Shown here: piece after piece, positions 1-64,000 of the stretch
Position numbering within the stretch: position 1 is the first letter of the stretch
How the letters are laid out: every line of letters begins with the position of its first letter
Assembly (NCBI GenBank): GCA_002633005.1
Contig: NMRA01000073.1
Location: 124,001 to 188,000 of the forward strand
Source: Phoronis australis
Taxonomy: Eukaryota > Animalia > Phoronida
Reading direction: 5' to 3'
Length of the DNA: 64,000 bases
Notes under the pieces: model-generated
Seen by the model: the letters and a program-made list of their open reading frames with translations, nothing else
Databases searched by the model: none
Told to the model about the DNA's origin: nothing
Position numbers and translations under genes: made by a program

Positions 1-626
1 ACTAGGGACACATGGCACTGTCTAACGTTCATTATAGCTGAGTAATATACACTTGCACTTGTCAAGAGCTGAGACACTTGAACATTCTGGAAGCACCACA
101 GCAATGGTGAAGGAGCAATGCAGATTACAAGGTGACTAAATCTGCAGAAACCATTAATGCTGCTATAAATCCACCCTACATCAAAGAAACTAAGGCATGA
201 TGTAGTGTACATACTGCTGTTAATGTGTTGATGGGCCTGACAAACAAATGATCCTATCCATATAGCAGAAAGCCTTGATATTTGTTACAGCTAGTGAGTG
301 TAAATGTTTCGAAGTTGCTCCACACAAACTTGTAGTCTAGGCATTATAAGAAACCCTGGAACATGGGCACTTGTGTACCAGCCCAGTCTACAAGTTCACT
401 ATCTCATGTTGCACTTAACTGGCCAAAAGGTTGGGATTATCACCAAATCTAATTAACTAGTTTTGGGCCAATTTTCAAAGTTCCTATATATTCTATGCAC
501 AGGCACACTCACAACACAAAAGCACGTAATCTCCTCCCAAGTCTAACTAGACAGAAATGCTAGTTTTAGTGTTTAGGTTTCAGAATAAACAATTTGTGTG
601 AAGCTCAGTTTCCTAGCTAAACATAC

Positions 627-790
627 CTGACGGCTGTGTTAACTTTAGCTCGTTTTGATTTCGGCTGCTCAGCCTCTTCGCCCATTTTCTTCCGTCTCCT
701 AGGGGGCATTGCTACTGGGTTTGGCCAAGGTTCCACTGGACTTGCAGACAATCTTGTGAAGGTCACGTGATTGCAGTCTTCACACAAGCT
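627..790 (-). CDS. DCUN1D4: Exon of DCN1-like protein 4/5 (ATG at 709; gene continues left beyond the window)
   Basis: Minus strand tatttggcag|AGC...CAG|gtatgt. Encodes SLCEDCNH...VAMPPRRRKKMGEEAEQPKSKRAKVNTAVR, like the basic N-terminal motif of DCUN1D4 (MPPRKKRR...AKKSR) and DCUN1D5 (MPVKKKRK). Human DCUN1D5 lies head-to-head with DYNC2H1. The PONY domain is outside the window, so the identity is not confirmed. Confidence 0.55.
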
Positions 791-1536
791 CTGCCAAATA
801 GTCAAAGTGATAAAACTCATTTAAAAGTCTTTCAACTCATTTAAAGGTGTTTGATTTAAAACTGCTAAAATTCATTCATAATCAATAAAATTTGTTTAAA
901 AGCGATAAAACTAATTTGAAATTGGTGAAATTCATTTAAGTTCTAATCTACTAGCCTTTGGGTATTATCAATTAAAAAACACTACAACAATTGTAATCCA
1001 ACCACATACTCAATTGGTCTCAATTTCTGTACTTTAGTTTGGATAAATCATTTCTGGGAATGGAAAAAAAAACAAAAATAAATGCTATTGAAGACTGGAC
1101 TAGAAAATGCAAGAACTTGTGAGCTGTCATTTTGTGTAATGATAAAATATGTCTGTTGGCGAATGAGCTAGGTTCTGTGATTAAACTCCAGATGGTTTGA
1201 AATACTGAGTTTTCTGAACATTAGTGAGGTGCCCGTTCCAAAATAATAGCTAAATCAGTACCTTAGATGCACCAAAGCTAAATTTCACTGAACTTGTACA
1301 AAAACTTCAAGCTCTATCCTGCACTGTCTAGTTGGAATTAAGCATCTTAAGCTCATAAAATCGATCTTAAAATTTTCAATATCACGAAAAGACTTATTTG
1401 CCCCTTCCAGGCCAAGAAACACACCAGAAATCGTCAATTTTACTGCAATTAGCCAAATCTAAAATTAGTGTGCAGTGAATCCCATTGAAAAATAGGCCAG
1501 TCACGTGACCATTTCCTGGGAGTGCATGACAGATCA

Positions 1537-1676
1537 GGGTAGAGCTCAGTAATACTAGGACCTCGTTAAAAAGCAAGACTTTGTGAGACTACATGAGATA
1601 TTGCCATGTATCTTAAAAGAGAACACATGATCTTGGCTAGATTTTAGCGAGGTCCTTGCGTTACTGAACTCTACCC
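1537..1676. mobile_element. Small MITE-like element with ~35-bp terminal inverted repeats
   Basis: Left end gggtagagctcagtaatactaggacctcgttaaaa; reverse complement of right end gggtagagttcagtaacgcaaggacctcgctaaaa. Related fragments at ~28033-28085 and ~33254-33305. Confidence 0.7.
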
Positions 1677-2435
1677 AAACCTAGGTTTAGGCTCTCCAGT
1701 GCATAACTTGAAATATGGGCAAAATGTAGCTTTAAGCACATCAATTCCACAATCCAGAAATTTAGTGGCAGAGTATAGTTTACAGGTATTTTGGCAAACG
1801 ATAAAAAAAAATAAGGTTAGCAGTAGCAGATTACCCATCAACCCTCAGGAGGTGACCACCAACCACAATCTTTGATATCAATGGCCAACAACTGTTCCAC
1901 ATGTCAGACAACTGTGTGTAAGCTTTTCAGGGACTATCTTGTGCATGAGTTGATGTGTATTGCAAAGCTCATACTCACTCCCATTAACCTGCCTCACCAC
2001 AAGCGTACATGAGGAAAAGCTGTCTGACTGCAAGCTAACCCATAAATAGGACGTCAAACTAAATATTCATTTTACCAGACAATTTTTAAACTTTAACAAG
2101 AACAAGAGGAGCATTAATGTATGCCACTGTGTGTATCGCATGTAACATAGCAGGGCCCTCACTAATCTGAGGGGAAAGGTGCCTGTGGCTTCTGACGGCG
2201 GAATATTTCGGGGTGAGGGAAAATTCTACCTCCCGATCACCATCAATACCACCCCACCCTCACAGAATTTGCCTTCAGTAATCAAAACTATAACATTTTG
2301 TGCTCTTTCAATTGATCACCTATGTGTGCTACATGTGAGGCTGGGGCATCTAACTGCATCAAGCTTTTGGCTAGACACTCTTCCACAGTCAACACCAAAC
2401 AGAGATTGTCTACCTATTTTATTTGCAACCTGCAC

Positions 2436-2473
2436 CTCAAGCCGGTCCAGGGGCGTACAGTCTATAGAGCCGA
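2436..2473 (-). other. Candidate 38-nt upstream exon of the DCUN1D-like gene
   Basis: Minus strand ctcttggtttttcag|TCGG...TTGAG|gtgcag. Reads GSIDCTPLDRLE in frame with exon 627-790. Confidence 0.35.
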
Positions 2474-2654
2474 CTGAAAAACCAAGAGCTAATGGGCGAC
2501 ATCAGTATTGGAACTTTGCGTCTCCTGCTGTCAGGATGGAAGTGTGGTGAGATAATCAAGGCAACCACACATTGTCTGTGACCCTGTCTGAGACTAGTAA
2601 TTTCCAAGTAATTTATACACACTCCAACTAGTCATAAAACCAAGACAATAGACA

Positions 2655-2889
2655 GTCTCGAAATAGTGCATGGTTTCATTAGCTGATGACACCACAACAT
2701 AGAGATTCCAAACAGTTCGTGGTTTCATGACAATATAGAGACTCCAAACAGTGCATGGTTTCATGACAATATAGAGACTCCAAACAGTGCATGGTTTCAT
2801 GACAATATAGAGACTCCAAACAGTGCGTGGTTTCAAGAAAATGTAGACTCTAAACAGTGCGTGGTTTCATGACAATACAGAGACTCCAG
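2655..2889. repeat. 33-bp minisatellite, ~6-7 copies
   Basis: Unit approximately atatagagactccaaacagtgcatggtttcatgaca. Explains the repetitive ORF 2594-2836. Confidence 0.9.
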
Positions 2890-3159
2890 ATAGCGAGAAT
2901 GATGCTAAGAAACGGACTTAAAAATAATAAAAAAGACTGTTAGGTGGGACAGAATATGCATAATCCGTCCAAAAATAGAGGTTATGAAGGTATGGTAGCA
3001 GACATTGGACGATACCATAATACCACCACACACATGGACATATACATACATATAAGAGCACAGTGACAAAAACATGCAGACCCACAACTGATACATAGTG
3101 CCAAACAATGCAGTAAGCCAACTGTCCAGTAATGGTTGGTGTAACCATCACATACTTAC

Positions 3160-3238
3160 TAATGAGGTAAAGTTGTGATTCAGGCCCCAGTTGTTGTTAT
3201 CGCTATAGCCAGCCAGTGTTTCGATGGATTATTGCAAT
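3160..3238 (-). other. Candidate 5'UTR exon of the DCUN1D-like gene
   Basis: Minus strand tttgtatttcag|ATTGC...CATTA|gtaagt. Strong splice sites, but stops in all three frames. Confidence 0.35.
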
Positions 3239-6200
3239 CTGAAATACAAATACCAATTATTTCATGTCATGTGAATCTTTCACCAAATAGGTGAAAATTT
3301 AGTGTTTTCTTGGCTTAGCCCATTTCCATTCATCGAAGACAACGGCGAATTACTGAACAAAAACAGCTGGCGATGCCATAAGGTTTATAACTAAATTGAA
3401 TGTTTCTGCAGTTTATCAACAACCAATCAAGCTTTGAATTCGTTCACCCCTTGAAAGTAGCTTATCCACAAGTTTGGGACAATTACAGCTAGAAAATGGA
3501 TGGAGGTCTTACTCAATGCCCACTATCAGTGACCTTGATGAACGGCAATGAGAGGCTAAAACTTTCAGTAATTTTTTGTTAAAAAACTATTCTTCCAATA
3601 AGGATGTTTTTTGAACACTTGTACTGAATAAGGCCATCATAATAAAACTACAATGTATGTCTTATTGTGCCCAAATATGGGTGACTCAAAACCAGCTCAA
3701 CATCTGCTGAACAGTTTCGCATACAACTATTGGTGTTGCTTTTGAACTTGAGTGGAAGAATGATCTTGCTTACCATAAACATTCAGGTAAATATTCAAGC
3801 CCACTAAAGCGCCCACATCCTACTTTTGCAAAATTTTTGAATTAAGCACCCACAGCGCAGTGAAGCGCCTACCCCCACTGCTCAGGCTGGAGCCTATCTG
3901 TGATTTACTTCACACTGATTATTGTAAAACAATGTATGCTTTTAAAAGCAGAATCTGAATGAAATTTGAGTCACTATGCAGTTTGCGGCAGTAACTGGGG
4001 GCATTGCATTCTGTGAGTGTCTACTGCAGTGCAATAAAAATAGTCGTGTAGTTGAAGCTGATATTTACTGAGAATATAGTCAGTCCAGACTCTCACTCTA
4101 AGCATCAACATCCAAATTTTAAGTGCAAAATCCAGGCTTGGTTTACCTCTGAAGGCAATGTGACATTAGTGATATGCATGACGGGATCACATGTCATTTT
4201 GTTGCTAACTGATTTTTTCCAAATATGGCACAAATTCATTGCCAAGGGATCAGTCTCAAATCCCTTGATGACAATCACGATAGCTCAGGCCTAGAATTTT
4301 GTGAAGTACATTTTAACATCATGTATTTTCTATTTCAAGTTGCATTCTCAGCTCCTTTAATACATGTGTTCCCATTCAACTTTCCCATCGGCAACTAGCG
4401 TTACAGCAAATTCTTTGAACTTTGGGTCTGTGGACTTCTGAAGGCCATGTGGAGTCAGAGAAACCATCTGGCTCAAGTCAAGTGTTCAGGTTTTGGTAAC
4501 ACACATCTCCAGATTCCTGAAAATTCTGATTTAAGTGCTCCTCTCTGGGTAAAGCACCCCCCAGGATGATTAATTTGAGAGTCCAGAGCATAATGATAAC
4601 GGTATTTCCAAGTTCATAGCATAACATTTTGGTTTTTGATTGTGTGTTTGTACAGTAGGAGCATGAGATTTGGTACTTAAATAAAGTTGTTCTAATGATT
4701 ATGAACCATCTGGTTTATTTAGGTCAGTTCAAACAAAGGCGTGTAGATACCAACACAAGCACTCTTTTATGATTTGACCAATGAGCTGCTCTAGATCTTT
4801 CACATTTATCATAATAATATCAAAAAACAACACCGGTGAGTGTGAAATAGGTTTATTGAAAGCTCTTTGAAGTTTTGCAAAATTGTATGGAAAGAGATTT
4901 GGAACTCCTATAATCAAGACAGTCAGCTTTGATAAAGCAATTGTTTTTGAAAACTTGAAGTAAAAATTCAGGTTTAAACGGAATTGTTAAAGAATTCATT
5001 ATTTTCATCCCAAAATGAATAGACTAGTGACAGGCTGATTTTAGTTCTTTACCCTGACATCCCTAAGGGAAGAGAATAGTGAGGAAGTTCTAAATTTTCA
5101 AAATTTGTGGATTTAAAGCAGAAATGTATACTTATTCAATACATAAAATAATCAAATTTATTTAGAATATTATTTGTCAGGCTATTGCAACGGCATCTAG
5201 GAACATGCTTTCAGAGATGTCGAGGTGCTGATCATGTCGTAAACACCTTTGTGAGCCAACATAAGTAAGGTGTCCGTAGTCACTTCTAAAATTTTAGCCT
5301 CTGTATGAATTATCTCTTAAGTGACGCCATTCCAAAGCCCAAGAAATTGTTTGTTTTATGTAAGCCACTGCAGAACAAAATGTGTAAAACAGGTGTTGGC
5401 CTGTACAGTGTACACTTTATGGTCAGTATGATGATAGACACTTTATGTTTTAAAGCCTAACTTCAACAGCATTTTATTACATTAAATGTATTGGGCTAAC
5501 CAGATAGTACTAGCAAAGCCTTAGCAAAATATGAAAATGCGAGTTTAATCACACAAATGTAGGCCTGTAAAATGATGGGTGAAGTTGCCTTTTCGTGCCA
5601 AAGTATGTCACCACGAGATCCCAGCACAAAAGACCGATAACAGCTGCATGGAATAGTGGTCTGAATAAAGCAAAATTGTGTGGGGCTGGGCACTGGTAGG
5701 ATATAGCGGTCACTGATTCTGAGAACCAGGCAATCACTGAATATGGGCTAAGTTATTCAGTGGATGAAACTGGTTCTCAAAATCAGGGACCGCCACATCC
5801 AACCAGCGTCTGGGATTGTTATTCGCTGCTATTTAAATTAAAAGGTAAATTCTATTATCGCGGTGTAGACAAAAGCTAGCTAATAAATCTAACAGTTCAT
5901 CACATTTGGTAATTTATGGCTCTGGTGGGTTCAGAGTGATACCCTTAACATACTTTAGGAACCAAAATTAGATCCCAGGTGTTGCCGTTCAAGATAGGCT
6001 TTAACGTCATAGAGTTGTTAAGATTTTCAAGAATTGAGGAGTGAACATCATTAAGCAACTCATCGCACTTACTACCCAGAGATTAAATGGCGTGAACTGT
6101 GTCAAACTCTGAAAAGAATAGAGCCTAACTTCCAACACCAAATTTAGTTCAGCTGTGAAGTAGAGCCTACATCGCCCTTGCCCTTGGGCCTTGGAATGAC

Positions 6201-6363
6201 GACGAACTTGTCAAAGACATAATACACCTACAGATTACAATATAGACACATACACTCCTACTTGGCAAGCTCACAGTTCTTTGAAATAATTATGCAAACA
6301 GTAGAGTCATTCAAAATGCTTTGCAAAGTACGTACAACGACGCACCACCTTCACTAAACTTAC

Positions 6364-7560
6364 ACTTGTGAATATTTTCTTGCAAAACCACAGCCGGTCA
6401 GCAGAAACAAAACAGGTCGAGACGAAAGAAGCAAGTCTCGGAAGTTTAAAATGCGCAAGCTCGACTTTACAAGTTGATAAAGTATGTGAAACGTGTCGCG
6501 ATTTGTCCACATACAACAGTTTATCCAATGAAACGTTTCGGCACATCTAGTCTTTGGCCAAGACATTCCAAAAATATTAAATATGGCGGAGCGTGGATAG
6601 CAACCTACAAACCGGTGTCATTTTAATTTAACTATAAAACGTGCCTTTTTAACGAGAGGCGCGTTTGTTTTAGCAAAAGACACAATCCGAATATTCAAGG
6701 AAGCACTAGTAAGTCCAACAAAAAGTTTTAATATAAGTGAGCACTGAATGACGTTTTGACGTGTGACGTGAATTGTGACAAGTGTCTGCAACGACAACTT
6801 CAAACTTACATTCATTTTGGTGAAAATTAAGTGTGATGGTGGATTTCGTGGGTATTACAAAGCTCTATGAAACAACAGTATTAAGATGTTAGTTCTAAGA
6901 ATCCTGTAGTGGCCTGTAATTTTCAAGTCTGGCAATGTCGGCCAATGAACCAGTCACTGTGGCAATGTAACCAGCACTGTCTGAGTTTCAATGAAACTTT
7001 CATTTTGTCAAAAGACAAAAGTCGCAACTTCAAACTGGAATATAATCAGAAGTATGCTGATCTAAAAATAACTGTATGAAAAAGTCACGCTAAGCCAGGC
7101 AAAGTGATTTTTCTTAGTCATCCTACAAGTATTCCATGCGCCGGAAACTTTTCGATGAATTATGCCTCACACTTAAACCACCAAAATCATGTTGATATAA
7201 ATACCTTTTGCACATAGAAGGACACCTTAGCCAGGACGCCATTGTTGTCTTGAGCTCTTCCTAGTTTAAACAAATACTTCTACAATCAAAATTCTTTTAT
7301 AAGTTCTTTGTTCAGTTTCCCAAATCAGCAGCTGGCCATTTTTACACTGCTTGCGCCAGGGATATGACGTTGCACGTGATCAGCACACGTGACCTGCGCA
7401 CGACTCAAAAACTTAGCCTTCCAATTTTTAACAGATGATTCTGACTGCCGTCTATTCACTTCCTGTTGTATTTTGAATGCGTGCTCAGATGTGTACCTGG
7501 CGACTTCGTGGCAACCAGGGGTTTTTACCTGGTCACACCAAACAAAATCTGGGGTCATGG
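6364..7560. promoter_or_regulatory. Probable bidirectional promoter region (DCUN1D-like on -, DYNC2H1 on +)
   Basis: Locally CpG-enriched. YY1-type aaatatggcgg at 6579, E-boxes cacgtg at 7373 and 7386, ETS-like cacttcctgt at 7457. Minus-strand donor aagt|gtaagt at 6364/6363. Lies between the two divergent genes. Confidence 0.5.
7491..7516 (+). promoter_or_regulatory. RFX X-box-like site(s) upstream of DYNC2H1
   Basis: gtgtacctggcgac overlapping gacttcgtggcaac. The TGGCAAC half matches the X-box consensus GTTGCCATGGCAAC. IFT genes are typical RFX targets. Confidence 0.4.
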
Positions 7561-8037
7561 TCGACCTAAATGTCACCAACTCGAGACCTAAACTGTTTAT
7601 ATTTATTAAGACTTTTAATAATTTTTGATGCACAAACATAATTAGGTAGCTATATATTAAAAGGAAATTAATAATGATAAATCTTGCAAGCCACATGGCA
7701 CAGAATTTTAACAGAGATAATGCTCTATGCAGTATGCTTATCTTATCTTGAAGGAATGTGCTAAAATATCTGAATTAGAAAATAATCCAGTGTCTGTTCT
7801 GTTGCAGAGCATGAATAGTAACTAGGTATCATCAAACTTTCTAATGCGGGCTTCGAAGTTTCACTTTCTGTCTTGAGTAATCATGAATCTTCAAAAATAA
7901 ACCCAAGGAATTCAGGAAAAAGGGATTGGTGGGCTTTTTATAATTACCATAAGAATTAAGATACTTTTTAAAACTTGAGTTTTAAATTTACTAAAATGGT
8001 TACTGAGTTAGATATTTTTCTTTGCAGAATATTTAGA

Positions 8038-8226
8038 ATGGGCATAGATTCACGGAAGGAGTACATTTTGACCACTGTGGGCAACTACTTCAATGTGCCA
8101 TCTACAGACCCGGCACTGGCGCAGTTAGTGGAAGGTCAAGCACTTAACTCATTTCTGGACGATGGCAACGTTTCCGTTCTAGCAGCCAAGAGAGATGAAA
8201 AAGAAGGAATTGCACTTCACAATTCG
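8038..8226 (+). CDS. DYNC2H1: DYNC2H1 coding exon 1
   Basis: Acceptor tttgcag at 8027; [18 protein letters not shown]...LHNS|gtatgt. Confidence 0.9.
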
Positions 8227-11200
8227 GTATGTTTGGCATGTTTTATCAGTAATGTTTCATATTTTTCAGCATTTTTTAACAAATAAACAAAACAGATTGT
8301 GTTTGCTCTGGTTAAGTGTATAGTTTCCTTCCCGTAGGGTGTGTTCTTAATAGTTAACATGCCATGAGATTACAGACCTTGCTACACCAAGACTAGCTTA
8401 GGTAAGGTGCCTTACCCCAAGCCAAGCAGCAAGTCGAGCCTATTCATAAAGACATGCCTGAATTAATTGAGTGTGTAAGTCTTTGTTAATAAGTTCTGCA
8501 CCTGTAATTAATTCCACAAGATTAGGTTTATTGCACTAGAAACCCAAAGGGTGTGGTCGGCAGGTGATAGGGGTGAGTGGGGTTTAATTTGTAAACGCAT
8601 CTTATGTACAAATCAATGTTATATTAATAATTGCAGAATTTTGTTCTTTTTTCAGCTCGAAGCTTCAGAAAATAAGGACCAAGTGGTACTTTTCTTCAAG
8701 TCTAAACCTCAGGTTATTTCACCTGATAACATGCATGATGTCATATTTATTTCCACCATGCTCGAATCCCCTGTCAATTCCCTCTATCATGCAGTTGAGA
8801 AAATATTTGCCCCAGCCCTGTTGAAGAGTGAGAAATGGAGCAAATCGTTTGACCCCAAGCTGCAGAGTCTACTAAGCGAGCTTGAAGCTGGCTTGGGAAG
8901 TGTGCTGAGGAAATCCGATCCATCATTCAGAGGGGGGAAAAGTGATGGCAAAGAAGACAATCTTGGAGGTACGTCAGGATATTTTATTGGGCACAATTAC
9001 ATTGACACATCTCTACGGTTTTGTCTGCTGAAATTCTATTACAAACTGCCAATGTAAACATTTTTGAGTCAAGTTGCCTATTTGACTTGGAAGTTTTGCC
9101 TTTTCTAAGAAATATTGATGTCTGAGGTAGGAGTGCTGCTTACCAGTGATATTGGGGCTCTATTTTGTTCAACCTGTCTTTGTAATAGCATTAGGTTTGT
9201 CTAATAGTTACACTATGTGTTTTACTGAGAGTAACAATTGAGTCTAAGTTGCAGCACTTATACCACCATCACATCTCAAATTTTTTGTTTTACTCTTGAA
9301 TGCTGATATGTCGCACACAATCTGCAACTTTGTAAAAATCACATGAATAACTTGTAATCTTCTTATTAAAACCTGCGACCAACATCCAAGATAGAGCGCA
9401 AATCGCATTTGCCTTAGATTCTGTTTCTCTACAGGCATTCTGACACCCAATGATGAGTTTCAATACTGGGCAGATGTTGCCATCTCCGGCTCTAAACTGG
9501 ACATAAAAGAGCGAGCCCAGTACTTTCAAGAGCAGTTTCAGGCTATAGCCAATGATTTCAAGAATTTGGATGCTCTTTCACTACCAGAGGCTGTAGAACT
9601 CGTTGAGACAACACAGGATACGCTAGATGATATATGGAAACAAACAGAACATGATCCTCCATTTTCTGAAGCCCGGATGGCTCATCTGATGGATGTAATA
9701 GGTTAGTACTGAGAAATGAAAATGATTACTTCACACCACCTGTTCTCTTATAGATTTTTTAAAGAACTTGGACATAGACCAATCACTTTTCATCAAGGTA
9801 GCAATTTTTAAGTGTTTGCAGTTGAGATCTGTGGCAAGTCAATGACTATAATAGGGAGTCTGTTGACTATATGGTATGTGATATTTTCAGCAACCCTGAA
9901 CCTTTGATGAAATATCACCAGTCTGTGGCACTGTTACAACTTTCTTAATAAGAGTGAAAATTTCCAATGTTTCATTTCCACGCAATTCTGTTGTCTTTAC
10001 TTATAGTGAGATTGATTGCATTACAATTTAATATGACTTAGTTTTGCATAAACATAGTTTTATAAAACATTAAGTGAAACTATTTTCTTATAGATTATGT
10101 CAAACCTCTCCTTCCTTTCCATACTGTAGGTGGCACACTTGGTCTTTACATACAAAGAAAATTGGGAGAGCATGATCTTTGGAAGGGGAACTTTGGTGTG
10201 GTTAAGGAGGGACTTCGGTCTGCCATTTCTTTATGCGAGAGGTGGATATCCGCTTGTGAGACACTGACAGTTCAGTTCTGGAAGAGATACGGTCCTCATC
10301 CTTGGAAAGGAGAAAAGTTTGTCCCTGAAAATCTCAATCAACTTTCGGAGAGACTGGACGAAGTAAGCTCTGATTTTCATTCTCAGTTTTATTTTTCCTT
10401 GAGACCTCGCCATGACAAGCCAACTCGTATAGCCCAGTCTGTAGCGAAAACCAACTGTAAATATATTTCAAAGCCCTCAAATTACCTCTGATTTGACTAA
10501 AGGACTATTTGAGAGTAATTTTTATGCGCCTACATATTTACATGTGGACGCATTATGCCGTCATCTCCATCCGTCCGGGCAGCGTCCGTTCTGCGTCCGC
10601 TGCTCTATCTCCAAAACCCTTTGACATAATTACATTCATGAAATTTGACACATATGGCATGAGCAAACTTTCGGACAGATCCAACTACCGGTGTGCCCCC
10701 TAGTGGCAATTTTATTTTTTTACGCATACCTTAAATTGTATCTTCAAAAGTCCTGAACGGATTTTCATGAAATTTGGTTTGTAGGCACCTATTAGTGGAA
10801 TGATGCTATCCTTCCATTTTCGGGTTGGATTCGATGTAGTGTACGCCACCTAGTGGCCATTTTTACTGTTCGAGTGTTTTTTTTACGTCCACCCCTCTGT
10901 CAACTAAACCGCTCAAGTGGTGGTTGTGAAAATTGGCATGTATGTGCTTACTGTAAAGAGGACGGTTGACAATGATTTCCCGACGATTTCGTCTACTGTG
11001 GCGCCTCCTAGTGGCATTTTTTTTTTTGCGCCTATGGCTGTATCTTCTAAACTGTTTGTAGGATCTTTATGAAGTTTAGTAAGTGTATTTATATGATGTT
11101 AACAACGGATGACGACTTTTGGACGGATCCGACTACCGGTGTGCCCCCAGTGGTAATTTTATTTTTTTACGTTTTCCTTTGTGTCTTCAAAAGTCCTTAA

Positions 11201-14200
11201 CGGATTTTCATGAAATTTAATATGTAAAACTAGGTACCTATTAGTGAGATAACGCTATCCTTGCATTTTCGAATGGATTTGACGTAGTTTGCGCCACCTA
11301 GTGGCCATTTTTACTGTTTTCGAGTCTGGTTTTTTGTGTCCACCCCTCTATCAACCAAACCGCTCAAAGGGTGATTGTGAAAATTGGCATGTATATGCTT
11401 ACTATGTAGAGGACGGTTGACGATGATTTTCAGACGATTTCAACTACTGTGGTGCCTTCTAGTGGCAGTTTTGTTTTTGTTTTTGTTGCGCATATGGCTG
11501 TATTTCTTAAACTGTTCGCAGGATCTTTACTTAATTTAGGAAGTGTATTTATATGACGTTGACTACGGATGATGACGACTTTTGGACAGATCTGACTACT
11601 GCTGTGCCCCCTTTTGACAATTTTAGTTTTTTACGTTTAACTCAGTCAGTATCTTCAAAGGCGGTTCCAACGGACATTATGTCCACTAGTGGCAATTTCA
11701 TTTTATTCTGTTTTCCTTTGTTTCTCTGAATTTCCTTGACAGATTTTTATGAAATATAGCATGTTCCTGTTTTTGGGTGGATTGTATGTTTTTGCGCCAT
11801 CAGTGGCTATTTTTACGATACAAATAAATAACCCTAAAAGCAAACCATTTGCAATGCATTCGTGGGCGCATTTCAACGCTCCGCGTTGCTCTTGTATAAT
11901 GTTAAATGGTCTAAAATTTTTTTTTTTTAAGATAGAAGGCTAATAGTTAGTAGCTGATAATGGTTCGTTTCCTGTCATTTATTCTTTGATGCATCTTAAA
12001 ATTTAGTCGTGTCTAATAGACAATTAACAGATTGTAAAATAGTTATTTGAAGCACGAGTGGACTCCGTTTGATAATTATCTTAAGTTGGTGAATTTGAGT
12101 TCATATTTTTCTCTATGTGCCTACATGATGAAACATAATATTTGACAGGTGGTTTGGGGAATATTTTAAGAAGATAGTACTTACAACTATGCGTATCATT
12201 ACAGATTATGAGGTTACGCACTGTTCATGAGCATCTTATCCGTCTGCTCTCTGCACAAGAACAGAACGAGCTACGCACATCGGAAGCATTCGCACCATTC
12301 TCGGGCCTTAACCCCCTGCAATATAACCCTTACACCCAGTCCTCATGGAAAGCCTCTGTAGATCAATACGAACGTGCAATGGCCCCGGCTGAGCAGAGAA
12401 TTGCAGGAATTCTTCGCTCCAAGATTCGTGGCATGGAGGCCAACTCCCAGCAGCTGTTGAGAGAATTTCAACGGTACAAGGAGCTGATCAAACGACCAAG
12501 CATCAGCAAGGAGTTAGTCACAGAGAGGTCAGGACTTCTTTTACTTGGCATAAAGAAATAATTGTGGGCAGTCTGGTACATGTTGTACCAGATGTGCGTA
12601 GGCCGTTCAGGTGGGCCCATTGCACTGTTCACCTGGAACCATGTTTATACTTTATTAATGTATAATAAAACCTAGCTGAGGAGCTAGAGACCTGACTCAA
12701 GGGTCTAGCGGTGTGCCCCAGTGGAACTCAAACCCACAATCTTGAGTAAAGGATGTGGACACTTACCGTACTAGGCTACAATGCCCCCTCTCACTTGGCT
12801 TAACTGCTGGAGCTAGAATTAAAATATGACACAGCACCAATGAGGTCAAGACAAATTTTGAGCTGGTGTAAATCAAGTAATGGTGATGAATGTTCCTCTT
12901 AAACCAATCAGTCCTTGGTCTTAGTGTGTGAAACTAATACTAAGTGAACTGACATGGTTAAGCACACATGTTCTACTACCAAAGCATGGTTTTCAAAGAT
13001 TATACACCACGGGGTTTTAAGAATTTTTGAGAGCTTATATATGATTCTGTGTTGTTCTTTTTTCCCATGGAATAAATGTTGTTGTTAAGATTTGTAAGCT
13101 TTCTATATATACCTCCACTGTCTCATTTTGGGTATGAATGTATATTTGTGTTTTGGTAAATGTAAGCAGTATCACCCAAATTTTGTTTTGTTTTGTTTTT
13201 ATTGTACCTCATCCCACTTCAGGGAGACCCTCCTTGGTCAGCTCTCCGTGTACATAAAACAAATCAAGGATGACTTCTCCTCGCGTACCACAGACAAGTC
13301 CCCCCCTAAGGGCAAGAATCTGCCACAGATTGTCAATAACATAGTATGGGTCAGACAGTTGGAAGCAAAGGTTAGTCACAGAACTTTTGACAGTTGAGCT
13401 ATAACTGTTTCAATGAAACTGGTTTTTGCCAAACACTTAATACTTAATTTCCATATTTCATGATTTGTGCAGTTGTGTCTTGATAGTGAATGCATTACGT
13501 AGCTATTTGGAAACATGTTGAAAACACAGTATACTTTTATAAACTTACAGTCTCATAATGATTTGTATGACTTAGAAATCTAAAGTGCCATAACGCAGCT
13601 CTCTTGTGAGTCATACATGGTAGTCTGTGACTCAAACATTAACAATATCCGTCCCTTTAGGTGCAAGAGACTCTGCAGACAGCAGAAGCACTGCTGGGAG
13701 ATCTGTCAGGGTTCAGGAACTTTCGACGTGATTCATCTGATTTGCTGGAAGAGCTGCAAAACTGGCGACGAGATCAGTTTGATGAGTGGTCACGGGACAT
13801 GCAGGCTGAAATTGAGGACAATGACAAGCCACTTAGGTAAGCTGTTATTGAACTTAATCTGAAGAATTTGCAGCACTTGTGTTTGTCCTTACAGTCAAGT
13901 AGTGTGGCAGTCCTTATAGACCTTGGGTCTTCTCAATCGACGTGGTATTATAAAATGAGCATTCACAGGTCAGGACTTCTTTAATGAATTACCCCCTTTC
14001 AGTTTGGAGACCAAAGGTCGTCTGATGGAACTGAGCCATAAGGACGGTAAACTGAGGGTTAACTATGGGGAACGGTTAGTGACCTTACTGAGGGAAGTGC
14101 GTCAACTCACCGCCCTAGGCTTCCCCATTCCTGCCAAGATCCAGCACACAGCTGCCACAGCACAGAAGTTCTACAAATATGGCGTCATACTGAAGCAGGT

Positions 14201-17200
14201 TGGAGACTGCCATTTGCTAATAAATCTACTTGCTGTTTATTTGGCGTTAAGGATATTTGAATGGGAGGGATAGTCTTAGTAATGTAGTTGCTGTCGCTTC
14301 TGGTGAAAAATAGAAGGTTTGTTGGAGAATGTCATATTATTTGTAATATGAAGGATTTTGCCAAAATTTTATTACGCCTCCCCTGTCTCAATATGCAAAC
14401 CAGTTAAAAGAAAAAACACTTGAGCTTACCCTGAATTATATTTTTTGTTTCTGTGGTGATCCATAAACAATGATTTTAGACAACAGTTGGACTAGTTGGA
14501 GTATCTTTGACACTCACTATACATTGTAACTTTCATCACTAGGTGGCCCATTTTTACAACACCATTGATCAACAAATGATAGCCAGCCAACAGTCGATGA
14601 TGCTGGACTCAGCTCTGGCCTTTGAGAAAATCATCAAGAACCCTAAACCAGGTAAGCATGAGTAACTAGTGTTTCTACTAACCATTGTAACAGTTGTTGG
14701 ATCATGTGATGTAAGACTGGGTTTTCACTGCTTTCTGTGAGTTTTGAGCAAGGTAAGTTAATACTTATTAACTAAAGAAAGGTGTTTAGTTGTGAACAGT
14801 TGGATGTTTCTACCCTCACTCTAAGAGTCTTTTCATTTGCTTGGTGGCTGTGTGGTTGATTAACAATACCCTCATGCTGTGAGCTTCATGTTGCGAGTTA
14901 GAGAAATGGTTAAGAAGCAGATTTTTAGAAGGGAAATAAACTGCACCTTCTGTTTAAACGTATGTGTCTACATTTTGTGTTTAGGCCATTTACTGTTATA
15001 AAGTGATCTCAACTTCTTCCTTGCTCAGATAAAATAAGTTCTGGTCATTGTTGTTTCAGACCAGACTAAGTTGTTTGTCATGACTGGGTTTGTTGCAGTC
15101 CTCAAGGCAATTTGGCTGCGAGGGGTATTCCAGGCAGTTTATTATTTCAATTCAACCAAAGGATAAGAATATGATATCATTATTATGGAAGGGCAAAAAT
15201 GTCTGTAAAGAATGTTGGAAGTATTTTCGACACTAAGACGAAAATTATGGGCATTTAAAGGAAAAGGACTTTAAAACCAAAAATAGTCATTAAAAAACTG
15301 TAAGGTTCGAGTGATAAAACGCTGAAACTTTATACCTTGTGATTTTAGGTGCAAAGCTCAGTGGTGATGATGTTCAGATCACATGGGACAACCCGGAAGA
15401 ACTGGAGGCCTACATACAGAAACTGCAGAAGGCAGCTGATCGACTGACATCCGAAAATAGGCGGTTGAGGAAGAGCCACAATATTGTGGCTGACAAGGTA
15501 ACTGATGGAAGTTCTGATGGGACATACTTCATTAGTTTATCGTTTTATGAAATAGATTTGCATGAGACTTCTTAAATGGTATTCATGAGCACTGCATTCC
15601 ACTGAATCAGAGGCTTTTGATTTCTTAGGTTAAAATGCTAAGTCTAACTTGTTGTGCTGATTTTTTTCTTCCAGGTGATCTCTCTTATGACCATTGATCT
15701 TCTTCGTCAAGCACAGAGGTGGAAGGATGGTCTAGGTGAAATACGCCTTCTCATGGCAAACTTGGTGTCGCAGGTGAGAATTCTTGCAGGTTGTGTGTGC
15801 CTTTCACATTGACTTGGTGATGAAGACAGTGAAAGACTATATAATGATTGTACTGTCTGAACTGATAACTATTACCTGAATCTAATCAATCTATACAGCA
15901 AGTTCCTTGACTGCAAATATATGGAAATAAAGATAAGCGATTTGTAGTTTTCAATAGTAAGCCTGCATGCTGTATTGAATAATACTTACAGTTTGAACTG
16001 CCTTAATTTGGTCAAATATCTGAGTGGGTTGCTTGTCTTCCTCTGGCATGAATCCCATGGACATTCTCACTGACATCATTTTTGGTAGAAACAGCTGCTC
16101 ATAAGAAGAGATCACTGCCAGAAAGAAAACCGTGTGGTTGGTGAGACAAGAAAGGTAGCTGTTGAGAATAAAGATATGTTCATGAGAAGTGTCTGTGCTG
16201 TTTGTGACAGAGACTGGCTGTTTACCCTGACAATGTGTAATTAAAAATATCTAACATGAAATACTGGCCGAGGAACTGCATGGTACAAACATCACAATCC
16301 AAGTGTAACAGTCATTTCAAAATCTATTAATTTGTTGCCTTTCCTCTCAGGGCTTCTCAGCCAACAACATGAAACCTTGGAAGAGCCACTGGAACATTCA
16401 ACTGTACAAGGCCCTGGAGCACCAGTACCAGATGGGACTGGAGGCTCTGAATGAGAACCTGCCTGAGATCAAAGTAGAACTAACCTACCGCCAGAACAGA
16501 CTACAGTTCAGACCTCCTTTAGAGGAGATCAGGGCCAAGTACTTCAGGGAGATGAAGAAGTTTATCGGCATTCCCAACCACTTTAAAGGTGATTTGATTT
16601 TATTGGGCAGTTGTATTAGTTGAGGAGTGGAGTGGGTTCATGTTACAGTGTTATTAAAGACAAATCAAAATAGGGTGGACTTTGTGAATGCAAACCAAAA
16701 CTCCCAAGGCACCCGTGAAGCACTTACAGTGCAAACTCTTTGCTTATTGATCAGAAAAGTGTGAATTATCATATCCCAGCTTCCTCACCCTATCACTTCA
16801 TCGGTTGCCATTTTTGTAGTCTATGGTAGTAAAGGCCCGATCATACTTGCGAAACACGTTGCCTTTCACTCACGTGATTTTATGTGATCTTGCCTTTTCT
16901 ATAGATTCTTGAATTAACGTGATGCACCCCATGTGTCCACCATTGTATGGCCGGCCGCACAACAGATGCTGACTCAGAGTCAACCAGTTGTTAAATCTGA
17001 CAATTTTTTTCAATATCTCTTGTCAGCAAATGCCTGTGGCAGTACAACTTGGCATCGTCATGGAAGATTTGCAGAATTTCAGCAGAAGGAATGGGATGAA
17101 ATTAGCAATTAATGTGGCAAATCTCCATGATTGCAGAATGGAATTTATGGTTTGCCTTTAAGACAACTAAATTAATTCTATTCTCGGTAGGTGTGAGCGA

Positions 17201-20200
17201 CACAACTACAGATTTGATATTCCCCGCCATCATTGACAGAAATGCTTCGGGTTTCATCACGTGCTACAAAAAGGCAGACGTGCTGTTCAAGCGTCTGTCT
17301 GCTGTCCTGCTGACCTTCAAGGTTTTTAGTTTATATCTCATTTGGTATAGCTTTTACTTGTCTTAGATTTTTGTCACCTACCATGTGACACATTTGATGA
17401 TCATATATTATGCTTATAACAAAAGTTTAAAAACAACTTATATGAAATTATAGCATGTTAAGTATTATGTGAATTTATTTGATAGATGTTGAAGTACTTC
17501 AAGTATAAACCATACAATGATGAGAATTATTAATTAGATATCTTATATAGAATATACATATACATACAATATAATGTATATTTTAAAAGCCTTGTTGGGC
17601 TGTAGCTTATGAACTCAATGTCTCTTACCTTGGTCAAAGCTGCTGACTTCAGTTTTTATCTGCTCGCCCCTCCTCTCTAGGAATGGGTTGTGCTGGGGTC
17701 ACTCAACTTGGACGAGTTTGTGGATAAGTACTTGGTGACCTTGCAAGATTATGAGAAAAACTTCAAGGCATTGAAAGCACGTGGACGGGATGCTGAGAAA
17801 CTGCCCAGGTAAGTACTTTGCTCATTGGTCGTATTTCTAATAACTGTGCGTCACACTTGCATGTTTTTGTTGTTAACTTCCAGCTGATTTAGTTAACATA
17901 CAACTCAAACGAACACTGTTATGCCATTTTTGCAAATTGCAAGTCCAGCGGAATGAGTCAAATTTGCAAAAGTAATGGTAACATAAAGAGATGTTTCATA
18001 GAGAATTTGACAATTTTACTTTTCTGCCAGTCAAATCAAGATAGACTGCATCAGTGTAAGTACTAACCCGGTGAAGGCTGTCATTGACGACCACATACAA
18101 CGACTGTTTGATGCTCTGCTCAACTCTTTGCGCCGTGGAATAACTGGTGACATCGGCACTATTGACACCTTCTTGAACTCTGCCATTGAGACTTTGTCCA
18201 CCAGACCACAGACTGTGGAGGAGATTGGTGATGCTAACGCCAAGCATCAGGAGTTTGCCAAGACCAAGGGACAGGTATTATGCATTTATTTTTTGGAAGC
18301 ACTAAAATGTCTAGAATTTATTCCTTTGGCTGTCCAAAAAACCAAAATTGAAACCAGACTGCTCACTACAGTAATGCTTTATTGTGATAGGATTTTATTT
18401 CCACTCATATGAGACACATTTAGAGTAGTTGGGAGTCGTAAAGTATGCTTCATAAAATTCACAAGCTTGCCAACCCATCCAAAATTGAATGTCTATCTTT
18501 GCTACCACGAACAGTTTTAATTAGCATATCTCGACTTCACATTTGAAGACTATCTGGAAATTAAGTACACTTTTAAATACAATTTCATTCAATGGGTAAA
18601 ATTAGAAGTTGAAATTATTTCATTCTTCCCAAGGCCTGTAAGGTATGGGTCATAGTTAAAGCTAACATTTGCCATGTGAATTAAATCCTTGGATTTTCTG
18701 TCATTAGATCTATCCACTGTTTGACAAAGCAGAGACCAAGAATAAGCTACTGCGCTCAGTGGCTGGGGGAGGGGTGGAGCAGATCTCTCAGCTTCAAGCC
18801 AAATGGGACAAGTTTGAGTTAATGATGGAGAGCTTTCAACTCATGGTCAAAGAGCAGGTAGGAAAGAAAGAGGCTTGGCTGGCAGAACTATATGACAAGT
18901 GGCAATTCATTTACTAGTTGCTAGGACCAATATCAAATATGTATTACTCCCAGGTAGTTGTCACAGACTTACACTTTGTTAGCAGTAAGCCAGTCACGCC
19001 AAATAATTGTCCACTAAAGGGGAAAGCAGCCATTTTTGATGTTGCGATTACTTGAAATAAAAGCCTCTTGATTATTTTGGATTACTTGTGTTTATTACTG
19101 TTTCCCTGGCCCTTTCATGCAACAATGGAAAAGTGGGATTAAGACGGCCCACATCTTGTGTGCGTATTCACTTTGATTAAGCTAATCCAATGTCTGACTT
19201 GCTGCACTGTCTGTGGTGGTCACTATCTGTGGTGGTCACTGTCTGTGGTGGTCACTGTCTGCTTGTTGGAATTGAATGCTTCTCTTTTACTCGGCCATTT
19301 ACCCCTCTTATCTTGTTGTGTAGGTTCAGGCCAGCAGAATTGAAGGCTGAGCTATGTCTAGGAAACTAGGCATATTGTATTTCTAGTAACATTGATTTTG
19401 CTTTTCACTTTTAAGTCACTAACAGTAATCTAATCCTACTTAAAGTAGACATCCATATATTTATAACTGAATGATTGTTTTTAGTTGTTCTACACGATTC
19501 AACTTTTAAGTTTAAAAGCTGTCTAGCAAAATTCAGCACTTTTTGCATTGTCAGTATAGGAGCAGAGAAATTAATTCTGACCCACCTGCTGAGGCTGTTT
19601 TCAGTAACTGTTGAGAAGGTAATGTGGCTACAATAATAATATTTTGAAATAAAAATCTTCCTACATTTATTTCTCATAGATTGATGTCATGAAAAGCAAC
19701 GTGGACTCTCGTGTCAAGGCTTTTGAACAAGAGCTTGAGAAGTTTTCTGCTAGGTGGCACCAGTTGAAACCCAGTGACGATCTGCTGGATGGAGACAAAG
19801 AGAAGGTGTTGCTGGCCGTGCAGATGATACGAGAGAAACAACAGGAGTTTGCTGACTTAGACCAGAACAGGACTAAGCTGATGTAATTTTTACCTTGACT
19901 AATCTGTTAGACTATTAGGTTCTATTCACTGTTATTCTATTTTTAATCTTTAGTCTTCATTTTGCATTGTGTACAGGGAAAATATTTTTCTGTTTCATGG
20001 TTTCAAAGGAAAGTAGTTAACTCTACACTTTACTTACAACAAAATGTTTGGCGCATTTCGTATAACCTTTTACACAAAACAGTGTAAGACCCACAACTAA
20101 TCATAGAGTGTTTTGCAATTAATACAGAGAATGGATTCCCTGTGACATGGTGAGATTCTGTGACAAAACTTGCCAGCTTGGAATTTTGTGACATCATATG

Positions 20201-23200
20201 ATGTTTTGAGAATTCTGTGGTAAAACGTGAGAAATTTGCAGAGCCAAGTAGGCTGTTAGTGTTTTGTTGGGTTTTCAGATATTTTATGCCGCATCAAGTG
20301 GTCGTTCTTCTTCACAAATTGTAAATTTATTGAATTCGTCGTTACCACTGACAAATGTTATTTATCAGATATGTGACAAAAACAAAATTCATATGACTTG
20401 TACATGCAAATAGCATCAAAAAGCTGTGACAATATAAAAATTTTGATATGTGGAAATTGTTATTTGGCATTAAACATGAATCTATTCTCTGTTAATGTTG
20501 TGGTATAAGAACCTCATCTGCTGACTGAATTATTTTCTTGTGATGCTACATTAAAATTATTTTTGTTCTCCTTCTAATCAGTTCTGACTGTGAACATTTT
20601 GAGATGGAGGTTCCTGAGTTTGAGTTAGCCAATCAGACCAAAGAAGACCTTGAACGCTATGAGGCTATGTGGGGTCTTTTCGAACAGTTCAATACTGGGT
20701 TACAGGACCTGGCTAAAGAAGACTGGATCTCATTCAGGTAAGAATGACTTTCATCGTCTATTCCTAGCTGGCTGTTCTCTGCAAACTGGGGCTTCACCAG
20801 CAGTCTAAGGAATGGGGAATTACTTTGTAGTACATAGTTTACTTCTGAATGAATCAGTGGTTTTTAGACCTTTTCAGTGTGTTGAGCTAACTACACTGTA
20901 GACAGCATAATGACCTTTCCTTCTCGGAGTTGATTAACTACTGTCAGTAGTTAAATGGTTCAAATGTTTGCATGAATATCCTGCCCTTAATTTGTCAGGA
21001 GCAAAACCTATTTGTTTGAGGAGTTTCTGAGCACATGGTATGAGAAACTGAAGACAGAGGAGCCAACAACCATGACTGTGAGGTTGCAGAAAGACATTGA
21101 CACGTACAAGGTATGGTCTTAATTTGGGGTCATATCTGCTGTAGCTTGCCATGTGTAGTATGATTTATATGTTTTGATTAATGGAGCTGCTTTGTATTGC
21201 CATTAGTATAAATATATGCTTTATTAAATTCTAATTCTAATTGCAGTTAACTATCAGTGTTGCTTTTTTGTGACTCACTATTTCTGACTACCAGGTGACT
21301 AAAAATGAGATATAAATGATACTTATTTTGAATTTAGATCTATTTTAAAGCTGTCTTTTTAATTTTGCGCTTAGATTTTTAAACTTAATGTCCATCAACA
21401 AGCCCCAAATTACAAGTAATAGTAACTTGATGTTTGTATAGTAGGGTTAAAATTAATCAAGTCATGTACAAACTATGACTAAGGTACAGGCATCCATGTT
21501 ATGCATTCTTCTACCTGGTTTGCATTTCAATAATGGGGACATTTCACAAGACACAGTTTGTGTTCCAGCTGTTTATGTTGGCTTGCATTGTAGACCGTCT
21601 TGCCTGTGCTCAAGTGGGTGCGTGGTGAACCGTTGTCTCCAGACCACTGGATGGAGCTGTTCCGTATGTTGCGCATGCCCAAAGGCACGACCTTAGAGAA
21701 GTTGACCTTTGGTGACATCCTAGCAGTGTCAGATGCCATAGCCATCAATGCACAGGCTTTGAAGGTAAACAGTTTTTGATAATTCTTATGCAGCATGAGT
21801 ACACTGTGACTAGAATTGGAATTCTTTTGTTAAAGTTGTCCTAAATGTTGGAATTGGTTGTTTTGGTGAAAGCATCCCAAACTTGAATTGAGTATGACAA
21901 GACACTCTTGAGTTATATGCGTTAGATGTCACAAAGTCCATACAGTTGTTTATCAGATACTTTATCTGAGGTCTTGAGAAACATAACTTGTCATCTTGCG
22001 AATCACATCTTCGGGATCATTGGAGAATTAGAATTTAAATTAGCCGAGATGTGTCATGATTCGTTATTATAGTAATTACAAAAAGTGAAAAATATAATGA
22101 GAAGTGGCACTTTCTAGTACTCAAGTCTGAATTAGAAAAAAATAAATATAAATGATTTATTAATTGCATTCTATACTGTATATTGTCATTGTTCAAGCTG
22201 TTGATGTTTGTATGTGTGGTGGCTTAAGGGTTTGTCCTATAAATGCCCTCTGGGGCACCAGAAGTCCCCCCTCCAATACCAGAGGTGTCCCTTCCAACAC
22301 CAGAAGTTTGCCCATGACTTTTCCCTTCTGACATGCCAGATTGTGGAATTGGTCTCAATTCAGGCTCTGTACACCTTTTGAATGACGTTATTGCTTTGTC
22401 TTTGCTGAGTGCAAAGGTCCCATTCTAATACATGACCTATATTATTATTAGGAGTTGAACCAGCGTGCCCAAGGAGAGGTGACTATTCGTGAGGCCCTCC
22501 GTGAACTGGAGATCTGGGGAGCAGGAGCGGTGTTCTCCTTGTTGGAGCATGAAGACTGTCATAACAACAAGATGAACTTGATCAAGGACTGGAAGGACCT
22601 TGTCAACCAGGTCTGTGTCTATAACTTGACAGACAGTTGAAAGTTCGTTATCATTATGTATATTGAATTGTGGGAAGATTTCTATAGTTGTTGTTTATAA
22701 TGAATGTTATCATCATTTTCCCTCAGTCTATACTCTTTCCCTCAAATACTTGCAATGACATCTTCCAACAATGAGAATATTTTTTATTTACATTTAATGA
22801 CACGAAATGTACTGTACAAGCCAAATGTATTCAGACAAAATGATCCGTAATTCCCCGGCATGACGGAAGGGTGGAAACCAGATTCATTGTCAGAGCGGTC
22901 TTCTGTTATGACTGAGAATGAAGGGGGAATGAAGAGGATAGTTATTGAGGTGGCTAGACTTTCTTTAATATTATAAGTTTGCTGCTCATGTAGTTATTAC
23001 CAGTCATTTATGCTGTTAAAAGAATAAGTCGTGGTGATGGGAAAATGGTTAAATGTGTGATTACTTTTGTATTTATTCTGTAAGTTTCAGGTTAGACATT
23101 TTATTGTTACATGGAAATTTCAGACTTCTAAATGCAGATATTAGAAACTGTTTTTAAGATTTTTGCATGTTCAAACTTGTCGATTTTTTATGAAAAATAT

Positions 23201-26200
23201 CCCACCTTGAGGTAAAATTTTGGACAGGTGCAAATATCAGTTGAACTCTGGCCCTTTATGTTCAATTGATATAGAGTAGTAGCTATACTCACTGTTTTTC
23301 ACTTCCTGTTGTTGCTGTGTGTAGAGCTAAAGTGTGTTTTTAAAAGAGACTAAGGTACAAGAATACCGATTATAATAATTGGCAAACTCATAACAGTGCT
23401 GTTCTCTCAGGTTGGTGACAACCAGTGTCTGCTACAGTCACTGAAAGACTCGCCATACTACAAATCTTTTGAGGACAAAGCATCCATCTGGGAACAGAAG
23501 TTAGCTGACCTCGACGAGTACCTGCACAACCTCAATCAGATCCAACGCAAGTGGGTCTACCTGGAGCCCATCTTTGGGCGTGGTGCCCTGCCCAAGGAGC
23601 AGGGCCGGTTCAAACGCGTCGACGATGATTTCAGGTGAGCTTTACTCATCTGATTTAAGCACTCCAGGTCTCTCAGATTTGTGAAGGATTGAACGACTCA
23701 GAACCCCAATATTGGTAAAGCCTGTTTGTTATTTCATTTTTTATTGAATTGAATGGGTTGAGTAATTTTGATGATTAAGCAGTGACTTAAAAGTAAAGAT
23801 AAACTGAACAGTTGTTAATAGTCAGGCTATACTGTGAACTACAAAATGATTCAGAAGTGAATACTTGTTAGTGTGCTCTTAGCTTTATTTTGTATCTTAC
23901 CAATAAGAATTAGATAAAATTGAATTGACTGTTGTATGTCCAATACCTACTAAGTGCGATCAATGGATTGTTTAGGACCATTATGATGGATGTGGGCCGA
24001 GACAATAGAGTTCTTACCATCGTTGCCAAAGCTGGGATGAGGAACCTGTTGGTGACTATGCTGGACCAGTTACAACGATGTCAGAAATCATTGAATGAAT
24101 TCCTGGAGGTTTGTTGGCAATTCAGAGTCTTTGACAATTTTTTAATTTGAAATTTTTCTAAAGCAAGGTGGTTTCTTTTTTATGAGTTGTGGCATTTCTA
24201 AGTTATCTATTTAGACATGTCTGTGCTTTAGATTACTACATAAAAGAAACAATAATCATGGTAATTGTTGTCTCTTGATTTATGTATTGAAATCAGTTGC
24301 AACTTGGCTTAAATTTGATTTTGTTGTAATAGCTAAAAGTTTCAATTTCAAAAATTTTAGTTATTAGGTGTCTCAGTCTCAGAAATCACTTATAGCCTCT
24401 TCTCTTTTGCGACATAGGCCATAGATTAGTAGCACAATTTTTAATGGCAACATTCACTAAATGATCTTCTGCTGCTTTCTTTCCTCAGGAGAAAAGATCG
24501 TTGTTCCCACGATTCTACTTCATCGGCGATGATGATTTGTTGGAAATCCTTGGCCAGGCCACCAACCCTCAAGTGATTCAGACCCATCTCAAGAAGCTGT
24601 TTGCTGGAATCCACAGTGTAGACTTTGATGACGGCTGTAAGCACATTGTAGCCATGAAGTCCCTGGACGGTGAGATAGTGCCGCTCAAGAAGAAGGTGGC
24701 CATAATGCCAGAGGTGGAGGTGAGGAATATTTCTTGTCTCCTCAATGTCAAATTCTTTTTGTTGTTTATCCTCCCTAACTTTCAAAGTCCTTAAACTTGT
24801 AGTGGACCGAATGCATCTTTTGCCCCATCACAATGCTGTGTAATTGGTATTCAATTATGGAAGTTTTTGCAGTGAATAATATTTGGCCGGTGTTAAAAAT
24901 GCCATCCTCCAAAATTCTCTTAACAGTACCAAATAGTGGACATTAATGAGATGACATCTTTGATCCTTCTTATTTGACCCACTTAGTGCTAATTATGTCA
25001 AGCTAAACATCCAACTGTTATAATTAAAGCTAGCAGCAGCCAATCTTCTTGCTGAAGTAACCAACTGAACCACATTTGGTCAATTATTTTATCATTTCTT
25101 CTGATTAGAAATACTAACTCTCCTTATCACAAAAAATGAAGAATTCTACCACAAAACATGAACCAAAACAATGGTTCTCAAAGATGGTACAGGTGTATTT
25201 TCTTTAAGGACAAGTAATTACCTTGTACTGGCCATGGTATGCTTGTTTTAGTTGTCAAAAGCATTGGTTTAGAACATTTACTTTTTTTGCTCATTACCAG
25301 TGTCATTAGTCTTGGGAGGTTTGGCTTTCACATATTAATAATACAACATCCCTAATTATAGCTGTAGAGCTTTTGATCTTCAGAGTCATTGCATTTTGTC
25401 TTGGACTGTATAAAATCACTAGGGCTTTGCGATAGTAGCGTCAGTGTCTGTCTTCATTTGATGCAATGATGACTTTTGTGAAATTCAATGAAATTTGTCA
25501 GCAAGCTCAACCTTGTAACTGAACCATTAGCTGCAATTCCTGTCTGTTTGATACTTCATGTAAAATGGCTTAAATATTGATAAGCATTTTGATTCACTTT
25601 GTTTTTTCTAGGTGTGGCTCCAAAAACTGGCGGACGAGATGAAAGACACCCTTCAGGAGTTGTTACGTGAATGTTTGAAGGATGCTAAGACAGGGCTGGA
25701 CCCCAACAAGTACCCTTCGCAGGTTGGTTTAGAGTGAAGAAGAATGTGCTTGCATTCTACTGTGTTTTGGATTAAGTTTAACATGGCTTGCTTTTGTATT
25801 CATTTATGACTGAGCCACCCATTCTGGACTGCAACGGTTCTCTCAGCCTTACTACCTTTACTTATTCATACTGGATTGGATCTGAATAGCATATTGTCAC
25901 TGATGCAAAGAAGACAGACTGCAGATGGTGGTAGTCTTAAATGAAGATTTGGTAAAGGATATCTCATTAGATACTGAGTTGGAGATGTAAACATCTTGTG
26001 TGTTCCAGGTCTTGTGCTTGTCGGAACAGATTCAGTTCACAGAGCGGTGTGAGGACGCCATTCGCTCTAACAGTCTACAGGAGTTTGGCATCGAGATAGA
26101 GAACCAACTGGAGGGGTACACCAACACAGACCTGGGTAGTGGAGACGGAGGACTACATGTGCTGGAGCTCAAGTTGAAAGCACTCATACTGGACACTATT

Positions 26201-29200
26201 CATGCCATGGATGTAGTTCAGCAATTGGTCACAGAGGGCGTGAAGAGCATTGATAGCTGGGTATGGCAGAAACAACTGAGGTGAGTGACTGTGGGATGAT
26301 CACCACTCTTCAGTATACATTACAATAACATGGCACAACTGAAACTGTTAAATTTATCAATGAAATGAGTATGAAAAATTTAACATCAGCCTTTTTTGTT
26401 CCTGTACAGCAGTTTATTTGAGCATTTTAACAAATTGAATGAAAATTTTTGAAAAAGTGGAGTTTTTGTAATTCATTTTCTAGAAGATTTTGAGTGGATT
26501 ACAATGACTGCATTGTGATGCTTATAGTGATTTGTAGAGGCTAAGACATGTTAATATTAGCATCTGTTTACTATGAAATGCACTGCATACTACGTTGTGG
26601 GTACCTACACAGAGTTTGAAGCCTTTTATTGGAATTTTAAAAACATGCCTTTTTCATTCTTTTTACTCCTGATTGTGTTGGTTGGATATTTGAACACTCC
26701 TAACTCGGGTTATTTTACATTTAGTAACTAAGAATGGATATTTTGTTGTCAGGTTTTACTTATCCAATGGTGTCTGTGTCATGAGGATGGTGGATGCAGA
26801 GTTTAACTACACATATGAATACCAGGGGAATGCAGCCAAGTTAGTCCACACACCACTGACTGATAAATGTTATCTCACATTGACACAGGGTAAGTAATCA
26901 CTAATACAGTCTTAGAGCTGCCTAAGGCAGCATTGAAAGACCTAACCCCTCTTAATCTCTCTTTATTATATTTGTCTACTATAATAAGTGTTATCCTCTT
27001 GTGCCTGGATGTTGCATAATGCCATTATCATGAAAATTTACCTCTTGGATTGCGAAATTCATTCAGAAGTCATTATGGTTCACTTCACCTTATGATTGCG
27101 TCTCTCTTACACTTCCTCCATTCAATGTAGGAGATGGTAATGTTAAGACAAGTTCCATTGTGATAAAGTGAGAGCCTATGCTCAAGCCCAGTCATACATA
27201 CTCAATATGTTCTGTCTGATAGCAATTGTTTGTGCATTTAGATCACTTATTATGTAATAGATGTCTCAGACTCAGGGAAACCTTTAAATCTACAGTGAAA
27301 TGCTTTGCTAAGGTTAATTAGAAAGGTGACGTATCAGGTGCAACAGAAAATTTTCTTTGTTAACAAAACCGTCATGATTTTCCTGAATGCAAGCTGTTTT
27401 GTTTCAGGCATGCATATGGGCTTTGGTGGTAATCCATATGGCCCTGCTGGTACTGGCAAGACAGAGTCTGTGAAGGCGCTGGGTGGACTGTTTGGCAGGC
27501 AGGTCCTTGTATTCAACTGTGATGAGGTGGGTCTATCATTTAGCGAGGGGCAAAATATTGGATTTTTATGGTCATCTTCTTTGCCTGGCAATTGTTTTCT
27601 TTGGAGTTTTAACAGACTTAAAATTATAATTTAAATTTTCAATAGTTTCTTCAATTTTTGCATTGTGTTAAACTTGATCCTGAAAATTTGAATAGACATA
27701 AGATGTAAAATTAAACTCCAGGTTGTCTCTACTGGTGTGTCTGTCCATAACATATTTTAATTGATATCTGACAAAAAGAGTCATTTTTCAATATGTGCAA
27801 ATTAATGCAATATATGAGCACACACTACAACAAAAAGTACAGACAAAATTTTACCAAAATCTACCCATCTCGGGGTAATGAGGGTGGCGGTGTAAGGGGA
27901 AACAAAGAAAATTTTAGGCCGCTCTAAATGTTTTAAATTTAAAACATTTTTACAGCTACTATCTAGGCAGCATTCTGCACATCCAAATTGTGAGATAAGA
28001 TAGAAGTGTGATCACATGCTTTGTTTGTATTGCATGGCGATATCTCGTGAAGAGTTTCATGATCTTGCGTTTTCGCGAGTTTGTTGCATCTATAGAACGT
28101 AAGCCTGATGATGTCCTAGTTTGAGCACTTTGTTTTTTTCGTCATTGTGTGTTATTTTTATCAAGTCACGTTGCATCGTGGCTCTGGTGACCTTAAGCAT
28201 AGCTCTTTCTATTAGTTTAGCTGATAATATTTTACCTCTGATACAGGGTATTGATGTTAAGTCGATGGGCCGTATCTTCATCGGCCTGGTCAAGTGTGGT
28301 GCCTGGGGATGTTTTGATGAGTTCAACCGCCTGGAGGAGGCAGTGCTGTCTGCTGTTTCCATGCAGATCCAGGTCATTCAGGATGCAATCAAGGGCAAGG
28401 CTCCAACTGCAGATCTATTGGGCAGAACAGTAGGTGTCAGATTTTTTTAATAATAATTTTAATAACTTATTTAAGAATTGTTCATATTTAGAATACAATA
28501 GAATTGTAAGGCACAAGTCGAGTCACTGATGCAGGATTTTTGTTTCTTTCTTCATTTGTCGTTAGTTTCTCTTTAACATGAAAAAGTGTATTAACACACA
28601 TCATGACAAAAATATTAGTAATGCATGAAACGGTGGCTCATAACAGCGGCAGCTTTTAAAAAAAAATAAAATTTCACTTGACCTTCTGTTCAGTTAATCT
28701 GTTGAAAATCGTGATCAAGGAAATTAGAACAAAATAACTAAGTTATTATTGAAAATCATTAGATAATTATGCTCACCCCCTGCCTAAATTTTATACTTGT
28801 AAATTTTGTCTGTTTTTAATGACAACATGTTTGTCATTTTTTAAAACTATTATTAAGTAACTTCTTTAGCTAAACCTTCTTATTCTGCTTAAAATTTCTA
28901 TTGACTGTTCAAGTATGAAACACAATGGCGTGAACTCTAATACGCAGTTCACTAGTTATCTGACTTTGTACACCAACAGGTTGACATTGATCCCAATTCG
29001 GGCATTTTCATCACAATGAACCCAGCTGGCAAGGGTTATGGTGGACGGCAGAAGCTGCCAGACAACTTGAAGCAACTGTTCCGACCTGTAGCTATGTCGA
29101 AGCCAGACAATGAGCTTATCGCCGAGGTCATACTATTCTCTGAAGGCTTCAAGCAGGCCAAGTCACTAGGACGCAAGCTGGTTGCAATTTTCAACCTGTC

Positions 29201-32200
29201 AAAGTAGGTCATTTACATCTTACATTAAGTCAGAGAAATACAAATACTAGCATTATACAGGCACCAATTGCAATAAATATTTGTTAAAAATGTGGATAAT
29301 ATTCACTTACAGGGGTCCTGCATTTTGAGAACAACTTTTCTTCACTGAAAAACAGGCATCAAACTGGTTTTCAAAATCCGAGACCACTGTTAATGACTTT
29401 TGGCAAAATATGAATTGAGGAAATGAGTTTTGGAAGGATTGAAAATGTGTGAATTTATTTAGTGCATTGTGTTATTGTTTCCACCTGATCAATCACTTTT
29501 TCACTGGTGCGTGGAGCCATGTGAACTTAGGAGCCTTGTAAATTTAAGTTGGTCATCTATTACTGATAGTATTTTGCACTTGTGAAGATTCTTACTTTAA
29601 TTCACAGGGCCCAAAGTGCAAAAATTGAAAGATGAGATGAAAATGCTCTTATAAAGTCTTTATTCAAAAAAGTCTAGTGCTGCTATAGTATGCAGTTTCA
29701 TTGATCAGCCTGGTGCCTGTGACGGAACAATCAATCGTAGTGTCTAGTTTGCACTCTAAATGATCTCATGACAGCACACTTCATCTTGCAGAGAACTTCT
29801 GACCACACAGCAGCACTATGACTGGGGCCTGAGGGCACTGAAGACTATCCTGAAGGGATGTGGTAACTTGCTACAGGTGGCCAAGAAAAACTCCCAAGGA
29901 GGTATGTGTTAACGACTATAGCCAATATGAGTTCCTGAGGTTTGGTCACATTTTTGGCCAGGATGCTTATGAAATGTATATCATAACTTTTAAGTGGCGA
30001 CTCTAACCAAAATCGTCCTATATGCCAATCATTCAAGGCATCAAATAGACAGTAAACAGAATGCCAGTATACCACCATTTTTGGAAATAGCCACCTCTTT
30101 GAAATCGCAGAGGATCTCTTAAATTCATTTGCTGATAGAGACCAATTGCTGTTATGGCAAGAAAATGTGCAGGCGAGTTTGATAGCGTTTAGCCTATGTC
30201 ACACTGCTAAACAATAAAAACAGTGTCGTTTGTGTCATGTATTTCTACATAGGACTGGGTTCATTGGTTTCTGTTACTCATTTATATCAGTCCTGCAGTT
30301 GTCATGCTGACTAGCCGGATTCCTCCTCATCTTTCCCTTATAGATTAATTTCCCCTTGATTTTTGTATAGATTTCTTTATTGCTGCACTCGTTATTGGTC
30401 ATTCATTTTGAGTTCTACCATATCCTGTTTGGTATAAGGTCACGGGCTTGTATATTTTGCTGACTTATACCCAAGTGGGCTTGTATGGGACATTAGTGTA
30501 TAAAACCATAAGCTTGTATGGCACATTAGTGTATAAGACCATGGGCTTGTAATTGGTCTGATTTATACCTAGGTGGGCTTGTATGGGACACTGGTGTATA
30601 AAGCCATGGCCTTGAATCACTCAATCACTGTCATAATCTATTTTCCTGGGTTGCTTAGCACTAACCCACATAGTGATAGGGAACAAGTGAGTGATGACAG
30701 GTTGATTATTGTGGTAAGAGAGAGTAAACTGTCTTGTACCTGGAGTGATCATGTGAATTACATGAGAAAATGGGGGTTGTCAGCTTATACCAGGCAGTGG
30801 GCTTGTGTCAGAGTGGATATGGTAACTTGTGTTGCACTATCTTTCTTAATTTTCACTTTTTCTTCATCAGATTAAATCTAATTGTGGATAATACGCCAAA
30901 AAAATTTTCGGAGATTCAGAAAAGTATGTTTATGATTGCTGCATGTAGTGTAAAGTTCTGTAAGATGGTGTTGGATATTGCTGACAAGGACTTGTAAGTC
31001 TTCGTCTTAAATGAAAAAATGATGCACAATTGAATGTTCACGCCACCTTTTGATTGTAATCTGGCCATTACATGGGCACATCCAATATACATGCTCATTA
31101 CATGGGCATATCCAATATATATGCTCATTGCATGGGCATATCCAATATACATGCTCATTGCATGGGCATATCCAATATACATGCTCATTACATGGGCATA
31201 TCCAATATACATGCTCATATCCAATATACATGCTCATTACATGGGCATATCCAATATACATGCTGTAACTAGCAATATATCAACTTAATTATTATTTTGG
31301 CTTCCTGTCTCAACACTTTCACATCTTACTCTATCACTCTATCCTTAGTGTGTAAGCCTAGTCCTGGACCAGGAGCAATAAAAAGTTGTTCTGGTCAGCG
31401 AATGCTTGATGACAATATTATGTTGTCATTGTACGGGATGCCGATAAACAGTGAGTAACGCTCGCAAGATGCATGGTTATTATAGGATGACATGGGGATG
31501 GGTGTGGAAAGAGTTTAGAATTGTGCTGATGTATACGTTGAAAACTAAAGTGCAAGAGGTTGGCTGATAATGACATGCATGTTGCATCAAGTCTGTATGA
31601 TCTTTAAGTCTACAGACGATTAGAGCTAATTCATTTCTGTTTTAATTAACCTAGCACAGTAGTTGCTCTGATGAAAGTTCAATTAAAGTTCGTTCGTTAT
31701 TAATTAATATGCCAATTAACTGACTGGTTGCTTGAAGAGCTTCTAACATTTTGGGTTTTTGTTAAAATATGTCAATTTTTGAAAGCCATTTTGTTTATCG
31801 GTTTTGAGAAGCATGAAATTATAGGAATGTTGTAAATGTATAATAATTGCTTTTGGCTGCTCATGGACTTAATAACTATGACCGCATGCTGAAACTGAAG
31901 ACAGACAAAATAAGAAATGCTTGCACCTTTTCCTAGCAAATTTAGAAATTCAGTTGAACCTAACCATCACAGTGTCTGCAAAGTGTGTCTTGTTACCTTT
32001 TTGACAGCCAGAAGTAAAAACTGTCTAGTTTCTATTGATTTTTGAATTTTCTGTGCAGTTCAATGTTAGAGTCATTCACAAACCTTAGCAACGTCAAATT
32101 GGATTTGTTCTATCCTTACATCTTGGCCTTACTTGCTTGGCCTGTGAATTCTATATCGGGTTTTGATTAAAGTAATAAATGCAAAAAATAAGCCATGTAG

Positions 32201-35200
32201 TGTAGCATGTTTTCCAGTCTGAGGGAAATGTGTTACTTTTTGATTTCATGCAAGTTCATTGATTATGGTGGTAAAGCCATTTACTATATTTACAGTTTTT
32301 ACTTAATACTTAATAATTCTAATGCTTCGGTCATTATCAATTGTCACATGTCTCTGTCATCTGCTTCAGCCAAACTTGATGAGAAGATGGAGGCAAAACT
32401 TGTGGTGCAGGCACTGCGTATCAACACACTGTCCAAGTTGACCTTCATGGACAGTATACGATTTGATGCACTTGTCAAGGATGTGTTCCCGAGTGTCGAG
32501 TTCAAGGACATTGAGTATGAACACCTGGCCCAGGCAATTCGTGAAGTGTGTAAAGAAAAGAACCTGTCTGTGATTGAAAATCAGGTAGAAAACTTAAGAC
32601 AAACGACTGTTTAGTTAGTCTTTTGGAATATAGTTCTACGGTAAAATGTCTCAAATTTAGGAAAATTCATAATTTACTTTAATTTGTATTTTGACAAAAG
32701 ACAAGTAGTACCAAGTAAATCACTTATCATTTTTTAAGTTCTGAAGCATAGCTACCATGTGACAATGTTTTGAGAAATTGTGGACCGTCACAACAATGGT
32801 TACTTAGAAAATATGCCAATTTTGGCATTATTTTAATTCAAAATTGGTCTGACTCTACTGTGGTCATGAATGACTGTGTCAAGTAGTGATGTATAACCTG
32901 AATGTGTTAATTAATTAAAAGTTCCTTAAACCAGGTATCAGGAGTGCACTGTCCTCTTTATACCTCTGACAGTGGAACTTGAAAATGTTTTGCTTCAAAA
33001 AGGAAATGTTCAATTTTGGTTATATTGAGGAATTTGAGTAAGTGCTCAGAGTTGTTATATATCATTCAGCCAGAATGAAATATTTTGTAATCCATTACTT
33101 ATAATAATGGACCCTTGCAAGAGGTCATGTAATCACATGATTCAGATGTAATGCTTTTTGTTTAAAGTTTTAACCAACACCTGTGTGTGTCTGTATTGTA
33201 ATCTGTAAAAAAGTGGTGATGGCCTAATTACACTGAATAAGTAACCCGCTCATAGCGATATCTCGCAAAGTCTTGCATTTTCACGAGATTCTTGGGTTTA
33301 CCATAAAACTGTGCTGCTGAGTGTACTCATTGCATTCTTGCACACTCAAAAGTATTGCACTTTGTTCCATTGTATTGTGTAGATAAAGAAGGCGTTAGAG
33401 TTATATGAGCAACTACGTCAGCGCATGGGTGTGGTGGTGGTGGGACCCAGTGGATCTGGCAAATCTACTCTGTGGCAGACCTTGAGAGAGGCTATGAATA
33501 AAGTGGGCCAGACGGTCAAGATGTACACGATGAACCCCAAGGCCATGCCCAGGACACAGGTCAGTGGATTTGTGGTCAGGTAGTAAAAGTAGACATGATT
33601 TATGTGTATCAGCTCATTAGATGACAAAGAAATTTCTTATCATTTCAGCAGGATATAGATGTAGGATGTCTTGTGTTTGGATAACATATGCATTGACTGT
33701 TTATCAAAAAGATTGATGTTAGATTTTTTTAAGTTGTTCAACATAGCTCAAATGTTTCTACATTAAATTATCAAGAGCTTTTAGAATAATTTGCTTAATT
33801 ATACTAAGCAGGAAGTGTTTTTTCAATTTTGTTTGTCACTTTCAGTTGCTGGGTCAAATTGACATTGACACCAGAGAGTGGACAGATGGCGTACTGACCA
33901 TCAGTGCCCGGCAGGTGGTCAAGGAACCTCAAGGTAGTCTTTTTGCTCGATGTCTTTTTTTTTCTTCTCATCATTTTGATTGTGGATACAATTATTTTTT
34001 TACAAAATATATTCGATAATTGAATGTTTTGTAGTTTTACACTGTTAAACAAAAGTAGTCCTTTGAGCATTGAATTATTTTTGCCAGGTACGTTTTATTT
34101 TATAACAAATGATTGTCATCGTAAAGGTCATGTATGGAGATTTCTCAGTTGAATCGCGTTTTCTTATTTTGCTAAAGTTTTGCTAGGACTGTCTGGTGAG
34201 CCCAATACATCGAGAACAAAATTCGGTTGAACTCAATGACATGAAGAAGTTTAAGGTATATGTTTGTGAAAAACGATTTTGAGTGTGCATGATTCCAGAT
34301 ACCTCCCATTTAATGACTTTTTGTTACCTATAGTTATGTTGTGATTGATGATTTCACATCCTACTTGAAGATATAATTATGGTTGATGGCAGACGTTGGT
34401 TGACTCACTTTACAGAAATCCAGTCATGGATTGTATGTGATGGTGACATTGACCCAGAGTGGATTGAGTCCCTCAACTCTGTACTCGATGACAACCGGCT
34501 GCTGACGATGCCCTCTGGTGAACGCATCCAATTTGGTCCCAATGTCAACTTCCTGTTTGAGACTCATGACCTGAGCTGCGCTTCACCAGCTACCATTTCA
34601 CGGATGGGCATGATATTCCTCAGGTAATCTCATCATTTATTCATCTTACCTTTGATTTGAACAAGTTTGTTTAGCATTTCTGATGTTAAGATTAATGACT
34701 TGATTTTGTGGTTAAATTTGCCAATATATGAAATGTGTTGAAGGAAAGAACGTGCCTAGTTTGTGTAAACAGACAGACTTTGAAAAACTGTTTTTTCCTA
34801 GTTTTCTTTATAGTACTTTCTTTGAGGACTACTTTATTATTCGGTCTATTCCTAGTGACGAGGACACAGATGTGAAAGCCATCGTCCGATCTTGGCTGAG
34901 CAAGTTACCGGAGGATGAACAGCAGATGCTGGGTAGCATGATTGAAGACTACTTCCACAAGGCGCTCGAATGGGTCCTTAAGAAGGTAACACGCACTCAC
35001 TACCAGTTAAATAGCTTGAGAGTAACTGAAACTGCTACACCCAGCAGCACACCATTGGGTTTCACCCTCAATAACGCTATTCCAGTCCTTGTATTTCATG
35101 GGTGCAGGGAATGTTAGATTAACTTTGATCAGCTTTACTGAATTGAAATAGTTCATTTCTTAGAGTGATTGTAATGTTACACAAGTGCTACTTGTGTTTT

Positions 35201-38200
35201 TTGCGTTAGGTCAAAGTTTCTTTGGGTAGTTAATGTTCTCTTTAACTAGGACCCACCTCTGCCTTTGAGTGTGTTAGATGTTAATGATATTTTGCTTGCA
35301 ACATAAATTAATTCATTTGAAAATTTTATCATGACTTGTGTGCAGAAGGTAGATAGAGTGGTTATTTGTGATGTGTCAAAAACTTTGGAAGAACAATTCA
35401 AATTGTGTGTTCACATCACATCATTAGGTGTTTATGTGTGTACAGCATGCACTTCCTGTGTTGTGACTTGATTGTGAAGTACTGTGTGTCGGTGTCTGTT
35501 GCTGACACGTGTGTCGTGTGATGTTGTGTCATGTGTGATATTGTGTCATTTGTGATATTGCGCCATGTGTGATATTGTGTCGTGTGTGATATTGTGCCAT
35601 GTGAAAACATTGCTTTGCATTATTATATTCTTCTGATTAGTTATCGTCTGATAAAATGTCCTGTACAGAGAACTACATTATATTGTTAGTTACTATATAC
35701 TGCAATATTATTATGAAAGTTTATGTTTTATAAAAATTACAACATTCCTTGTCCCACATTTGAAACACCTTCTTTTTATCTCTTGCTTTTTATGAAGTAA
35801 CTGTGCAGCAAACTTTGGTCTGAGCTATTGAAAATAATGTTTATTACCAACAAAACTATCTCAGCAGTGTTAAAAATTCAGATCTTTTTTTTTTCTAAAT
35901 TTTTCATTTTTGTGCACTGGTCTTTTAAGGGATAAGGTTATCTCCCAGGTACTTGAATAGTCTCATACAAATAATCCTACAAAATACAACTCCACCTCAA
36001 GAATTTCAAATTTTTCTATGTTCTTAAAAAATATAATCATTGACTCTTTCATTTTGTAGAATGAGTTCTTCGTTGACACTACTCTGGTAGGTGTAGTCTT
36101 GAATGGATTATCTCATCTCCACGGTGTGAAAAGTAAGCCGCAATTTGCAGTCTCACTCATTCGTGGGCTCGGTGGGAATCTTAATGAAGCTGTCCGCCAG
36201 GAGTTTGCAAAAGAAGTAAGGAAATGTTTTTTTCAAAGAATTTTTCACAACTATGAAAACTTGGCAAATAATTTTGAGAGACGATGATGCCTTCCCATTT
36301 GTGGATGGATTCATTGTATTCTGGGCCATCCAGTGGCCATTTTTATGCAAGAAATTAAACACACCTAGAAGCACATCATTTGCTGCAGTGCAGTAGTGGG
36401 TGCATTGCAATGCTCCGTGTTGCTCTTGAAAAAGTATTCAGTATTATATTATGTATTTATAGTGCAATTTATATGAAACCTGAACTCCACAACTTGGTAC
36501 CTTACTGGGAGTATAATTACTGAAATTGCAATCATTGAATAAATAAAATTTGATATAAATCCAGTGAGTACAAACTGGAGTAAAAATATTTTGAGTAATT
36601 TAGGGATCTAAGTATTAAACTTTGGTGGTCACGGGCCCTGATCTCAAGTTGTTCCTCTGTTGGTTATTACCTGAAACCATACCCAGTGCATAAAATGACA
36701 CATCACTTCAAGCTCACTTGTTCTCAACCAATAATGAAGTGTGAGATATTTCTGAGTCCAGAAATACGCTGCAATATGTGTAAGGAATGAGTTGATGTTG
36801 ATTTCAAACTACAGCTAACTGTAAGTGGCCTAAGTCAAGAGCTAGTGTTTCTGACAGTTGTGTTCATTAATTCAAAAGTGTTTTGAAGTTGACCTCAGTC
36901 TCTTGCCATTCCTGCCAGGTGTTTGCCTGGACTCATGAAATGCCTCCAGACCAGAGACACCCATTGGACACTTACTATGATGAGAAGCTAGACAGGCTTA
37001 TGTCATACTCAATGGATGTAAGTATGAGCTTTTAAGACAAGAAATTTTTGTGCAACTTCAATGTAACATAATGTTCCATTTAAGTATCAGTTTTTTCTGT
37101 TCCTTATTTTGACATTAAATTATTTTTCATTGTTTTTGTATATTCTGTGTGGTACACCCAGTTTCAACCATTTGCCTTAATTATGCAATCATCAGTCAGT
37201 ATCTAATGTAGGGATTCTCCTGTAGCTCTTGCAGGTGTTGATTATAAAAATATAACTATGCTATCTCAAAACTGCAGGTTGAATTTGATGGTGAACTTAA
37301 TATTGACTTAGTTTTTGCTAATGTTACTGTGTGCCAATTTTCAGAGAGTAAGAATTCTGTTAGGTTATCAGGTTAGTCAAAACTAGTGGAGTCCCTGTGA
37401 ATCCCCAACTTTTGTCTATGTACCTAAACATGTGACCCTTCAACCTGCTGTTGCAATTTCTTAAATGAATCTTGTGTGTGCAAATACGACACTGCACTGT
37501 CTTAATGTGACTGCATTAGCCTGTTGAACTATAGCATTGTGTTTGACGTACTAGTCTGAAATTTAATTTAGTCAGTTGGAGTTGATGCATTGTGGTATGA
37601 ATGTGTATCCACTCAGTCAGACTAGACTCCACATCTTGAAACATTGTTTTGTGACGCGAAAATTGGTGAAACAACGTCTTTAGAATGTCATTTTTAAGAC
37701 ACAGGTCATGTTTTGCGGTAAATCTTAATTGTACAATCTACTGTTAATCCACTTGGTCAATGTTTATATTTCTATTGTTTCTAGTCTACAAATCTTATGA
37801 AGGTTGTAAAAATAAAAGTGATACAATGTATAGTGGTACTGCTGTAGTTTGGCGCTGTTATTTACATTTATTTGTGAATTTGGTAACATGTCGGTTATTT
37901 TATAGAAATAACATTCATTTTCTTTCACCAGGTGTCTGACAACTTAACTGCAGACAACTTCAATTCTCAAGACAATCTGCCCGTGATCCGCACGGCAGAT
38001 ATCCAGCGAGGACTTGACTACTTCAATCCTTGGCTTCATCCAGACAACAAACAGCCATTCCTGCTAGTGGGTCCAGAGGGCTGCGGCAAGGGGTTTGACA
38101 TTTTTATTGTCCTATTGTTTCTTAAGCTTGATTTAGGTAGAGGTCCTACTTTTAGCTGATGCATCAAATATTTAAATTCTAATTTCTTGAAACATGTCTC

Positions 38201-41200
38201 CGGTTTATTATGTGGTTTTGAAGCAGTGGACATTGTACTCTCACTGGTAATAAAGACATTGTGTGCCCCCCTACAAACTGCCATCAAACAGCTCACAAGA
38301 GAAACGGAGTTTCCAGTTCTTCGATTGTTTTTTTTAGGGTTAACACCAGTTGGTAGACTACAGTTTATGATATATAGTACAAGTGGCTTCATCTATTACA
38401 GCTTGCTGCTGAAGCACTGCTTCGAGCAATTACGGTCAACCCAAGTGGCCACAGTCCACTGCAGTGCTCAGACCAACCCCATCCACATCCTACAGAAGCT
38501 GACTCAGACCTGTATGGTGATCAGTACCAACACAGGCAGGGTCTACCGACCCAAGGACTGTGAGAGGCTAGTCTTATACCTGAAGGATCTTAACTTGCCC
38601 AAACCAGACAAATGGGGTACAAGCATGCTCATAGCTTTTCTGCAACAGGTACCAAGAATATGCAGTTAATATCATCTTTTTTAAACCATTATTTATCAGT
38701 GTGCTCCATTTGCTTTGAACACAGACATCTTGAGAAATGCAGTACCTTCTGTATGTTTAAATTCTTTTGATTTTCAGAAGACAGTTGTAGAGTTTTTTTT
38801 CTTGATAAAATCTTTATATCATGGCTTACAGTTAGTTTGTTTTCAAAACGTATTATCGGTACTGTTGTTTCGTAAAAATGAGGTACAAAATATCAACTTG
38901 GTCAGATTGAGGTATTTTAAATGTGTCTCCATTAGGTTCTGACCTACAATGGTTTCTATGACTCCAACTTGGAATGGGTTGGTCTGGAGGGGGTCCAAAT
39001 TGTGGCTAGCATGAACGGAGGAAGTACTCTTGGCCGACACAAACTGACCACACGATTCACCTCTGTTGTACGCATATGTAGCATTGGGTAAGTGCACAGT
39101 AACATCTAATGTAGTTCAAGCAATGCAATGAGAAAGTATGACTATCAACTTCATGAGTGTTAACTTAATAAATTGTAATTGGTAAATAGTTTCTTGCTAT
39201 TGCGATTGTTAGGTTTGATATCGTGAAGCAGAACACTTTCAAGAAAACCACATTGCAAATTCAGTGAGCCTACTACAATGTACACTGACTGTCATTTAGA
39301 GTTTTCCATAATATTACTGTGGATAACAAAAATTCAGTGAACCTTTGTGTCTGTTAATAATTACTCACTGACAGAAAACCTCCAACCTTATCGAGTCCAA
39401 CAACGACAAAATTGGATTGAGCCTTTCTCTAGGGAAAAGTGGGGACTACTTTATGAAAGCTCCTTTGCAAAGGTCAAAGAATCTTCATGACATTTACAGC
39501 AAGTTTTCAAAAATGCATGGGAAGTGAAACTGAAGTTAGCTGGTCATAATAACACATTTGGGCACTACATCACTTGTGTTGCACTATTAATTATATATTC
39601 ATGTTTAGCTCTATTTATTCCCCAGCTACCCTGACCATGAGCAGCTGCAAGCCATCTATGGAGCATATCTGAAGCCTGTACTGCACAAACAGTTGTCTAG
39701 ACACCCTATATGGGGTAACCCTGGCAAGGTGCACGGATTGGCAGGGTCTATGGTCTCTATCTATGAACAGGTTTGTTGTAGTGTTGAAGGGATTTAATAT
39801 GTAGGTTAGTAACAGTTACATTTAGTCCTCTGTTTGCTGTGTAAAGATGACATAAATGCATTTTATGCCGCATTTGTTATGAGATTTTTTATCTTTAAAA
39901 TTTCTTGTTTATGTTATTTTTTAATTCATAAAAGTCTTCACATTCCAGTTAAACAAATTTAACTTTGTGTTCTTAAAACATGTTTTCTTTTATATGACGT
40001 GAAATGTCTTTTTACAAGTTTTCCTAATAAGATTTTATATTACTATACATACTGGTTTGTTTCACTGATTTCAAGTTGGAAAGAGACACTGCTCTTAGAA
40101 GCAATGTCCATGGATTTTAAGGTGACCAGGCTATCTTTGTCATTTCTAACTTTTCATTAATTTTCTGTTATTTCACAGTAATTGGTGTTATTTTACAGCT
40201 GCGCAAAAGTTTCACAGTTGATGACTACAGTCATTACCTATTCACACCACGTGACCTCACTAAATGGGTACTAAGTCTGCTGCGTTATGACCTCAATGCC
40301 TCGGCCAGTGAGAACAAGAGTGACTACGTTTTGGAGGTGTTTGCCTATGAGGCATGTCGCCTGTTCCGAGACCGCATTGTTGGACAAGATAGCCTGAGCA
40401 GATTTGATAACATCCTCATATCTGTCATTCAATCAGACTGGAATGTGAATGTTGGTGATTGTTTACAGAGTGAGTGGAATTTTTTGCTACTCAATGTAAT
40501 ACAGATCATTGACTTTCTTTAATATTTGCAGTTAAAGCAGCTTAGAATCAGGAAATGACTTATTGCCTGTGTTTAGTTGGTCAATGGTTGTCAGATAGAG
40601 ATATCTGGTCATCTTATGACAAAAATGGCTTCAAGCCCTGCTGTAGTACTTAAGAGTGTTGGATACTTAGCTTTGATGATCGTTAACCAATAAGTAAGGT
40701 TGTTTATGAGATCGTTTTTGTCGTCTAGTTGGTCTACGCCAATAACTGCAGATGCTAATCCTTCTGTGATGTACAATGTACGAGACAGTGTGCTGTGATA
40801 TTACATGTGCCAGATTATCAAAAAGACTCAACAAAGTTTATGTTGATTAATGTCAATATTAAGGCTGATGCTCTAGCACATGCCTGTCACCTTCAGTTTA
40901 GGTTTCAGCTAACTGTGCAGGGAAGAGAAATTAGGCCTTTTAAGTTTATTCTTGTCATTTGAATGCGTGCTACGTTTAGTGGTGATTTATTTGGCACTAT
41001 TTTGATGTAATTTGGACCTGCAAATGCACAGTCACATCCTATTGTCAAAAATTTCACAGGTCTTGGATATTTTTCCATTCTGGTAATCAGGGGGGGCATT
41101 TTAGTACTTGAAACTTTTACAAAAACATTTGTGATTAATTGGTACACGCTGACAACAGTTGCACCCATTGTATGCTCCTTGAGATTTGAAAAGGATTAAG

Positions 41201-44200
41201 ATTATCAGATTTGTAGGTTGGTAATAACTGTCAAAATGTTTAGTAATTTAAAACACTACGAACGATTTGGCTTAATTGTTTAGGTTGCTTTGAATAGCCA
41301 TTTTAGTTTTATTTGACCGAGTCCAAAAGGTCAAAATGACACACTACTAAACAATTGGTCAAATTAGAGTAGTCTTGAATGAGACTATTTTACATGTATT
41401 AGGCCTACCAAAGGTCATTTTATTGATTGATATTGACCATCACACTCTAAGATTATCCCATAGTTTAAAGGCACTTTTGTTTTCTCTTCAGCGTCCTACT
41501 TCGTGACATGGGGAGCTCGGGGTGACTCTGTCCCCGCCCCTGGTGCCCCTCTACCACCAAATGGAAAACCATTGGGCAAGCTGACTGCTGGTGACTTCAA
41601 GAGTGTGATTGAGAAAGGATTGACCATGTATAGTAAGTTCTAAGGGTCGACTTTTCTATCTTTTGTTCCATACATTAAACAAATAGATGGTTCAGTTAAC
41701 AGGATTTTGATAAGGATTCGTCTTGAATGTAATTGATGATGGTGATACTAAGTTCTGCAAATTATAGTAAATGGTGCTTTGAATTAATTTTTTTTCTGAT
41801 TTCACATTTCTGACTTCGCTTGAATACTGTTTCCATGCTGCCATTCACATTTCAATTTTCTTCATTTTTTCAGGTCGAGAGAACCGTGATCTTGACTTAC
41901 TTATCTTTCACGAGGTGCTTGACAACATGGCTCACGTAGACAGAGTGCTTACCATGCCTGGGGGGTCACTCCTGATGGCTGGTCGGTGTGGTGTTGGACG
42001 ACGCACTGCTGTAACACTGGTCTCTTTCCTGCACCAGATGACCTTGATCTCACCAAAGGTCGCGCGTGGTTACGGACTGAAAAACTTCAAGAATGACTTG
42101 AAGACTGTAAGTCAGACCTGGGAAGTTTTGATATTGATGGGGAAATTTTACTGGCAGCCATCTGTTAGAACTCTTAAGTCTGTTATTAGAAATAGTGCAG
42201 GTGTTCTGATACGTGTTGCATTAGACGTCATGTATGGAGGTCACGTAGCTGTGCCTATTGTACCAAACACCTCAAGCCACTCTTTCTTTTATATTAACAG
42301 TAACACAATAATACATAAATTAAAACGAAGCTGAGGAGCTAGATACCTGACTCAAGGGTCCAGCAGTGGGGTCCAGTAGGATTCGAACCTACGACCTTGT
42401 GAACATGAGGCAGACACTCAACCCATTGAGCCGCATTGCCTCCCCAAGTCTCTTATTAATATTTGCTTTCATTGTACACGACGTCATCTACTCCTTGTCC
42501 AGTTAAATTGAGCTGAGGTGAAAAAATTGATTAGCAATTCAGGTAAAGTGAATTGTGTTACCTCTGAGCTTTCCACATCCCGAAATTTTTTTGACATTTT
42601 GTTACATTTTTACTAACATTTGTCAGTTTTTTATACCTTCAAATATTACTTGGCTCTGTAGGCCAAACCACCCATGTCTGTTTGGCTGCTCTTTTTCAGG
42701 TGATGCAGGTGACAGGTATTGAGGGGGAACAGGCGGTCCTGATGCTGGAGGACCATCAGGTCACTGACCCCACCTTCCTTGAGCTAATCAACAGTCTGTT
42801 GTCTGCTGGTGAGGTGCCGGGGCTTTACACCCCTGAGGAGCTAGAGCCCTTACTGGCCCCTCTCCGGGACCAGGCGTCCGAAGCTGGATTTAGGGGACCG
42901 CTATTCAGCTACTTTGCATCACGTATGTTGTTATACTGTTTAGTCATCCCTGACTTGGTGTTTTATTTAGAATAAGTTTTTGAAGGTGTCTTTCCAACAG
43001 CTTCCCATGGTAGAATGGAAAACTTAATTCGTGGGTTTTCATCCATGTTGTGGTGATTGTGGGGTGTTGTGAACTTTGTTGGATGTTAGTAAGGTGTTGT
43101 GGCACCTATACACTTCCATAAAGTGCCACCTGATCACGCTGAAGTTAAATCTCACCTCCTAAAACTCCAACCTGTGGAACGTAGACCCAAGAACCTTGCT
43201 AAAAGCAAGATTATACAGGACTTTGATAGTCAAGCATTACAAGCGAAGTACGTGATCATAGCATTACTCAATAAATTCTTGTATTTAATGAACGCAACCC
43301 AGGTTTTCAGACATCTCCAAGTTATCATTGATCTCAAGAGATGTTTACTAGCTGACAACCATCCAACAATGTATTTCCTTGTGAGTAGGTTTTGCCTTAT
43401 ATAATGTACAGAATTGACAAATGAATTTTGGTGATGTTAACAGTCAGACTGATGCACTCTATTTCTCACCGTTTCCCAGCTCACCTTATGTTGAAACTTC
43501 ACAGGCTCATTTAGGATAAAATGATTGTGGAAAGTATAGAGTGATCTCACATGTAACATACACAGTCACAAACATTTTCCAGGTATTCAAACAAACCTGC
43601 ATGTCGTGTTGATCATGGACTCCACCAACTCTAGCTTCACTTTAAATTGTGAGAGTAACCCTGCTTTCTACAAACAGTGTGTTGTTCAGTGGATGGCTGG
43701 ATGGAGTAGAGAAAGCATGGTCAGGGTAAGTTAGCACAAACTAACACATTGCATGGTGAACAGATTTTTTGTGTAATGTTTTGGGGGACAGAGATTGTTG
43801 TTAAGATAAAACCTGGAATAATATCAGTCACATAGTGATTAGACTTGGCTTGTATACACAATGGTCTTCTTAGAATTTCTGTCATTTGTGCTTAAGTATG
43901 TAGTGCTTTGCCAATAAGAGAGTAGGATATCTTGTATTTTGTATACACACAGGTCCCTAAACTTCTGCTCACCAAACCACCCAAAGAAGATGGCGCCTCC
44001 CTGACTGAGCGTACGCACAAGAAGAAGATATCTGGAGGGGACGAGTTACTCAAAGGGTTCTTACACATTCATGAGTCATGTAGTCCGGCCAGTGCCACAC
44101 CGCGGCGCTACATGTCCTTCTTACACACGTACATGCATGTGTACAACAATAAGAAGGGTGGCATTGAACAGAGGCAGCACCATCTTCAGGTCTGTGCAAG

Positions 44201-47200
44201 AATTATCATTGATTTTGTTTCATTTCACGTTGAGGCTGTCTAATTGGATTATTGTGTTGAAACTTTTTCTTAGTTTCTTCTTCAGCCAATATTTTCGTAA
44301 TTATGGAAACGTCTTCTTTATTGGGTAATTTGAGGTGCACCTAAGTATAAATTTCTAAGTCACAATTTTACTCTGGTAATTTATGTATTCTGAGGCCTAC
44401 CAGTTTCAATGTACCTGACTTTTGACCTATATGGTCATCATAATGGGATTTAAGTTTCCCAATGTGTCATGGTCTGCAGCGTGTACTCTAACTGATTGAC
44501 ATGTCATAAGTGTCAGTATTCAATTTTATCATAGTTGTGAAATACTTGTTACCTTCAGGCTGGTGTGTCTAAGTTGAACGAGGCCAAACAGTTGGTTGAT
44601 GAACTGAAGCTGAAGGCTAATGAACAGAGCTTGCTGCTGAGTGAGAAACAGGCAGAGGCTGACCAGGCCTTGAAGCAGATCACGACTAGCATGCAGGTGC
44701 TGTGTCATGCCTTATCCTAAACGTCATTATATTTGAGATATCAGCATGTTATTGAATCATATGGTGCATTATTTGTGCTGAGTGTGGGTTGAAAATAGAC
44801 ATGGTGTGGTAAGGTCACCTATATACTGAAGGAATATACAGAGGATGGTGAATGTTATTGGAAAGCAGTAATTTTATCTATTTATTTTGTAAAATTCTTA
44901 ATTTAAATTGTTTTGGGAACCAATATCATGGTTATGCAAATTCGACAATTTGGAAGTCCTCTGAGGATTCTGTTTCCAAAACGTAGACTCAGAAGAGTTC
45001 AATTCTCACTCTTTTTTGTTGTTATTGTATTTTAGATTGCCCTTTATGTTGTGAACATGGTTTGAATTTTCCTTTTCAGGAAATCAATTTTAATGTAATT
45101 TAGACATTGGGAAGCCTAGTCTTCAATCTCTAAAACACTTGTTTCATTCAAAGTATTTGAGTTCAGAATTCTTCTCCTATTTGTGTTAGTCTTGTGTAAC
45201 CTTGATGCTTTATTGACCATGCTCATGAAGGGTGTATGCACCCACACATAAACACAATTAATTTGACTGCATGTTGTCATCATGCTGTCTGAGTGTCTGC
45301 TTGTCCGGGTGTCCGCTTGATATTTCAAAAACCCCTGGTTCAATCTTGATGAAATTTGGCACAAATGGGACTCTTTTCAATCTGACCCCTCCTTCCCCTC
45401 TGCAGGGGGATAGGGCCTTTCAATGTTTTTTGGGAAGAGTGTTTCTGGATGAAATCACTGCAGTGCCCTCCAGTGGTAATTTAGGTCTCAACATGGAGCT
45501 TTTTAGTGCTTTTGTGAGTAAGGGTATTTCTCGATGATATTTAGAAAACTAATGGACAGATTTCAAGAAAACTTGAAACAGAGATGTGTGACAGCAGTGC
45601 GCCGCCACCAGTTGATTTTCAGATGCATTGAACCTGTGCAGCCATTGTGGTCTTGAGGGTGTTTTCACTATTTTTGAAGAATGAGTGTTTCCCGATTTCT
45701 AGAGAACAGAATGTCTGACAGATTTCAATGAAACTTGATGTTGGGGTATGTGATGGCAATGTGGTGGGACAAGTAATTGTTTGGCGGATTCATCCACTGT
45801 AGTACCCCCTTGGTGGCCATCTGTCTGGTTGTCCTGTTGCCCAGTTGACTGTTTGGTATCTCATAATCCCTTTGTCATACATTGTATTTTGATGAAATTT
45901 GGCACGTGACGGTGTTGGGCATCACTATGGTGGTGCATGCCTCTTTTCAATCTGTCTCTGCCTCGGAGCCGTAGGGAGACTTTTTCAGCATTTAGGTAGT
46001 ATTTTATGGGCAAGAGTGTTTCCTGATGATATGCAGAGAACTGACTGACAGATTTCAATGAAACATAACACCAGGATTTGTGATGTCAGTGGTCCATCAA
46101 AAGTCAATTTTTGGGCAAATTTGTCCTCAACAGCACCCTTTAATGGTCATTTTGATCTTGGCAAGGGGCTGTTTTAGTGTTTTGGGAAGAAGAGCGCATC
46201 CAGATGACTGTTGCTGGTACCAGTTGCTTTTTGGGAAGTTTTTACTACTACAGCACCCCCTAGTGGCCTTTCCATTTTGAAGATGATGGCAACTACCAGG
46301 TTTGAGCAGATTCCAACAAGTGTTGTGCCCGATGTGATTTTGTGTTTAGCTTTGTATTAATTCGCAAACCACATGATTGTTCTTTATGATAAGAAATAGA
46401 CTAAACCTGCACATTTGTGGATGCCAAGCGCTGTTTCTCTGTGTGGTGTGTTTTATTTTGTTGTTGTAAGTATTGAAAACTATTTTTTTGATATGATGTT
46501 AGTTTTAAAACTGGAAGTACCAACAACCTTTTGTCAATTCTGACTGATGTGGTCAAATTGTTGTCTCCTTGTACCTTACATGAAACTGATACAATTGTCC
46601 CCAGAAACTTTACCATTCCTAGTGCATTGTAGGCTAGTATCAACACTTTGTATTGCTCTTGTTTCTACAGGATGCCAGCGAGCAGAAGAGTGAGATGGAG
46701 GTTCTAAAGGGGAAGGCAGCAGAAGAGAACGTCAAGCTAGAAAAGCGCAAGAAGGCCATTGACATCGAGCTGTCAGAGATCGCTCCGCTCGTCGAGGAGG
46801 CCAAATCCGCCGTGGGTAACATCAAACCAGAGTCGCTATCAGAAATCAGAGCTCTGCGTGCTCCACCTGACGTCATCCGTGACATTTTGGAGGGTGTNAT
46901 ATAATGCTTCGCGGTTTCTGGGTTTGTTGTTATTTCTTTGTATGTTCTGTGTATCCTTCAATGAATATATATCACAGTGAAAAAACTACCAGGTTTGAGC
47001 AGATTCCAACAAGTGTTGTGTGTGATGTCATTTTGTGTTTAGTTTTGTATTATTTGTCAAACCACATGATTGTTCTTTATGATAAGAAATAGCTAAACCT
47101 GCACATTTGTGGATGCCAAGTGCTGTTTCTCTTTGTGGTATGTTTTATTTCATTGTTGTAAGTATTGAAAACTATTTTTTTTGATATGATGTTAGTTTTA

Positions 47201-50200
47201 AAACTGGAAGTACCAACAACCTTTTGTCAATTCTGACTGTTGTTGTCAAATAGTTGTCTCCGTGTACCTTACATGAAACTGATACAATTTCTAGTACATT
47301 GTAGGCTAGTATCAACACTTTGTATTGCTCTTGTTTCTACAGGATGCCAGCGAGCAGAAGAGTGAGATGGAGGTTCTAAAGGGGAAGGCAGCAGAAGAGA
47401 ACGTCAAGCTAGAAAAGCGCAAGAAGGCCATTGACATCGAGCTGTCAGAGATCGCTCCGCTCGTCGAGGAGGCCAAATCCGCTGTGGGTAACATCAAACC
47501 AGAGTCGCTATCAGAAATCAGAGCTCTGCGTGCTCCACCTGACGTCATCCGTGACATTTTGGAGGGTGTGCTAAGGCTGATGGGTATCTATGATACTTCT
47601 TGGGTCAGCATGAAAAGGTACAATATTAGGGTACTCAACTGAAGTGCACTGTGGGAAGTATAGCATTCAGTTATTTGAGTGTAATTTGTCTTTGTCTAAT
47701 GTGGACATTGAAATCTCTTCTTTAAGATATTACAATTAAGATGTGGCAGAGAATGTTGTTTATGATAAAATCTTAACAATTTAGGACCCACGATATGTTG
47801 GACATTTCAAGTGAATTTCTGTTTCATTTTTATGAAAGATGATTATCACCAGATGTATGCTGTTATCAGTTTTTAAGTTTTTATTATTTACCACCAGTGA
47901 TGGGTTTTAGAAATTATGGACATTTGCAACTTTTTGAATGATTAAAGAATTGATGTCAGCATTTCTTGTCACATGTTGATGAGACTTTTTGTTGGGAATT
48001 CATGAATCAGGCAACCAGTGAGTACATAATATCCTTATTGTGTTGTTTTTTGATAATGATGTCTTTCTGTTAAACCCATTTTTTGAGGAGAAAATATCAT
48101 ACGTGTATTTTCTGCATTTAATTGTTTGTCTCTTTTTTGCTTAATAGCTTTTTGGCCAAGAGAGGCGTTAAGGACGAGATCCAGTCATTTGATGCCAGGA
48201 AGATTTCTCCTGAAATTCGAAAAAATGTGGAAGATCTGTTGCAAAAACGTGGCGACTCCTTCACTCCAAAGGTATTGACTGTGCAATGAACTGAATGCAA
48301 TGTATCAAATGACCTTAAAAATGTGATAGTATGGTCATGTTGCATATTACTAAGACTTGAAATCACATCCCAGAAAAGGTAGTTTTCACTATCTTTTTGT
48401 ATTTTTCTCAGTAATTCAGATAAAAACATTCTCCATGAAAATGATATATAGTGGAAACATGGGCAAACACGTTTTGTCTGTATTTGGGTGAAAGAATTGT
48501 GTTTAAAACATTTAAATTGACAGAAGACAGGAGGCTGGGCTATAACACTTTGTCTGCTCATAAAATGAGAGGGTTTTGTGATTAGCAAACACTAACAAAA
48601 ATTAAAATGCTGATTTCAGATGGCCAAACGAGCGTCTGTAGCAGCTGCCCCACTGGCTGCGTGGGTGACTGCCAACGTCAAGTTCTCCTACGTTCTGGAA
48701 AAGATTGAACCCCTGGAGGAAGAACAGTCTCAACTTAAGAAGTGAGTACTCTTCACATTCAAGAATTGCTTTTGAATGTGCACAATGCACAATGGGTCCT
48801 AAAGATTGGAATTTCTAGGATTTCAAGGGATTGCCAGCCATCCACTTGCTACTAATAAAGCAGAACATACGGTGAATCTTCTGCATTTTGTCTAAATATT
48901 TGTGACTTGTGCTGCACATCTTGTTATAGCCATGGACAAATTTTTCTTAAATTCATTGTTCAGTCTCCATGGCACAATTGTCAAATTTTACCTCTCCATT
49001 TCTTAGGAATCTACAGAAGGCTGAAGCCAAGATGGAAAAACTTGGCAAAGCATTAGCGGAAGTCGATCAAAAGGTGGCAGCACTGAGGGACCGCTTTGAG
49101 AAGTTCACGGCAGAAGCAGCCAAGTTGAAAATAGAACTAGAAAAGGAGATGGAGATCATTAACTCAGCAGAGACCCTGGTGGGCAAACTGGAAGGTGAAT
49201 ACAAGCGCTGGAGTGACCAGGTAAGCAGGTTGTCTGGGCAGGAGTCATGTCATTCAACAATGCACTCTGCATATTATCATTCGTCCAGATGAATTACATG
49301 AAGATGTGAATCATGACTTCTGGTACTTACTGAAAAATAGTTTTCCTGACATTGCCGAGCTGCCTGGCTCCTTCTACTTGGGATTGATGACTGACTGGTT
49401 GTTATGAAACTTCATCGCCCTCTGCCGAGGTTCATAGATAACTTCAAGGCCCTGGACCATGAGATGGACAAACCTAAATCTGACCCCTCCATCTCTATTC
49501 AAAGAGGGGAAACTATTTTACAGTAAGTTCCTGACATTAGCATCTTATAAAAGCTTTGTGTTTTTCAGGGTCCTTGATTTGAAATTAATGCTCACAGTTT
49601 GCCAAAAAACTTTGACTCTTTTGCCATTCTACATAGTAAAACAGTTGCTGTACTTTGAGTAGGCTTCAGTCATCTTGGCAAATAAATAGTATAAATGCAT
49701 TGTGTATGATACATGAAACAAGAACTAGCTTAGTTCCTGTTCCTTCTGTAGTTGCGCTCTTATATATTCTATTTTTGGTGTTTAATGTCATTGTTTTTGT
49801 TTCACGTATCATACAATCATAGCATTTGTAATTTTAAATTTATTTTCAAAAATTCCTGGATAACTGAAGTCTAGTTACAGCAACTGTTTTACTATAAAAT
49901 AATTTGTACTGTATTTTATTTTATAAGTACTCGTGCATTTGTGTTTGTGATCTACTATTTCAACTGCCATCTGATGACATTTAATGTAGACAATACGAAA
50001 GTTTGTTGAACAAACTATCTTCTAAGGCCAAGAACAGCTTACTTTTTAATGAAGGTCTGCTACCAAAATACAGATATTTGTATAATGTCTAATTTATGTA
50101 TATGTATATAATATAGAAGTGTCATCAGTATTAAGCATTACTATATGGTAGGAGAAGACCTAGAAAAACATCCCCAGCTGGTCACTTGATGCATGTCAAT

Positions 50201-53200
50201 CAACTGGTTGCAGGCGGAACATTGCATTTTTATGGCTGTATAATGCTTGAACTAGAAACTTTGTAAGTGCATTGGAGTGATTTAAAATAGACACAAAAAT
50301 CAAGGTATTTATTTGTAATTGTTACCCTAGGTTGGTGAGTTGGCTCAAGAACTGAGTGAATTACCAAAGAGGGCGCTGCTTGCTGCTGCCTTTCTGTCAT
50401 ACATGTCTACTGAACCTGAAGATGTTCGTAAAGCTAACCTTGAGAAATGGATGGAGATGTTGGGTATGTGATATATCCTCCGCATTTCATACACATGTAC
50501 AGGTTTGAACAGATCTGACTACCACTGTGCCACCTAGTGGCAGTTTTATTTTTTATGTTTTCATCTGTATCTTTAAAGTTTCTTGACTGATATTCATGAA
50601 ATTTGTCATTGATGTAGGTTTCTGTTAGAGAGACATTGGCACCTTCCCATTTTTCAGATAGATTCTAGATAATGTACACCACCTAGAAATCATATTTATT
50701 ATTTTCAATTTGGTTTTTGGTGTCCGCCTCTTTATTGGTCAAACCACTGTCATGTGTTCCTACTGGGAAGGCACAGCTGGTGGTGATTTTTGGATTGTTC
50801 GGACTACTGTGACATCCCCTAGTGGCAATTTCGTTTTTGCCTACCAAGTTCCTTAATGGATACCTTTTAATATCTCATTCTGCAATTTTTTAAACTGCAC
50901 GTCAATATGTAAAATGATATATAAAATTGTTTGCCAGAACAAAAATTTGCCTATTGCTCAAAAAAGATTTCAAGATGAAGGTTATAACTTTGGAAGTGAT
51001 GACTGGATAAATTTATATTCATTGAAAATAAAGTTTTAAATTGGATACTTTTGCTATCAAAATATCTTATTCACGTATCTAAGTGCAAAAAATAATCCCC
51101 AGTTTCTGTCATTTCCTTAAGATATTAGAAAGAGAATTTTATATTTAAGAGGAATTTTATTAAATAGTGGTAATTTAGAAGAATACCAGGCAACCTGGAG
51201 AAACTGGTGAACCATAACTTTTTCCCGACAACATCCTTGCTACAGTGGGTGGGTATGTTGAGGGGGGCAGGTGCATGTGTGCGTTCATGCGTGCGTGTGT
51301 TTTAGGAGTGAGAGCGGCTTGCATTTTTTGTCTTTCATGTCTTTATACCAGTAATAATAATAATAAAAATTTCCTTGAATGATCTTAATGACATTAATAG
51401 GTATTTGTCTCTATTGAGGAGAGTACAACTGACAATGGTTTTTGGATGAATCCGATTTCTGTCAAGTCCCCCTAATGTCAATTATGGTTTTCTTTACGTT
51501 TGCCTTGATATCTATCAAGTTCCTTGATGGATATTCATGACATTTTGAGAACAAGTTATAGTCTAGTAGACAACAGAACCTACTCCACTTCACACGGATT
51601 AGACCTACCCCTTGTGACCTTTTATTTTTTGTGCTTGTTTTTTTTGATGTCTGCCTCCCTGTTCTCCAAACTGCTTGAAGGATCATGATTGCAAGTGTTT
51701 TCTTACTGACTACAGCATTCTTTGTTGAATTGCTGTAGTCCCCCTAGAGGCTATTTTAAGTTCACTAGCATTGCTCCCTTTAATGGGAATGTTCGATCAT
51801 TCCTTGTATCGGTATGTGATGCACATGATGAGAGCTTATTAAGTGCTTTGTTGTTATAATCATCAAGAAGCTGCCAAACAAACACCCTACTCGCATGTAA
51901 TCCTTTCTTGTCTGACTTCTAGGTGTTGGTAACTTTGACCTTCGTCGTTTCTTGAGTACTGAGAGCGAACAATTGATATGGAAAAGTGAGGGTCTGCCCT
52001 CTGACACTCTGTCTGTGGAGAACGCTCTTGTAATCCTACAGGTACATAACAGATATATCATCAATTGGGGTATCATATTTGAATGATTGAAAAAGTGTCT
52101 CCTGTTATCAGTATAATTATTTTTGAGTTGTTCAATACACAAGCTCAAAAACTATAATGACTGTATGTTAAACATGTTTAGTCTGGAACAGTTTCTTTTA
52201 ATAATATGACTTAGTAGTAACAGTGCATTTTCCTGTTTCTAAAATTGTATTTTTTCTGAAAAGCTACGGACTATTATATATTTTTTCAATCCAAAAATTT
52301 TGACAGTTTTAGGTTTCAAAAAAGTGGTTGTAGTCTAAACAGTAATATTTAAAAAATAGATAGTTCCGTCCACAAAAATTAGACATTTTGTACTGACTTG
52401 TTTAAAATTATATTGTCTTTAAAAATTTGTTTTGAACTTTGTGAAGGTTATTTGAAGAGAACACTTAAGTATGGGCTTCAGATGATCAATAAGAGAGACA
52501 GTTATTTCATTTTTTTGTTGCTTATTAATAATTTCTTGCTTTTGACATTACTGAATTAGGTAAAAATTGATCCTCTTTTTTAAAAGCTCACGCCCTACAT
52601 TATTCTTAAGTTAACTAATCAGAGAAAGTAACATGATATGAACTTCTTCTTTATGGTTTAATATTTTACTGTTTTATCTGCGCACTGTAGACCAACGACA
52701 TGATTGCGGGGGTAGGTAGTAAGATGAGTTGTGTGCAGTACTCTATGTCTGTCTTCAACCCTTCCCTGTGTTATACCTATGGACACAATGATCATTGCTT
52801 TGCAATTTGCTTTTTTTGAAAGGATGTCATTTTTGCTTTGGGAAGCTCTCGTCATTTCGAAGAATTTTGTCTGAATATTGGAAAATGATGTGCGAAGGGC
52901 TAATTTTCAATAATTGATTTGTGTTTTATTGTTGGATGAATATGATGCGTTAACGAAATTTGTTAGTTATAGATGCTCGTGTTTGGACCTAACGATGGAC
53001 ATTTCATCAAATATTATGTCCCTATTTTGTCTGCGTCTCATCAAATATGAATTTGGCATTTGCTACCATGTTACACACCCACTATGTTTAATAAGAGACA
53101 TCCTCTTGGCCATGTTAAGTTCTCTCATTCTGCATCCATTTTAAATTAATTGTAAATTTTGATTTCCTCTGTGATATTTCTTACTGATGGTTTGACTAAC

Positions 53201-56200
53201 GGAAATGTTGACAATGTCAATGTGTTTTTCTTTAATTTGTGACTGTGTGTTTTGGGACAAGAAGGTTTCTATTTCAACTTTTACTAAGCCTGTGTGGCAT
53301 GACTGTCCTTTAATATTCCATACACTCATTCAATATTCTAACAGTTGGTTAAAGTTAATGTTTGCTCAATTGAGATAACATTTTTATCCAAGTCTATCAC
53401 ACTTGGAAACATTTTGAGAGTAAACATTTATGTGTTCAGTGAATTTGCTTTTTTGGTTGTTGTTGTGGCACAAGGTGTGTTTAGTTTTTGGTTTGGTTCA
53501 CAAATATCCACCCTCTATTACAAGAGTGTAATTATTTAATGTGTGAAACAGTGTATAGTGTTGAGACAGGGAGAGTAGTGCATTTTACATTATAATAGAC
53601 TTTCTAGACTACATCAGGGCACTGTAAAGCCTTTTATTTGCAAATAGATTTAGTAAAAAAATTAATAGTTAATCTAGATGAAAGCTGTGTCAATTCTGCT
53701 AACCAGTTCACACTACTCACCATGGCTGCACTTGTTGCTTGAGCTTACATTCCTTTCACACGATGTCACACTACTAACTCATGCTTTGCAATGAATACTG
53801 TGCACTTACTGCTATCTGGCTTGAACATTCTGTCATAAACGAACTTTAATTTGACTTAAGTGCCTAATGAGTAAGTCATTTCTTGTGCCTACAGAGTTCG
53901 CTCCGTCCATTTCTGGTAGATCCATCATCACGGGCAACTGAATGGCTTAAGACTCACCTGAAGGAAAGACGACTTGAAACTGTCAATCAACAGGTAAACA
54001 TTGGTACTGAGAACAGTATTAAATGACATTAACAATGTGCATGATAGCAGAGAGTACCACGAACAAAACGAGAGCGCTCAGAGGAGCGAAACTTGGCGGA
54101 ATTAATCGAAAACACGACGATGGGGAGGACGACGACAATCATGACGATCAAAGCGGCAATTATGAACAAGGCGGCAATTACGAATAACACAATAACATTC
54201 ATGTGACTGGCGAAGAAATCAAATAGAGACCATACAATCAACTACAATAAAGAACAATAGATGGCGCAACAGGACGGTCCAGTCTGCATTAGGACAGTGT
54301 TAGCTGGGTCAGTCTGGGTCAACTAGGCATAACCAAAACAAAGTGAACTGAAAGCCAGCCAGCTGCGTGCTTGTATAGGTGACCAAAGGAACAACGGTAT
54401 CCGAAAATCTCGAATAATTCAAAAAGTAGACGTTTTAGCGCAAAATGGAAAATATCTTCTGAAACCCCATTCCAAACTCTATCTAAAATGGTAGTTTGGC
54501 AAACACGATAACATTCATGTGACTAGCGAAGAAATCAAATAGAGAGCATACAATCAACTACAATAAAGAACAATAGATGGCGCAACATGACGGTCCAGTC
54601 TACAGTAGAACAGTGCTGGCTGGGTCAGTCTGGGTCAACTAGGCATAATCAAAACAAAGTGAACTGAAAGCCAGCCAGCTGCGTGCTTGCATAGGTGACC
54701 GAAGGAACAACGGTATCTGAAAATCTCGAATAATTCAAAAAGTAGACGTTGTAGCGCAAAATGGAAAATATCTTCTGAAAGCCCGTTCAAAATTCTATCT
54801 AAGGTGGTAGTTTGGCAAAAATCAAAAAAAATTTCGAGAAAATTGAAAATTTGCTGTTTTTTTTGAAATTCAAAGTCAAATAACTCGAAAACGGTAAGTC
54901 TGAGAAATACGCTCTCGCAGACTTTTTGAAAGGCCATACTTCAAGGAATCCACATGCAAAAATTCACGTCATTTGCTCTTCCCGTTAAAATGCGACACCA
55001 GAGCGATTGAAACCGTGTGAACATGCGCCACAGCCGCCATCTTGAAAGTGACTTCCGATTCAATATTTTTATATAAAAGCGTACTATGAAACTCAACAAA
55101 CACTTGACCAGCTTGAAAGTGATTGGTTTGCAAATGCGCCCTCTACAGGAGACAACGTTTTTGGCCATATTTCGGGGTGCGCATGTGCCACTTGCAATAT
55201 TTCCGCCATCTTTGACCGGAAGTCAACGATTTTTTGCACACTTGTAGCACATGCGTTCTAGTATAATCGTACCGATTTTCAGTCATGTACGTTGAAAAAT
55301 GCGGCCTCTACGAGCATTTGACTGTGAAATCGGATACAAAATGGCTGCCACGTCCGCCATTTTGTATCCGATCATGACCAAAAACAATAGGCTTTCAGGA
55401 CTTTCCGATCTACACGTCGTGTGCAACTTTCGTGAAAATCAGACGAAAATTGCGACCAGTAGAGTGCGAACAAACAAAAAAAAAACTTGCTGTCAGACCA
55501 ACATAATTCTTCGAATTCCGCCAAGTAACCAGGGGTAAGAGTTATGAACTAGATCACAGAAAGTTGTTCCAAGCTCTGGTGTACGCTTTTTGCAAGAGTG
55601 TCAAGAATTAATTTCCTGAATAGATTGTCTATAGAATAGATTACATAATTTTTTGTTTTCTTTAGAACTGATGTTTTTCCACATCCATGAGGATGCATAA
55701 CATCACGCTTCTTCATATTTGTGCCTTTTTAACTTCGTATACGGTCTGATTGTTGGCGTGTGCCGGAGTTCTATTCATGAAGTTTACATTGTGCGTAGGA
55801 CTCCAACTTTAACACAGCCCTTGAGCTGGCTGTCAGATTTGGCAAGACATTGATCATCCAAGAGATGGATGGAATAGAGCCCGTCCTCTACCCCCTACTG
55901 AGAGGTGACCTCGTATCACAAGGTATGTAATAAATTAGTCAATAGTAAGTAACAATAGTTTTTGTTGGTAGACTTAATTATGCCCATTAAGCTTAATTAT
56001 GCCCATTAAGCTTAATTATGCCCTGTTTATCATTTCCGTGGACTTGGTAGTTCACTGCAGAGTTAAAAAAAATATGAATTTAGCTATTTGTGCAACCAGA
56101 GACTGTCAAAAATCAGTAATGTGACATGTCTTTAGTAGTTCTCTTAACGTTACCTCTTATCATCACTAGTAGTCCTATTGTTACTGCAACTGTCTACTTA

Positions 56201-59200
56201 CTGCTACTAATGATAACCCATCTATAAAAATATGTAGCAGATATTATTAAGAGTAAAGGGATATTGTGTGCTGTATCAGTTATATTGTTGAAAATATTGT
56301 TATTGGTGGTAATCTTTTATTTAAAAGGACCTCGATTTGTTGTGCAAATTGGTGAAAAAATGATAGACTACAATGAAGAGTTTCGCCTATTTATGGTAAC
56401 CCGGAATCCTGCTCCTGAGATTCCTCCAGATGCAGCCTCCATCATATCTGAAGTTAATTTCACCACCACTAGGGCAGGGTTGACTGGACAGGTAAGTTTG
56501 TTGTCAATACTTATGTCTGTCAATGAAATAATCTGCCTGGTATCCGTAAGTGTGACCCAAGATATTCTTTGTTACCTTTTTCATTATATCTGGCATTTAA
56601 TTCATATAGCTATAATAGGGTTGACTTGTCTCTTAAAACACCTACACTAGTCACAAAACTTAAGACATCTTGTAGTCATGTGTTACTCCAGCTATTGTCT
56701 CTTGAAACACCAACACTTAGCATACATATTCATACATATTCGTGCATATTCTTACATATTAATACATATTCATACATATTCATATGTATTCACATATTCA
56801 TACATATTCTTACAATATATACATATTCATACAATCATACATCTTATAATAATTGCTCCAGCTATTGTGTCTCTTGTAACACCAACACTTATCGTACATA
56901 TTCATACACATTCGTGCATATTCTTACATATTAATACATATTCATACATATTAACTTGTTACCTCAATGTGTTTCTAGAGCTTTTGTCTCTTGAAACACT
57001 GACACTTATCATCCATATTCATACATTTCATACGTATACATATTCATACATCTTATAATCTCAATGTGTTACTCCCGGCCAGCTATTGTCTCTTGAAACA
57101 CCAACACTGTCTTATACATATTCATTTTCATGCATCTTATAATCTCAATGTGTTTCTCCAGCTACTGTTTCTTGAAACACCAACACTTATCATACATATT
57201 CATACATATTCATGCATATTATAATCTCATTGTGTTACTCCAGCTATTCTCTCTTGAAACACCAACACTGTCTTATACATAATTCATTTTCATGCATCTT
57301 ATAATCTCAATGTGTTTCGCCAGCTACTGTCTCTTGTAACACCAACACTTATCGTACATATTCATACATATTCATGTATCTTATAACCTCAATGTGTTTC
57401 TGTAGCTATTGTCTCTTGAAACACCGACACTTATCATGCATATTCATACACATTCATACATATTCATACATCTTATAACCTCAATGTGTTTCTCCAGCTA
57501 TTGGCTCAGACCATCCAGCATGAGAAGCCAGAGCTAGAAGTGAGGAAGACTGAACTGCTGAAGCAAGAGGAAGACCTGAAGATACAGCTGGCCAAGCTGG
57601 AAGAGTCTTTACTGGAGGTAGGGCATGCGGTCATCTGGACCTGCTTAATCAGGAATTATGGCTTGGGGGCCATCGGTGTGGTCAGGAACTAAGGCTTGGG
57701 CCAGAGTGATAAGTTTCATCAGGAACCAGGGCTTGGGCCAGATGGGGGAGTTTTTCATTGTTGTAGAGCTTGGGTCCAGATAAAGGAGTCTCCCCTGTTC
57801 TGACAGAGAACCTACCTTGGAGGTAGGACATGTAGCTGGGTAGGGTTGTGTCTTTCCTGGTGGTAGGACATTGGATCAGAGAACAGGAGTTTCTCCTGGA
57901 GGTAAGACATAGGGTCAGACAAAGAAGTCTCTCTGGGAGATGGGGTTTCTGGTCAGACAGATGATCTGCCTTGTAAGGACGGCTCAAGTTAATATGAATT
58001 CAAACTGAAAGTATCCCACTGATTTCAGGAACTTGCCAATGCTAAAGGTAACATTCTAGAGAACAAAGAGCTGATTGCTTCACTGGAAAAAACCAAGGAT
58101 AGCTCACAGACTATACAGAACTCGCTGAGGGAGTCTTCAGTGCTGCAGAATGACTTGGACAAGGTGTGTGGAACTTATAGAAAGCCTTTCTGATGGAAGA
58201 CCCACTGACATAGTGTAATCCTCTAAACTGTTAAACTGCTTTTTGCTGACATTAATTAAATATTAATAAATATTCTTTTACTTCTTTTGGCAACGTCAAG
58301 ATTGGGTGGAACTTGTCTAATGATGTATGCATTAATTGGGGAACTGAAAATTCATTTCTAGAATTGCACTTGTGGGCAAATTAGTGTTAATGTAGGTCCT
58401 CTCATCTAACCTCTCAAGTCATGAACCATAGCTATTTACATTTTTTTAGTTTTTACAATTATTATTATTACATATGCATATCACCACAAGCTTTGTTAGT
58501 TTCCAAAAAGTTAATTATATTTCATTATGTTATTGGTGGCCACATATTTGTGTCCGAATGATCATTTCCTTGTTTTTTATCAGAAAAGGGCTGCTTTTTG
58601 TTGTTTCCTGTTATAATATTGATTTTATTTATTTATTTATACCATTTATTCATTCTGTACACATAGCTACGGGCCCAAAGTATAACATGACAAATTATCA
58701 AGCTTATGTCGTGTTACACAATGTCACTCCTCTCTTCAACACCAAATGTATAAACTTCATAGCAGATTCATGTGGATTGCTTCACAAGTTTGAGACTTTG
58801 TGCCGAGTTGAGGATTACAAAATTATGGCTGACAAAACAAATGGACCTGAGATCTGAATAATGCTCACATTCTATTGAAAAGTGAATTTTGTACTGATTG
58901 TGACGTAACAAGCAATCTTTCATTGTGTGCTTTTTTTACAAATGGTGTCCATAATCTACAAAAAGATAATAATTTGCATGTGTTTTGTCTCACTCTGTAG
59001 GAGCGCAGTGCCTACTTGCCACTTGCTGAAAACGGTAGTCGTCTCTTCTTTGTGATTGGTGACTTGGCCAAGATCAACAACATGTATCGGTTCAGCCTGT
59101 CCTCATTTCTCCGACTATTCCAGCGTGCTCTTGATGGAAAAGCGGTAAGTCATCACCATACAATGCTGCCCTCTATATTGCTGTTGCATTCATCTGATTT

Positions 59201-62200
59201 GTGGCTCTAAAATAACATAAAACCAATATTTGGCACATCTCAGAATTTTTCCGTTCACAGAGTTTAAAACACTACGAAAAATTAGTTTCATGTTACACAA
59301 CTGTTAATGTCACAATAGTTTGTTAAATAGTAATTTCACACGTTTCAGTTAATATATTATTTGGTGAGTAAGGAGATTTATTGTTCTTTTAGTTTGTTAG
59401 TAAGGAATCTTTCCGTAAATTGTTTTATTTATTGAGTAAGGAATAGATGAATAATTCAGCATATTGAAAATCATATTAGATCAGTTTAACTTGAAGGTTT
59501 ATCGAGGGCTTTTTAGGTAATATGACTATTTCCTTGGGACATCCGCTTTCACACAATGGTGAATGTCGAATACTTATGACTTCCATAGCAGTGGTTAATG
59601 TAACTTTATGTTAACAGTCCTTCCATGAATTTATCACAATAAAATTACAAAATAACATTGTTATGGTAGTCCATTTAAATTTCAAAACACTCTATTTATT
59701 TCACTCCTTTGCTATACTGTTCATAACCATTACATACCATCTTTAGGATCATGGCAGTACAGACATGCGTATCAAGTCTCTCGTTAGCAGCCTTCAACAT
59801 CTGGTTTATGAATACGTCTGTCGCTCTCTGTTCAAAACCGACCGACTCATGTTTGCTCTACACATGGTCCATGGAATGAACCCTGACATGTTCCAAGAAA
59901 ATGTAAGTATGGCTTAACAAATGTGTACATTGTTCCTAATCATAGAATCTATGGCTTGAACTTTACTTTGTAAACAAAATGCAAAATTAATTAGTGTTTG
60001 TCATCATTCAGATAAGGGAAGAAGACAATAGAAATAGTGCATCATAAAATAGGATTTGCATAATGCTTTAGAAAAGTGGTGGGAATTGGAAAATTTTCAG
60101 AATCAATTAATTTAAAACCTGTCCGATTATGGGCTCGATTCTAAATCAGTTTTTAGTGACGTTATCAATGAGTTTTGGCAAGGCTGTTCACTAAAACAGG
60201 CAATGGTACAGGATCAAAACAGAGATTTTTTTTCTCCAGAGAACAGCAGATGACTTTGCACTATGGTACTAGACAATGATTTATGTGCGAACGAGGTGGC
60301 TTTGCCATGGGTGTATGATTAAAAAATTTGCTAATTATACCGAACAAACTTTTGTTTGCAATCGAGTAGACTTAATCGCATTTCATGAATTTTAAAATTG
60401 TTTAGCGAGATTGCAGCCACAATTTTACTGTCTTGGAATCGATTTCAATTTAATGTTTTCCTTTAGCACCAATGTCGGTGACAAGTTGTCTAATGGTTGC
60501 AACACTACTTTAGAGTGATGTTAATTAGGCATCTTAGTTTTGTAGTCTACCAAACAGTCCAGTCAGGCCTGGATTTCTTGTCCATTTCCACCTTTCCATG
60601 TGTCTAGATAGCAATATGCTCTTGATGACAACAGTATTGTCTCAAATCTTGTGTCACCATAAATACAACAGTCCATCTAATCTAGGACATGTAGTGTATG
60701 GCCTTCTCCAACAATTTGTGTATTGTTGCCAGGAATGGGAAGCTTTCTGTGGCCTTGTTGTTTCCGACGTCAAAGCAGATGGCAAGACACGTGAAATCCC
60801 TGATTGGATTGATCAGGAGCGGGTGTCCGCTGTGTCATTGCTGAAGGTAAGTTACCACCAGTATGTCAAGTGCAAATTGTTTAACAATTAATTAGTTGTA
60901 AAACCTAAATTTGATTTGATCGGTTGCATGTGTGACCAATGTGTTGCCTCTGTTATTGAAAAATTTCATTTTTCTTGTTATTGACAATAACTGTGGATTC
61001 TGGTTTATTAATGACAAAAACATATTAAGCTTGGCCATTCACACACATACAAGTAATTCTCATTTTGAAAATATTTTCCTGTTTTTAATTATTGTTCGTA
61101 TGAGAAGAAATTTGGTAACTTTGTTGTCTCTGGCTTTACAAAATTATGTTTCCTATGTGTTTTTGAGTCGTTGTGATTGCAATGTTGGTTACTATATTCC
61201 AGTCGACCTTCTCCAAGTTGTACAATGAACTGAACCTGAAGGACACAAGCCTGTGGTCGTCATACAGTCGTAGTAACTTGTGTGAGGATGAGATACCTCG
61301 TGACATCAAGAAGAGAATCACACCATTCCAGGAAGTCCTGGTTGTCCAGGCAACTAGACCAGATCGTCTGCAGAGTGCTATGACTAAGTTTGCCTGCAGC
61401 TCTTTAAGTAAGCTGTAGATGTCGCTAGTGTGTCCATTAGCTATTCAAGAAGCAGTTGGGATCAATGTCAGATGATTTATGGTTTTCAGCATTTCACAGA
61501 CATTTTAAGTCTGGTCTGCATGCCACCTGGTAGCCATATCAGTAGTGTAGAATTTAAATGCGACACAATTTGTTAATGAAAAAAAAACTTGAAATTTTAT
61601 TTCATTGAAATGTTTATTTCACAGTTCTCACAGGTTTTTGAGTCAAAAATCTCACAAACGTGATTAGAACGATTACTGTGTGAAGCAGCAGTTAGAGTAT
61701 TCCTGATTCATAAACAATTGAAACAATCACCATGTTGCCAGTGCATATCTCTTAGTTGCCAGTGCATATCTCTTAGTAGCCAGATGCTTAGGACATTTTA
61801 CTGGTATGTAAAATTTTACATTTTGGTCATCTGATCAAGAGAGGCGGAACCAAAAATAGATTTTTAGGTCATACTTCACTAAACAACTTTCATTTCAGGC
61901 ATGAAGGAGTTGTCTCCCCCTACAGTCAATCTCAAGCGCCTGTTTGAGAACGAGACTCTCCCCACAGAACCAGTGTTGATCATCATCTCCGCTGGTGCCG
62001 ATCCCTCTCAGGAACTTCAGGACTTAGCTAAGGAATCAATTGGCGCTGACAAGTATCATCAGGTATGTTGGTCAGTTAGATGTCTTTTATGAACAGCATT
62101 TCCATGTTGTGACATTGTGTTTTAAGACATCATGCTTTCATCTGAAAAAATGTCAAAATTTGGCTTACTTCAGAACATGGTATCTCAAGTGGCTCGTCAG

Positions 62201-63768
62201 ATCAAATGACACTCACAGAATTACTCAATGTGCGGCCACTTTCACCGTCTGAAAGCCATGGGTGTCTTGTTTTCCAATCTTGCAGTTGATAGCTTTCAGT
62301 CCCTATACACTGTTATCTTTAAAAACCATTGGTTTACATTTCGGAACGAAGCTTTTTATTTTAGCCTTTTTACTATGGCAATTAAGTTAGCGTCCCAACA
62401 ATATGTAGAATTGTCGTGAGAACGTGACAGGGACCTCAGGGGTCTCACACTCCACTGATTTATCCACATTATTTTGAAAACTCTTTTCCCTGTCACACAT
62501 TGTGTGTCATAGAAGCATATCTGCAGCTGACGCAGCAAGTAGAACTACTCTCGTTTATCACATTGGTGTAGACTCACAGTTGAACTGTGGTTTTCTGTTA
62601 ACCCCAAACCATCCGGAGTTGCACCATATACCAACTCCGGACGGTCTCTCACGACGACTTAGCGTAAGGTGGTAACTTCCAAGGTCCAAACGGAAATTAC
62701 TGATTACCGCAATCAGGAGATTCAACACTTACTAGTTTGATTTGCACCACTTTGAAGCTTATATGTTAGGCTTGACCCAATTACCAACTGTCTTGAAGTA
62801 GTGCTGATTGTATTCTTGTGAAACTAGGTCGCCATGGGTCAAGGTCAGGCTGACATTGCCATGCAACTGCTTCATGACTGTGCCAGGAATGGCGAATGGC
62901 TGTGCTTGAAGAACCTGCATCTCGTCACTGCATGGCTGCCCACACTGGAGAAGGTGTGTAAATATGGTTACAGATGACTCACTACCCATGGTCATGTAAA
63001 AGGTTGAATCCTGGGTGAAATTGCAGTACATGGTATGCTGGAAAAGGCTATAGTCAGCATCTCTTTTTGAGCGAAAATATGCTAAGTCCACCCTGTGGCA
63101 AATGATTATACAGAGACTGCAACTGCTGTAGAACACTAGATGTTTATTGTGAGTAGCAAAAATGAACATCACCACTAAAAATGGCAGATGACAAAGAGCA
63201 AGCTAACAGCTTGGCAGCAACATTTGGCTGATCAGTGTAGCTGAACAAAACTGCTTCTTTACAAATTTTATATTTTAAAAGGTAACAGTTTTACCTGAAA
63301 TTTGATTGTCAGGGTGAACATTTACAAAAAAATAAATGGATGGTTGATAGTGGTGATGTAAGAGTGGAGAGTAAAGGAGTCGGTGCAAAATTCTTTGAAA
63401 GGTTAATTTTTTAAATCGATGGTGACAGGATTGTTGTGGTTGTTGAGTCTGAAAGGATGTTTTAGATAGTGTTGCATTAGGTATGTTTTTGTGTCTGTAC
63501 ATTGCACTAAACAGTTAGTGATTTGAAGATTCTTAACTTTCTTGCCCTTATCGTAATTATCACTTACAACTTATTATGCCATGATTATTGTTTGTCACTA
63601 TGAACTTGTTCTATGTGGTGATTCATCAAGTGAAATAATTGGTGCTGTGTATTGTAGGAAATGAATTCACTTGAACCTCATGAAAATTTCCGTCTCTGGC
63701 TAACAGCTGAGGTGCATCCTAAGTTCCCAACTATCCTACTGCAGTCTAGTCTGAAGATCACGTACGAG
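8038..63768 (+). CDS. DYNC2H1: Cytoplasmic dynein 2 heavy chain 1; 67 coding exons in window, 3' end beyond window
   Basis: Spliced peptides are colinear with human DYNC2H1 from the N-terminus ([25 protein letters not shown]) through tail, linker, AAA1 [11 protein letters not shown]2 [11 protein letters not shown]3 [11 protein letters not shown]4 GRCGVGRR, stalk/MTBD ([21 protein letters not shown]), AAA5 and AAA6 ([21 protein letters not shown]). All introns GT-AG with consistent phases. Confidence 0.98.
8656..8968 (+). CDS. DYNC2H1: DYNC2H1 coding exon 2
   Basis: [15 protein letters not shown]...[17 protein letters not shown]; AG/GT. Confidence 0.93.
9435..9701 (+). CDS. DYNC2H1: DYNC2H1 coding exon 3
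   Basis: [11 protein letters not shown]...RMAHLMDVI; AG/GT. Confidence 0.93.
10130..10362 (+). CDS. DYNC2H1: DYNC2H1 coding exon 4
   Basis: [12 protein letters not shown]...PHPWKGEKF...RLDE; AG/GT. Confidence 0.93.
10519..11895 (+). mobile_element. Non-autonomous Helentron/HINE (DINE-1-like) element with ~450-bp tandem core repeats
   Basis: 5' subTIR atgcgcc (10524) with nearby inverted ggacgcat, a GTCC-type microsatellite, ~3 core units (starting ~10671, 11121, 11581), 3' subTIR gggcgcat (11864) plus hairpin caacgc-tcc-gcgttg, T-rich flanks. Confidence 0.75.
12205..12527 (+). CDS. DYNC2H1: DYNC2H1 coding exon 5
   Basis: [10 protein letters not shown]...NPLQYNPYT...ELVTER; AG/GT. Confidence 0.93.
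12580..12790 (-). mobile_element. tRNA-derived SINE, degenerate copy
   Basis: Shares gctgaggagctaga-acctgactcaagggtc and a tRNA-like head with the copy at 42210-42446. Confidence 0.65.
13223..13370 (+). CDS. DYNC2H1: DYNC2H1 coding exon 6
   Basis: ETLLGQL...[20 protein letters not shown]; AG/GT. Confidence 0.93.
13661..13836 (+). CDS. DYNC2H1: DYNC2H1 coding exon 7
   Basis: [18 protein letters not shown]...QFDEWSRD; AG/GT. Confidence 0.93.
14003..14198 (+). CDS. DYNC2H1: DYNC2H1 coding exon 8
   Basis: [24 protein letters not shown]...ILKQ; AG/GT. Confidence 0.93.
14543..14651 (+). CDS. DYNC2H1: DYNC2H1 coding exon 9
   Basis: [12 protein letters not shown]...[13 protein letters not shown]; AG/GT. 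Confidence 0.93.
15349..15497 (+). CDS. DYNC2H1: DYNC2H1 coding exon 10
   Basis: [18 protein letters not shown]; AG/GT. Confidence 0.93.
15675..15773 (+). CDS. DYNC2H1: DYNC2H1 coding exon 11
   Basis: [20 protein letters not shown]; AG/GT. Confidence 0.92.
16351..16588 (+). CDS. DYNC2H1: DYNC2H1 coding exon 12
   Basis: [28 protein letters not shown]; AG/GT. Confidence 0.94.
17191..17321 (+). CDS. DYNC2H1: DYNC2H1 coding exon 13
   Basis: [13 protein letters not shown]; AG/GT. Confidence 0.92.
17681..17808 (+). CDS. DYNC2H1: DYNC2H1 coding exon 14
   Basis: [13 protein letters not shown]...EKNFKALK; AG/GT. Confidence 0.92.
18031..18274 (+). CDS. DYNC2H1: DYNC2H1 coding exon 15
   Basis: [19 protein letters not shown]...[11 protein letters not shown]; AG/GT. 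Confidence 0.93.
18708..18857 (+). CDS. DYNC2H1: DYNC2H1 coding exon 16
   Basis: [12 protein letters not shown]...[12 protein letters not shown]; AG/GT. Confidence 0.93.
19205..19262. repeat. 16-bp tandem repeat, ~3.5 copies
   Basis: Unit cactgtctgtggtggt. Confidence 0.8.
19680..19882 (+). CDS. DYNC2H1: DYNC2H1 coding exon 17
   Basis: IDVMKSNV...[14 protein letters not shown]; AG/GT. Confidence 0.92.
20582..20737 (+). CDS. DYNC2H1: DYNC2H1 coding exon 18
   Basis: [12 protein letters not shown]...EDWISF; AG/GT. Confidence 0.92.
20999..21110 (+). CDS. DYNC2H1: DYNC2H1 coding exon 19
   Basis: [13 protein letters not shown]...MTVRLQ; AG/GT. Confidence 0.92.
21594..21764 (+). CDS. DYNC2H1: DYNC2H1 coding exon 20
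   Basis: [19 protein letters not shown]; AG/GT. Confidence 0.92.
22452..22610 (+). CDS. DYNC2H1: DYNC2H1 coding exon 21
   Basis: [19 protein letters not shown]...[10 protein letters not shown]; AG/GT. Confidence 0.94.
23411..23634 (+). CDS. DYNC2H1: DYNC2H1 coding exon 22
   Basis: [17 protein letters not shown]...[11 protein letters not shown]; AG/GT. Confidence 0.95.
23976..24108 (+). CDS. DYNC2H1: DYNC2H1 coding exon 23
   Basis: [16 protein letters not shown]; AG/GT. Confidence 0.93.
24489..24719 (+). CDS. DYNC2H1: DYNC2H1 coding exon 24
   Basis: [22 protein letters not shown]; AG/GT. Confidence 0.95.
25612..25722 (+). CDS. DYNC2H1: DYNC2H1 coding exon 25
   Basis: [11 protein letters not shown]...YPSQ; AG/GT. 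Confidence 0.92.
26009..26280 (+). CDS. DYNC2H1: DYNC2H1 coding exon 26
   Basis: [11 protein letters not shown]...[11 protein letters not shown]...WQKQLR; AG/GT. Confidence 0.94.
26753..26889 (+). CDS. DYNC2H1: DYNC2H1 coding exon 27
   Basis: [27 protein letters not shown]; AG/GT. Confidence 0.95.
27408..27526 (+). CDS. DYNC2H1: DYNC2H1 coding exon 28 (AAA1 Walker A)
   Basis: [15 protein letters not shown]...VFNCDE; AG/GT. Confidence 0.96.
28247..28429 (+). CDS. DYNC2H1: DYNC2H1 coding exon 29 (AAA1 Walker B)
   Basis: [12 protein letters not shown]; AG/GT. Confidence 0.95.
28980..29203 (+). CDS. DYNC2H1: DYNC2H1 coding exon 30
   Basis: [27 protein letters not shown]; AG/GT. Confidence 0.95.
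29792..29901 (+). CDS. DYNC2H1: DYNC2H1 coding exon 31
   Basis: [13 protein letters not shown]...KKNSQG; ends in phase 1. Confidence 0.94.
30443..30612. repeat. Degenerate ~33-bp tandem repeat
   Basis: Unit approximately gggcttgtatgggacattagtgtataaaaccat, ~5 copies. Confidence 0.65.
31066..31263. repeat. 30-bp minisatellite, ~6.5 copies
   Basis: Unit catt(a/g)catgggcatatccaatatacatgct. Confidence 0.92.
31349..31450 (+). CDS. DYNC2H1: Candidate alternative cassette exon of DYNC2H1 (102 nt, phase 1-1)
   Basis: Long pyrimidine tract ...ctatccttag|TG...AAACA|gtgagt. Open in the dynein frame. Downstream TGCATG at 31470 and 31576. Confidence 0.45.
32370..32584 (+). CDS. DYNC2H1: DYNC2H1 coding exon 32
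   Basis: [17 protein letters not shown]...DVFP; AG/GT. Confidence 0.93.
33383..33559 (+). CDS. DYNC2H1: DYNC2H1 coding exon 33 (AAA2 Walker A)
   Basis: [19 protein letters not shown]...MNPKAMPR; AG/GT. Confidence 0.95.
33846..33933 (+). CDS. DYNC2H1: DYNC2H1 coding exon 34
   Basis: [18 protein letters not shown]; AG/GT. Confidence 0.94.
34416..34623 (+). CDS. DYNC2H1: DYNC2H1 coding exon 35
   Basis: [23 protein letters not shown]...[10 protein letters not shown]; AG/GT. Confidence 0.95.
34856..34985 (+). CDS. DYNC2H1: DYNC2H1 coding exon 36
   Basis: [14 protein letters not shown]...KALEWVLKK; AG/GT. Confidence 0.92.
35510..35605. repeat. 17-bp tandem repeat, ~5 copies
   Basis: Unit approximately tgtgatattgtgtcatg. 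Confidence 0.75.
36060..36215 (+). CDS. DYNC2H1: DYNC2H1 coding exon 37
   Basis: LNGLSHLHG...LIRGLGGNL; AG/GT. Confidence 0.93.
36285..36429 (+). mobile_element. 3' fragment of the 10519-11895 HINE family
   Basis: gggtgcattgcaatgctccgtgttgctcttg resembles gggcgcatttcaacgctccgcgttgctcttg; also gccatccagtggccattttt. Confidence 0.6.
36919..37017 (+). CDS. DYNC2H1: DYNC2H1 coding exon 38
   Basis: [21 protein letters not shown]; AG/GT. Confidence 0.92.
37932..38092 (+). CDS. DYNC2H1: DYNC2H1 coding exon 39 (AAA3 Walker A)
   Basis: [14 protein letters not shown]; AG/GT. Confidence 0.95.
38402..38648 (+). CDS. DYNC2H1: DYNC2H1 coding exon 40
   Basis: VHCSAQT...[18 protein letters not shown]; AG/GT. 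Confidence 0.95.
38936..39087 (+). CDS. DYNC2H1: DYNC2H1 coding exon 41
   Basis: [18 protein letters not shown]...[11 protein letters not shown]; AG/GT. Confidence 0.94.
39626..39770 (+). CDS. DYNC2H1: DYNC2H1 coding exon 42
   Basis: [15 protein letters not shown]; AG/GT. Confidence 0.93.
40199..40469 (+). CDS. DYNC2H1: DYNC2H1 coding exon 43
   Basis: [17 protein letters not shown]...[12 protein letters not shown]; AG/GT. Confidence 0.94.
41492..41632 (+). CDS. DYNC2H1: DYNC2H1 coding exon 44
   Basis: YFVTWGAR...[12 protein letters not shown]; AG/GT. Confidence 0.93.
41874..42106 (+). CDS. DYNC2H1: DYNC2H1 coding exon 45 (AAA4 Walker A-like)
   Basis: [17 protein letters not shown]...FKNDLK; AG/GT. 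Confidence 0.95.
42210..42446 (-). mobile_element. tRNA-derived SINE
   Basis: Minus strand gggaggcaatgcggctcaatggg (A box) ... ggttcgaatcc (B box), followed by cccttgagtcaggtatctagctcctcagc. Second copy at ~12580-12790. Confidence 0.75.
42700..42922 (+). CDS. DYNC2H1: DYNC2H1 coding exon 46
   Basis: [18 protein letters not shown]; AG/GT. Confidence 0.94.
43583..43725 (+). CDS. DYNC2H1: DYNC2H1 coding exon 47
   Basis: [12 protein letters not shown]...CESNPA; AG/GT. Confidence 0.93.
43953..44189 (+). CDS. DYNC2H1: DYNC2H1 coding exon 48
   Basis: IHESC...[10 protein letters not shown]...RQHHLQ; AG/GT. Confidence 0.93.
44559..44696 (+). CDS. DYNC2H1: DYNC2H1 coding exon 49 (stalk CC1)
   Basis: [17 protein letters not shown]; AG/GT. 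Confidence 0.93.
45270..46285 (+). mobile_element. Degenerate HINE-like repeat
   Basis: GTCT/GTCC-rich head, then recurring gatgaaatttggcac / cagatttcaatgaaac units and gtgccctccagtgg / gcaccccctagtggcc motifs, as in 10519-11895. Confidence 0.55.
46291..46897 (+). other. Duplicate of intron end plus truncated exon 50, ending at an N (probable haplotype/assembly duplication)
   Basis: Near-identical to 46984-47569. The exon copy 46671-46897 breaks exactly at the N (46898). One silent exon SNP, many intron SNPs and a ~21-bp indel. Confidence 0.8.
47343..47617 (+). CDS. DYNC2H1: DYNC2H1 coding exon 50 (stalk/MTBD)
   Basis: DASEQK...[32 protein letters not shown]...SWVSMK; AG/GT. Confidence 0.94.
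48148..48271 (+). CDS. DYNC2H1: DYNC2H1 coding exon 51
   Basis: [17 protein letters not shown]; AG/GT. Confidence 0.93.
48620..48741 (+). CDS. DYNC2H1: DYNC2H1 coding exon 52
   Basis: [15 protein letters not shown]...VLEKIEPLE; AG/GT. Confidence 0.93.
49007..49220 (+). CDS. DYNC2H1: DYNC2H1 coding exon 53
   Basis: NLQKAE...EAAKL...EYKRWSDQ; AG/GT. Confidence 0.93.
50331..50463 (+). CDS. DYNC2H1: DYNC2H1 coding exon 54
   Basis: [15 protein letters not shown]; AG/GT. Confidence 0.92.
50506..50860 (+). mobile_element. Fragment of the 10519-11895 HINE core repeat
   Basis: cagatctgactaccactgtgccacctagtggcagttttatttttt matches the core unit start. Confidence 0.7.
51400..51765 (+). mobile_element. 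Older fragment of the same HINE core repeat
   Basis: tttggatgaatccg...ccccctaatgtcaatt...gatattcatgacattt...cccctagaggct. Confidence 0.5.
51923..52041 (+). CDS. DYNC2H1: DYNC2H1 coding exon 55
   Basis: [24 protein letters not shown]...ENALVILQ; ends in phase 0. Confidence 0.95.
52691..52711 (+). CDS. DYNC2H1: Candidate 21-nt alternative microexon of DYNC2H1 (TNDMIAG)
   Basis: ttttatcTGCgcactgtag|ACCAACGACATGATTGCGGGG|gtaggt; phase 0-0. Same junction (ENALVILQ^S) and length as the human 7-aa microexon IIGLKSW. Confidence 0.65.
53895..53993 (+). CDS. DYNC2H1: DYNC2H1 coding exon 56
   Basis: [23 protein letters not shown]; AG/GT. Confidence 0.94.
54067..55528 (-). mobile_element. Second HINE/Helentron-like element with internal 316-bp tandem duplication
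   Basis: Perfect 13-bp subTIRs acttggcggaatt (54091) and aattccgccaagt (55514); terminal hairpin cgctc-agag-gagcg (54075-54088); direct repeats ~54186-54501 and ~54502-54819; CpG-rich. Confidence 0.75.
55799..55922 (+). CDS. DYNC2H1: DYNC2H1 coding exon 57
   Basis: [22 protein letters not shown]; AG/GT. Confidence 0.94.
55973..56023. repeat. 19-bp tandem repeat, ~2.7 copies
   Basis: Unit cttaattatgcccattaag. Confidence 0.8.
56328..56491 (+). CDS. DYNC2H1: DYNC2H1 coding exon 58
   Basis: [21 protein letters not shown]...[10 protein letters not shown]; AG/GT. Confidence 0.94.
56620..57503 (+). repeat. ~80-100-bp tandem array whose unit includes the exon 59 acceptor
   Basis: Unit approximately ataatctcaatgtgtttctccagctattgtctcttgaaacaccaacacttat(catacatatt)n. 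The last unit runs into the true exon start ctattggctcag. Confidence 0.9.
57498..57617 (+). CDS. DYNC2H1: DYNC2H1 coding exon 59
   Basis: [14 protein letters not shown]...[10 protein letters not shown]; AG/GT. Confidence 0.93.
58029..58163 (+). CDS. DYNC2H1: DYNC2H1 coding exon 60
   Basis: [19 protein letters not shown]; AG/GT. Confidence 0.93.
59001..59144 (+). CDS. DYNC2H1: DYNC2H1 coding exon 61
   Basis: [10 protein letters not shown]...[10 protein letters not shown]; AG/GT. Confidence 0.94.
59747..59902 (+). CDS. DYNC2H1: DYNC2H1 coding exon 62
   Basis: [19 protein letters not shown]; AG/GT. Confidence 0.93.
60733..60846 (+). CDS. DYNC2H1: DYNC2H1 coding exon 63
   Basis: [10 protein letters not shown]...PDWIDQER; AG/GT. 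Confidence 0.92.
61203..61407 (+). CDS. DYNC2H1: DYNC2H1 coding exon 64
   Basis: [16 protein letters not shown]; AG/GT. Confidence 0.92.
61733..61783. repeat. 21-bp tandem duplication
   Basis: gttgccagtgcatatctctta, ~2.3 copies. Confidence 0.75.
61899..62062 (+). CDS. DYNC2H1: DYNC2H1 coding exon 65
   Basis: [17 protein letters not shown]; AG/GT. Confidence 0.94.
62828..62953 (+). CDS. DYNC2H1: DYNC2H1 coding exon 66
   Basis: VAMGQGQAD...WLCLKNLHL; AG/GT. Confidence 0.94.
63658..63768 (+). CDS. DYNC2H1: DYNC2H1 coding exon 67
   Basis: [14 protein letters not shown]...SLKITYE; AG/GT. Confidence 0.94.
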
Positions 63769-64000
63769 GTAATCAGCTAACTTGACTGTGTTTATAGATG
63801 TAGTGTTCCTGGCATGAACGCATGTTCACACAACCACTACCATTGTAACTTGAAACCGTTCTCAGCTTATCGCAAACATTCTTGTTAACACGCTTCCTGG
63901 GGCCACATCTCTGCACTAAATTTGAATCTGAAACCTTCTGCTGTCCGTGCAGTTACACTCATTAGGTCATGTGATTTGGCCACAGGTGGTGTGCTGAGCA

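Follow-up and report, generated by a model that had tools for sequence, protein, structure and literature searches.

A 21-nt alternative microexon of DYNC2H1 in the phoronid Phoronis australis and its likely bilaterian ancestry

The human dynein-2 heavy chain gene, DYNC2H1, contains a 21-nt microexon which, according to Ciampi et al. (2022, PMC9303857), has a PSI of 83 in retina, 24 in neural tissues and 1.6 in other tissues (HsaEX0021304), and which was already known in vertebrates (see also PMC7917623). A unit of the same length is present at the equivalent junction in the phoronid Phoronis australis, raising the question of whether this unit is a true exon, whether it shares its origin with the human one and whether it may be subject to the same neural control. 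A sequence-only reading of the locus had proposed a neural microexon of ancestral or convergent origin, and we have thus examined this proposal using RNA reads, orthologous proteins and orthologous introns.

The microexon and its splicing in Phoronis

The window (the whole stretch of 64,000 nucleotides analysed) holds the DYNC2H1 gene at 8038..63771 of the forward strand, modelled by tblastn and splice-site analysis as 67 exons plus the microexon. The 67 exons yield a 3,841-aa frame with 0 stops, and the gene continues beyond the window, which ends near residue 3840 of some 4300. Orthology to human DYNC2H1 is evidenced by a whole-gene match and by the insert junction, which agrees with that of named proteins, and 15 splice joints of the gene were detected in RNA within 32200-45200. 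In a motor-region tree of 27 rows from a quick search, annelid-free as Dimorphilus was left out, the Phoronis protein pairs with that of Lingula (SH-aLRT 99, 78% identity).

The cassette microexon (52691..52711, +), identified from RNA joints and homologous inserts, lies in the host intron 52042-53894, of which both flanking junctions are in phase 0. The upstream constitutive exon (51923..52041, +), supported by sequence, RNA and the splice model, ends in ENALVILQ, is alignable to human dynein-2 in 4RH7 and corresponds to the start of Pfam AAA_9, that is AAA5, with PF12781 beginning just upstream of it in orthologues. The downstream constitutive exon (53895..53993, +) begins with SSLRPF and has its own acceptor with a TGC at -9. 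The sequence-only reading had described a stop-free, phase 0-0 unit of 21 nt encoding TNDMIAG and followed by GTAGGT, and this is borne out by the sequence; the unit is within the 3-27 nt of microexons, has canonical AG/GT borders and keeps the frame. The insert had been placed after residue ~3263, which is corrected by our gene model to about 3,289 residues before the insert, the human site being after residue 3273.

The acceptor region (52629..52690, +) comprises a T-rich tract, an AG-free zone of 60 nt, a TGC at 52679-52681 (-12 to -10 relative to the microexon) and the AG at 52689-52690. This acceptor is weak, outscoring just 7 of the 66 acceptors of DYNC2H1, and its AG-free zone compares with a median of 27 nt and is equalled or exceeded at 5 of the 66. 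The donor GTAGGT (52712..52717, +) has median strength, outscoring 34 of 66 donors, and its joint 52711>53895 was found in 8 reads. The 66 modelled introns contain 533 frame-keeping, stop-free YAG..GT units of 3-30 nt (41 of them with 21 nt), and only seven, 52691-52711 included, clear the 10th percentile of both splice-site scores. A chance AG-21-GT unit is in any case ruled out by the RNA joints.

Four RNA runs (X1-X4) carrying the same species label and devoid of a tissue label were analysed, about 18-19% of X1-X3 being read. In X1 the joints 52041>52691 and 52711>53895 were observed in 9 and 8 reads, respectively, and the skipping joint 52041>53895 in 17; the corresponding numbers in X2 are 1, 0 and 20. 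Runs X3 (3 reads on the stretch) and X4 (0 reads) are not informative on inclusion. Both splice forms therefore exist for 52691-52711, and the mapping of the two inclusion junctions which the sequence-only reading had put forward has a positive outcome in these unlabelled runs. Inclusion amounts to about 35% in X1 (95% CI 17-56) versus 5% in X2 (0.1-24; Fisher p=0.015), and as the coverage of DYNC2H1 is alike in X1 and X2, this indicates that inclusion varies with tissue, stage or individual.

Homology and age of the insert

The unit agrees with the human exon (exon 64 of NM_001080463, HsaEX0021304; PMC7708302, PMC9303857) in gene, in junction (after ENALVILQ, human residue 3273), in phase, in its 21 nt, in adding seven residues at the start of AAA5 and in being alternatively spliced, as the sequence-only reading had it for junction and length. 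The mouse exon MmuEX0015987 (PMC8797185) likewise has 21 nt in the orthologous gene, and mouse isoform X1 carries a 7-aa insert at the junction. The peptides TNDMIAG and IIGLKSW are different, and the inserts of other animals were compared with them.

Of 258 proteins of at least 400 aa whose junction could be read, a 7-aa insert is present in 100, an insert of another length in 9 and none in 149, a count that is biased by one search having used an insert-bearing query. The inserts are INDLPVG in Haliotis and a chiton, INDFAAG in Mya and MNEIPAG in scallops, CDGIPPG in the nemertean Tubulanus and INPQKPG in the annelid Dimorphilus. Those of the echinoderms Asterias (INDLPVT) and Lytechinus (TNDMSIK), of the hemichordate Ptychodera (SNDLPVA) and of Branchiostoma (LNNMKAG) are similar in length, Ciona having five residues (LSEFK), and in vertebrates we found INKLKIR (shark), INALKPR (sturgeon), INDLKLR (Paramormyrops), ICSLKSS (frog) and IIGLKSW (mouse). 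Ten invertebrate species have annotated models both with and without the insert, which is present also in reference models lacking an isoform number from Pecten, Ylistrum, Mercenaria, Glandiceps, Lytechinus and Tubulanus. The 13 proteins examined from cnidarians or sponges all lack it, and so do the models that could be consulted for Lingula (1), Lamellibrachia (1), Macrostomum (1), Nymphon (6) and bdelloid rotifers (3), as well as models of several molluscs, echinoderms and tunicates; a skipping model in a species is not proof of loss. The Ciona savignyi peptide VIPPFFF was taken as read-through and excluded from the profiles. As a general source of inserts starting with V, donor read-through was ruled out, one metagenome locus (L003) having a true AG-flanked exon that encodes VNDFTAG.

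Under a profile of 18 named invertebrate inserts, TNDMIAG beats all 25,697 intron 7-mers and all 3,835 dynein 7-mers, in agreement with its fit to the common, INDLPVG-like invertebrate motif. Using a spiralian-only profile, five of six ambulacrarian inserts score above all 3,835, and amphioxus LNNMKAG is at 3 of 3,835. When scored with the invertebrate profile, the fish inserts come out at ranks 1-9 of 3,835 (INDLKLR 1, INKLKIR 4, INALKPR 5), the frog and mammal forms have drifted to 155-249 of 3,835, and mammalian IIGLKSW is weak against invertebrate profiles (249-316 of 3,835). A vertebrate-only profile fails to recognise TNDMIAG (814 of 3,835), so that the link to mammals runs via the fish forms. 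Near-identical peptides are found on both sides of the protostome-deuterostome split, such as chiton INDLPVG and sea star INDLPVT, or INDLKPG of annelid-like loci, teleost INDLKLR and sturgeon INALKPR. The description of the Phoronis peptide as simply different thus holds towards IIGLKSW but hides its match to the invertebrate motif, with fish forms bridging the two.

The orthologous intron was sought in 80 metagenome loci, of which 17 are distinct, bilaterian-like and have the complete intron. A homologous exon was observed in 15 of these 17 versus none of six coral-like loci, in which the intron is at the same place. In eight complete introns (L002, L003, L005, L009, L012, L013, L017 and L019) the exon has 21 nt, the same motif and a GTAAG donor, meaning that the AG-21nt-GT unit, whose search in other invertebrates had been suggested by the sequence-only reading, is kept. 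Seven others (L039, L044, L050, L054, L056, L059 and L068) contain a 15-nt form encoding NSDFV or NNDFV, and considering these as losses of the exon is wrong; in the remaining two (L008 and L047) no exon was found. Partial introns add L001 and L014 (21 nt), L004 and L007 (probably 18 nt) and eight further 15-nt cases. The rotifer-like loci L030, L034-L038, L041-L043, L046 and L060 have neither an intron nor an insert at the junction. The presence of the intron in coral-like loci, where the exon is absent, suggests that the exon probably arose on the bilaterian stem, within an intron that was already there. As a separate observation, there is next to no variation in the 15-nt exon among 15 loci with differing flanks (L027, L033, L039, L044, L050, L053-L056, L058, L059, L061, L066, L068 and L070), and its acceptor is TG-rich and mostly devoid of a UGC near the AG.

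The insert is present also in insects, with seven residues in Glossina (ILDLPYT), Drosophila (MLSLPFG) and Gryllus (ISCLEAG), which rank 3-5 of 3,835, and with six in Ostrinia, Pieris and Aricia. Each of the 16 named insect models that cross this position has an insert of 6-7 aa; six had been chosen for the insert, and the other ten, being cluster members, had not. This survey covers a search of 50%-identity representatives and ten proteins that were looked up, with no crustacean record among them. One insect-like open reading frame on a 10-kb contig crosses the site over 1,142 residues, which weakly hints that the insect insert may have been fused into a large exon. In Drosophila, IFT is reported to be active in sensory cilia only, and Dync2h1 to be dispensable in sperm (PMC10556659). 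A lineage using dynein-2 solely in sensory neurons appears to have fixed the inclusion form, and this is the best indirect sign that the inclusion form is the sensory one.

A single bilaterian origin of the microexon appears likely from these comparisons. Of the two origins that had been offered, the ancestral one is favoured over the convergent one because the peptide is homologous across protostomes and deuterostomes. Loop length at this site differs by 1-5 residues in other divergent dyneins, and such variability leaves a small chance of repeated gains.

Regulation and role of the insert

The human exon responds to SRRM4 with a dPSI of +11 to +81 and to MSI1 with a dPSI of 0 (PMC9303857), and the mouse Dync2h1 exon is listed as eMIC-dependent (Torres-Mendez et al. 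2022, PMC8797185, table S2). In the latter work, eMIC targets are described as combining a weak acceptor with an extended AG-free zone and with a UGC close to the AG, and eMIC-bearing Srrm234 is reported for non-vertebrate bilaterians generally. The Phoronis microexon has all three of these features. The UGC, which the sequence-only reading took for an SRRM3/4-type signature, is indeed present at -12, but as a sign it is weak: ordinary DYNC2H1 acceptors have a TGC at -14 to -8 in 5 of 66 cases and at -20 to -4 in 20 of 66, so that it discriminates weakly. Nor are the orthologous 18-21-nt exons enriched, a UGC at -30 to -4 being found in 7 of 12 of these (the other five having none) versus 27 of 66 ordinary acceptors (p=0.35). 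We have thus dropped the UGC as strong evidence; it is described for 74-79% of SRRM3/4 targets and as not strictly needed (10.1101/2024.09.17.613571). Musashi control was considered, as two UAG lie just behind the donor, and rejected, given that the orthologues have 0-3 in 100 nt and that the human exon is unresponsive to MSI1. Taken together, we consider that the odds of eMIC-driven neural inclusion in Phoronis are slightly better than even.

About 20 residues of Pfam AAA_9 precede the insert, which is placed in a surface coil after the first AAA5 helix and before the PFL-DP motif; the human residues 3270-3273 are coil with 32% accessibility in 4RH7. AAA5 is not known to bind nucleotide. In anterograde trains the AAA5/6 of one heavy chain is reported to bridge two IFT172 subunits (PMC10191852), and AAA5L to touch the linker and to be coupled to the stalk (PMC6600642). 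Modelling of the insert-bearing proteins P0023 (30 rows) and P0070 (46 rows) with AlphaFold2 resulted in a pLDDT under 50 across most of AAA5. In the review PMC10987577 the exon is said to weaken microtubule binding, citing Niekamp 2019, a work that tested yeast stalk mutants and in whose main text neither DYNC2H1 nor isoform occurs; this claim was set aside, as the cited main text does not bear it out. No biochemical test of the insert was found in the literature. In the human disease allele a premature stop lies within the exon (p.Ser3279*; Vig et al. 2020, PMC7708302), which indicates that the inclusion form dominates in the retina and not that the seven residues are needed; their function in retrograde IFT is left open in the accessible text of that work.

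Based on these data, the weak acceptor and the long AG-free zone would result in skipping by default, and in neurons, by analogy with the human and mouse orthologues, the eMIC would recruit U2AF/SF1, aided by the UGC at -12. The seven residues would then lengthen the surface coil at the start of AAA5, most likely altering a contact rather than catalysis, such as the docking of AAA5/6 on IFT172 or the coupling of AAA5L to linker and stalk, and the altered contact may change train loading or docking, release, or stepping and speed. The resulting proposal, to which we give somewhat better than an even chance, is that of a bilaterian-ancestral 21-nt microexon adding seven residues to AAA5, turned on in neurons via the Srrm234 eMIC and producing a form of the motor for sensory cilia.

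Other scenarios must be considered. The exon may be ancestral and regulated, with its inclusion in invertebrates depending on different splicing factors or marking a different stage or class of ciliated cells, such as gill or tentacle epithelium, larval bands or testis, in which case the neural eMIC control known from the retina would be a vertebrate refinement. An inclusion of 35% in a bulk sample goes along with this, as such a value is high if limited to sparse neurons and much ciliated epithelium is expected in the animal; the lack of UGC enrichment among orthologues, the TG-rich acceptor of the 15-nt clade and the insert-bearing reference models lacking an isoform number point the same way, and a 20-species study reports that the neural specificity of exons is rarely common across bilaterians (bioRxiv 10.64898/2026.09.05.749416). 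However, the Phoronis locus itself combines a weak acceptor, a 60-nt AG-free zone and a UGC at -12, inclusion drops to 5% in X2 at like gene coverage, and inclusion is seemingly fixed in insects, where IFT, as known from the fly, is sensory-only. We regard this scenario as unlikely, yet as one that deserves serious consideration. Rather improbable is, in turn, an old exon of nearly neutral effect, whose in-frame insert is tolerated by the loop, enters the transcript at a low level by leakage and has no part in tuning: no functional assay was found, Niekamp 2019 does not mention DYNC2H1 in its main text, and the exon is shortened to 15-18 nt in some lineages and absent in rotifers, but peptide and length are maintained across bilaterian phyla, the 15-nt exon hardly varies in 15 loci whose flanks differ, and inclusion in the retina is switch-like.

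An even slimmer chance is given to the view that vertebrates, insects and other bilaterians, for instance, each gained a microexon of their own in this intron, the loop being a permissive hotspot. Recurrent neural exons at equivalent positions are reported to be common (bioRxiv 10.64898/2026.09.05.749416), the loop varies in length in other dyneins and the direct similarity of the Phoronis peptide to that of mammals is not significant. Against this stand the identical phase and the length of mostly 21 nt, the near-identical peptides across the protostome-deuterostome split, the gradation that leads from shark and teleost forms through frog to mammal, and the high ranks of the Glossina, Drosophila and Gryllus inserts. 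Repeated gain is largely refuted for spiralians, ambulacrarians, amphioxus and fish.

Returning to the ancestral, eMIC-controlled exon, its closest known counterparts differ from it in what has been measured. The human exon is joined to that of Phoronis only through fish and invertebrate forms, and its tissue and regulator are known; eMIC dependence has been measured in mouse and is only deduced for Phoronis. The 6-nt exons of APBB1/2/3 and the 9-nt exon of MADD, the only ancestral neural exons named in the accessible text of the 20-bilaterian study (bioRxiv 10.64898/2026.09.05.749416), are likewise short, in-frame and bilaterian-old, with a neural specificity measured in vertebrates, insects and outgroups, whereas the DYNC2H1 exon is longer, is in a ciliary motor, is seemingly constitutive in insects and has its tissue measured in vertebrates alone. 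Being seemingly constitutive in insects, it would fail the criteria of that study. A broader proposal, which we advance tentatively and at less than an even chance, is that the human 'retina' exon is a pan-bilaterian switch of sensory cilia, gained on the bilaterian stem in an older intron, controlled by eMIC, alternative where non-neural cilia depend on dynein-2 as well, and constitutive in insects, whose IFT is confined to sensory neurons. Such an exon would join those of APBB and MADD as a third neural microexon of ancestral age, and would be the first of them to lie in a ciliary motor.

Our literature search found no paper on the exon outside vertebrates (PMC12626424 has 0 hits for dync2h1), and the 20-bilaterian study did not come up under DYNC2H1; orthologues from invertebrates may nevertheless be listed already in VastDB or in the 2019 eMIC paper. 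The depth of its conservation is apparently unreported, and is accompanied by RNA proof in Phoronis and by a testable insect fixation. The DYNC2H1 exon is thus a further candidate for a bilaterian-ancestral neural exon, in a gene of human retinal disease, and one that screens of the 20-species type would miss if insects fixed it. It implies that the tuning of the IFT motor to cell type by splicing would be older than vertebrate photoreceptors. In addition, the question of Vig et al. regarding the effect of the seven residues on retrograde IFT becomes cheaply testable, as chiton, sea star and hemichordate offer natural pairs of isoforms with the insert as their sole difference.

Other features of the Phoronis gene

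A second candidate microexon of 27 nt, encoding RVRILLGYQ, is located at 37345-37371 (+); it is the best-scoring short unit of DYNC2H1 and has a TGC upstream. Its junction is one at which models of a chiton, a scallop, Pomacea and Babylonia have another alternative segment of 7-9 aa. The reads evidence 18 and 9 skips, and no inclusion joint is found among the 15 of 18 joints displayed. The joint 34985>36060 has 10 reads in X1 and 1 in X2, the adjoining joints having 10-13 reads in X2, and this imbalance may be noise or a further alternative event. Intronic reads at 53552-53894, directly 5' of the downstream constitutive exon, are found with a depth of 1-3 in X2 only and may represent unspliced RNA or another acceptor.

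The segments 46291-46897 and 46984-47569 are near-identical copies (565 of 585 bases) that flank a single N at 46898 and repeat one exon, and they are likely to be an assembly overlap, not a real exon duplication. An intronic repeat at 42320-42368 attracts hundreds of partly matching reads in X1, X2 and X3, whose loose ends appear tRNA-like, and it is perhaps a SINE. Tandem-repeat-like intronic stretches, perceived as repeating peptides in the frame listing, occur at ~31020-31290 and 56530-57480.
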